DNA of 64,000 bases from Octopus bimaculoides (GCF_001194135.2 NC_068983.1:72284605-72348604), one strand, 5' to 3'. Counted from the stretch's first letter, positions 1 through 64,000 are shown. Made by a program: numbers and translations. The notes: a model not told the origin generated them from the letters alone.

Positions 1-52
1 AGTGTATTAGAATGACAATTTAACAATTTGTAATTAAAAATTTTTTTTTTAC

Positions 53-217
53 CTTTTGATCATCAGGTGACCAAACACCACAAGTTATAGAGGCATTGTC
101 CAAATTCAGCATGGATGACCAATATCGTTGCCCAGCAACAGATCCCACAAGTACAAAACCATCCCAGTAGCATATAAGTGCCATACGGCCATCATGTGAC
201 CATGCAAAGTCAGTGAC
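53..217 (-). CDS. TULP4: TULP4 (tubby-related protein 4, WD40 region) internal coding exon, 165 nt / 55 codons
   Basis: Translates as [55 protein letters not shown], matching the TULP4/Tusp N-terminal WD40 segment (human, from memory: [35 protein letters not shown]). Acceptor tttcag|GTC at 218/217, donor AAG|gtaaaa at 53/52, phase 0. Confidence 0.97.
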
Positions 218-999
218 CTGAAATAAATAAATTAATTTATTAATTAAAACAAACATGTTAAGTGAGAACAAGATAAATTGATATCAATATAAACACACAA
301 TTGAAATTTAAGACAATAAACTTGCAGTCAGGCTGATAAAGAACCATCAACATGGCTTTGTGCATCTCAAGTCAAAAGCAAGATACTTTAGTAAATCAAT
401 TACAATGTGGAATCTGATAGTACAAATTATATATCATAATTGAAACTGTTTTATGGTTTGTAAGAAATCTATATGAGTTAGTTATAATTGTAATTATCCA
501 AAACAGGAAACTAAAATGGTTTGGGTGGAGGATGCATAACTAAAGCTGATATCTGATTAATGCATCTGTTAGTAAAATAGAGTTTGAATAGAAATTCAAG
601 TTTTTTTTAACTTCCACAAGTATACATGATTTCAAGATATTTCAAGATGAAATTAGCAAAAGACAAATCTTATATCCTTGACCACAAGGTTTGATTGATT
701 GTATTCTCCATAACAGACACTATTTGACAAATGGTTTCATTTTGGTGCAAAAAAAACATAATGGAATTTTTTCCCTTAAAATTGTAATTGAAGAAAGGTA
801 AATCTAAAATACAGTTTGAACTTATATCAATTCGAACAACCTAATTTCTTTAATTTATCTATTTGATAAACCATCATTTAGCAGTTCATCAGTTGTCCTA
901 TGTGTCTACACTGCTGTAACTATAGTGCAGGCATGGTGAACAGCATCTGGGTACTGAAACAACAGTGAAACAATTTTTCAATATGATAGCTTAACCTGA

Positions 1000-2170
1000 A
1001 ATAAATAGCATCCATGACATTCTCTCAAATTACACCCAATCATCTTAAAGAAAAAAAAGGAAGGGACTCACATTATAATACAGTCTTAGATACACTATAT
1101 CTGAAACAAAGATGGACCATATCTTATATGCTTTTAATTATAGGTCTGTTTGAACAGAACTATAACAACCATTATCTAGTAATGAGAATAAGGCAAAAAT
1201 AAGGCGAACATTACACTCAATTTCAGGACTGTAAAGAAACACCAATCTGTCTCTATCATATATTTTGGGAGCTGTTTTAAACATTGTATGTATTTCAAGA
1301 ATACAAGGATGACTGAATAGTTAACGAGTTTGTTTTACAATAATAAGATTCCAATCTCAACAGGACTGTGTAGTATCTTGAAAAATGTGTCTTCTATGAC
1401 AGCTTCAAGTCAGCTTGAGGATTATGTTCAGTGGCCATACAATAGTAAGATCACTTTCACTATAAATTCGATAGTAGGTAGTTCAGCTGATTGAATAACT
1501 AGAATACTTAGCAATAAAAACCCAATAGAAGTCCATCTCCTAATAATGTTTGCATAAATTTTTAAAGGTTTATAAGGTACCAGCCCTATGCTTAAGTTCT
1601 GACCAACTTAGTAGAATATGATTTTAGTATTATAATTCTACTTCAACAATAAAAGATTCATGAGCAAACAACAGCCAAATTTCTCTCAAATTACACCCTG
1701 CAAAAAAGTAAAGACTGGACAATGTAGTCCTTAATATACAAATAAATAGAATTGTCATGATTTCAATGCCTTTATTTATAAATATGCTTGATCAGTGTTG
1801 AGTGAATTAACACCAGCAGCAACAACTAAAAGATTTAGTTAAAAGCCAATGAAGGAGCCTCTATGTGGTCACTTGACTTGCTAAAAACAGCAACCAAATC
1901 TCCCTCATGTAACATCCAACCATCTTAAAGAAAGGACACACTAGATAATGTATTCCAACACACTCCTAAAAAGATAGCAAATACAGCTGAAACACTTGTG
2001 ATCCAGCCAGATCAGAAGTGACCTGGGTTGAAAACCATCAATAACATGCACAGTCTGCTAGAAATAGCAGCCTAAACTCCCTCAAATGACATGCTGTATT
2101 CTGAAATAAAGAAGGACACATTCAATAATCTAGTCTTAGATATGTTACATTTGACAATAAGGTAGGAAGG
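1000..2170 (+). repeat. Cluster of about four degenerate same-orientation copies of a short interspersed repeat
   Basis: Motif (aaatagcagc)caaat(c/t)tc(c/t)ctcaaat(t/c)acacc…catcttaaag…aggacacat…gtcttagata recurs near 1005, 1670, 1880 and 2060; related copies near 9100 (-), 28720 (-), 49290 (+), 58970 (-). Confidence 0.7.
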
Positions 2171-2894
2171 TCAATGTTTGGTCACCATTGATAAGGGCTA
2201 ACATGGTGCTAAACACCACCAAAAATAAGCTCAAATAATAAATGTAAGATTGAGACTCCATTCTGATAGTGTTTAATGGTGCTTTATTAATTATAACAAA
2301 AAATCATAAGGAAATTATAAGGAAAGCTTTCTGTAGCATTAATAAATGAACTGGCTGTAAGAATGAGAAAATTAGAATTGTTTCACCTGCTTCATGAGGC
2401 CAGCAATTTATTCATAGCTAATTTGATAAATTGATATGTAAAATCAAGCCAAGATAACTTGCCATATTAGAAACATAAATCTGCATAAATTGCTGATAAA
2501 TTCCAGGTAACACGTGTGAGGCCAACATGAAAGCAAGAGTTCATTATTTAAGATTAGAAAAGCCACCAACAATCCTATGATGTAAATATTACATTTGATT
2601 GAAAAGAATGAAACAAGGGATTTGATTCTCATCAGTAGATTTGTTGTTAGTTTTTCACATACTAATTTCAAATTTTGGTACAAGGCCAGCAATTTTGGGG
2701 TAGTGGGTAAGTCAATAACATCCATTTCAGTGCTCAACTGGTACTTATTTTATCAACCTCAAAAGAATGAAAGGCAAAGTCAACCTAGGCATTTTGCCCA
2801 GCATGCTAATGATTCTGCCAGTTCACCGCCTTGATTTTCCAAATATTAATGTGTATGTGTGTGTTTGTGTGTGTATATATATGTATATGTAAAT

Positions 2895-3260
2895 CATTAC
2901 CAGTGTCGCCTTACTGGCACTTTTGCCGGTGGCACGTGAAAAAACATTTGAGTGACTGGCCCCTGTGCAGGTGGCACATAAAAAACACCATTTTGAGCGT
3001 GACCGTTGCCAGTACCGCCTGACGGGCCTTCGTGCAGGTGGCACGTAAAAGCATCCACTACACTCTCGGAGTGGTTGGCGTTAGGAAGGGCATCCAGCTG
3101 TAGAAACTCTGCCAAATCAGATTGGAGCCTGGTGNNNNNNNNNNTAGAAACTCTGCCAAATCAGATTGGAGCCTGGTGTGGCCATCTGGTTCACCAGTCC
3201 TCAGTCAAATCGACCAACCCATGCTAGCATGGAAGGTGGACGTTAAATGATGATGATCAT
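2895..3260 (+). mobile_element. RTE 3'-UTR-type repeat (5'-truncated LINE end or derived SINE) with (GAT)n tail
   Basis: gtggcacgtaaaa modules, then gagtggttggcgttaggaagggcatccagctgtagaaactctgcc…catggaaggtggacgttaaatgatgatgat. Same sequence forms the 3' end of the RTE at 16242-17840. Confidence 0.85.
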
Positions 3261-3849
3261 TATGATAAATGTATGTATATGTCAGGTCACTCAAAAATGC
3301 TACTGGTAACATGTTACTCAGAACAACCTGTTGCCTGGTTAGGCCATTGTTGACTAAACTGGTGGAGTGATTTTTGGACAGTCTGCAGAATAAAAATCAA
3401 GAATAGTTAAAGGGCAGATGAACTCATGAGAGTCAACAACCATGCAACTGTGTGCATCTTATGCTTCTTTCAAATCCCTGCCAACTCGTAGATATTATTT
3501 GGTAGGAAGAATCTAAGAGATGACACTCTGAAATGAAACCTGTAGTGGATTATAATACTTGTCATTTTGCTATACTTGTAATCAGATTTCAGTTACTGAT
3601 TTTTTTTTTTTTTGTACAAGTGTATGGAGTTTTAATCCAATGACATGCAGATGTCTCATTCCATTTGGTTCATCTTGTCTATTTATTAGTCTTGTGGTAT
3701 CAGAAGAGTAGTGATATGCACAGACTTAATGAGTTGCAATGTGCACTGTCACAAATCTAGATACAAAGTGGCATGAAGCTTATCCTGTCATTGTGTTTTC
3801 ATGGACAGAAATTACTTCAGCAGAGTTTCCTGTGTTTGAACATTCCTCT

Positions 3850-6800
3850 TTAGGAGAGACCTACTCACCCAACTACTCTGTCTCTGGGAAGGTACTACAA
3901 AAGATGCACTAAAAATTGTCTGTTCATTTATGCTGGTTCATCAACAGCAGGAATGAACAAAGACTTAATATAAGATTTCATTCTGAAGATAAAAATAAAA
4001 AATTGCAACATCTGCTGTTGGAATCTAAGAACTTATCTCAATCATATGGGTCATCTCCATCCTCAGACTGCACTTGTTGCTAAAGAACTGCGATGTCTCA
4101 GTATAGACAAAGCAGCATTTTCAGAAACCCACTTTTCTGGTGAAGACCATTTGATGGAAGCTTCATCTGGGTTCACAATATTTTAAAATAGAAAACCCAG
4201 TGGAATTAGAAGAGATGGAGATTTTAGATTTGCTGTGAAAACCAGTCCTTTAGAAGATTTAGAGTTGCCATATAGCATAGATGATCAAATAATAAAATTG
4301 AGAATTCCCTGAGCATGCTATGTCTCTATTTTTTCTGTATGTGCAACAAATCTTCAGGCAAATGAGGATACAATCTTATCTTTCTGTTAATCACTCAGAA
4401 ATACCATTTCTGTGACACCTGTCCATGAAAAAATTATTGTACAGGGAAAATTTAATGCTTGTGTTGATAAGCAATTTGAAATTTGGAGTTCAATTGGTCA
4501 TAAGAATATTAACGGATTACACTTGCTTCAACTTTGCTCTGAACTGACTGATTTCATCCCCACTCAAAAGTTGTTTGTAATCTACATGTTTTTATAAAGT
4601 GCAGACTGTGACAGTGACTATAAACTAATATGGACTAAGTTCAAATTTCAAATTCATAACAAAATTTACATGAATAGTGCAAAACTACCAAAGTTAACTG
4701 ATGCTGATAAACTAAAACAAGTTCAATGATATCAGTCTTGATTGAACTTGGAACAATAATAGTGAAATATGCCAGCTATTGAAGGGAAAACAAATAATTC
4801 ACAAAGCTTTATCGGATTCCAATGCAAAAAATGTGTCAAAGAATGCCCCTATGAGTTACAGAAAACCATGTTGCATTGAGAATTAAGAAGAATTAAAAAT
4901 ATATGGTGGCCACAAATTTTGTTCAAAGTTAAATATGAATTCAATTGAGAGGTTTCCTAGTCTTTGTATGGTCTACTTAGTATTTGATCTCAATCATTTT
5001 CTGTAGTCCCTTCGAAATCAAGAAGCAGACAAACACACTTTAAAGACCCATCTGACTTAATAAACAATGGAAAGAACACTTTGCAGAGCTCTTCTTTAAC
5101 CCTTCCAAGATTAACATGGAAATAATTAATGGACTGCCATAAAGAGACAAGTTGATGCACATGGGTAACATAATTGAATATGGGAAGATTTCATTAACAA
5201 TAAGTCAACCAAGCTCTGGTAAGGTTCCAGATCTGGATGGACTACCCATAGAATTCTTGAAAGTAGGAGGTAACACTGTCACATTTGTAATACATAGAAT
5301 AACTGTTGCTTGTTGGGAAGGAACTCTGATTCCACATTACTAGCTTGATGGCATACTGTGTTCATTTATAAAGGCAAAAGACCTGACATATGTCCTATAA
5401 TTTTACCAGAAATTCAATCTAGCTTTTGAGTGAACAGAGGGACAATGGACATGATTTTCTTGGCTAGGCAGCAACTTCAAGAGAAGTGTGTTGAATATCA
5501 AGCATCACTCCTCCAGGAAGCTTCAATAGAGAAGCTTTGTAGATGATCCTTCACAAGACTTGTGCACATGTTCAAAGAACTGCACTGAAATACAAAAACC
5601 AGGACTGTATTTACTGGAGAACCTTCAGAAGAGGTTGCTATTGACAATGGAGCAAAACAAAGTGTCATCTGGGCACCAACATTGTTCACAACATGTTTCA
5701 CTACACTGCTATGTAATTCTTTTCAAAACTGTGATAAAGGTATTAAAATAAGATTTTGAACTTCAGGAAAGATTTTCAGTTTATGATATTTCAATAGTAA
5801 ATCAATGACATTTCTGGCTCTAATTAGAAAACTTTAGTATTCAGACAATGCTAACTTTGTAGCACATACAAAAGATAGGTTATAATGCACAAATTTTCTG
5901 TTGCATGCATTGCTGTTAGTCTAACTGTAAGTTTAAAAAAGGGTCAAGTTGATGTTCATGCTGGTACCTGGTGATTACTATGTGGAATCTAATATCTACA
6001 GTGGTGCTATTTAATTTAAGAATGCTAGTATACTAATGTTAAAATGGCATTTTTTATATATTCAAATTGTGAAAATTTCACAAGCTTTAAGTATGGTATA
6101 CATCAACATATTAATTTTAAATTAAAGATAAATCTTAATTATCATAATTTATAGTGCCATTTAATTTAAGAACAATTTTTTAGATTTCATTTGTTCACTT
6201 TAAAAAGTTTATTCTGAGATCAACAAAAAAGCAATAAGCTCACACAATCAGTATTTGGTAGGGTATCCAAAATTACTTAATACAGCTTTGCATCTGTGAA
6301 ACATAAAATTGTTCAGATCATTTATCACTGTTCCTGATATTTTTTCCCAATTTTGGCTGATAATGTTTAAAAAATCATCCTTATTCTTTGGCTTACTACT
6401 TTGCACAATTCTACCCAACTTTTCCCAAAGATTTTCGATGGGATATAGGTTGGGCGACTGCATCAGCCACTGCATCAACTGAACTCTCTTAGATCTAATG
6501 TAATCTCTAACTAGGTGCAAGGTGTCATTGTCATGCTGGGAAGTGCAAGATCAGCCCAAATACTTTTGAGCATATAAAAGCATAGTCTTATCCAATATTT
6601 CTAGATAGAACTTACTATCCATAATGCCCTTGATTCGGATTATAGGACCGACACCTTTTTCCAGACATGTACCCCACACCCTCACACTTCCACCACTGTG
6701 CTTAATTATACTGAGAATCAAGAAAACAAGTACAGCCTTTGACAAACTTGAGAAAAGGTCATAGTCAAATAGAAGCATAACAGCTCACACTAAAATCACT

Positions 6801-7690
6801 CTTTATAAGACGTGCATATTGACACAACTCTTGTATGCTTCTGAGAATTGAACTACTCATAGTAGGCATGTAAAAATACTTAAAAGATTCCACAAGAAAT
6901 ACCTCAGAAGAATATAAAAGACTAAATAGGAAGATTTGCTATTAGACACAAAAATATTTCAGAAGGCTGTGTGTCTGTCATCTGAGCATGCTGAGTACAA
7001 AATCAAATATGATAGACAGAGTGCCTTGTATTTATGTCAGGTGTGTGACCATCCAAGCTGTTATTTTTTGGGAATTTACAATTTGGACTATGACAACAAC
7101 ATAACCCCAAGAAATAGTACATGGACTACATTCAGGACAACTTTATGAAATTGGAAATAAATGTTCAATTCCAGAAAGAGAAAGTGATTGAGAAAATGGA
7201 TGGAAGTCTCTGGTGTAGGAAGGTATTGTGAGCTTTGAGCTAGCCAAAAGGCAGCATGCTCATTTAAAATATACTTTGAGAAAGGGAACTATCATGGATG
7301 CATGAGATGTGAATAAAAGCTGGAAATGCAGTCCTACTGACTGATGTCTCCTATTAAAAGCTGGCTACATAAGGCACATGAAATCACACAGTAATTTGCA
7401 AAACCAAGATGCATCTAACAATGATTTGCCACCTTTTTATAATAACAATGCCTGTGTGGTATGCGGAAAATTTCTTGTAGTAATTCTGGTTTGAAAAGGC
7501 ACATGAAAATACATAAGAATACCACACAACAAGTAAGTTATACAAACCCTATAGTAGTTTGGAATCTGATCTCTCACAAGCCTTGCATGTCAACAGCCAG
7601 TCCTCAGAGTCATCTCAGAGCACATAAACATACTGGAGATTATCAAGATGATGTAGATCAACTGAAACAGCTATTATCTGTTGAGATGAG
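3850..7690 (+). mobile_element. Decayed RTE-clade LINE (APE + RT + C-terminal C2H2-like finger), interrupted by a Tc1 element
   Basis: Broken-frame motifs in order: TALVAKELRCLSIDKAAFSETH; IIVQGKFNACVD; NINGLHLLQLC; GKVPDLDGLPIEFLKVGG; DMIFLARQ-QLQEKC; NGAKQSVIWAPTLF; YSDNANF. After the Tc1: LYKTCILTQLLYASEN and CVVCGK…GLKRHMKIH at about 7450-7520. Confidence 0.85.
5999..6780 (-). mobile_element. Tc1-family DNA transposon 3' fragment, IR/DR-type end
   Basis: TA|CAGTGG terminus at 5997-6004; direct repeat gtgc(t/c)atttaatttaagaa near 6004 and 6153; transposase remnants KHSGGSVRVWG…GVGPIIRIKGIMDSKFY and QSPNLYPIENLW…RCKAVLSNFGYPTKY*. Confidence 0.88.
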
Positions 7691-7715
7691 GTGACTATCA
7701 TATATGTACGTGTGT

Positions 7716-7751
<36 letters not shown>

Positions 7752-7760
7752 AGATGCATA

Positions 7761-7994
7761 TGAAGGCGGCGAGCTGGCAGAAACGTTAGCGCGCCGGGCG
7801 AAATGCTTAGCGGTATTTCGTCTGGTGCTACGTTTTGAGTTCAAATTCCGCCGAGGTCGACTTTGCCTTTCATCCTTTCGGGGTCGATTAAATAAGTACC
7901 AGTTATGCACTGGGTCGACATAATCGACTTAATCCGTTTGTCTGTCCTTGTTTGTCTCCTCTTTGTGTAGCCCTTTGTGGGTAGTAAAGAAATA
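7761..7994 (+). mobile_element. Young full-length tRNA-derived SINE with 17-bp TSD
   Basis: Box A tggcagaaacgttagcg, box B gagttcaaattcc, CpGs intact; TSD acacacgtagatgcata at 7744-7760 and 7995-8011. Confidence 0.92.
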
Positions 7995-8627
7995 ACACAC
8001 GTAGATGCATACATAGATGTAGGGTGGTGGAAGTAGAATTCATTATTACATATATCATTACCCTTATTGTTTTGTCAATTATCACTCTCTCTCACCTGAA
8101 GCACTTCTTACTACCCTCCATTCTTACCACTGTCCCCCTCACTCCCCATTCTTGCCTACCCTTCCAAATCCCTCTGTCGACATGCTCTTTCTATTCACCT
8201 CATTGGACATGTTACCTTGAGAGTTCACTCTGGCTCCTTGATGCCATTATCATTTTTATTTCTCTCTCTAACACCACTCCATCCAATACCATATATATTG
8301 CAAGGGTATTTAGCAATACCACACTGTGGTTCGAATCCAGAACCATCATAAAGTGACCTTTTTAGCCACATCATGTTTGCTATTAAAGTGAACTCTCTAT
8401 TGATCTATCAGTTACACTCGCTCTCTCTCCCTCTCTATGTTGTCTTATTTTGTTGCATACACACTCTGCCAATCTTATTCTTTTATTCACCATCTGTCAA
8501 ACTTTTTCAGCCTCTATTTCAATATTTCACCCACTCTCTCTATCTCTTTTTTCAATGTAGTCTAGGATACTGAGTAAAAGTGCATGAACTGTGTGTATAA
8601 GTTTGCATGTATGTCTATGTCTGTATG

Positions 8628-8667
<40 letters not shown>

Positions 8668-9234
8668 TAGATAGATAGATAGATAGATATATATAACCAT
8701 GTATATTTTTGTATGCATTTATCTGTATATGTGCAAATGTGAGTGAGTGAGTGAGAGAGAGAGATAGTAAGAGTGTGTGTGTGTGTGTGTATGTGTGTGT
8801 GTGTGTGCATGCGCGCACTGGGACACATATCTGCTTGCAACATCAAACTGATTGTGATTGACTGTGACAGTTTTTCATATAAATAAACATTATTTCTAAA
8901 TTTATTACAGTCTTTTTGTGTAAACCTGAGATTATCTATCATTATTGTTATTATTGTTGCCGTTTTCATTTAATCCCAGGTCAGCTCTGACTGAGCAAGT
9001 CTATGACCAAAGGTATCACAGCCATAGCCATATCATCCTTTATTCAGACATATATATCTTGCACTAAATTACTAAATGGTGGATGTACATCATTCAACGA
9101 TGAGACTTTGAAGGAGATTTGGCTGCCATTTCTAGCAAGTTGAGTGAGCATGTAGAGCTCCCTCATGGACTTATAAATGGCTATTGTTATTCAAGTAAGT
9201 AAGAAGAGCAATAATTTACATTATTTGTTATCAT

Positions 9235-9690
9235 TCATCATCATCACCATCATCGTTTAACGTCCACTTTCCATGCTAGCATGGGTTGGACGATTTGACT
9301 GAGGACTGGTATACCAGGTGGCTACACCAGGTGGCTACACCAGGCTCCAATCTGATTTGGCAGAGTTTCTACACCTGGATGCTCTTCCTAACGCCAACCA
9401 CTCTGAGAGTGTAGTGGGTGCTTTTACGTGCCACCGGTACGAAGGCCAGTCAGGCAGTACTGGCAATGGCCATGCTCGAAATGGTGTATTTTATGTGCCA
9501 CCTGCACAGGCGCCAGTCCAGCGGCCCTGGCAACAATCTCGCTCGAATGTCTTTTCATGTGCCACCAGCATAAGTGCCAGAAAGGTGACGTTGGTAACGA
9601 TCATGCTCAAATGGTGCTATTTACGTGCCACTGGCACGGAAGCCAGACAGCAGCTCTGGCAACGATCATGCTCGGATGGTGCTCTTAGTC
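9235..9690 (-). mobile_element. RTE 3'-UTR-type repeat
   Basis: (cat)n cgtttaacgtccactttccatgctagcatgggttggacg… with repeated ttttacgtgccac modules; reverse complement of the 2895-3260 family. Confidence 0.85.
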
Positions 9691-10912
9691 CTCAATAAGA
9701 CATATTTTGTCACAAAGGCACAGTTAGCCAAATGGTTAAGAAGTTCACTTTGCAACAATGAGGTCATGGGTTTAATCTCATTACATGACATTTTGGTCAA
9801 AAGTGAGTGAAACTGAGTAGACACGTGAAAAGACATTCGAGCTCATCAGTTAGTTTGCACCTGCAACTCAAACAGGTACAGCCTTGTCACACGCTGTGTA
9901 ACACTGACGTTGCTTGAGAATTATGTTAAAGGTACATGCCTGTGGAATGCTCAGCCACATACACATGAATTCAAAAATCTTCATTGTTGAACAACATGAG
10001 ATCCATCATTTTATCACATAATTCAGTTAAGAAGTTAAATACATATTGTTCTAAATGTTCGACTAGAATTTTTTAACAGCTAAATTACAGGAGGAAGAGC
10101 AACATCCATCTCCCTTTTCAGAGTCTTTGAAACTGGTGTATGGAAGCAAAAGAGGGATTTATCTTAAGATCAGAGACCAGGCCTAAATGTTTACAAGAGT
10201 AGAATATGTTAAAGTTATCCAAAAGGCTAGGTAGTTAGGTTGAATTAGGTAATGTATTTAAATATATCACTTAACAACAGCCCCTCCAATAAGTTTTAGA
10301 CAGGTTTCTGTGCTGTTACTATCTATCAAATTTCAGTTATAAGGTTTTGGTTGATCAGAACACAGTTGCCCAAGGCAGTATCAGTAAATAAAATTCAAAA
10401 CTACACAGGTTCAAAGCAAATTCATAACCACACAGTCATGTCTACACCAAGTGAAGAGCTTATATTCAGTTTCAACTTACAAATCTCTGCTTTCCATTTT
10501 TTCACTTTTATAATATGCTTTGTATTTTATAGAGAGAGGTTTTATAGAAGCTGACAAAAATCTTACAAAGCTGATATTTGCAGTTCATATATTTTAAGTT
10601 GAATAAAATAATATTTGCTGAATAACTAAAACTGAAACAAAGAGAATAATTAAGCATTCTTCATATTTTGTAACAAGTTGTTATTTAGGTCCATATCAGC
10701 CCTAAAAGTGCTGACTTATGATCAAAGATATGAGCATACAATCATTTTCTTGTCAGTTATAGTATATCTTGGACATCCGAATAAGATGAGCTATATAATT
10801 GCATTTGTAGGAGGCAAAATAATTGCATAGAGATGGAAAATGTATTTCCTTTTACTTTTTTAAGTAACATCTTAAAATTTTAGTTTTTTAAGTAACATCT
10901 CAGATTAGGTTT

Positions 10913-11300
10913 GTTGTTGTTGGCACTCCGTCGCTTAAGACGTCGAGGGTTCCAGTTGATCCGATCAACAGAACAGCCTGCTCGTGAAATTAACATGCAA
11001 GTGGCTGAGCACTCTACAGACACGTGTACCCTTAACGTAGTTCTCGGGGAGATTCAGCGCGACACAGTGTAACAAGGCTGACCCTTTGAATTACAGGCAC
11101 AACAGAAACAGGAAGTAAGAGTGAGAGAAAGTTGTGGTGAAAGGGTACAGCAGGGTTCGCCACCATCCCCTGCCAGAGCCTCATGGACCTTTAGGTGTTT
11201 TCGTTCAATAAACACTCACAACGCCCGGTCTGGGAATCGAAACCGCGATCCTGTGACCGCGAGTCCGCTGCCCTGACCACTGGGCCATTGCACCTCCACT
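10913..11300 (-). mobile_element. Full-length tRNA-derived SINE with (AAC)n tail and 11-bp TSD
   Basis: Minus-strand head gtggaggtgcaatggcccagtggtcagggcagcggactcgcggtcacaggatcgcggtttcgattcccag (boxes A and B); TSD agattaggttt at 10902-10912 and 11301-11311. Confidence 0.92.
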
Positions 11301-13049
11301 AGATTAGGTTTAACTACTGGTAAAACAACTAAATTTTTTTATTTTTCTCTTTTTGAAAATTTAAACTACTATGCTTCCCATCATTAAAACATGCGCAATG
11401 ATTGTGTATTTCAAAAGTAAAGTAATATCTCTCATAATTATATTTGGTTAATTCTTAGTTGAATTTTTCACATCATCACATAAATACCAATTTCAGCCAA
11501 ACAGTAATTAGTAACAATGCTGCTCCAAAAAGGCTGTAAAGACCAAGTAATCTGCGATAACCTAGTTTGAACCAAGCATTTGTGAAAAGTAAATATTCAA
11601 AAAAAAAAGGCAGTTATGTCAAAGCTAATCTCATGTGCCTGGACTAGAAATAGAATGAACTATTACTAAACTGTGTAAACATACAAATATACATACACAA
11701 GCCAACAGTTGCACGAGCACGCACACACACACACTCACACACACATACACACAAATGCCTGAACATGAGTGTACGTGCATGGCCACACACACAAAAACAT
11801 AAATACATGAACGAAAGATTATACACTTGTCCTCGAATACACACACACACACACACATGTACACACACATATACACAATGGTGTACGTGTCTGCTTTCCC
11901 AGATACATATACAAACACATTTGAACAAGAGAGTACACACATGCTTCCCCTGCTTCTTACACATACATACACACACATAGACTTGTGATCTACAGAGTGA
12001 GGAATTTACTAACTTTTCTACTGCAAAGGATGAAATAAAATTACTGCCATTGAACTTCTTTCTATTACTTTTACAAGACAAAAGTGCTTACGCTAGGATC
12101 TTTGTAGTTAACTTACCTACCGGTTTAAAAATTGAATATGTTCCAAACTAGAACAAAACTTACCACATCCTATAAAAAATATTTGTAATTAACATAATGA
12201 TTTCTATCTCGAAGAAGGATACAATACAATATAATGATTAAAGTCAAAACAAATAATCACTTTAAATATCACATGTAGTTTTAAATATCACATAAATATA
12301 CTATAAAACACAATCTTATCAAAGAAGACTTACTAAAGAAAAGTTTGAAATGTCTATCATTTTAAGAAAGCTAAGCATATATCAATACAGTAGAGAAAAA
12401 CCCTCACACAAAAGAGAGAAATTAAAAATAGCCCATTAACTACTTAAGATAACATTATATCATCCAATGGAATCCACCCCTTTTCAAGTCATTGATAACA
12501 GTTGAACCCACAGACCTACTACACAGCTGAAGCATATGAGTTAAAATCAGGAGTTGAAAGCAATTTGCAGTTAACATTCCAAGAAGCTACCAACACTTGA
12601 TGACAATTAAATAACTATTTTATTAGTTTTAATATTGGAATGTTGTTGCCATACTGAAGCATTACTTTCAAGTGTTTTAGTTGATCATATATAATATATA
12701 TTTTACCAACCTTTATTGATGCAAAACCTAAGTTACCATTTTTGACATAAAATGATGCAACTCTAAGCATAATTTGCACCAGCAAACATACACAAAAACA
12801 TGAACACTAGCTTACACACATATGCCAGCCCCCTCCCAAATTTATTATAATTCCCCAAGCTATAACAAAGGAATTCAATACTAGTTGCCCTGAAAACTTC
12901 TGCAAGCTAACAGATTAGCTCTAATAGTACAATCAGTAGAACTGAAGCTGAAGTTCCAGATAAAGAAGCAATACCTGGAATTGAAAGGCATTAAAGAAAA
13001 CTGAGGAAAAGTAAATTTTAGTGGGTAAGAAGGATGAGAAGACACTCAT

Positions 13050-13850
13050 AGCATTGGGAATATGGCCATGTCCCACCCGCATAAAAAAAGTTGGTAGAAA
13101 TTCTATGAGGCATGTGCATTGTAATCAGTGGAGATGCATGCAACAGGTGTAGTGGGATTCAAAGGCAGGCTAAAGTGCATTGAAGCAGTAAGCACTAAGA
13201 GTGCTCGGGAAATAAATTCAGGAAATAGCTAGATGGGTCCCTAGAAATAGTTGGTAACTTTTGTTATCTATGTAACCAAGTTGGCAGTATGATTGGATGT
13301 TCTGAAAAATATGGGAGCTAGAATAAAAACAGGTTGAAGAGAGTTCAGGGAGTTATTAACTTTGCTAACAAAGGGCTTATCACTCAATATCAAAGGCACA
13401 TTATCTGATTCTTGCCTACAAAGTGTGATGCTGCACAGCAGCAAGACATGGACCTTGAATGCAGAAGACATGTGAAGGCTACAAAGAAATGAGGCAGGTA
13501 TGATTCATTAGATGAAGAATGTTTGTGTGTGTGTATGAATGACAAAGTATGAATGAACTGAGAGAAAAGTGGATTTAAGTGGAGTAAGATGTGCAAGATT
13601 TAAGTGAAGTTAGATGTTTTGGTATAAGCATGTGATGTGAATGGATGATGGCAACTGCATAAACAAATGCTGAGCACTTAAAGTAGAAGGACACTGAGGA
13701 AGACTTTTGGATGAGATGGTGAAAAAGAGATGACTGAAGACTATATCAAGTGGTAATACATGCTGCTATGGAAGACCTGACCTCCTGCACAAGATTAGTG
13801 CAAGCAAGCCTCCCTTGTCAATTGGTTTTGTGTACACAACCCCATCTATC
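13050..13850 (+). mobile_element. Old RTE RT C-terminal fragment
   Basis: Remnants SLEIVGNFCYL, ARIKTG*REFRELL, VMLHSSKTWTLNAEDM*RLQRNEAGMI. Confidence 0.7.
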
Positions 13851-15180
13851 GAATGTCCATTCTATACCCTCATATCTCATCACTAGCTATTTTGTCAACC
13901 ACTGTACCTACTCTTTATCTTCTTATCTCTTCGCATCACCATGGCAACCATAACTGAGAGGAAAGTACTCAATTTGGATATAGTGAATATCTTCTTTCCC
14001 TACATCTCCATCATTTATATACTGCTGTCACTTTTTCTTCCTCTCCTCTTAAATTTAAGGCTTGAGTGAGGAATTACACTTTAGCAACCTTTATCCACCC
14101 TTTTATCACTTTTGAACAGGTTACCTTGAGGATATACCTTGACTCCACCTCATCCTTTTATCTCACCTCTGCACCACTCTACCCACCTATATATAATGTG
14201 AAGTAGCACTGCATCTCCTTCTCCTAAATCCTCTCATCCTACTTCCTAACTACTCTTATCAGTCTGAATCCCTGACACTATCTTTTTCTGACCCTCCCAT
14301 TATTCCATATTCATCTTATCTTGCTTCCATGCACCACTTAACCCTCCCATGAGGGTTAAGTGCTACATCTCCTCTCACTCAACCTTCCCCTATTGCTGCC
14401 CCTCTCTCTCTCTTTCACAGCTCTTGATGCTACTTTTCCTTTTCCCTCCTATTTCTCCCTTCCCTAACACTGCTACCACTCCCTCTCATCAATAAACCTG
14501 TGTAACTCCAATATGAACAGTCTTGGACCCTAAAAAAGCCATCCAACCTATGCTAACATAGTAAAAAACAAACCCACCCCATCACCAGGTCCATCTACTC
14601 AATCCATTACCATTAGCACTTTGTCCCCTTCCCCTATTCTTCACACTAATCCCTGACGTTACTTTCTCCCTTCACACCTCCTGTGTCTCTCCATTACTAC
14701 CATCCCAACAGTTCCCTCAATTATTCTCTTCATACCACCTTTTCACAATCAATTTCTTCCTTCCATCATACTCTCTATCACTCTGCAAGCTGATTCCTAC
14801 AGTGCTTGTTCCACAAAAAGCACCTGATACATTCTGTGATTGGTAATCAATTAGAGCAGCAAGCTCTTTAGTCTACTTGTTGATGGCAAGGTAACTTGTA
14901 TAGTGTGATGCTATGAAAAAATGCACCCAATTCACCCAGTGGAGTGGTTCGTCTTGGGAAGGGCATCCAGCCACAGAAACTACAGCAAAAATGAAATATT
15001 GGAGCAAGACATTGTCCTCCAACCCTTTGAATGTTGCTGAATCATCTTATCCATGCCAGTATGGAAAGTAGACAAGATGATGAAGATGAGAACCACACAC
15101 ACATACACATGCGCACACACACAATACACACACACACATGCACACGCGCACACACACACAATACACACACACACATGCAC

Positions 15181-15211
<31 letters not shown>

Positions 15212-16034
15212 ACAGGCTTCTGTGCACTTTCTGTCAACCAAATTTCATTCACAAGATATTGGTCAATCTGAAGCAAGAGTAACTGACAATTTCTGAGGTT
15301 CCTCACACTGAGAAAAAATATCCCCAAACTACATGGTGGCAAATTAAACTTAACCCAAGAACTATAGTGAAAGAAACCACATTCTATTATGAGAAACAAT
15401 TGCTTACACATTATGTAATCAATGAATTAATCCTCAATAGTAGAAGTAAGGAAACAAAAATATACACAGGTTAATACATGAAATAAAATCAGTACATGAA
15501 ATATTTCAGTAATAATTAATATACCACAAAATGAAAACAAAGAAATTTTTTAAATATCGAAAATGTGATATATACTATAGATGTAGTTCTATTTATGTGA
15601 TGATTGTTAATACCAAGGTAACTTAGAACTATACTTCAATGCTATTCAGCCATTTAATTACAGAACTGTTAAGTGGTGCACAATTTGTGTACTTCATTAG
15701 TACAAACAATAGTCAATTAACCCCAGAGCCAAGGACTTATAATAATATATATATCAATATCAATATAACTTAAATGCACATAATCACAGAAAATCTACAG
15801 AAAAATAATTTAATGCAATTACACACACACACACACACACACTCATCTATATATATATTTGCATCAACCTTCTCATGTTTCTTCTTGCTTTTTTCTCTTG
15901 CTTTCTCATCGACCAGCATCCTAGTTTTCAGATAAGACTAACAGTATTGCTTAGAGACAAATGGCATGTTATATAACTCTACCAAATTATTATATCTCTA
16001 CAACATGAAACAATAAGTAGCTCTTTTTAAATTC

Positions 16035-16076
<42 letters not shown>

Positions 16077-16079
<3 letters not shown>

Positions 16080-16241
16080 CATCATCATCATCATCATCAT
16101 CGTTTAACGTCCGCTTTCCATGCTAGCATGGGTTGGACGATTTGACTGAGGACTGGTGAAACCGGATGGCAACACCAGGCTCCAGTCTAATTTGGCAGAG
16201 TTTCTACAGCTGGATGCCCTTCCTAACGCCAACCACTCAGA
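16077..16241 (-). mobile_element. Short 5'-truncated RTE 3' end inserted at the tail of an older copy
   Basis: catcgtttaacgtccgctttccatgct occurs at about 16097 and again at about 16242; the first copy stops at gccaaccactcaga. Confidence 0.8.
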
Positions 16242-17840
16242 CATCGTTTAACGTCCGCTTTCCATGCTGGCATGGGTTGGACGGTTTGACTGAGGACTGG
16301 TGAGCCAGAGGCTGCACCAGGCTCAATTTGATCTGGCAAAGTTTCTACATCTGGATGCTCTTCCTAATGCCAACCACTCCAAAAGTGTAGTGGGTACTTT
16401 TACATGCCACCGGCACAAGGGCCAGTTAGGCAATTGTGGCAACGACCATGTTCAAAGGTGTTTTTACATGCTACCTGCACAGGAGCCAGTCCAGCAGCAC
16501 TGGTAATGACCACGCTCGAATGTTGTTTTTCACGTGACAGTAAGGCAATGCTGGCAACAATCATGCTCGAATGGTGCTTTTCACATGTCACCAGCACGGA
16601 GACAATCCGTGGACCTAGCAACGATCATGCTTCAATGTGCTTTTAACGTTCCACTGTCAGTGATTTTGATTTTGATTTCGCTTGCTTCAATAGGTCTTCG
16701 CAAGCAAAGTTTATTGTCCAATGAATGAGGGGTATTCATAAGTGGGCTGGTTACACCCACTGGCATAGGCCATGGGCTATGGTCTCACTTGGCTTGTCAG
16801 GTCTTCTCAAGCACAGCATATCTCCAAAGGTCCCGGTCACTAGTCATTGCATTGGTAAGGCCCAATGTTTGAAGGTCGTGTTTCACCACCTCATCCCAGG
16901 TTTTCCTGGGTCTACCTCTTCCACAGGTTCCCTCATCTGCTAGGGTATGATACTTTTTCACACAGCTGTCCTCGTTCATTTCCAAAACATGGCCATACCA
17001 GTGCAGTCATCTCTCTTGCACACCACATCTGATGCTTCTTAAATCCAACTTTTCTCTCAGGGTGCTTACATTCTGTCATGTATGCACACTGACATTACAC
17101 ATCCAGTGGAGAAAACTGGCCTCATTTCTTGCAAGCTTACGCATGTCCTCAGCAGTCACGGCCCATATTTCACTGCCATATAGCATGGTTGTTTGTACAC
17201 ATACGTCATACAGTCTACCTTTTACTCTGAGTGAGAGGCTCTTTGTCACCAGCAGAAGTAGGAGCTCTCTGAACTTTGCTCAAGTTATTCTTATTCTAGC
17301 AGCTATGCTTTCAGAGCATCCATCCCTGCTACTGACTTGGTCACCTAGGTAACGGAAGCTATCAACTACTTCTAGTTTTTCTCCCTGGAATGTGGCATAA
17401 GTTGTTCTCTGCACATTTTCAGTGTTTATAACACCTGAGCATTTGCCACATACAAAAACTATCTTCCCAGTTAGTCTCCCTTTGATATTGCTGCACCTCT
17501 TATATGTCCATAGCTTACACTGGGTACATCTTATGGAGTTTCTACCTACGCCTATTCTACCGATCGAGCAGGGCTATCTACCCGAAGGGATATGTGGTTT
17601 GTCTGCCTTCCTACTTATTAAGACTTTGGTTTTAGCTAGATTGACTCTAAGACCCTTCAATTCTAATCTTTGCTTCCACACCTGAATCTTTTCCTCTTGT
17701 TCTGATAGTGACTCAGCAATTAGAGCAACATCATCAGCATAGAGGAGCTCCCAGGGGCATCCTATCTTGAATTCCTCTGTTATTACCTGGAGGACTATGT
17801 TGAATAAAAGGGGACTGAGAGCTGATACTTAGTGGATCCT
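16242..17840 (-). mobile_element. 5'-truncated RTE LINE (RT with YADD, long 3' UTR, (GAT)n tail)
   Basis: Minus strand reads ALSPLLFNIVLQVITEEFKIGCPWELLYADDVALIAES (YADD 17730-17741), GLRVNLAKTK, VVDSFRYLGD, then GRGRPRKTWDEVVKHDLQTLGL…RDLWRYAVLEKT*. Confidence 0.92.
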
Positions 17841-18044
17841 GTATAGAATTTTGTCAGTGAAGAGGTCGCGGTCTCAAAGCGATGAAAATATTTTGACAAA
17901 TTAAATTTAAATGTTGAAGTGAATCTAACGGATTTTGTGTGTTATTTTAAATGGCTTATAAACACCTTCGACGCTGCAATTGTTTTCGTTCCAGCACACG
18001 ATCTCAGATCAGGTCACTTGCTATGCAAGTACATCTCCGTAATA

Positions 18045-18693
18045 NNNNNNNNNNNNNNNNNNNNNNNNNNNNNNNNNNNNNNNNNNNNNNNNNNNNNNNN
18101 NNNNNNNNNNNNNNNNNNNNNNNNNNNNNNNNNNNNNNNNNNNNNNNNNNNNNNNNNNNNNNNNNNNNNNNNNNNNNNNNNNNNNNNNNNNNNNNNNNNN
18201 NNNNNNNNNNNNNNNNNNNNNNNNNNNNNNNNNNNNNNNNNNNNNNNNNNNNNNNNNNNNNNNNNNNNNNNNNNNNNNNNNNNNNNNNNNNNNNNNNNNN
18301 NNNNNNNNNNNNNNNNNNNNNNNNNNNNNNNNNNNNNNNNNNNNNNNNNNNNNNNNNNNNNNNNNNNNNNNNNNNNNNNNNNNNNNNNNNNNNNNNNNNN
18401 NNNNNNNNNNNNNNNNNNNNNNNNNNNNNNNNNNNNNNNNNNNNNNNNNNNNNNNNNNNNNNNNNNNNNNNNNNNNNNNNNNNNNNNNNNNNNNNNNNNN
18501 NNNNNNNNNNNNNNNNNNNNNNNNNNNNNNNNNNNNNNNNNNNNNNNNNNNNNNNNNNNNNNNNNNNNNNNNNNNNNNNNNNNNNNNNNNNNNNNNNNNN
18601 NNNNNNNNNNNNNNNNNNNNNNNNNNNNNNNNNNNNNNNNNNNNNNNNNNNNNNNNNNNNNNNNNNNNNNNNNNNNNNNNNNNNNNNNNNNNN
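18045..18693. other. Assembly gap, 649 N; other gaps at 3135-3144, 29277-29286, 61384-61553
   Basis: Runs of N in the sequence. Confidence 1.
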
Positions 18694-18861
18694 TATATAC
18701 TTATTTATTTAGAAGCTTGTTTGTTATGGTTGGTCAGAGAGTGATCATTGGTTTTGCACCTATATATATATATACGTATATATGTGTGTGAGTCAATTTG
18801 TCATACTTGATAAGGCACATCAAGCTAAGTAAAATCACTGACTTTCACACATACAGGCTTG

Positions 18862-19138
18862 TCTTTTCAGGTGCCGGTGCCACTTAAAAAGCACCCATGC
18901 CGGTGCTGCATTAATGCACTTGTGCCAGTGCTACATAAACACATCCATGCTGGTGGCACATAAAAAGCACCTAGCACACACTGTTAAGTGGTTGGCATTA
19001 GGAAGGGCATCTAGCTGTAGAAACCATACTGCAACAGACGACAGTTGGAGTCTGGACAACTCCCTGCTAGCCAGCTCCATCTCAAGCCATCCAAACCATG
19101 CCAGTATGGAAAGCAGATGATAATGATGGTGATGATGT
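18862..19138 (+). mobile_element. Older RTE 3'-UTR-type repeat
   Basis: ggtggcacataaaaagcacc…gtggttggcattaggaagggcatctagctgtagaaacc…ccatgccagtatggaaagcagatgataatgatg. Confidence 0.75.
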
Positions 19139-20307
19139 GTCTACCTAGCGTTCATAATAATTTTTCTATCATCTTGGCTCAACAGCCCTCACTGTTTGTT
19201 TTTACTGTCTTGTTCTCACTGTCCTGTTCTTCTTAACACTTTCACACTCTGCAAAAAATCCCAAATTTTATTTAATTTGCTTTGCGGAAAGGACTGTTTC
19301 AACGAAGTCGCGTATTGTCCTTGCCTTTGAAATGCAGAGTAGATGAAACAGGGACAACTGACGAAGGGGTATACTCTTTATGTTGTATGTCTTGTTTCTC
19401 TGGGGTTTTTTTTGTTGTTCGAAAAAAGTTCGTTTTCTATGTTTTTGTTTTTATGTTTTCGTTTCTTATTGTGTTTAACGTTTTTTTGATGTCCTGTACC
19501 CATATATGCATGTATGTATACATATAGATGTAGGTATGTACATATATGTATGGATATATGCATATATTTATATACTATTTATATTATATCATATTATATA
19601 TATATATATATGCATGTATGTGTCTATATCTATAAAATTAATCAAGCCTGAATATTAGTTATAGCTACAATGCAGCAGCAACAGACCAATTCCCTTGCAA
19701 ATCAAATAATCCCCTCCAAACAATATATATCTGGGCTGTTGAGATATTGCCTCCTAGCTACCAATTGAAAACAGCCTCTTGAAATTAGATTTCTTGGGGA
19801 GATTGAAAATAGTTCCTAACAGAGAGGAATGTCTTTTCAATGTGAGAATCCAGATAGACTTTTATTTGATGTACAAAATTATATATCTAATACAAATCCG
19901 CTTCAAAGTGTTAGATAAATAAAAAGCTGAAAGTTTTTGTAGACTCTAATTTCACATCAATACTTTCCTATTAATATTGACCAGCTTGAGTTTGATTTAA
20001 CATTTAAAGTTATTTGTATCCAACAATCTATCTTTCTATCTATAGTTAATGAAGGAGGATTTACATGGTCTCTCAATATGCTAAAAATAGCAGCCAAGTG
20101 TTTCTTGAATCATACCTCACTATCTTTAAAATAAGGACATATTCCAAATGGCAACTCTTATTTCAATTCATAATGAGATAAACCAACAAGGAAGGTTTTA
20201 TGTGGTTGTCCAACCTGTTATAAATAGCAGCCAGAACTCAACTGTGTTCCTTCTCCTTCAGGAACTGATTAATTCGGTGCTCTACCAAGTCTGCTAACCA
20301 CTTCCAA

Positions 20308-20700
20308 TACAATTATTATTATCATTGAGTGAAAGAGCAATACATGCTATCAAAGTGACATTGAAATACAAATATACAAAGTTCAATATACCCATCATGA
20401 CTACTCGTGTGATAATGGTACACCAGCCACATGCATCACAACCATATGCACATGACATGATAATCTCATATCAAGATAAACTGCACATAACCTTGCAGGT
20501 GGGGGCCCAGTTAGAATTTTCTCCATCCTGCTCAAAAGGTCTCTAAATAAGGTTGGTTTAAGGATGCTGAATGAAACACCTCTGTTTCCAGTGCTGAATT
20601 ATTCAAACCCCAAAGAATTTTTCTGAACACATAGTTATGATGCTCCCCCACTACTCCTGCTCATGATCAGAGATATACATGTTGTCAGCTACTAAGGGGC
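20308..20700 (-). repeat. Interspersed repeat with (TAA)n-type tail; second copy of its tail at about 52120-52260
   Basis: tgagtga(a/g)agagca…catgc…caaagt(g/t)acatt…atcatgactac is shared between about 20325-20405 and 52178-52260, each preceded by (att)n. Confidence 0.7.
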
Positions 20701-20739
20701 ATACTTCACTGGTGAAGGTCAAGTATCTAATAAGAAAAT

Positions 20740-21900
20740 CTGTGGTATTGAGCAGAATAAAAACAGCTGCCATGTATTGGTAGTCACCTCTAAAAAAGCT
20801 TTTGATTGATCTAAATTGATCAGGATACCATGTCAAGTTCTTCACACACCCTCTTTATGATGTATTGCATGAGGTAGAAGCTGTTGGGAATAGATTTGTT
20901 CGGGATAGCACAAGTTGGTGTAACACTAAGTAGGCCACCATAGATGACAAGTGCCAATCAGAAATAAAAATTATATGAGATTTGAATTTTAAAAAATATG
21001 CCAACACAACATTGAAAGAAGGTAAATTTATCAAGAATACTAATATCATTCTAGATAAAGTAGTAGAAATAAGATAATACAAAAAAAACACAAATTTACA
21101 AATACTTAGGAAATCAATGAACTAAATGGTATACAACACATAATTAACAGAAAAGGTTAAGAATAGAATATATTAGATGCATTGGATTAATACTTAAGAA
21201 CAGAGCTAACCAGAACAAGAAATAAAGTAATAGGCGATAATACATTAGCTGTTCCAGTAATAAGTTTTGGTCTTAATACCCTTGGATGTTAAACAAAAAT
21301 AGCAAGACTAGATAGAAAAAATAAGAATGACTGTGGCAGGAATACACTAGCTACAATATGACACAGAAATATATTCACCATGGTTGTAGAGGTTTTATGC
21401 AACCAAAAAAAAAAAACAGTGCTATAAAATATCATTGAAAGACTACAAAAATATTTAGCAAAGATTAATGGAAAACTAACAAAATAGTTATGCAATACAA
21501 GCAAAATATATAATTATCATCAAGAAAGCCACCAAATACAAAACAAAGGCTGAAATGACAATCAATTGGGAACAGAAAGAAAGAAAAAACAACAGATATC
21601 ATGAAAAAGCTAAAACCTCAGCTAAAATGCTAAAACAAAATCCCTGCATGATTAATACTTGAAAATAACTGGACAGGATGAAAATAAACAATGAAAATTT
21701 GGAACGCATGGCTCAAAGCATTCCCACAAGAAGCTTTTGAAAGAATGTAGTGAACCAGAATTCATTAAGTAATTGCAGAATATATGGAAGTTAGGAAGAA
21801 TCAACCAAATTAGATACCTAATCTTAGCTAAGAAAGAATACATCTGCAGGTTGAGGATTTCATACACTGGCAACTGTGTCAGCATTATAAAATCATCATA
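20740..21900 (+). mobile_element. Heavily decayed Dong/R4-type (RLE) non-LTR retrotransposon, RT region
   Basis: Remnants KKAFD (about 20790), MRFE…KYANTTLKEGKFIKNTNIILDK, YKYLG, ELT…NKVIGDNTLAVPVISF, IARLDRK, resembling R4-clade RT domain 7 and thumb. Confidence 0.6.
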
Positions 21901-22074
21901 ATCCAGTATGCCACACCATTAAGAGCCATTTGAATTCTGCATTTTTGCAACATTTGGGGTGAAAAATCTGTAAAGTACCACTTGTAGTGAAACTACCTAT
22001 CGCCATTAGATACAAAACTACTATCGCCATTCTTCTCATTTAAATATAAACAAGCGCGAGCATAGCGGAGAACC

Positions 22075-22260
22075 CATCTCCTTGTCATCACGTGACTGAT
22101 TATTATTCGAAGCGGCAAATTCTTCGAACCGTTCCCGCCAGAACGCAAACTGACCAATCACGGCCCCTAATAAGGTCACGTGATAGAGTATTTTTCTGAA
22201 GCCTTCAGGAGCCGATAATTCGCTATAAATAGATCAACTCATACCCAGCAAATTTGTCTC
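22075..22260 (+). promoter_or_regulatory. Candidate RNA polymerase II promoter: two E-boxes, CCAAT box, TATA box
   Basis: ATCACGTGAC 22087-22096, GACCAATCAC (CCAAT 22154-22158), GTCACGTGAT 22175-22184, TATAAATA 22224-22231, within the only long CpG-rich non-TE island in the window. Confidence 0.65.
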
Positions 22261-23799
22261 GGTTCAGTTTCTCTTTGAGATCTGTTCTGTGTACCACACG
22301 ACAGCAGCAGCAGCAGCAGCCAGCGACCACTTCAACAGCTTCGTCCAGCCAACGATTACCACCGCCGTCGCCACATCAGCAACACGAGTCTACGACTACT
22401 AACCAGCATCAACGTCATGACCAACACAATTACTACTAACCAGCATCAATCCACGAGCGTCAACACGACTTTCTATGTACACCAAACTAAACCACCGCGG
22501 CACATCTCTCTCTTCGATTCTGTTAGGTGACTCAGCTTCACCACGATAAATAAACAGACAAGAGATTTCAGCCAGTGACGAACGACGAACATCTGTATAA
22601 CAAGAATCACGGCCCGGCATGGAAGCCACCACATCACAACTAGTGATCAGCCCTGCCACACACAGCCTCAACTACTTTCACGTACAGACTTTTACTATCG
22701 TGTACACAAGAACTGGTATAAATGCTCACGTGTTACTGACTCTTTCTATCTGCTGTAATATCTCACATACACATACATGTATCACTCACATACACACTTT
22801 TCTTTGTACGACGGCCTGTCTTTGATTATGTTCTTATATGTCGCATTCACACTCTCACACAGACATACACTTTAATGCCACAATAAATATTTCTGTTATT
22901 CATCTCATACGGTTGTGATCTTTCATTACTGGTCATCTATGTTATCGTAGTATAACATATCATGTATATCATCACAGATATATTATTTTTGTGTTCGAGC
23001 ATGTGACGCGTTTAAATAAAAGGAGTCCTCTGTTTTTCCATTCGTCACCATTTCTCCTTTTTGAGTTCGCACGGTCGTTCTTACACACTCTGCATCAAGA
23101 CACAACTTTCGCTCAGTGAAATGGAGGAGTGTTGCACAATGCGGTGCCTTGCTCAAGGACCTAACATGCCAGTTAGTCCAAGAATTTAATCCACAACCTC
23201 TTGTCAGTTCACCAGTTAATAAAATACTAACAGAAAAGAAGTGGAATAAACATACAGCAGATGTCTCAGAGAATGACAATGCAACCATAATCTGCACTTC
23301 CTTAATCAGCACAAACAGTGGGACCAAAGCTAATCAGATAAATAACATCAAGAAGAATCGCCAGGAAAAGAAGTGCCTCTTATTCAAAGTATTGATTCTA
23401 TGAGATGATAAGCTGTCTCTCAAAGAGATGAAGAAATTATCCAAATAACTAGAAACTAAGATATAATGAATGACAAGACTGAAAGTAAAAACAATCCCAT
23501 GAGAATTATCAAAAAAATTTTAAAAAGCACGCACACACAGACATGTATGCCATCACAATCTCATGGCTTACAAATATGTACAACACACAGAATCTATCGC
23601 TGTTAGGTACTACACACAAACTACAAGGGGTACTCTCAGTACAACAGAAAGTATGAAACCAAAACAAAACACTACACATATCCAAGCTATACAAAGTTGC
23701 ATTCAGTAAAGTAACGAAATAAAGAGGAGGAGGAGGAGGAGGAGGAGGAGAAGACAACGACGACAACCATCACCACTACCACCAAGACTGCATTATCAT

Positions 23800-24030
23800 A
23801 GATGTGACTATATCTATGGATATGAATGTAGTAGTCAAAGAACAGGAGAAAACAGGAAAATACCAGGGTCTGGCTAGGGAAGTGTGAAGATTGTAGAGGG
23901 TTTCTACAAAAGTAATCCCAGTTGTTATAGGTGCCCTAGGTACTGTCTGTCACCAACAGATATGACAATTTTCTTACTGAGAGTAGTGTAACTACAAGAG
24001 TTGCATAAATTCAGAAGTCTGCTCTATTAA
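23800..24030 (+). mobile_element. Dong/R4 RLE endonuclease C-terminal fragment
   Basis: IIDVTISMDMNVVVKEQEKTGKYQGLAREV*RL*RVSTKVIPVVIGALGTV. Confidence 0.75.
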
Positions 24031-24104
24031 AAGTAGCAATGTACATAATTCCTCAAATCAAAATGAATTGAACAATTTGAATTAGAAAAACCAGGAAACC
24101 ACTG

Positions 24105-24960
24105 ATGGCATACAGAAACCAACATTCCAGAGCAGATGTAGGCAAAATATACCTATCCCACACACAAGGACAAAATATACCAACCCCGCACACATTTCTG
24201 ACACAAATAGAAAACTTCTATAAAATAACAATTGGACTAGACAAGCACTTAGAAATAAATAATGTAAGACTCATAAATGCAATAAAGAAATGCGTAAAAT
24301 ACAAAAATCTCTTCTCTATGCACAAAAAAAAGTAATAAAATATAAAGCAGAAACTGACTACGCTAAAACAATAAATTTTGATAATGCAACAGAAATGGTT
24401 AAAAAAATAATAAATGATAAAATAAAATAAAATTAAATTAAATTAAAAGAAATACTCAAGAAGAAATGGAGAGCACAAAAACTCCAAATCCAGTATCCTA
24501 CAAGACTCAAAGGAGAAGTAAGCAAAAGTGAAAGTTGACAGTGGCTTAAAAGCTCCCGCTTAAAAGCAAAAGTAGAGGAACTGATACTTGCTGCACAAGA
24601 CCAATGTCTGATCAAGAACAACTGTGAAAATAAAACCATGAAAATGAACCCTAACACCAAATGCAAAATGTGCAACTAGCACAGTGTGACACTTGACCAT
24701 ATCATCTCCAGTTTCCCAGTCCTTGCTAAATCTGAATATATACACAGGCAGCTACATCCACTGGTCAATATGCAATACTTGGATGTGAAAACAAGAAGTG
24801 GTACAAGCATGTACCAAACACAGTACATGACAACAACCTGGCCACAATAATCTGAGATATGCCTTTCCAACCTGACAAAGAAATCACACACTAAGCCATC
24901 CTTATATAATAATAAAAGACAAGAAAGTAAACAGATGCACATCGACACTATCCAAACATT
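24105..24960 (+). mobile_element. Dong/R4 fragment: thumb, CCHC knuckle and start of RLE
   Basis: HSRADVGKIYL; WLKSSRLKAKVEELILAAQDQ; KCKMCN*HSVTLDHIISSFPVLAKSEYIHR (decayed C-X2-C-X7-H-X4-C). Confidence 0.75.
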
Positions 24961-27900
24961 AGTTCTGCAAGAAAGAGCCCACATCTTGTACAAAACACTT
25001 TCAATTCAATAGAATAGCTCAAATAGGACAATCTTCACATACAACACACACTCTATACAATAAGCACGTAATAATCTAAATCAACACAACTTGCACAATG
25101 TACCATATGCAAAATTAAGCACCAAATAAAATAGCATAATACACACTACACACAACAAAACGAACTCTAAGCCCCATAGCAAAACAAACTAATGCAGTAC
25201 ACCAACAGGAGGAATCCACACTTCCTTAATCCCTACAAAAATAAGAACACAATGCTGCACACACCTAAGAAACATGGAGGTACAGCAAGTGGTGGAGTAG
25301 AAAGTCACATGAAACTACCAAAGAAAAAAAAATAATACTTATAATCAAAACGACTATAAATAAATTCATTAAATATGCAGAATCCCTTTTGTTTGTGAAA
25401 GCTTTCAGATTTACTTGATTATAGTTTCTTTTATTTAGAGAAAGAAAAAGATCAGCCAACAAATTGTCAATCCTAAAATGTAATATATGATATTAGAATT
25501 AGGATTTTTTTTTTTTCAACCATGAAACAATCTAAAAATAATTTTATAGTATAAATTTTTTGTTCCTCCTAATATTTTGGGCAATTTTCTGAACAGTTTT
25601 ACATTAAGGGGTTGGAAATCTATAAAAGAAAAGGGAGGAGAGAATTTATTGATTTATCGTTGTTTATTTACAAAGCCTGGGTTGCCTATTGATCCACAGA
25701 AGCAATTGTTCTTCTCAGGTTATGTTAAAGACCAAAGTAATACTTATGCTAATAGTCCATAAGTAAAAACATTTTTTCTGCACAACCAATCTATCAAGTT
25801 ATTTGTAACAATGGTTTCTCTTACAGCCCAGGCTCTTACTGCCCAACATTCATTTCATTATTAATTGATAGTAAGAACACAGCATTTCGTTTTACAACCA
25901 TGGTATGCTACCAAGTATATTAAAGGTTTTATAAGTCAATATTGTGTCTTACCTTTTGTGTCAGCAGTGCAATATTCTCATTTTTAAGTTTGCCTCCATA
26001 AATTTTCTATAGAATTCAGAGCCAACACTCTCATAACTTACAGTAGTTCTGAATTCTATAAAAAATCCTTTCATTATATATTATTACACTTTTTCATAAG
26101 CATAATAAACATATCATTTTTAGAATTAGAGATTTTTAGTAGTATATGTTACCAGACCAAACTTTTATTTCTGTTGCTACTCATCTTAGTTTAGTAAGTA
26201 AGGGTTCTTGCCTTCAATCCTTAAACATAATAATCCTTTGAGTAACCCTTACCAATCATTACTATAGCACTTCAGTTATTTACCTGATATTATCAAGCCT
26301 TTAATCACTGGTTTATTATGCTGAAGTACAGTGTTAATCTTTGTAGGGGCAGGTCGTCATGGTCTACTGAACCTTTATCAGTTTATTGCAGGCAAAAAAG
26401 ACAGACAGCCAAGTGACTAAGGTAGTGGACATCTAACCAAGAGATCAATGATTTGTATCCTGTCATCTTCACTACACTGTATCTACTGTCAGGACACTTA
26501 TCTTCCAAATACTTGTAAATGAGTATTTCTAGGAAACAATCCACCACCTAAAGCAGGAGAGCAATGTAGACCGTTAAATGAGTCATCAGCCAGGAGAAGG
26601 CAATGAGAAATTACTCCAGCATAAACTTCCCTAAAACCACAACTTGAAGATGAAGTCTTCAACCCAAAGGCTTACAAGACACTTGGTGATATTATTATCA
26701 CTTTGCAAGTATAAAATGTATTCATAACTTCAGCAAAAGTTGAACTTGAGAAGCAGAGAGATCTTACTAGATCCAATGTAGCATACAGTCTGTTCTGCAC
26801 TCTAGTTACCTTTAGTTATTATCATTAACCTTCATTTATTGCAACAATGATTCTCATATATAAATGTTCTTAAAGAAGTATTATGCAAGATTCAGTTACA
26901 AATACTATTCTTCAATTATTAACATTTTCTTACTGCTTGTCAATAATTAACATCTTTGAGTCATTAATTTTTTTTATAATAACTGACATCTGTGCCAATG
27001 AAGGTAACAGTACTGTCATTGTCAGAAGTGAAGTCAGATACTTGACAACAGCCCACTGGCAATAGCAGTTTAGAATTTATGTTATCTTTAAATACATAAG
27101 TGAGCTGTCTCCAAAAACCTCTAAGGCTTATTAAACTGGTGATTAGTGCTACACTGAGAAGTATTAAGTAGTCAAGAAGTGAATCTTTTGTATGCAAGGT
27201 TATATTCCTAGAGGATCTTATGCTTATTTCTCACAAATAAGGAAATTAAAATATGCAAAATTAAATGTCCTTGGACAGTATTAAACAACAGCAGCATAAT
27301 TAACCCAAGACACAAGCTGATAGTCAATACATTTTGCATTCTTCTCTAATTAAGGGCTAAAAAAATTAACTGTTATAAAAAACAGGATTAGATAAATCAC
27401 AAAATATAAACACTACAACATACCTTAGAAACAGGACACCTAGCTAATGACTTTATAGTATGAAGTTTGTATGCTAACAGGTTAATTTAGCCTTGTTTCA
27501 AAAATTCATTTAGATACTTATTAATGAATGATAGATGCCATTTCTAGAGTCTGCTTCATCTAAAAAAAAAAAGGATTCAGCCTCCTCACAATTTGAAGTT
27601 CATGTAAATACAGAAAAGCCTATACACTGCTATAAGAATATTAGGCAGTAAACAGCATTTATATATTTTGGGCTGATTAATATAAATGACCTTTCTGGTA
27701 CTGCTTGATAAGAAGTAAAACAGAGAAGCTTAAAGTAGTGGCTAGCCCCTAAACTCATTTGACCATTACCTATGGTGCATCTTAGGTATATCATCTTTCT
27801 CTAAACTACACTTACAATAAGAGTTATAAGCCACTTGTCAATCTGATGCAGTTTGCCAGTAATTTCATTTATAGTTTTTACTATGTTTTCAATATTTTCT

Positions 27901-28139
27901 ATTCAGTTTACATGGTCGTTATTTCACATAAAGTACATGAGAATTTTTAATGTCATTCATATTATTTTATGCATATTCAGAATTTTTGAAAGAGTAAATG
28001 AAATGGATAAGAACATCTGAAACTCTTATAAAATTATAAAAAGAAATTGGTCAACATTTTAACATTAAGAATTGTTTGGCAAGAACACTCTTAGGTTAGG
28101 ATAAAGATTTCATTCATAAAAATGTTCTTTAAAAGATGA

Positions 28140-28253
28140 GGCCCAGGGGTGGCTGTGTGGTAAGTAGCTTGCTTACCAACCACATGGTTCTGGGTTCAGA
28201 GTGGATTTGGTAGACGGAAACTGAAAGAAGCTCGCCGTATATATGTATATATG

Positions 28254-28284
<31 letters not shown>

Positions 28285-28503
28285 TTGTGTGTCTGTGTTT
28301 GTCCCCCCACCATCGCTTGACAACCGATGCTGGTGTGTTTACATCCCCGTAACTTAGCGGTTCGGCAAAAGAGACCGATAGAATAAGTACTAGGCTTACA
28401 AAGAATAAGTCCCGGAGTCGATTTGCTCGACTAAAGGTGGTGCTCCAGCATGGCCGCAGTCAAATGACTGAAACAAGTAAAAGAGTAAAGAGCAAAAGAG
28501 AGT
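28140..28503 (+). mobile_element. tRNA-derived SINE with internal microsatellite and a deletion of roughly 65 bp in the head
   Basis: gtggctgtgtggtaagtagcttgcttaccaaccacatggttctgggttcag|agtggatttgg…ggtgctccagcatggccgcagtcaaatgactgaaacaagtaaaagag; the other copies carry extra sequence at the junction. Confidence 0.88.
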
Positions 28504-28989
28504 ATTAAAAATTACCTGGGCTCAACATTACATTTTGGCCTTAATGTATTTTCTGAACTTTGTTGCTGTTTTGTCTTTGGTCAGCTTTGATCAAGAAACC
28601 TATGCTGAAAATTGTTCCAGCATTGAGCCACACATTGTTTTTTATCTCAGTTACAGTGTATCTAAAACTACATAACTTAATATGTTCCCTCATCATTTTA
28701 AAGATAGCAGGGTGTGATTTTAGGAAGATTTGATTGTTATTTCTAGCAGGTTAAATGACCATGTAGAAACTTTCTCATTTGCCTGAACATGTTCAAATGT
28801 CATTGGTAATTCCTGAATATTATTAGACCTTCAGAGGCACCCAACATTGCCCAGGAATGAAATTATTCCTTATATATTAGAAGAAAAAAAAGCAAAATTT
28901 GTCATATAGAAATTTGTTACTCTAAATTCAATTTATTCTTCAATTGGGAAATCTATTCTGAATTCATAATACAAAAATAATAAAAATAA

Positions 28990-29243
28990 TCTATTATAAT
29001 AACGAGCTTGTTTGTAAGTTTGTCCATAATCATGCAATGAGAAAGTAGCAGTGTAAGTAAGAGTAAAAAAAGAGAAGGGACAAAATGGTAATAACAATGA
29101 GAGAAGGAGTGGTATCAAACACCGCCTCTCACTCTCTCTCTCTCAACAAAAGCCTTTTCACCTTATTGATGAATGCTACCTCTCTCTCTATCTATCTACA
29201 GACGCACACACACGCACACACACACACACACGCACACACACAC

Positions 29244-29275
<32 letters not shown>

Positions 29276-29303
29276 TNNNNNNNNNNCACGCACACACACA
29301 CAC

Positions 29304-29335
<32 letters not shown>

Positions 29336-30119
29336 TCTCTCTCTCTTTTTCACTCACTCACTCTCTCTCATTCTCTTTCTTTTTCATTCACACACTCTCT
29401 CTCTCTCTCTCTGTCTCTCTCTCAACAACATTTTCATTCGAATATAAGATAAGTAAATAAGTAGTAAACTTTAAGACATAGAATTAAAATATCGTCTATT
29501 GAAAGAAAGCTTGATAATATTGTCTGTTTAAAGAAGGTAATTATAAATGTTTGTAAATATTTATGAATGAAGAATTTTGCTAAGGCGGTGAAGTTTGTCT
29601 TCAAGATCTTTTTCTATTTCAGGCAGTAAAGAGAGTGAGAGAGACAGAGATAGAGAACATGTAGACGTTGCTGTAAAAACAAATAAATCTCTGTGTGTAT
29701 GCTGTTAATGTAATCCTGTGTAATTTGGGACTTTGTATGGTTACGCATAGAAATATAAATGAACTAACGTACACACACACACAAATATACTCATTTGTTT
29801 TAAAGTTTGTGTTCCGTTGTAATAAATATACTCATCATCCACCTGCTATGGAGAATGAATCAGATAGAAGGCGACGGTCAGCCAGGGAGAGACAAAGGTG
29901 AAGAATCAAAGGAGAGAGAACATTGAGGAGAAGAATGGAAGAATAATGGTTAATACTGAAACGGACCATCCAAATCAAGGTGAACTCATTGCTGGTAGGG
30001 TTTTCACTAGAAATGTGGTGTTGAAGCAATTACTGAGATAAAGGTTGTAATGTTTTTATTTAAATCTTATTTTCCATATCATTTTCATGCCGTCATTTCT
30101 GACAGCACAGGTACACTAG
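28990..30119 (+). mobile_element. Non-autonomous Helitron with both termini
   Basis: A|TCTATTATAATAACGAG 5' end at 28989/28990; 3' hairpin GCCGTCA-tttc-TGACAGC 30089-30106, then CTAG 30116-30119 followed by T (A|T target, no TSD). Confidence 0.8.
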
Positions 30120-30165
30120 TAATAATAATAAACAAAAAAATTTTTGTCTCTCTTGCTATGTCTCT

Positions 30166-31100
30166 TCAAGTTAAATCATTAATTTGACGGTTTGTTTTTG
30201 GCAGCACAGAGCTAGATTCAAGCAAATTTTTGCCTCTCATGACCAAAACTTGATCCTTAGTTTCAATCAGTGTTTGGTTAAAAATTGTTTCAGAGAACTG
30301 AATATTGATATCTGGGTTTGCCTGTTGAACTGCATACTTTAAGCCCTCAACCATGTCCTCATGATGTTTCAGCCAAAGCTGTAGGAGACTGCCAAGTTGA
30401 CACATGTTCAGTATAATTGCAAAAAGGTTACGGAGTCTCCTTGGAAAATCTGATAGTGATGCTTCAGTAAATGGAAGGTCCCAATGCTCATCATTTTCTA
30501 AAAAAAAACCTTGTTGATAGCATGCTTCCCTATAAGTTTCACACACACATGACTATTTACACTCCTCAAATCTTGGAATGATTTGGGACCACGTACTTCA
30601 TGCAAAAGGAACTGTAAGTAGTAGCATTCTGCTTGGCTTGGGGGTATACTGTAAACTCTTGCAAGATCATCAGCCCTACGTTTCCTCTTGTGCCATTTAT
30701 TGTTTCTCCAGGTGTAATACTTGGGTAATTGTGGGTAAAAGAATTTTCTTGCATCTTCATCTACTTGACACAACATAAAAAAGGCAGTAATGGTAATTTC
30801 TTTTTGAGAAAGTGTTTGTTGCAAGGCTGTTTGTTTTGTAAAGATAACCCTGTGGCCATTCTCGAGATGGACACTCAGATGAATGATGACTGGGTGCCTC
30901 TCACTAATGGGAAAATTAAAGTTGTGCCAAAAAGCCGCATCTTTCTCTGTCATACTGTGCAACTTTGTCATTTTTATTTATCTGCTGACTGCCATTCTGC
31001 ATAAGAGTGTATGTTGTAGCATCTAAACCTTTGTTTATATATTTGCAAACATACTTAATCGAGTTAACAGAGTTGCAGAATTCAATATTGACTCTAGCTA
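30166..31100 (-). mobile_element. Helitron RepHel pseudogene fragment (Rep motif 3 and Rep-helicase linker)
   Basis: VNIEFCNSVNSIKYVCKYINKGLD (Y-x3-Y catalytic tyrosines, about 31020-31095); FPISERHPVIIHLSVHLENG; ECYYLQFLLHEVRGPKSFQDLRSV; TYREAC…LENDEHWD…LRNLFAIIL; frameshifted. Confidence 0.92.
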
Positions 31101-31486
31101 CCTGTACTTGTTTTTGCTTCTCTGTAGAATACTAATCATCTACATCTACCCCAACTCCTCTTGCAGAGTGTGAGAACATTGTTCTCGGAAACTTTTGTGA
31201 AAATTAAAATGGGGATTAAATGAAAAAATGAGTTACGTGAATATCTTCACAAAAGTGATTGGAATAAATGGCAAATGTGGAATGCCCCATGCATGCACAC
31301 ACATGCATGCACACATACACACGCACACAGTATCGAACATCAGATGAAATGGATGTGAGAGAGAGAGAGAAAAGGTGTGTTGTCATGTATATGTAACATA
31401 CATAAATATACATACATCTTTTTTGTAAGTATATGTGCATGAAAGAGAGAGTGAGTGAATGCCACTTATACATCACTCTCTGTCTT

Positions 31487-31517
<31 letters not shown>

Positions 31518-31592
31518 TACAAACACATACAAAAAAGATGTATACATATGTATTTATGTATGTACGTATACATGACAACAGTCCTTAACTGA

Positions 31593-31648
<56 letters not shown>

Positions 31649-31859
31649 TAAATAAATGTATACAAACGTACATACAAAAGCACACGTGTGCGTGTGTGTG
31701 TGTGTATGTGTGTGCGTGGGAGAGAAAGAGAGGGAGAGAGAACATTGCAAACAATGAATGAAGTAAACATGAAATGAAAAGATTGTATAAATAAAAGCTC
31801 GTGAACTTAGTAAATATTTCTTTCAGTAATTTATTGTAGTTGCTTGCAAATAGCAAATT

Positions 31860-32172
31860 AAAACTTGAAATGAAAACATTAAAATTGAGAGTGAGAGACT
31901 CTGCAAATGAAAACAGAAAATTTCGCCATTGCTACATCAATACCAGAAGTTGACATTGCGAAACTTTTTTTAAAAAGTGAACCATATATATAAAGTAATA
32001 TTATTTATTTTTAATAAAAAAATAAACTGAAGACCCTATTATGTATTCAAGGTCAAATTATTCATGCATCCCAAGTATGGAAGTAATTTGTACAGCCATT
32101 TTCGCGTGAAAAGCAAATACACACACACACACACAGGTATATTTTGTTTAAGAAGATTATTCTTGTAATAGA
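31860..32172 (-). mobile_element. Probable 5' end of the minus-strand Helitron
   Basis: Minus strand TCTATTACAAG…(tg)n tatttgcttttcacgcgaaaatggctg, a layout typical of Helitron 5' ends; preceded by T rather than the canonical A. Confidence 0.5.
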
Positions 32173-33468
32173 AAAATATTAGAATTGAATCACTCAACTG
32201 TTTGCTCCACAGAAGTTGTCACTTTCTGTGCTATTAACAGTGAATCTGATGTTATTCAGGAACATTTTAAGTAGGTATTTTAGTGATAAAATCATGTGTA
32301 GTGCATCATTCTTACCAGCTGGACAATATGTCAGCAGTTTATGATTTGCTATCTGATATGCATTCTCTTCATATCTAAGACTCATTACTTTCAGTAGACA
32401 AGTTCACCTAGGTAGATTTAAGTAGATTCTTCACTCATTATATTTTCTCACTGTGAAAAGCACCAATACTATAGTTCATTGGTTTACAAAGCTGAGTTTA
32501 TTTCTTCTTATGAGAAAAGCTGTTTATAGAAGCCTGACATCCTAACTAGGGAGATATTTATATCTCATCTACTTAACACTTTACTCAAATTGAATATTGG
32601 TTACATGGATCTATTTATTTATTTATTTTTTTTTCATCCAAAGGCAATTAACATCCATTTCAGGTGAAATTCAGTGAGAAAATTTCCATATTTAATGCAT
32701 ATGAGGGGGAAATAAGGAAAAAAATTCAGGGAAAAAAAAGGTTCTTTTATGCATGTTAAATGATTAATTAGAAACAAGTAATTTTTTTGAGCAATCAAAG
32801 AAAAGCATGGAACAAAATAAAACAAAATTGATCAAACTACAAACATTTTATACACAGCACAAAATAGATGCTGTAAAATGAAAATTATATAGCTTCGCTT
32901 ATAGCATAGAAATTTCATTCTGTAAGCAGAAGCATTAATATTAAAATATTGCTAATTTGTGCAGTGAATCTTAAAAAGACGTAAAAACAACATAACTCTT
33001 TCAATAAGAATCCAACAATACAAACCAATTTATCTGAAACCTATTTAAGCATTCAGGTTCTAGATAAAAATTAAAACTGAACTTCTAATATATAAATCTT
33101 AGTTTAATAAAACTGAAACAGTTTTAATTTAGGTTAGTAACCCAGCTTTCATAATTCTCATACTCAACATGTAACTAAATTCTTATACAGTGTCTAACTG
33201 TTTCAATTAATTTAACCTTAGAAGTCATAGAAATTTAGAAACTACTGAAGTTAACAAAAATAATTTCAGGGGATAGACCCTAGTACAGTTATGGTTATGT
33301 AGTTAAGAAGTTAACTTCACAATCATGCAGTTTCAGGTTCAATTTCACAATGCAATAGCTTGACCACTTTGGGCTTAGGTCAACCAAAGCCTTTGAGAGG
33401 TTCTGGGAGATGGAAATTGAAAGTAACCTGTCATTTTGTTGCCAGTATATGACAATGTGTATCCCCAT

Positions 33469-33746
33469 TTGTTGTTGGCACTCCGTCGGTTACAACATCG
33501 AAGGTTCAAGCTCATCTGATCAATGGGACAGCCTGCTCGTGAAATTAATGTGCAAGTGGCTGAGCACTCCACAGACACATGTACCCTTAACGTAGTTCTC
33601 GAGGATATTCAGCGTGACACAGTGACAAGGCTGACCCTTTGAATTACAGGCACAACAGAAACAGGAAGTAAGAGTGAGAGAAAGTTGTGGTGGAAAAGTA
33701 CAGCAGGGTTCGCCACCATCCCCTGCCGGAGCCTCGCGGTGTTTAG
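33469..33746 (-). mobile_element. 5'-truncated copy of the 10913-11300 SINE family with 12-bp TSD, inserted into an older SINE
   Basis: TSD gtgtatccccat at 33457-33468 and 33747-33758; tRNA head absent; a decayed SINE head lies at about 33290-33450. Confidence 0.88.
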
Positions 33747-34216
33747 GTGTATCCCCATATACACAAAACAATGATGATGAAGGCAATGGCAGGGACAGCA
33801 ACACCTATGCCATTGATGAGGAAACCCCTATTCAAAAGAAACTAGTTTCTCTATGGACTATGGAATGGGAGAAAAAAAATTAAAGAAATATTACGGGCAA
33901 CTAAGCAGACTTTTTTTTAAATAGAATCTGCTTTAAAAAATAGTCTCTACATAAGAAGACTTTGAAATAGGAATATATGTCTCAATATATTTTGTTAATA
34001 TTTTACATGAATTTTCCTTGATAGCTTGGGCCCTATCTTTTTCTTTGAAGCATGAAAATAGTTGCAAGGAAGTCATGCAGAGATAAGTGCATTCCCAAGG
34101 GAACTGACTTTATTGCTTCAGAATCATGTTTCATTATTATGCACACACATTAATACATGTACATGAGCCCACAAACTTCATAGAAAAATAAAAAAAGAAA
34201 GAAAAGAAGTCCCTAC

Positions 34217-34345
34217 CTTGCTGTTACGGTCATTGATAAGTTCAATTGACCAACGACCTTCATGTTTTATCCACACAAAAATGATACCATGTGCATCACA
34301 AGTAGCCAATTTTTGATATGGCTCATTCCATCTTACAAGAACAAC
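34217..34345 (-). CDS. TULP4: TULP4 internal coding exon, 129 nt / 43 codons
   Basis: Translates as VVLVRWNEPYQKLATCDAHGIIFVWIKHEGRWSIELINDRNSK, near-identical to human VVLVRWNEPYQKLATCD. Acceptor tgcag|GTT at 34346/34345, donor AAG|gtaggg at 34217/34216. Splices in frame to the 53-217 exon. Confidence 0.97.
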
Positions 34346-34674
34346 CTGCAAAAACAAAATGTTCAATATGAAATCTCCAATATAACAGTTTCATTTTGAA
34401 TAAATGTATATTTAGCAGTATCAAAGGTAAAGTTCAATCAAAATACAGTTGTGTTAATGTTGCTGCATAACTTTTCTAGCAATAGTTACATTGACGCATA
34501 CATCAATTTTACATTATCCTGCTTTTACATAAATTTCTGCAACTTAAGGTTTAGACTCCTTCAAACTCTAAATTCATTAGTTGGGCAATACAGATTTGTG
34601 AACTTGCTTCTTCATTTTCTTCTTCTTCTTATTATTATTATTAATAATAATAATAATAATGATAATAATAATAA

Positions 34675-35190
34675 GGGTTAATAAACCGGACATTATTATA
34701 AAAGATCAGACAAAAAAGGTGTGTTTATTAATTGACATGAGTATTCCTTGCAATCACAATGTAGCAGCGAAAGAATTTGACAAGATCAGTAAATATAAAG
34801 ACTTGCTAATAGAAATTGAAAAAATGTGGCATCTCATAGCAACTACCGTACCAGTGATTGTAGGATCTTTAGGAATGATAAAAAAGGTACTGAAACCTAT
34901 TTGAAAATGATACCAGGCTTACCATGCCTACAAGAAGTGCAAAAAATCATGTTAACTGGAATGACTCATGTACTGAGAAGAGCATTATCGCTGTGAAAAC
35001 AACATCCATTCACAAATTTATTTATTTATTAGTTTTTTTTAAAATACACATTTTACCTGTGAATTTGCATGTGTAAACTGGGAATGCATACAATGAGCTT
35101 CTCTGCCCTAGGTGTACGGAAAACACTCGGCGAGAAATGGAAGAAAATTTGAAGAAAGAAAAAGAAAAAACAACAATAATAATAATAATG
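34675..35190 (+). mobile_element. Young 5'-truncated Dong/R4 element (RLE domain and 3' UTR) in a (TAA)n tract
   Basis: RVNKPDIIIKDQTKKVCLLIDMSIPCNHNVAAKEFDKISKYKDLLIEIEKMW…VIVGSLG (PD-D…KxxKY); one frameshift in an A-run, then TETYLKMIPGLPCLQEVQKIMLTG…LRRALSL* (stop 34994-34996); (TAA)n on both sides. Confidence 0.88.
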
Positions 35191-35509
35191 TCCAATACAA
35201 TAATGTTTAATAATGGTGTTAATGAGGCTGAGACCAACAGTGAAAGTCTTTCACTCAGCAGGTGCCTTGTGGTTGAGTAGCACAAGCTTGGTCATCATCC
35301 AGAGACTGCTCATACTCCAAGTCAGAGGTAGAGAAAAAGGTGGGACAAGATGGTAAAGTGAACTGTAATTAAGTGCTGAATCAGAAGTGAACCCAGGAGA
35401 AGGGGCTTCCAAAAATGCATAAAATCAAAATGGGATGGAATAGGATTTGACAAAATCACCACTTATAGTGTAAATGAATGCATTTGACTTGCCCAAAACC
35501 AATATAAGT

Positions 35510-35995
35510 TGTGGTGACATATTGCATTGGAAACTGTGTGAGAAGTGGGGGTTAGAGAGACACAAGACATGGTAAGGATATAAACCACAGAGAGTGGTGG
35601 TGTTAGAGACCTGTAACATCCTGTGAGATTTCCCAATCCAAATGGACCAGGTGCTTGAGCACAACAAGCTGGACTTAGTGGTGGTGGACAAGGTGAACCA
35701 CATGTGCTCTATAATTGGTGTTCTGTGCCCCTTTGATCCGCAAATAGTTAAGAAGGAAGGCAAAAATCAGATATATACAATCCTCTTAAATATGAGATAG
35801 CTTCACTATGGTAAATGAAAAAGATGAATATAGTGCCAATTATTGTTGGGGCTTTGTGGACAGTATTAGAAGGTGTTAAGAAGAATATAAAGGAAATGTG
35901 AATAGAGTGCCTAGTAGAACTGTTGTAAAAATTTTGCCTCCTTGGCACAGCTAGAATCATCTGGAAAGTATGAGATAGTTGAAGAGAACTGATAG
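35510..35995 (+). mobile_element. Older Dong/R4 RLE fragment
   Basis: LHWKLCEKWGL…NIL*DFPIQMDQVLEHNKLDLVVVDK…IVPIIVGAL…CLLGTARII. Confidence 0.8.
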
Positions 35996-37679
35996 CATGG
36001 TACTGTTGGCTGCAGGTAGCAACCAGCTACTCATGGAAGACTCCAGGAGTTCCAACAAAATCTGAGTTAAAAGAATGATAATAATAGTAGTTTTCAAGCA
36101 GGGAAACAAAATATTTGGTAAGTAATAAGGGAAACAATTTCATAAACTCTTGGAATGACCAGTACAAAAAATTGTTATATATTGAACTAGTTACACAAAA
36201 GGGGAGTTGAATTGAAGCAGCAATTTTGTTCACATCAGCAAAAATATCAATATACATAATGTCATAAAAATAATTTTTACTTTATATTTGTAAAAAAAAT
36301 ACAATTTATTTTTTAAATCTCACATTTTATATGCAACATAAAATCAAATTAAAATTAACTTTGGTAGCTTTTGTTGTTTGTATCCCAGATCAATTTTGAT
36401 CAAGCAATGCTATGATCAAAAACATTTCAGCCATGTTAGAAGGATCTAGGATTGCATTGTCTGGTATGTGCATTTTCATAAGACAGTTAGGTATGTTCCA
36501 GGGTGTTTTGGATGTGATTTGTAGTAAGTGATTAAACTAATGCCCAACATATGGAGTACAAAGGAGTATTAAAACTGTACCCATTAAATATTAAATGGGG
36601 CTTAACATTGCCTTAGATATTAGCATTCATAATTTTTTTAGTTTTTTTACTAGGTTTTCTTTCATCATATAAATTTTTAAACTTTAATTTTGAATGATAG
36701 TTTAACAAGAAAATATACATTTTGCAATATTTTACTGTCTACAAGGAACAAATCTGACTGTCTAACTGCAACACTATGAACACATCTCGAGAGTTAGTTA
36801 CTGGTAGCTTCTTATTTTTCATCTGATAACAGTTTAGTTCTATCCTATCTCCATTATTATTACCATGCTGGCACCATCAATTTTCATTACTTATGCCAGT
36901 GCATCTCTGTTGTGTGGCCCTTGACAGAATAACAGGCACAATCTTTCTTTTACAAATGGTCTTTTCAAATCTCGTTCCTGTAACTTGTGACACAAAGAAA
37001 TTTGAAGCTAAATTATAAACCACACCACATTAAATTATTCTTTCACCTGAAATCTTTTTGTTCTAAATTATGTAATTAAAAAGCACTCACAAGAGGTGTT
37101 TATCAAAATTAGATGTTGACATAGTTTGGAGAGTAATATAAAAAGTTAAATACATTGAATTAAAGCAACTAATTCAGGCTGGTCATTATAGAATCAATTA
37201 ATTCATCAAAGTTGTCAAGTTAAGCAAATAGAGGATTATTTGAAACTAAACTGAAAATGATTTAAGCAATGTAAGACATTTGTGATTTATAACATTACAA
37301 TAGTCTAAAATATATTCTCTATCTTTCAGAAATGATGAAATAAAGGAAATAAAGGAAGGTGACTAATTTTAGACTATTGCTATGCAGATCTAAACAGATT
37401 TATTTCTAAAATACAACTCAAAAAATTATCTTTCTAGATATGTATTTATTTATAAGTTCATATTTACAATTGTAAAATAAATTAATGCGCATATGTATGG
37501 GAGCTGGTTATATTTCTTTAAATTTAAAGAAAGAACTGACTAATAGTTTTGAAAAGTTAAATAATGGGATGTGTTCTGAAAAGCAAAATATGTCAGTAAT
37601 GGTTTGCAGCAATACTAATAATGCAAAACCAGACAAATGAGATGTACAATACTATCCTGACTTTATTAAGCAATAGTTT

Positions 37680-37915
37680 CAAAAATATCATTGACATAAC
37701 ATATCAATGGTACAATAAATTTTCTAATACAAAATATCAATGATATGATATGTCAATGATAGGAAACAACAGTGATACAAACACAAAATTAATGTTAGAT
37801 ATCTGTTTTAAAAATCAATGATATAAAATAAAAATCAATAATACAAAACAAAAATCAATGATGAAAAAAAATCAATCTAAAATAAATCAATGATAAATAA
37901 TTACTCAATGGTGAA
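37680..37915 (+). repeat. Degenerate minisatellite built on (aaa)TCAATGATA
   Basis: About 8-10 imperfect copies, e.g. atatcaatgata, gtcaatgata, aaaatcaatgata, aaaatcaatgatg, aaatcaatgata. Confidence 0.65.
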
Positions 37916-40329
37916 TACAAAAGCCCACACTTACATCATAAGTACACATTTCTCTATTCCAGAATTTGACATTTATACTTAAGAAAACATTTGAAAGATT
38001 TGAATGTTGACTGTCAAAATTATTTTTTTATAAATTCAATTTAGACGTTCCCTCCTCCTATCAGCTTCAAATGTACACGAAAAAGATGTTTTTGAAAACC
38101 ATCAACTAAGATTTATTTCTATATTTAGTGAGATCTTGAGGGCACAGACCACACTTTCCATCCTGTAGATTTAGCACAAACACACACATACACATGCAGA
38201 CCATTGTTTTAAAAGAGAAGATGATGTTCATAAATAAAGTCATTAGCAAAAGTTGGAAGCTGAAATTCAATGAGGCAAAAGAAGAAATGAAATGAAACGG
38301 GAGAAAAACATAAAATTCCATTGCACGGGGAATTAAACAGCACAAAATACCTGAAGGGAAAGACAAATAAACATTGCAGAGAATACAATGATGATGATAT
38401 ATTCAAATACTAGAATCATGAAATACATACAATATTGACTAAAAGTGAACTACAATATAAAACATTCACTAAAAGTGAATCTCATATCAGTCTTACTAAG
38501 ATGCTATTCAGCAAATAGGATAATCAAGAAAAATCTAAAGGTAACATGTACAAGATAGAATGTGGCAATTTATATTATACTAACAACAATACCTGGCTTT
38601 GCCTGCATTTATAAAACGTATCACCAGCCTTATAACTTTGAAATGATGTACACCTACTCAAAATTTTAGCTACCTAAATTAAACAAATCTGTGACCTACA
38701 ATTTTTGGAACATATATACATACATTCACTTTTGTACATTAGTATTAAATGACATATATTTCTTTAGCTAAAAATAAGAGAAAGACATGCAAATCATTCA
38801 GTACAATTTTTACTGAATCCTTAAGTCGTTCGACCACTCCTGATCAGACATATTCAGCAATTGGCAAACAACCTTATTGACCTTCACCAATGATTTACCA
38901 ATGTTTACCATCAGTTCTTATCCTTGACAGGCGAAATAAAGTATCTATGAAGGAAATTGAGGACAGTGAAATGCTTACAACAGACTTTAGACTACTACAC
39001 AGTCATTTCCTATATACTCTATAGAAGAAAAGTTATATAACAAGGTATCAATATCTTCTATACAAAAAATAATAGCTTAAAAAATTTTATGTTATTTTTC
39101 TTCGATGATAAATTATTGTAATTGATTTATAGTTTTGAAGTGACCTTCATGCAACCTGGTGAAATTTTAGTCACTTGCCACTTTTCACTAGTTTAGTGGG
39201 GACAATGAGAAGAGAATCTTTCAGTTATGCATTGACTATATAAACAAGAACTCTAAGCTATCCAACTTTTCTTCTCATCAGAAGGCAACCAGAGTGGCTG
39301 TCCACTCACTCCTTTCTTGGTAGAATGTGGTTGTCTGTTCACTGTCTTCTCAGCAAAACACAGCTAGAGCAGCAGTCCATTCATTCACTTCTATGAGCAA
39401 TCTCTCTCTCTCCCTCTCTCTCTTTCTTTCTTCACAGAGAACTCAACCAGAATAGAGCTAGTCATTGTTCACTTTCATTTTAGCTGATCACAAGAAAACA
39501 TGTTTCAGTTGAACATGACATCAATTTGCCACATCTGGACTATGACAGATTTCATACCACATATGTTGATTTCTTTTATTCTATCTCAGCAACATAAAAG
39601 TTCACACTACCATATGCGACTGAAAAGAACTTATTTCAAAAACAAGTGTCACACTACTCTATAACATGTTTAACTCAATGTAGCTTTTATGAATATTGCA
39701 ATTAAAAGCTGTTCATTTTTCTCTGTGTGAATTACAAGCTTTTGAATGTGAAATCATGCTATTTAAACACATTGACTTACACCAAATATACCTTCAGAAG
39801 TGTACAATTCTTATACATAGAATGTAAAAGAGAATTATTTTATATAATTTATAGCCAAAACCCATCTTACCTGATGGGTTTGGCTATCAATTAAACAGCT
39901 TTTATCCAATAACAGTTCCAAAATCTTCCAAATTTATGTTCTAACTTTCTACTTTCACTGCACTGACTCAAAGACAGTATTTCAATCAATATAAGCCTAA
40001 AATTGCTTCCTTTTTGGTCTAATGCCCCAGCTCTTTAGTTAGGTCCATTTAATTGTCACAAAATAAAACATAAGTTACTACATATTTCACCCCGCTTATC
40101 AACTCACTTCTGCCAGAAATAGAGCAGACCAGCTAAAAAGTAAGAACTAAGATGCAGCTATCAGTAACCAACTCAGGTCAGACCTAGCAGAGTTCACACC
40201 AAGAGCACATGTGAACTCAATATTTATAAACCCATTACCTTTCCAACTACAATTTACAATACAATTAAATTTTTCACAGCTATTTTTCACCAGAAAACAT
40301 GTGACATCCAGGTATGTAAATTGTTATGC

Positions 40330-40688
40330 TTATTCTTTTATTTGTTTCAGTCATTTTGACTGCAGCCATGCTGGAGCACCGTCTTTTAGTCGAAGAAATC
40401 GATCTCAGGACTTATTCTTTGTAAGCCTAGTACTTATTCTATTAGGTCTCTTTTGCTGAACTGCTAAGTTACGGGGGACGTAAACACACCAACATCAGTT
40501 GGGGGACAAACACAGACACACAATCATATACGTATATATATATATATGACAGGCTTCTTTCAGCTTCTGTCTGCCAAATCCACTCACAAGACTTTGGTCA
40601 GCCCAAGGTTATAGCAGAAGACACTTGCCCGGACTGAACATGGAACTATATGGCTGGTAATCAAGCTACTTACCACACAGCCACTCCT
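40330..40688 (-). mobile_element. tRNA-derived SINE (same family as 28140-28503)
   Basis: tttgtttcagtcattttgactgcagccatgctggagcacc…agctacttaccacacagccactcct. Confidence 0.88.
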
Positions 40689-43010
40689 AATTACTAAAAC
40701 ATTAATTGTATTGCTCATCCACTTTCTACAGACTCAGATGTCCAAATGCACTCATCTCATGCAGACACTAATGCTTTTGTACACACATGCACACACATTA
40801 TGCAGACCACACTTGCATCATTTGGCTTTTGATGCTTTTTTTTTTGTTTACTTTTAACCTTTATCAATTGCTACTTTCTAAAATTATTTAAAAGGGTGTA
40901 TAAGCTCTCTTGCAACCAGGTTGAGTTTTGGCCGTTCTCTATTTTTTACCACTTTATTGGCCCAATAAGAAAGCAGTAGCTCTTGACCAGTATTGACTAC
41001 ATAACAAAAACCTAAAGCTGTCCAGTCTCTCTTCTTGAAAATGTACAACCAGAGCAGCTATGTGCTCACAACTATTCTTAGAACAATGCATACAAAACAG
41101 CAATCCACTCACTCTCTTCCAGACAAAATACAAGCTATTCATTACAAAGATGATGATGATGATGATGATCAGAATCTCTCACTGTCTAGTTTCATTCACC
41201 TATTCTTAATACAGAAACTTAAGATCAAGGCAAATTTCAGTTGAACAAATCATTGATTTGCCATATCTCACTTCTGACAGTTTACAAAACACATATTAAT
41301 TTATTTTATTTTATCTCAGTAACATCTCCTGTCCGTTTACACTAACTCATGAGAACTTTATTTCAAAAATATACATAACACTACTTCTGCAACTGAGAAT
41401 TGCTTCTTTTCTCTTTATGAATTATTGTATCATTCAGACTTGTAATTACAAATTTTGTGAGTGAAACAATGCTGTTTAAAGACATGAACTTATCATAGCA
41501 CTTAGGCTAGTAGAGGTCAACACTTCTGGTGTTGACCATAACATATCAAATAAATCAAACTTGTTATATTTAATTTATTACCATTGTTTCTTGCATCTGA
41601 ATTTTCTAGTCTCATCATCATATTATGTCCATGTTTTCATGCTTGCATGGGTTGGACAAGTCTTCTCTAGCATATAAGCAAAGGTATTCTAGCTATGATG
41701 CTCACTGCTTAATTTTAAAAAGTGCATCTGGGCTATATTGTCTAATACACTTTGCTCTTTAATAGACAGTAGAGTGCAATTTGAGGGAGATATAGTTGTT
41801 AGTTTAAACAGTTTGAGTTAAAAATCTCATATATGGGTACCCTCCTTAATGCTAATAAATCAAATACTGAGTGAATATTCAGTTTCATAAATACAACAAA
41901 ATGCCATGTCTGTGATAGGCTTTAAACAGACTCATGATATATACTCCTAATTGTTTAGCTATAATGATTCTTTGGTTATATGTCAGAAGGGAGGAGATGC
42001 CTTCTGAGACCAGTGCGATCAACATGGTTTATATTCCTCTTGAATAGTATCAGTTCAATGGTGTAGGAAAAACATTTACCAGGGATGTAGGAGCTGAACA
42101 TCGCTGTAGGTCTTACTAGCCTTTTGTACTAGCAGCTGTAGTATTTTCTAACACTGAATAAGAAAGAAACCAACCTTTGTGATGCAATATTTGCTATGCT
42201 GAAGATGTTAATTCATTAAGGAAGTATTTTTATTGATAGTAAATCCTTACACTGTAGTGACCTTGTGAGTTGTAATTGTGTATAGTTCATGCCTAAGGGT
42301 AGAGTGATAAAGTTATTTTGTACATATTTTCTTACTCTGTCTAAAGAAGAGAACCATTTAATCACAACTGGAGTGCATGTAATGAAAACTGACCTGGAAA
42401 AGTTGGAGGTGTTAGTAAGAACACACAGAAATAGAAAAGGGTTTTATATGGTCAGGTAATTCTTGGAAGAATGGAGAGAGAAAGAGGGAGAAGGAGGGAG
42501 AAAGAAAGAGATGATATGAGTGAAAAAACGAAAATATATGTGTGTAACAAGATGGTTCAAAGAGAATTTGTATGGTCATAAGTTCAAAGGAACACAAAAT
42601 TGTTTTGTTAGACAGACAGAAATATAACTCCTTAGAACAGAATATGTAGTAGTATTTATAGATCAAAGTGCTTTACTATTATTCAATTTGATCTTATTTA
42701 TTGGCATCATATCAATTAGAAAATTCTGTTAGTTTGAAAGATAGTAGTATTAATGGTGAAATATTTCCAATTATCATGGAATAACATGCTCTTTATCAAT
42801 GGTAAGGATACATGTAATGTATAAAATTATTCAAATAGAAATACCTTCAGAAGGTTGATGTTTCAATAGTTGGATATGGAAAGATGTTATAAACTCTATC
42901 ATTAGTAAGATTAAACTTGTTCATCCAGTCCTTTGGACTAAATGTCTACAGCTTTCAGAATAAAGGCTAACAATAAACACACATACACACATGCATGCTT
43001 TCTCTCTCTA

Positions 43011-43041
<31 letters not shown>

Positions 43042-43719
43042 ATGTCCTATTACATGAAATGTAAATGAGCAGCAAGTGAGGAGGCTTCTATACAATCATT
43101 CTGCCAGATCACTATGTCAGACAATTTTCTCTTTACAAATTCCCCAGTGTCCATAAAATTAGAAACCATATAATAAAATATAACTCTTATATCATCATAT
43201 TCAGCTATAAAAATAGGAATGTCACAAATAGTATGCTAATCAAATTGATGGTCACAGGAGAAGGTTCTAGATCTAAGAAACTAGTTCTTTAAAGTGATAT
43301 CCATAAGAAACACATTTCACATATTGCAATGGTATGAGAAAGATTCTTGAAATTTAAATATTTGCATATTGTTGACAAATTTGTTTTCATGTTAGATGTT
43401 TTTCATGTCACTGAACATTCAATTATAAAGAACCAGTGACTCCTGCTTTTTTAGATATGTAGATTAATATATGCTTCAAATAAGAAGTCAATGAAAAAAC
43501 CTCTTCATGATTGCTAGACCTGTTAGAAAATGTAGGCAAATATCTCTTAAAAACACACTCTATTGTTTTGAAAAGGGGAAGGGCATATTGCTTAATGTAC
43601 ATTCTGATACCTTTAAAAAGACAAGATTGTCATGGCTAGAACTGATCAAAAGTCTGCTCAGGCAAGGATATATGAGACTAAACAGCAACAAGATATGTAT
43701 CCTATAACAGGGCAACAAA

Positions 43720-44637
43720 TGAGGTGGTATCAAAAGATTCCTAGACTAGTTATGTTTAATAAAAAAATAACTTATTTACCTAAATTTTAACATCATCCTC
43801 CTTCGAAATAGTGACCTTGTGCAGCAATATACTGGTCCCAGTGTTCTTGGCACTTTTGTAATCTAGCTCAGAAGTAATTTTCTGTGAGTGGAGTACCTTC
43901 TGCAATTCACTCTTGATCTCGACAATGGTGTTAAAATGGTGACCTTTAAGTTGAATTTTCATTATGCGGAAGAGATGAAAGTCTGCAGGTGCTAAATTTG
44001 GAGAATAGGGTTGATGCAAAAACGATACCATGTTGTTTTTGGTGAGAAACTCACGAGTGCAGAGAGCTCGGTGACAGGGTGTACTTTTGTCATGAAGAAT
44101 CTAATTCTTTGCGCTCCATAGATCTGGTCACTTTCACCGAATGTCCTCCCTCAAATGCTTCAAAACATTGCAGTAGAACTCTGAATTGACAGTCTGGCCC
44201 TGGGTGAAGAATTCTCAATGCAGAATACCACATTTCTGAGGGTGACACACATGGCATATCTTCCAGATCACTCATTGTCATCTAGGGACATTCTTCTGCT
44301 TTTGAAGCACCCATGCCACTTGAAACATTGTGTACAATCCATTGCCTCATTGCCATAAGCTTGCTGAAGCATGCTCAATGTGTCTGTAGCAAACTTCCCA
44401 ATTTTAATGGAAGATTTCACATTAGCCCTTTGTTCCTGACCATGACAAAATTGCAGACTACAGCATACATGTGATCACAAAAACACAAATTTCACAACTT
44501 GCAAAGTAAACACTGTGATGTCACATGGCACACTGCCTTACAAAGGTCGCTGCTAGCTCTCACTACACACACAACTATGTACTACTGTCCGTTGGCACAC
44601 TACAGAACTAGTCAGGGAACTTTTTGATACCACCTCA
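43720..44637 (-). mobile_element. Internally deleted mariner element, 918 bp
   Basis: About 30-bp TIRs tgaggtggtatcaaaa…gactag and ctagtc…tttttgataccacctca|TA (left TA reads AA); transposase remnants EQRANVK…LQQAYG, LHDKSTPCHRA, HQPYSPNLAPADFHLF (YSPDLAPxD signature). Confidence 0.92.
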
Positions 44638-45837
44638 TAATTTTTCCAGGAACCTTCAGCCCCACATTTTAATGTATTACTACTTAGACAACTATAATTT
44701 TCTTGAAAATTTCATGCAAACGTGTATCGTTTTCTTGAAAATTTCATGCAAACGTGTATCATTTTCTCATATTGACATGAATTAATATTTTCCATTAATA
44801 TATTCAGAGTTAAGCTATTAAAATAAATGCAAAATTAATTTTAAAGTGGGGATTATTGCAATTTTTTATGATTTTAAAATGAAAATATAAGTTACACAAA
44901 AGAAAAATTACAAGTATTTGGTGATGTCATGAATGATGTATGTGAAAAAAAAATTCTTAATGAAGTGAAGACTATAGTGATCTAAGTATTTGAAATTGAA
45001 ATATCTACAATAAAATATATAACATACTCAGATAATAATGATGGCAAATTATTGCAACAAGCTTTATGGAGAAATGATGATAACTCTCACAATACATGGA
45101 CAAAATTTACAAAACATTATTAGGTTTTTATGACATGAACTACAGATGGCTGAATTATTAGAGAGTAACTGATAGTTAAAAAGCCAATGAATTATTGTCT
45201 TCAGTATGCACTGTAATAGGACAAAATACATTTAATTCTCTCTGTCCTGCTCCTCTTAACTACATAGAGGATACAATACTGAGGCACAGCTCAAATCTGT
45301 AGGTAATAGAAGCATGGCAAAATTAATGGAATTTAGTTAATTAGCAGAGATCAACCAAAATTCTCAGGGTTGCTTTCTTAATCAAAACAGAAGGGGCAGT
45401 GCCCATGACCATTACCATCAATCCTAGGCTAGCGAGATCAATATGGTTGCTGCCTAGTTTGAATATCTGTAAGCCTATATGCAAATAGTGTCTATATTAT
45501 CATTCAACCTGATAGAAAGAGTAGCCAAATCTCCATCACTTTATTATTCTTAAAAGGAAGCATACACTGGATAATACATGGCAGGAAAATAAAACACAAG
45601 AAAGTATGATCATAACTGGAATGCTTCTAATCACAAATCTGATCAATCAACGCTGACCAAATAGCTAAACAATGACAATATTACAAATGTAGAGGGGATT
45701 ACAGCTGGTTTTTCAGTTTTGGAAATATTTGGGAAAACTTATTTAGTAAGCTCTGAGGCAAGAAACACAGCAAAGAAGATTAGAGAAAGCGAGATGACTA
45801 TGTCATTGGATGGCTAATTCAGTGGAATGGAAGCCAT

Positions 45838-46148
45838 TGTAGAAGATATAGAGAGGAAAACAATTACTCTGTGGCTCAATGGTTATATCCTTACACCTCC
45901 AATATCGTAGTATGGTTTATGTTGTCAACGATCAATAAAGAATACACTGTAACAGTGTTATAACAATAGCAGTAACAAACACATAATGAACCAGCAATCA
46001 GTATTTCCAATGCACTAACTCAAACTGAAAACTGTACCTAGACTTCAAAGACCAAACTACAAACTGTCAACTACATCAGACTGCTACTATTTATATGTAG
46101 CGGTCCCATCTATTCCCATCAGGTGGGTGTCATACTCTCACCACAACA
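45838..46148 (-). mobile_element. Gypsy-type 3' LTR, 311 bp
   Basis: TG…CA ends (tgtag / caaca); polypurine tract AAAAGGGGAGA on the minus strand at 46149-46159 directly abuts it; minus-strand TATAAATAG inside. Confidence 0.78.
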
Positions 46149-46191
46149 TCTCCCCTTTTGAGATTTCAAGTTCCAAAGGAAAAAAAGAAAT

Positions 46192-46234
<43 letters not shown>

Positions 46235-46244
46235 TAGTATCTTT

Positions 46245-47123
46245 GGATCTTTCTGATTTGGTGGACATCATTTGTTTTCTAATGAAACACTTTCAAACTC
46301 AGGACACTGGTAGAATGTGTCATAGAAAACATCTTTTACTCTTAGTGTTGTTGAGAAAAGTTTATATTTTTAAAGTTATTTCGTGTTAAAGTTGTCGTAT
46401 TTCAGTAATTTCAACCAATCACTGACGTCTATTAAGGTGAAAACAATTACTGCTGTGGTTTATCAACAACATGTTGTGACGGTGTAATGGGATCTTTTCC
46501 CTTGAATAAAATTAGTGCTGTTGTTTGTCAACAACAACTATTGTTCGTGCGTTTGTACTGGTTTTAGCTTTAGGGTTTTAGGGTTCAGGTTCGGGTTTTA
46601 GAGTTAGGGTTAGGGTTTTAGGGTTAGGATTAGGGTTAGAGTTATGAGTATTTTTGCCAAATTTGGTGTAAAGTTTGTGGGGGTGTATTGAACAGATTTT
46701 CACCAAATTTAGCAAAAATACTCATAACTCTAACCCTAACCTTAAAACCCGAACGCTAACCCTAAAACCCTAAAGCTAAAACCAGTACAAACACACGAAC
46801 GATGTCATAAATAACAGTACTGCCGATAGTTGTTGTTGACAAACAACGGCACTAATTTTATTCAAGGGAAAAGATCCCATTACACCCCCACAACGTGTTG
46901 TTGACAAACCACAGCAGTAATTGTTTTCACCTCAATAGACGTCAGTGATTGGTTGAAATTACTGAAATACGACAATTTTTAACATGAAATAACTTATAAT
47001 ATAAAAATGTTTCTGTTCTATAAGACAAAATATACAAGTATATGAAGTTTTAATGTGTTTTGGTAGAAAACATACTAAATAAAAACTAAATAAAAAATGG
47101 TGTCCACCAAATCAGAAAGATCC
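46245..47123. mobile_element. Foldback-like non-autonomous DNA transposon, 879 bp, with 8-bp TSD
   Basis: TSD GTATCTTT at 46237-46244 and 47124-47131; 29-bp TIR GGATCTTTCTGATTTGGTGGACA(T/C)CATTT with one mismatch; inner arms about 46362-46672 and 46697-47005 are long inverted repeats containing TTAGGG/CCCTAA tracts. Confidence 0.92.
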
Positions 47124-47654
47124 GTATCTTTTTCGCTTGGGCCTCATCTCAAGGTGTTCAGTCTGGAATTTGAAATTAAGAATTTGAATCTTTACTCAAT
47201 ATTGGCCTGGAATTTGAAATTAGGAATTTCAATCAGGAATTTCAATAATTGGAAATATTTCACCATTAATACTACTATCTTTCAAACTAACAGAATTTTC
47301 TAATTGATATGATGCCAATAAATAAGATCAATCAGTTCTCTTTTAAAATGATATTGCTCTGAAATACTATAAAGTAATCACTTAACAAGTTCCTTTATAT
47401 GAACCCTTACCGAGAGAGATCTAGCAAGTTAATATTCTGATTTTCTTGTCTGCAAATGAGTTTTCATGGCTCTTTATGCAATTCTAATATTTGTTTTGTA
47501 ATATCATGTTACTCTGCTAAAGTACAGAAAATCCCAATAAAGATTTCTGCATGAAGCCATGAAACTTCTGTCATAATATATGTCTAAAAGTACTATACTT
47601 TGATTGTTACATGCATCCATACAAAATTATATCCTATCTTCAGTTCAGTTTCCA

Positions 47655-47990
47655 TGTCTATTCTGACCTATAGTCATGAATGTTGGAGAATGACCAAAAG
47701 ACTACAATCATGAATACAAGCAGCCAAAATGGGAATTCTCCTTCAGAGAATTCCCATTTCGGTTGCTTTGTATGCAACTCTCCAGGTTGAGCCATTACTT
47801 TTCTTCATTGAGAGCTCACAGCTCTGGTACTATGAACATGTGATTAAAATGTTGCATAAAAAAATTGCACAACAGATTTTTCAAGCCAAGTCATTCAGTA
47901 GGAAACTTAGAGACAGACCAAGAACAAGAGGGTTGATATCCATAATCTTCAATGGCCACATTTGGGAATCCGGTTAGAAAGTGTAATGAT
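47655..47990 (+). mobile_element. RTE RT C-terminal fragment
   Basis: TYSHECWRMT…IQAAKMG…LQVEPLLFFIESSQLWYYEHVIKM…RDRPRTR. Confidence 0.75.
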
Positions 47991-50900
47991 GGTTGCATTA
48001 GATAGAACCCTGTGGAGGAAGTGCCTGAGGACTCTACCCCCACATCCCTTCCAGGAATAGTGGGTAGTGATGTTGAATAGATAGATTATATTTAAATCCA
48101 AACAGACATTTTCCTGCATATTTCTTATTAGACACATTATACATAAGTATATAATCAAATATGAATGGTGTAATAAAGTAAACTTTCATTAACGCTTTGG
48201 TTACTTATTAGTTGAAACATTTTCGCACTGAATTACACATAAACATGTCACGAGGAGAATCTTTTGGAATATCCCCAAAGCCATACATCACTTCTGAATG
48301 AACTACATAATAAGAAAATTTGATCTGAAGCAATAAATGTATTAGATACATACTGTCAAGACAAAAATTGCAAGGCTGCAAATATCTGGCAGTAAGTCAG
48401 AAATGAAAATTAACTAGTAACTAACATTAGCTGAGTGTAGTCAGATGTGAAGATATTAACAGATGCTAAATAGCTACTGTAACTTTCAAGCAATTTGCTA
48501 CAAAGTCTTCTGAAAGAATATTTTACTGCAATTTCTTTTGTGAATATCAATGTACTACAGTCAAAATACATTGAGAAATTATGAAAATAGTAAAAAAAAT
48601 TAGTGAAAAACAAAGACATATTACACCAAAGGAAAGGAACAAAATAGAAAAGCTGGGACAATACAGATGAGACATTACCATTGCCTACTTGTGATTGATT
48701 ACAAAAGTTATGACTTTTATTCAACTGTTAACATAAACGAAAATGTTTGTGGATCAATAAATTGCAGAATATCTAGCCTCAGAACAAGATTCTGCAATGC
48801 CATAAAAATTATGGCAAAGATAAAGATAATAACTATAATGATGATGCCAATAGTAATGATGATGATGACAACACTGATGCCACTGCTGCTGATGTTCAAT
48901 TGGCTGAACTTCTAATTGCATCGTATTTTTGTAATTAAGGCTTTATAACCTAAAAATATTTTATATGCAAAAAATATTTCGGTAAGAATCTCCGTGTAAA
49001 TATAATGTATCATATTTTTGAACAAGCAAAACTTATCTTTGTTAGCTCAGTACCTAACAAGTCACCAAAGAGCTATCCAAATGCAGTAGCCAAATTAATA
49101 CCTAACAACCTGTTATAGCTTGACTGAACTAATATATTAAGTATCAGTTTATGATTTATTTTAGATATAGATACATCAAAGAAATAAATAATGATCTGCA
49201 TAATAAAGAAAATATTCAAAATTTGGTTGCACAAATTATCAACAAGAAACACTTTTAGAAACAAGCCTCTATGAGGCTGTCTGACTTGCTAAAAACAGCA
49301 GCCAAATCTCTCTCAAATTACAACTTAGTACCTTAAATAAGGACAGGACACACTAAATAATCTAATTTTAGATAACATCATCATCATCATCAACTAAAAA
49401 TACTGGTTTCTCATAGTTGGGATGCCATTAATCACAGGACTGGTTGATCAGTATTAACTACAACAATAATAACCATTAGCAACAAATCAGAAAAGGTATA
49501 AACAATCTAATAATACTCTTTTCTGTTGTTGGAGCTGTCAATCTTAATTCAGCCTTCATCAAGCAGACCTATGATCAAAGATATTCCAGTCATGACTATT
49601 CTATATTCAAGGCACAGAGTATGCAGGACTAAACTAGCCAATAAGATAGTAACATGTCAACTGAAGGAGATTTGGCAGCTTTTTAGCAGCTCCATCTTCA
49701 TCAACTGCAGGGATCTGAGAGGTTTCCCTTGAAATGCTTTAAGGCTTAAGAAAGAAAGAAACAACAACTCCTAGGTTACCACATTAGAAAGTAACGCATC
49801 AAAACATTAAATTATCTTTAGATTTGGTTTGAATTTTTGCAACAGAGTACAGTCCACCAGAGGAAAACAAGAGCCAGCTGTTGGTGCTAAACTAGACAAT
49901 ATATTAAGTCTAGCACCCAAAAACAACTGCAAATAATCCAACAGGATTTTGTATAGCCTGGCTATGGTGGAAGACACCTGATCAAGGTGTCACTGAAATC
50001 AAAACAGGGACTGCATGGATGTAAAGTGATCATCTTAACTATATAGCCATAACAGCAGCTACATAAATAATGTTAACTAAAACTGACAAGTGAATGAATA
50101 ATGGACAAGCCTCCAAAGTAGAGAAGCATACTTGATAATGTTTCATTTTTGGTGCTTTTGAAGATTCCTTTATTCTTTTACTTGTTTCACTCATTGGACT
50201 GTAGCCATTTTAAGACTTCACACTCCAAGATTTCGCAGATAATATTAACCCCAATGCTTATTTCAATTAAGTACTTATTTTATGAATCTTCATTTAATGA
50301 ACTGTTAAGTTACAGGTCATTAAAAGACGCAACAAAATTGACGGTAGTATTTAGACCATTATAAACATAAAGACACATATATTTAAAAAGGCCTCTACAC
50401 AATTTCCTGCTACCAAATTCCAGTCACAATGTATTGGTTAAATCAAGACCATAACAGGAGACACTTGTCTCAAGTTCCAAGCAGTGAATTTGAGTCCAGA
50501 ACCATGTATTCATTTATAATGAATAAATTTTGATGATAAAAACAAGTATTCTTCTTCTTTTTGTCTTTCTCATATTCACACACACATACATAATATATTG
50601 AATACATTTGATATGTTAGTATTATAAATATAAAATTTAGCACACATAGCTGAAGAAAACTGGAATTTGATTGATTGAAAAGTATTAAACTAAGTATAGA
50701 CGTAAATTGTCAAGCAAACATAGAAACACTAATACATCTTAGATAGTAACAAACAAATGGTTTATATTTTTAGCTTTAAACCAAATTTTGATGATTTCAC
50801 TTTTATGAAACAATGACCAAGAATTGAGAATAACTTGAAAAACAGGAAGATGGCAGAAAACAAGAAGACGGTAAAATAGAGCAGATACTTTTAAAAATGC

Positions 50901-52260
50901 ATTGAATTATTTTTGAATATAATTAAGCAAAACTAAAAATAATTAAAATTATTTAATCGTGTCTAAAAATCTAAAGAAAATTTTACAATAAATAAAACAT
51001 ATTAAGATAAATATGACACATTAAAATAATTATGATATAGATAAAATAACAGAGCTAAAATGTTCATATGATTATCAATTTCCTAAATATTGTGAATTTT
51101 AAAAACTTTTTAGAGATTTTAGGAGCAATAATCAATATTGCTTTCTCAAATTCTTCAGGTTACTGCATTTTATAATGGTAGACAAAATATTACAAATTGT
51201 AAACAAATAAAACATATTAATATGCTTATCAAATGGATTAACATGCTTATCAAATTGGAAATTTTAACAATCGCAAAGAAGAGACTTCTTGGAGTGAGAT
51301 AATGAGACTACTGATTAAATGTTATTTATGTTTTAAATTACTGTCGTCATTGAAACTATGTATTTAATCTATTTGAAACTATGTATCACATCTTGGTATT
51401 TATGTGGCAACTTCTAATAAATCCAAAATTGCCAACTGAGTCCACCTTATCCAAATTTGCTGCAATCGTAAACAGTTTTCAAACATATATATCAATAGAC
51501 AGAACATAAACAAGTGCTATATAACTTAACTGATGCACTACACCTTACATAACCAATTACAAAATGACATCTTACACATTGTGGACCCAGAACAAGCAAA
51601 AACTTAATAGCGGTTTCTTCTTTATATTTGATTGGCAACTGTGTGTTCTACTTCCTGTATGACACTAAGTGGTGTTACGTAGGATTAATAATGTACATCA
51701 CTCCCACTTTGCAGTTCATCTTTGAATTTGAACAATTATCTCATGCATGAATAGAGAAATGGATGTAAAATTGCTTTTAAAAGCATTGATAATTCTGAAT
51801 ATTTTTTCATGTTAGCTTTTAACATGTTTGCTTGATATTAACATGAATTAGGATAGGATGGTCCTAAAAACTGAAGATACTTTTATAAAAATTATTGTAG
51901 CAGATGTCTTATAGTGAGAATTTATTAATGCCATCTAATTGATTCTGAATTAACCACTTAACTAGCATAACTGTAGAATTTGATCTATCTATTACTAATT
52001 TTCTATCACTTGTGACAGTTATTATTTAAACTATTTATGGTAGAAATAGCTAAGTCAGTTTGGGATGGCTTAGATATATAAAGGTGTTCCATTTTTACTT
52101 ATTCTTTCATTTCTATTATTATTATTATTATCATTATTATTATTATTATTATTATTACTACTACTACTACTACTACTGAGTGAGAGAGCAGCGCATGCCA
52201 GCAAAGTTACATTGGGGTACAAATATATTAAGCCCAATATATGCATCATGACTACCTGTC

Positions 52261-53945
52261 TTCCTTTTCCTTCCATTTGTATGTGTGGATTCAACAACCT
52301 GTAATGGTGTTGGTCCCTGGAATACAGTCATTCCATAGGTTCTTCCAACCTGCCTGGTTCATTTTCTATGAATCTCTCCTTCAACTGGTTTTTGTGTCAT
52401 TTTTCAATACCTTTTTGGCTTTTCATTCCATACATCATTTCCCCTTTGTACTTCGTAATTTTTCCTTCTTCCCAGTATTGTTTTCCATTTTTATACGACC
52501 TCATGTACACCTTATCACCGATTTTGAAAAACTTTGGATTGTCTTTCCTGGTACTTTTTCTTTCCTCGCCAGGTAACAGTTTATCAAAAACTGATTTCAC
52601 CTTCCTTGTGAACATCAATTCTGCTGGTGAGCTTCCTACTGGTCTATTGGGGGTTTGGTGTCACCCTATATACCCTTATGAATTGCTGCAGAACAACTTC
52701 ATCTGTGACTTCCTTGTTTGCTTTTTTCAAAGCTCTTTCAAAAATGTCCACGAAACAATCTGCCTGTCCATTTGATCTGGGATGGTAAGGTACTATCATT
52801 TTATGTTCTACCATGAACATTTTGCAGAATTTTCTAAATTCACAGGGCACAAGTTGTGTTCCATTATGAGATACAATCACGTCTGGGATGCCAAATCTTG
52901 TGAATAATTCATGCAAAAAATTTATTACCGTTTTGAAGGTTGGTCTTTTGCACTTAACAATTTGGAGCCATTTTATAAAACTGTCAACCACTACTAAGTA
53001 GTAATAACCATTTAACAGGACCGCAATATTGATGTAAGAAGTTTTGTTCATAGACTTCTTACTTCTGGTGAAGGCTCCCATTTTTGAGTAGGCAATTTCA
53101 CTGCCAGTGTACATCCTCTGCAGCCTTTTACTACATTTTCAACTTCCTTGTCCATCTTCGGCCAATACACATAACTGCACATAAGTGCTTTCATCCTTGT
53201 GATCCCTGGATGTCCAATATGGAATTCTTTCAACATTCTTTTTTGTCAAGTCTCAGGTATCACTACCCTTCGGCCATACATCAGTACACATGTGTTTACT
53301 TCTTGTTTTTTTCTTACCAAACCATTTTTTTGTTTACTCTCACTGACCACAGAATTTTTTTGTTTAATTAATTAACTTATCTTTTGACGTGTGTTGCTTT
53401 ATCTCCTCCGGAGTTATTGGTAACTCTTGTACAATGTTCCACATTACGTTTTTAATTTCCCCTTTGGCTCTTAGGGCTGCTATTACTGTGTCCTCGAATG
53501 GTTCGCCATTTCTGGGTATTGTCCTAGCTTTTTCATAGTTGTAGTTTAGTAGTATGGTGCCCCATCACTGCAACCTATTTGCTGTATGTCCTAGGATTCC
53601 TCTCTGGGATCCATAAATCGTTAGCAAGGGGCGATGGTCTGTTTATAGTCTAAACCATCTATCATGTATAAACCTGTGGAATTTTTTTATGCCAAATATA
53701 ATCACCAATGCCTCTTTTTCAATTTGGCTATAGTTTTTTTCCACTGGCAATAGTGTCTTTGATGCGTGAGCTATGGCCTTTTGACTGCCATCTTCACATG
53801 TGTGTAGGAGTACAGCACCTACCCCATACTCACTAGCATCTGTTGCCAGTATTATTTCCAATGTTGGACCAAAATATGTAAGCAACAAGTCTGAAGTTAA
53901 CATGCTTTTTAGTTCCTCAAATGCCTTCTGTAAAGATTTCACTAC
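52261..53945 (-). mobile_element. Ty3/Gypsy pol pseudogene fragment (RNase H, integrase, GPY/F)
   Basis: LATDASEYGVGAVL…KNYSQIEKEAL; HIGHPGITRMK…YWPKM…CRGC (HHCC); VVVDSFIKW…FGIPDVIVSHNG…PYHPRSNGQAD; FKIGDKVYMR; several frameshifts, no adjacent LTR. Confidence 0.93.
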
Positions 53946-55829
53946 TCTATGTATACTTCACTATTATCCATAACTTTTCCAATTGTGGCTACAATATCTG
54001 ATAGACTAACAAGCAAAATATAAATAACTATGTGGAACACAAGATAAAAACTTAAACTCACAAAACATCACAGTTTTTAATAGCTGCCTATTTCTCAATT
54101 CAGCAAGTAGGTCATAAAGTATATAAAACACATGACTCTAAACTACAGTAGACATCTGATGCAATCAACTAGAATAATAAAAGAAAAACAAATCTGTCAT
54201 CATACACATTAAAATAGAGTTTTCAGCATTTTTGACACTCTCCACCATCTTTCACAACAACTACAAAAGCAACAAACAACAACAACAAATAATAATAATA
54301 ATGATAATAATAATATGGTAATAATAATAATTTGGAAAATAATTTAAGATTATACCTTTGCTAACGCAATTTTTATTGTTTTTGAAAAATGTTTATGTAG
54401 AAGATTGCCAGTGAAAAATAAAATTCCCCCCCACCAAAATAAATGATTAATATCAAGTTGTAAGATACAATAATTTTCTACTATAGTATATAACATAAGT
54501 GTAATAAATAAATAAAAAATTGATTATACCTCAAAATATTGCTAGTATAATAATAATAATTTCAAGTGAAAATTAGAAAAAAATAAAAAAACAAATAGCG
54601 ATATTGTGTTACTATTTTGGAGAAAATATATCAAACTATAAATATATTACATAAATATGTGTATGTTTACACACACTTGTCATTATTCACACAGGTATCA
54701 CTCTAGGAGCACTTGGCTCTGTTACTGTCAATAAAAACCAAGATACCAGAATGTTCTAATCAATAACACTGCCTTAAACAAAGCTTTAAGGGATTTGAAG
54801 GAAACAAACAAATGTAGCTTTAAATCAATACAACTTAATCAATAGCAAACAAGGCTTATGTGTTTGCTTTTTTAGAATGGCAAACATTTGCTCTATCTTT
54901 TTCTTTCTACAATAAATTCCTATGGATGTATATAGATGAATGTGTGCATGTATACATATTTGTATGTATGCATATATGTGTATGCATGCAATTCATATAC
55001 AATAAACATTATTGATTTTATAAATCAAGATAATTACAACAAATATTTTTTTAAATAATCAGCTGGATATATACATATATATATATATATATATATGTAA
55101 AATTTGAAAATGACTATACCTAATTATTCAAGTTTTATTTATATTTTGTTATTATAGCTTGGAGGTAAAATTTAATAGATTTGCTGCAGAAATTTGAAAT
55201 TATTATTGTAGATTTATCCAAATCTCTATTGTTCACTTTGCAGTCAAGTGAAATAGTCATACAACTGTCACTCAGATTTGACTAATCAATAAAATGAATA
55301 CTTGCAATAACCATGAGTCTCAGAACAATATTGAGCAACAATTTTTTTCTTTTTACAGCTTTATATTTCTTTGATAATTTAACCCTATAACAGATTCTTA
55401 TACAACTTTTTTTTAATCAATTCTAATTTTAGATATCTTTCTTTAAATCACAGTATACCAAATTAGCATAGTATTCACTTTTTCAGCTTAGCTTTATATT
55501 TTCTTGCTTTATTTATTTATTACCAAGTTACAGAAAGTGAGTAATTCTTAATTTCACTATTATACATGTACTGATTCATTCAGCTTTCGCATCAGTTGTT
55601 AGATGCATAGCAACACAATTTTATATTCTGGTATTAATAAACAGGAATAGCTACCAAAATTTAATACAATGGAGCAATCAATAACAACAAAAGATTTTGT
55701 TTTCCATTGATTTCTAGTTCCATATATCAAGAAGTTGGGATCAATTCTATTGATATGAAAAATAAAACTCTGCTATATGGAACTAATTCTTTAGATCAAA
55801 ATTTGATCAAAGTTTTATCAAAATATGAT

Positions 55830-55875
<46 letters not shown>

Positions 55876-57107
55876 TCACACACACACATATAGATATATA
55901 GGAAATTAAATTATATATATTTATATATAGGAAGTTAAATTTATTATAGAAGTGTTGTATTAAGGAATTTTCTTAACTTGAGAACTACTTAACTTTTTCC
56001 CTTCTGGCTTAACAGTTTTGGATGTAATAAATTTTCTATTAGCAGTTTTTGACTATGTAATGTCTATAACTAAATATAAATAGCTTTTTACAATAGGCAT
56101 ACATACACACTTGTTCATGTATAATCATTTGCAATATTGCAGGTATATCTACTTGCATACATGTACATATCAGTAAGAAAACACACATGCATATGCATTC
56201 ATAGAACTGATTTTGTAAAGCAAACACTTCAAGGATACTGGTAAAATATTCTAGTTAAAGTTGTAAGAAATGTAGGTATAACAGTAAATATTTTAAAACA
56301 AGGAGGGAAGTTCAAGGATAAATAACTTTATATTGTGACAGAAGTCAATTATCCAGTTGCTATAAATGCTTTATGCAAAAATCAATCAAGAAGAAAATAA
56401 TCATTTTACTAATACAGAATCAGAAACTAATGTTTCATAAATATGAGGTTAATAATTTAAGCCTGTTAATATCACTGAATGAGGAGCTTCTACACAGACA
56501 CTTGACCAACTAGAAATGGGACTTGAGCTAAATCTAAAGTAAATCATGCCCTTCTGTTTTAAAAAAGTGGAAGGAAAATGACAGTGTAGCTTTAGATATG
56601 TATTATGTCTAGATAAATGATGCAATAGTTATGCGTGTAGCATTCTTTGGTCACAGTTTTACTCAATCAAGATTTCTTATGTCTAAATATCAACAACAAT
56701 GACTATGAGAAGCTGGGCTCACAAAGAGAAGTACTGACATAGCTGATATGAAACCTTAGAAAATCATTTAATAGTGCTATTAAATGTAAATTATGAGGAT
56801 TTTCTCAAAATCTCTGTATTTAACTTTTTTGTTTTTTGGCTTGAATACTAAACAAAATAGTTATGCCTAAGAATATTTGGCTTGATTAAACAAAGAAGAG
56901 ACATACACACATTATATATACTTGATAGATATATACAATAACAGGTACTGATGTGAAGTTAAAAAGTACGCTTCACAGTTAAATTGTATCCATATGCAGT
57001 ACTTTAACCAAGTGTCATCTATTATAGCTTAGGATTGACCAATCCCTTGTGATTGGAATGTGATGAATGGAAACTGCACAGAAGTCAAACATATACTCCA
57101 CACACAC

Positions 57108-57158
<51 letters not shown>

Positions 57159-58523
57159 ACATTTAATAGTTAAAAGAATAAATGCTATATATGTAAGCCT
57201 TATTTTTCTCCAAAAACAGGTTATTAAGTATACATGAAATTAATATATCACAGATCTTGGCTGAACTGCTGGCTATTAATATCGTGAGAAGGGCAAAAAG
57301 TAATTTTAATCTAAAATGCACTGTCATTTCATAAAATCGTTTTCCTGGGAAGCATTATTATTTCAATTTCTTACTGCTGAGTGTAACTAATGTAGCAAAA
57401 CTTTAGCATCCCTGAATAAATTTTGGTTCAATAGTGGCTAATATCTTTGAATATCAAACAGGAGACATAATTAGATCTTAGCTGTTTTATGACATTATTG
57501 TTCTTATGGAAAAATAGTGATAAAATGAATTTGGCTTCTGAAACTGTTTATAATTTTTTAATCTAAATTGTCTTTCTGCTTATTTTAACAATCTCAGTCT
57601 CAGTAGTATTGATTAGTTGTATGGTTGGTTTCAGCTGTAAATTTTCTTTATGGTCTATAGATGTGAAATATGATGCCATGAGTAGTGAAGATTCAGACTT
57701 CTCATCAACATCTACTACAGTGATAATTTTCATTATTGTTCGTTGATTCCATTCTTTTCTATTTTCTTGTACTGAATGGCAACTGAGTTTGAAAACTAAA
57801 TATGCTGCTTATAGTCGTTGTGGTCATTTTGACATAAACTTGTAGCATTATCAGTTGGATTTAATATATTATTGCATTGTTGAATGGTTATACAGTTAAT
57901 CTAACAAGTTATCAATGACCTTGTGCTTAATATCTCTCACAAGTGAGATAGCTTAGATGTCCCGTAGCACTTAAACTACAGAACTCAATACATCTTTGTA
58001 TCCAGAGTACAACCTTCTATAATGTGTTACACATTTCTCTGATATATTCAAATTGAGTACCATGAGATTGATATTTGTTGATAAAACATGCTAATGCTAT
58101 AAATAAAAAGGGTCAACCTTTATGGTCACAAACCAAACCTTTGCTTATATCAAAATAGCTTTCTGGCAAGTGGAGGTTTTCAATAAAAGTAAAAGATTTA
58201 AGGAGAGAAATGCAACAAAAAACATGAAATGAAGCCTTCAATACAATGAAAAACTTATTAAGAGGTAATAACACAGTAGATAATGTACTTGAGCACTTGC
58301 TCCAAGATCATACATTTAGATATACTGCAAGATTTTGCTGTATTTCTGAAAAGGACATTTAATTCTTCATTACCTGAAGATCAACTGGAAATGCTGCTTC
58401 TGATTAGATCACTAGCTTCTTATTCTGGAGAAGTCTTATCTTTCACCTGCTTTATGCAATAAAACTGGAGCTAAGTACTATCCCTCAAAAGTTCCTCAGA
58501 ATGTAGAATGCATTTATATTACA

Positions 58524-58600
58524 CTAGCAGCTAATCCCAGTTTCACCTGGTCTGTTTGGATGATGTGGTTGTGATCGTTTTCGGTTAGGCATAATCTATA
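58524..58600 (-). mobile_element. Probable Helitron 3' terminus
   Basis: Minus strand: decayed hairpin (plus strand cccagtttcacctgg), then ctgCTAG|T with CTAG at 58524-58527. Confidence 0.45.
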
Positions 58601-60652
58601 ACAGCGTTTCTCAACCTTATCATTTCGGGTCTCCTGTTTCGATTGGAGCCTCCAGCTGTATGAAAATTTCCTGACTGCCCCCCCCCCACCTTGTCAGAAA
58701 ACAGCTTCAGGAGTTGTGAAGAATGAGTTTGTACATAGTCTGTTTCTAAGAGCTATTCTATTGGACCTTTGTCTAATCATTAGAACATTGATTTAATTAT
58801 GAACATAGAAAGAAATTACACATTAATCCCTATTTTAGTAAGCAGTTGTATCTGTATGTGAGAGAAAGAGGGTGAGAAAGAGAGATAGACGATAGTTGAT
58901 TTATGGAAAAGATTATGCTAAACATTTTGAATGCAAATATGTGAATGAAAATTAAGTTCAGACCTCTACATGGTAGCTAGACCTGGTAGAAATAGCAGTT
59001 AAATCTCCCTCAAAACACCCTACTGTCTTAATCCGACAATTTTGCCTATTATGTAGTTTGAAAGAGAAACTGTAACTAAAGATTAAGATTATTAACCCCA
59101 CAAAGAGGTGAAAGAAGAGAGAGGGGAATTCCATTAGAAAAAGTTTTAATCGATTTTCTTGGCAACTATGGAGGCTAGGAAAAAATACAAACTGCATTCC
59201 AATCTATGCACCTGTCTCCACATGTGTGCCATTTTCCACATGAATCCACCCAGCAGTTTGGCTGTGAACCTCAAGACAAGAAAGAAGACAACGATCGCCC
59301 ATGTCCAATCTATATTATAGATTAAATTCCAGACTAGCGGCTAAGGTAACACCAAAACTAGGGTGGTATATTTCACTTTACCCTTATTTACACAACACCT
59401 GCATGGCTCTTTCCTATACCCTTCCCAGACTTGCACCCTAAAAAAGTCACTTCTGTGTTACTGATCCATCGAGAAAGAGTTATGGAAATAAGCCATAGGT
59501 CAACACTGCATTTATTGCAGAACTTAATATCATGGCAAAGTAATGTATCACTATATATATTTATGTGTGAGATATTTAGCTAGTGAGAAGAACGATAATA
59601 CTAGAAAATAGCTAAGAAAAAAACACCAAGGATATCTTAATAGTCACATTAGCATACTTTCAATTAGATATGCCAGTGTATGTACTATGCACTGGATATA
59701 GCAGTTCTGAATATACACTTAGGAATAAATTAGAGCTTATGTTTGTTAATACTTACAACATAGATAGAGTGGGGGATTGGCTGACTTGCTAGAGCTACAG
59801 ACAAAATGCCTTGCACTATTTATTTATGTCTCTTTACTTTCTGAGTTAAGACCCTGTCATGATCGACTTAGCCTTTCATCCTTCTGATATAGTAAAAGAA
59901 CCAGCCAAGTTCGAGAAAACCACTCCCAGCTAGAATTCATGGCTTTCATAAATTGTACCCATAAATATTGCAAATTTTAGTGTGTGTGTGTGTGTGTGTG
60001 CGTACACATGCATACATACGCACTTATAGCTCAGGTAAGGCTGATAATTTAGAAGTCCATTTTGTAGTCATATGACTTTAGGGTCAACATAACTGTTCTG
60101 CACCTTGGGCAAGACTCTCCTTTCGTAACTCTGGGCTAAACAAAGCCTTCTAAGTGAATTTGGTACATGGAAATTGCACAGACGCTCATCTTGAATGAAT
60201 GTGTGGGTGGGTGTGTGTGTGTGTGTGGGTGTTCAACTTTCATCACATGACATCTGAGATTGGTCTGTTTACATCACCATAATTTAGCAGTTCAGCAAAA
60301 ACAGACTGACAGTATAAATGCCAGACTTTAAAATAAGTACTGGTGTTGAATTGATTAACTAAACTCTTCAAGGTGGGGTGGTGCTGCAGCATGTCTGTAG
60401 TTCAGCAACATAGAATAAAAAAATAAATTCATAGCAAGCTCATTCACACAATACTTGTGTGTGTGCACAATAAAAACTGCCGAGTTGTTAAGATCCTGAA
60501 CAGGTAGCTGAGATGTTCAGATGTAGTCATTGTTTTCTACTAAATGATGCAGCTACCTAACCAAAAATAAATTCCATAAGATAGGAACAATTCACCTCTG
60601 TAAACAGAGGCAGCAAATAAAACTGATCGATGAGTTAGTACTGCATTCAGAT

Positions 60653-61010
60653 GTGAAGGCGCATGGCTCAGTGGTTAGAGGAATCGGCTGACAATCAAGA
60701 GGTAGTGAGTTTGATTCCTAGACCAGGCTCTGTGTTGTGTTATTGAGAAAGACACTCTATTTCACATTGTTCCAGTTCATTCAGCTGTGGAAATTAGTTG
60801 CGATGTCACAGGTGTCAAGCTCTATCGGCTTTTGCCTTTCCTATGGATAACTTCAGTGGTTTGGAGAGTGGGAGCTGGTATGCATGGGTGACTGTTAGTC
60901 TTCCATAAACAACCTTGTCCAGACTTGTGCCTTTGAGGGGAACTTTCTAGGTACATCCCATGGTCATTCATGAGTGAAGGGGTCTTTACCCTTGGGAAGG
61001 GTTTTGCTCT
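60653..61010 (+). mobile_element. tRNA-derived SINE, CORE-like body
   Basis: gaaggcgcatggctcagtggttagag (box A)…gagtttgattcc (box B)…ttgagaaagacactctatttcac. Confidence 0.75.
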
Positions 61011-61167
61011 GCTGAGATAATTCTTCAAAGATACACCACCATATAAAGAAGTTTTCAGTGAACTCTTTCAATACAATATATTAAATTCTATGTGTAAATA
61101 TGTTCCATGTATGTATGCAATCAGAGTATGCATGTAGTCCATGCATTGATGTGTTCAGTATATCTAT

Positions 61168-61553
61168 ATTCTTTTATTTGTTTCAGTCATTTGACTGGCC
61201 ATGCTGGAGCACCACCTTTAGTCGAGCAAATCGACCCCAGGAGTTATTCTTTGTAAGCCTAGTACTTATTCGATCAGTCTCTCTAAGTGACAGGGACGTA
61301 AACACACCGGCATCGGTTGTCAAGCGATGTTGGGGGGACAAACACAGACACACAAACATATATATATATATATATATATATATNNNNNNNNNNNNNNNNN
61401 NNNNNNNNNNNNNNNNNNNNNNNNNNNNNNNNNNNNNNNNNNNNNNNNNNNNNNNNNNNNNNNNNNNNNNNNNNNNNNNNNNNNNNNNNNNNNNNNNNNN
61501 NNNNNNNNNNNNNNNNNNNNNNNNNNNNNNNNNNNNNNNNNNNNNNNNNNNNN

Positions 61554-61607
<54 letters not shown>

Positions 61608-61770
61608 CAACAGGCTTCTTTCAGTTTCCACCTACCAAATCCATTCACAAGGCTTTGGTTGGCCCGAGGCTAAAGTAGAAGACACTTGCCCGAGGTGCCA
61701 TGCAGTGGGACTGAACCCAGAACCATGTGGTTGGTAAGCAAGCTACTTACCACACAGTCACTCCTGCACC
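61168..61770 (-). mobile_element. tRNA-derived SINE with expanded internal (TA)n spanning a gap
   Basis: Same family as 28140-28503; N gap 61384-61553 lies within the (TA)n. Confidence 0.88.
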
Positions 61771-62734
61771 TATAGTTGAACATGTATGAGTACATGACAT
61801 CTATGTATGATATATCTATGTATTTGCAACCCAAGTGTATTAATAATTATTCATTCACTGTATTTTACATTGCTCTGTAAATACACTGCAACCCAATCTC
61901 TTTATGACTATTTTATGTATCTTGGAATGATATGTACATATTTAAACATGACTGTTTGCTTCTGATTTATACTGACTTTTCCATAAGAGTTGGATGGTTT
62001 CACAGTGCTACTATGAAACTTTTATTAATTATGTTGACTGAGGCAAATAAAATAATGTTTCTTGTTTTGTGGTTTAACATACTGTCATTTGAATGGTTAA
62101 AATTCATTTCATTTAAATGAGTACAATATACATTAATTATATTACTATCTCAATTCATATTTATAAATATAAGCATACACAAACACACACACACAATTTT
62201 TTTATTTCCTTTTACTGGTTTCTTTCAGTGGACTGTGGCCAAACTGGGCCAATTCTTTCAAAGGTTTTAGTCAATCATATCAACCCTAATATTTACTTCC
62301 ATCTGGTACATATTTTACAATCATTATTTGCTGAACTGCTAAGTACAAGACACATAAACAATCACATGGTTTTTACACAAACACACACAGGTATATATGG
62401 CAAGCTTCTGTACAGGTACTATCTACAAAATTCTATTCACAAGGTATTGATCAGATGCTACAGTAGAAGACACTTTCTCAAGGAGTACAAGTGGGATCAA
62501 ACCAGGAACCAAATGATTGTAATTCATACTTCTTAAGCACACAGCCATGCCTACCTGTATACTAGGGTGCTGTCCCTTATATGGCAGGCAACATAAGGGA
62601 TATACTTTTACCACTTTTGTAACATCAGTTAATGTCATAAAGGTACAATAATTACAATTTTACATTTACAAATTTGTTTTCCAAGATTTCTGATGTGAAA
62701 TCATGTGTTGAAACAGATATTGTTATATTTCGAG

Positions 62735-63056
62735 ATTCTTTTGTTCTTTTACATGTTTCAGTCATTTGACTGCAGCCATGCTGGAGCTGTGCCTTAGAGG
62801 GTTTTAGTCAAAGAAATCAACCCCAGGACTTATTCCTTGTAAGCTTAGCACTTATTTTATCATCACTTTTACTGAACTGCTAAGTTACTGGGACATAAAC
62901 ATATCCACATCAGTTGTCAAGCGATGATGGGGAGACAAATACAGACACAAAGAGACGCACACATAAATATGTCTTGCAAACAACTCGCACATGCAAGTGC
63001 TACCAGTCGAGAACTCCGCGCCATTTCGGGGCCTACCTCTCGACGGTATCAATGTG

Positions 63057-63098
<42 letters not shown>

Positions 63099-63252
63099 TT
63101 TCAGTTTCCATCTACCAAATCCACTCACAAGGCTTTCGTCTACCCAAGACTATAGTAGAAGACACTTGCCCAGGGAGCCTTCACAGTGAGACTGAACCTG
63201 GATCCATGTGGTTGGGAGGCAAGCTTCTTACCACACAGCCACACCTGCTCTC
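62735..63252 (-). mobile_element. tRNA-derived SINE carrying a foreign insert of about 90 bp at 62970-63060
   Basis: Family tail at about 62740-62950 and head at about 63095-63252 flank a CpG-rich insert plus (TA)n. Confidence 0.8.
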
Positions 63253-63939
63253 CTATACAGTCATTATTTTTTCTTGCCAAATAAACACATGCACTATGCA
63301 TGTATTTATTTGATGGATGTGTTTACTTTGCAAGAAAAAACGATGACCATCCTGAAATATAACAATTACAATTTTACTTTTACTCAAATTTCATGGTACC
63401 TATACAAAATAATGAAATTAATATGAATTTCCAAAATAAAAATGTTTCTAAAATAATGTTTCACATAAAACATACTACTCATTTGTACATTTGCAACAAA
63501 TATATATTATCAATAACAATAATACTGTTTAACTATCAATTGATTACAGATGTAGGACCACTTGATATTATAGTGGAAACAGAATAGTCTTAACATTACC
63601 CCATAATATGACAAATAACACTCATCATCGTCATTATTGTCATTGTCATCATCTAATATCTGTCTTCCATACTGGCTTGGGTTGGATGGTTTGACAGGAT
63701 CCAGTGACCTGAAGGACTTCATTGAGCTTCAATGTCTACTTTGGCATTGATTTTGCAGATGGATGAATTGACATTACCTGTACAAGTGCAACGGGTGCTA
63801 CATGTCAGATGACGAAATGATCAGGGCGCAACATGAAATGAAGTGCTTTTCTCAAGAGTACAACACAACGCCTGGTCAAACCCATGACCTCACAATTGTG
63901 AGTACAACACTTTAACCACTGAGCCATGTGCCTTCACAC

Positions 63940-63980
<41 letters not shown>

Positions 63981-64000
63981 GTATATATATATATATATAT

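What the first reader, a model, noticed from the sequence alone, without database searches (positions are those of the whole stretch)
22040..22900. Promoter-like CpG island with a possible antisense transcription unit nested in the 34-kb TULP4 intron
Seen: CpG-rich sequence with no recognisable TE similarity; two 10-mers that are exact reverse complements (ATCACGTGAC 22087, GTCACGTGAT 22175) bracketing GACCAATCAC; TATAAATA at 22224; a (CAG)6-containing C/A-skewed leader; TGACTCA at 22528; AATAAA at about 22883. Established: (G/A)TCACGTGA matches USF, MiT-TFE (CLEAR) and SREBP E-box sites, RRCCAATCR is the NF-Y consensus, and E-box + CCAAT + TATA is a recognised promoter layout. Inference: a plus-strand unit starting near 22250-22266, either an intronless RNA of about 650 nt or a first exon (possible donor AG|GTGACT at 22526/22527) of an antisense gene overlapping TULP4.
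Basis: partly seen in the sequence, partly recalled or inferred. Interest (0 to 1): 0.72.

Follow-up and report, generated by a model that had tools for sequence, protein, structure and literature searches.

The report
Probable solo LTR mimicking a promoter
The CpG-rich, promoter-like patch in the octopus TULP4 intron is real, but it is most likely the leftover long terminal repeat of a retrotransposon, which carries its own promoter and poly(A) signal, rather than a new host antisense gene.

Summary
The CpG enrichment is strong: 54 CpGs in 1,103 bp, o/e 1.16, against 0.27 in the rest of the intron. The paired TCACGTGA E-boxes are beyond chance. CCAAT, TATA, AP-1 and AATAAA each occur at background frequency.

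The CpG-rich block is larger than reported (about 21983-23085) and sharply bounded. It starts with TGT and ends with ACA, and it is flanked by a 4-bp direct repeat (CACT|TGT...ACA|CACT). That is the signature of a solo LTR. Its right end abuts an old SINE fragment. At random placements in this window the signature occurs in 0.3% of cases, or up to about 8% if the boundaries are defined loosely.

An LTR by design contains enhancer repeats, a TATA box, a leader and a poly(A) signal in one orientation. This accounts for the whole "E-box + CCAAT + TATA ... AATAAA" layout and the predicted 300-650 nt plus-strand unit.

High CpG o/e does not discriminate. A dispersed repeat in the same intron has o/e 1.1-1.3.

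I found no ORF homology, no Rfam hit, no second copy in the window and no copy in 136 kb of Octopus DNA. Genome-wide copy number, orthologous introns and expression could not be tested. A genuine host intragenic promoter remains a live rival. Interest is low.

The parts
21979..21982 (.). Left copy of the putative 4-bp target-site duplication, CACT
   Evidence: CACT lies directly before TGT at 21983.
21983..23085 (+). CpG-rich block of 1,103 bp, 5'-TGTAGTG...TCTTACA-3'. Proposed solo LTR (U3-R-U5), antisense to TULP4.
   Evidence: Termini plus TSD. Null frequency 0.3%. Left composition change point at 21993, range 21974-22018. 54 CpGs, o/e 1.16. No copy in the window.
23086..23089 (.). Right copy of the putative target-site duplication, CACT
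21992..22031 (+). Direct repeat ACTAC(C)TATCGCCATT at 21992 and 22017, enhancer-like, in the putative U3
22087..22096 (.). E-box 1, ATCACGTGAC (USF / MiT-TFE type)
22152..22161 (+). CCAAT box, GACCAATCAC
   Evidence: The motif frequency in the window is not above chance.
22175..22184 (.). E-box 2, GTCACGTGAT, the exact reverse complement of E-box 1
22224..22231 (+). TATA box, TATAAATA
   Evidence: A common 8-mer here (23 in the window).
22250..22266 (+). Predicted start zone (U3/R border). A22250 is 26 nt, G22256 is 32 nt and the A of TCAGTT at 22266 is 42 nt after the first T of the TATA box.
   Evidence: Read. Inference only.
22290..22720 (+). C/A-rich, G-poor leader. It contains (CAG)6 at 22302-22320 and a 17-nt direct repeat CTACTAACCAGCATCAA at 22396 and 22433.
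22524..22534 (+). Candidate donor TAG|GTGACT, overlapping the AP-1-like TGACTCA
   Evidence: Crude PWM score 6.9, 97.6th percentile.
22549..22554 (+). First AATAAA. It would give an R region of about 300 nt.
22882..22887 (+). It would give an R region of about 650 nt.
23090..23230 (-). Old tRNA-derived SINE fragment abutting the block. Interpreted as part of the insertion target.
   Evidence: BLAST and alignment to the copy at 60652-60790. Homology runs from 23203 down to about 23080-23090.
21853..21978 (-). Stretch of intermediate composition between the A-rich flank and the block. Possibly the other half of the split SINE.
   Evidence: Composition only. Sequence continuity with the SINE is not significant (p = 0.23).
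34217..34345 (-). TULP4 exon upstream of the host intron
53..217 (-). TULP4 exon downstream of the host intron

Best explanation
The feature is a solo long terminal repeat (about 1.1 kb, 21983-23085, plus orientation) of an LTR retrotransposon. It integrated into an old SINE inside the 34-kb TULP4 intron, and recombination between its two LTRs later removed the internal part.

On this reading the parts map as follows:
- U3, about 21983-22255: the direct repeats, the two inverted CLEAR/USF-type E-boxes, the CCAAT box and the TATA box. This is the element's own enhancer and promoter.
- R: the C/A-rich leader from about 22256 onward. It ends after one of the AATAAA signals (22549 or 22882).
- U5: the T-rich remainder up to 23085.

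A solo LTR keeps a promoter and a poly(A) signal in tandem. If still active, it would make a short unspliced plus-strand RNA of about 300 or 650 nt, antisense to TULP4.

The high CpG content reflects relatively recent arrival, lack of methylation, or both.

Shown: the boundaries, the terminal dinucleotides, the 4-bp flanking repeat, the motif positions and the CpG statistics. Inferred: the LTR identity, the U3/R/U5 partition and any transcriptional activity.
For: 1. The CpG-rich block is a discrete unit. 54 of its CpGs lie between 22001 and 23076. There are only 2 CpGs in the 1 kb before it.
2. Strongly A-rich sequence (at least 45% A) ends near 21850 and resumes near 23230 on the other side.
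3. The block begins TGT at 21983 and ends ACA at 23085. It is flanked by the same tetranucleotide, CACT, at 21979-82 and 23086-89.
4. At 200,000 random placements in this window, TGT...ACA plus a 4-bp repeat within 25 bp of two given boundaries occurs in 0.3% of cases. TG...CA plus a 4-bp repeat occurs in 1.5%.
5. An independent composition change point puts the left edge at 21993, range 21974-22018.
6. Homology to another SINE copy ends at about 23080-23090, which marks the right edge.
7. No terminal inverted repeats were found, so a DNA transposon is unlikely.
8. The order of elements matches U3-R-U5: repeats and E-boxes, then CCAAT, TATA, a G-poor leader and AATAAA, all on one strand.
9. 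The block has no coding or RNA-family signal.
10. LTR-retrotransposon pol remnants (RT_RNaseH_2, rve) exist in the same window, with Octopus relatives.
11. High CpG o/e is normal for repeats here. The dispersed repeat at 7763-7931 and its O. bimaculoides copies have o/e 0.8-1.8.
12. The orientation is antisense to the host gene. From established knowledge in mammals, that is the orientation in which intronic LTRs are preferentially retained.
Against: - No homologous copy was found in the 64-kb window or in 136 kb of O. bimaculoides and O. sinensis DNA. Repetitiveness, the defining property, is therefore untested.
- The flanking repeat is only 4 bp. Over the wide zones I scanned, the total number of TG...CA plus TSD candidates was what chance predicts.
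- The significance rests on coincidence with boundaries that were partly defined after the fact. If the right boundary is taken as the last CpG at 23142, my rough scaling of the null to wider zones gives a p-value near 0.08.
- Continuity of the SINE across the reconstructed empty site is not significant (p = 0.23).
- An R region of 300-650 nt is long for an LTR.
- The paired E-boxes are equally compatible with a host promoter.
Confidence: 0.5

Rival explanations
1. It is a genuine host intragenic promoter, not of TE origin. An unmethylated CpG-rich patch inside a methylated gene body, with USF/MiT-TFE E-boxes, an NF-Y CCAAT box and a TATA box, drives a plus-strand non-coding or micro-ORF transcript antisense to TULP4.
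For: - CpG o/e is 1.16 against 0.27 in the rest of the intron.
- In O. bimaculoides, methylation marks the gene bodies of expressed genes and is absent at TSSs and promoters (PMC9476566). A protected patch in a depleted gene body therefore fits a TSS.
- TCACGTGA occurs twice within 88 bp, beyond chance.
- The TATA-to-purine spacing of 26-32 nt is plausible.
- The donor at 22526/7 is moderate.
- No copy was found elsewhere in the DNA sampled.
Against: - The block has TGT...ACA termini and a 4-bp flanking repeat exactly at its edges.
- CpG o/e does not discriminate, because repeats in the same intron reach 1.1-1.3.
- There is no ORF homology, no Rfam family and no non-TE exon recognisable downstream on the plus strand by reading the ORFs.
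- GC skew is negative on the proposed sense strand (-0.27). That is opposite to the G-rich sense-strand skew typical of mammalian CpG-island promoters (established knowledge, and it may not transfer to molluscs).
- CCAAT, TATA and AATAAA are all at background frequency.
Confidence: 0.25
2. It is another kind of young insertion that happens to carry a promoter: a duplicated promoter plus first exon of another gene, a fragment captured by a Helitron or another TE, or a non-LTR element's 5' UTR.
For: - The composition changes sharply against flanks that are A-rich on both sides.
- CpG has not decayed.
- The S/T/Q/N-rich reading frames 22233-22436 and 22279-22527 look like a frame-shifted low-complexity coding exon.
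- TE-like ORFs that I would call Helitron-like from memory lie 7-9 kb away at 30166-31131. They had no Pfam hit.
Against: - No protein in 5.8 billion matches any of the frames.
- There is no poly(A) tail after AATAAA and no long target-site duplication above chance.
- There are no TIRs.
- TGT...ACA with a 4-bp TSD points specifically to integrase-mediated insertion.
Confidence: 0.13
3. It is a regulatory element of TULP4 itself: an alternative minus-strand promoter or an intronic enhancer using the orientation-independent E-box and CCAAT sites.
For: - The E-box core is palindromic. NF-Y sites work in either orientation (established knowledge).
- TATAAATA reads TATTTATA on the other strand.
- The patch lies in a 5' intron of TULP4, between the exons that encode the N-terminal beta-propeller.
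Against: - The CpG-rich sequence extends to the right of the motif cluster. That is upstream for a minus-strand transcript.
- Sequence to the left of 21983 is CpG-poor and A-rich.
- No minus-strand first exon with homology was found.
- The TSD and termini evidence applies here too.
Confidence: 0.07
4. It is a chance cluster of short motifs in an unremarkable stretch of intron.
For: Most single motifs (CCAAT, TATA, AATAAA, AP-1, donor) occur at background frequency.
Against: The fourfold CpG o/e contrast over 1.1 kb and the duplicated 10-mer E-box are far beyond chance.
Confidence: 0.03

Closest known systems
Solo LTRs of Ty3/gypsy or BEL/Pao-type LTR retrotransposons
   Same: - A discrete unit of about 1.1 kb with 5'-TG(T)...(A)CA-3' ends and a 4-bp flanking duplication.
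- An internal order of enhancer repeats, TATA, leader and poly(A) signal on one strand.
- Non-coding, and antisense to the host gene in an intron.
- pol remnants of such elements lie in the same window.
   Different: - No second copy and no paired full-length element has been seen.
- The family is unidentified.
- R would be unusually long (300-650 nt).
- No primer-binding site or polypurine tract is adjacent, as expected for a solo LTR, so those features cannot be used.
Orphan or intragenic CpG-island promoters (vertebrate definition), and the unmethylated TSS regions of invertebrate genes with gene-body methylation
   Same: - CpG o/e of 1.16 over more than 1 kb inside a CpG-depleted gene body (0.27).
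- Transcription-factor sites clustered at one end.
   Different: - GC is only 43-47%, below the 50% threshold.
- Methylation state, H3K4me3 and TSS usage are unknown.
- The edges are sharp and carry an insertion signature rather than the graded shores of an island.
TATA + CCAAT (NF-Y) + E-box (USF / MiT-TFE 'CLEAR', GTCACGTGAC) Pol II promoters
   Same: - Two 9/10 matches to the CLEAR palindrome flank an RRCCAATCR box.
- A TATA box lies 40 bp downstream of the second E-box.
   Different: - Binding and function are untested.
- The best Inr-like match, TCAGTT, is 42 nt from the TATA box rather than about 30.
- No DPE or MTE was seen by reading the sequence.
- The same layout is common in retroelement U3 regions.
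LTR-derived promoters that drive antisense or chimeric transcripts in host introns (documented mainly in mammals)
   Same: An intronic, antisense-oriented LTR-like unit with an intact-looking promoter and poly(A) signal.
   Different: There are no expression data here, and no such case is established for cephalopods to my knowledge.

Membership tests
Solo LTR of an LTR retrotransposon | Termini 5'-TG...CA-3' | tested here: met
   TGT at 21983-85 and ACA at 23083-85.
Solo LTR of an LTR retrotransposon | Target-site duplication of 4-6 bp directly flanking the termini | tested here: met
   CACT at 21979-82 and 23086-89. The null frequency is 0.3-1.5% for tight boundaries and about 8% for loose ones by my rough scaling.
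Solo LTR of an LTR retrotransposon | U3-R-U5 organisation: promoter upstream of a poly(A) signal on the same strand | tested here: met
   TATA at 22224. AATAAA at 22549 and 22882, all on the plus strand. The motifs are individually common, so the support is weak.
Solo LTR of an LTR retrotransposon | Homologous copies elsewhere in the genome, some as pairs flanking gag-pol | not testable with these tools
   None in the window and none in 136 kb of Octopus loci. No cephalopod genome could be searched.
Solo LTR of an LTR retrotransposon | An empty site in a related genome, or a target sequence that is contiguous once the element is removed | tested here: inconclusive
   SINE homology reaches the right edge. 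Continuation into the left flank is not significant (p = 0.23).
CpG island (Gardiner-Garden and Frommer criteria) | Length of at least 200 bp and CpG o/e of at least 0.6 | tested here: met
   1,103 bp with o/e 1.16.
CpG island (Gardiner-Garden and Frommer criteria) | G+C of at least 50% | tested here: not met
   42.7% for the block and at most 49% in any 400-bp window. The genome background is 34-36%.
CpG island (functional sense) | Unmethylated in the germline and marked as a promoter | not testable with these tools
   Requires WGBS, ATAC or H3K4me3 data.
Pol II TATA/CCAAT/E-box promoter | The motifs are present in canonical order and spacing | tested here: inconclusive
   The order is correct. 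A purine lies 26-32 nt after the TATA box, but the only Inr-like hexamer is at +42, and no DPE or MTE was seen. The E-box pair is non-random.
Pol II TATA/CCAAT/E-box promoter | A mapped transcription start | not testable with these tools
   No RNA data. Exact-ORF look-ups found no contig carrying the ORFs.
Nested antisense host gene | A transcript with a conserved ORF or exons, or a known RNA family | tested here: not met
   No protein hit for any frame. No Rfam hit even at E <= 1. No recognisable non-TE exon downstream on the plus strand, judged by reading the ORFs.
DNA transposon / MITE | Terminal inverted repeats | tested here: not met
   No TIR of at least 9 nt perfect, 12 nt with 1 mismatch, or 15 nt with 2 mismatches between the boundary zones.
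Processed retrocopy (LINE-mediated) | A poly(A) tail after AATAAA and a long TSD | tested here: not met
   No A-run follows 22887. The 11-nt near-repeats at the edges are at chance level by my estimate.
Penelope-like or retrozyme LTR | A hammerhead ribozyme in the repeat | tested here: not met
   The Rfam scan at E <= 1 found nothing in 21800-23400.

The most novel reading that the evidence does not exclude
Whether or not the patch derives from an LTR, it is kept unmethylated and acts as a live intragenic promoter. Its paired CLEAR/USF-type E-boxes and NF-Y site drive a short antisense RNA across the TULP4 intron in octopus. That would be a lineage-specific, possibly nutrient- or stress-responsive, cis-regulator of TULP4.
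Probability: 0.15. Interest if true: 0.4.

Novelty: new member of a known kind. Interest (0 to 1): 0.15.

Why it matters
If it is a solo LTR, this is routine repeat annotation. Its main value is as a caution. In CpG-depleted, gene-body-methylated invertebrate genes, a young LTR looks exactly like an orphan CpG-island promoter with a built-in terminator. Motif layout and CpG o/e alone cannot separate the two. If the unit turned out to be transcribed, it would be one example of LTR-derived antisense transcription in a cephalopod gene. That would be of modest interest for TE exaptation in a TE-rich genome.

Tried and rejected
- Second copy or LTR pair in the window: none found.
- Rfam, gathering threshold on the whole window and E <= 1 on 21800-23400: no hits. 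tRNA scan: none.
- Exact-ORF look-ups of 22619-22825(+) and 22399-22671(-), and of two TE ORFs in the window: none on record, so the source assembly's ORFs are not indexed.
- One chimeric query of all stop-free frames of 21996-23116 against 5.8 billion proteins: no hit at E <= 0.01.
- TULP4-exon search, intended to reach orthologous introns: it returned only short proteins from other taxa and no octopus TULP4. The orthologous locus could not be fetched.
- Exact 35-mer scan of JGI metagenome contigs: 0 matches.
- TIR and long-TSD search at the edges: nothing above chance.
- Test for SINE continuity across the reconstructed empty site: not significant, and too few SINE copies to build a consensus.
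- Flank-to-flank continuity through other TE copies in the window: only a distant protein-level match of the right flank (23789-23947) to 34722-34880, which was not informative.
- Six Octopus genomic loci (136 kb), fetched through integrase relatives, to look for copies or LTR pairs: no copy of the block and no intact LTR pairs.
- Heat-shock element, ERSE, DPE/MTE and a Pol III type-3 promoter were considered by eye and rejected, because spacing or consensus did not fit.
- Pfam on several neighbouring ORFs that I had taken for Helitron or mariner from memory: no hits, so those labels are not used.

Full report
**Observation.**
- ATCACGTGAC at 22087
- GACCAATCAC at 22152
- GTCACGTGAT at 22175
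- TATAAATA at 22224
- (CAG)6 at 22302-22320
- TGACTCA at 22528
- AATAAA at 22882, with further copies at 22549 and 23015

The CpG enrichment is the strongest signal in the window. The 22040-22700 stretch has o/e 1.15, against 0.28 for the whole window and 0.16 for the kilobase upstream. G+C is only 43-49%, so the vertebrate CpG-island definition is not fully met.

TCACGTGA occurs three times in 64 kb against 0.22 expected, and two of the three are in the feature. None of 20,000 local dinucleotide shuffles gave two copies. By contrast, RRCCAATCR, TATAAATA, AATAAA and TGACTCA all occur at about background frequency. The donor TAG|GTGACT is only moderately good, at the 97.6th percentile of plus-strand GT sites.

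**Context.** Two minus-strand exons, 34217-34345 and 53-217, encode a sequence that matches the Pfam WDR35/TULP4 N-terminal propeller. It is 80-86% identical to proteins named tubby-related protein 4.

The best relatives of an integrase fragment in the window come from Octopus bimaculoides and O. sinensis. A dispersed repeat in the window has 70-90% identical copies in O. bimaculoides loci. A cephalopod (Octopus-like) origin is therefore supported.

The window is TE-rich. It contains RT_RNaseH_2 plus rve at 52.4-54 kb, RVT_1 at 17.6 kb and several SINE families.

**Anatomy.** The CpG-dense zone is larger than reported. It holds 54 CpGs between 22001 and 23076, with only two CpGs in the preceding kilobase and a long gap after 23142.

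Strongly A-rich sequence (at least 45% A) ends near 21850 and resumes near 23230.

On the right, 23090-23203 is an old tRNA-derived SINE fragment on the minus strand. It is 62% identical to the copy at 60652-60790, and the homology runs up to about 23080-23090.

Exactly at the edges, the block reads CACT|TGTAGTG...TCTTACA|CACT. That is a 1,103-bp unit (21983-23085) with TGT...ACA termini and a 4-bp flanking direct repeat.

- At 200,000 random placements in this window, TGT...ACA plus a 4-bp repeat occurs within 25 bp of two fixed boundaries in 0.3% of cases. TG...CA plus a 4-bp repeat occurs in 1.5%.
- A composition change-point analysis puts the left edge at 21993, range 21974-22018.
- The right edge is set by the end of SINE homology.
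- With looser boundaries, for example the last CpG at 23142, my rough scaling of the null brings the coincidence to about 8%. The total number of TG...CA plus TSD candidates in the broad zones I scanned is what chance predicts. The evidence is therefore suggestive, not conclusive.
- No terminal inverted repeats and no long duplications exist at the edges.

**Interpretation.** TG...CA ends with a 4-6 bp duplication are the signature of integrase-mediated insertion. A lone unit of this kind is a solo LTR. This is established knowledge of LTR retrotransposons.

An LTR is by construction a promoter (U3: enhancer repeats, upstream elements, TATA), followed by a leader (R) that holds the poly(A) signal, followed by U5.
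- direct repeats at 21992 and 22017
- the two inverted E-boxes around a CCAAT box
- a TATA box, with a purine 26-32 nt downstream at 22250-22256
- a G-poor C/A-rich leader
- AATAAA at 22549 and 22882
- a T-rich tail

A solo LTR, if active, yields a short unspliced RNA of about 300 or 650 nt. The orientation, antisense to TULP4, is the one in which intronic LTRs are usually tolerated (established for mammals, inferred here).

**Why CpG richness does not decide.** In O. bimaculoides, methylation sits on the gene bodies of expressed genes and is absent from TSSs and largely from TEs (PMC9476566). A CpG-preserved patch in a depleted gene body could therefore be either a protected TSS or a recent arrival.

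The control within the same intron is telling. The dispersed repeat at 7690-7930 has o/e 1.3, and its copies in O. bimaculoides loci have 0.8-1.8.

**What argues for a host promoter instead.**
- The duplicated 10-mer E-box is clearly non-random.
- No other copy of the block was found in the window.
- No copy was found in 136 kb of O. bimaculoides and O. sinensis sequence fetched through integrase relatives. That sample only excludes hyper-abundant families.

**What argues against a host promoter.**
- The insertion signature at the edges.
- No similarity of any reading frame to 5.8 billion proteins.
- No Rfam family, even at E <= 1.
- No non-TE exon recognisable downstream on the plus strand, judged by reading the ORFs.
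- A negative GC skew on the proposed sense strand (-0.27).

**Limits.** The tools held no cephalopod genome or transcriptome that I could query by DNA.
- Exact-ORF look-ups failed.
- The TULP4 search returned only short proteins from other taxa.
- A metagenome scan found nothing.

Copy number, orthologous introns, methylation and expression are therefore untested. These are the decisive data.

**Verdict.** The "promoter-like unit" reading is partly supported as a description. The best explanation is a solo LTR (confidence about 0.5). A genuine host intragenic promoter is second (about 0.25). Other young promoter-bearing insertions follow (about 0.13), then a TULP4 regulatory element (about 0.07).

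Novelty is low: a new member of a known kind. Interest is 0.15. The most novel reading not excluded is a live E-box/NF-Y-driven antisense promoter regulating TULP4, at about 15% probability and of moderate interest if true.

Noticed in passing
window 7690-7931 (also 2728-2874): A CpG-rich dispersed repeat (o/e 1.1-1.3). It has 70-90% identical copies in O. bimaculoides loci L001 and L002, and none in the three O. sinensis loci sampled. It served as a control showing that high CpG o/e is normal for repeats in this intron.
   Followed up: partly
window 42688-42774 and 47245-47331: Two 87-nt arms that are 100% complementary, 4.47 kb apart (I12). This could be a very young TIR transposon or an assembly artefact. 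The ORF inside it, 43783-44100(-), gave no Pfam hit.
   Followed up: partly
window 46388-46541 and 46826-46979: A 154-nt inverted repeat, 95% complementary, with 284 nt between the arms (I2), nested within the unit above. It has a foldback or MITE-like structure.
   Followed up: no
window 52400-53957 (-): An LTR-retrotransposon pol remnant (RT_RNaseH_2, rve). Its closest relatives are 'K02A2.6-like' proteins of O. bimaculoides and O. sinensis. No LTRs for it were found in the window, and it has no similarity to the block at 21983-23085.
   Followed up: partly
window 17283-17828 (-) and the N run at about 17990-18700: A reverse-transcriptase fragment (RVT_1) directly next to an assembly gap of about 700 N. 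Shorter N runs lie at 29277-29286 and about 61400-61550.
   Followed up: no
window 30166-31131 (-): Three adjacent ORFs (71, 159 and 128 aa) that looked Helitron-like to me from memory. None has a Pfam hit at E <= 0.01. Their identity is unresolved.
   Followed up: partly
window 23789-23947 (+) and 34722-34880 (+): Two degenerate copies of a TE-like coding segment, 34% identical at the protein level. One lies just downstream of the feature and the other near the TULP4 exon. The copy at 34602-34901 has no Pfam hit.
   Followed up: no
window 22233-22527 (+): Two overlapping S/T/Q/N/H-rich frames are linked by a 17-nt direct repeat, CTACTAACCAGCATCAA, at 22396 and 22433. A 1-nt shift would join them into one low-complexity ORF of about 100 aa ending at the candidate donor. 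No homologues were found.
   Followed up: partly
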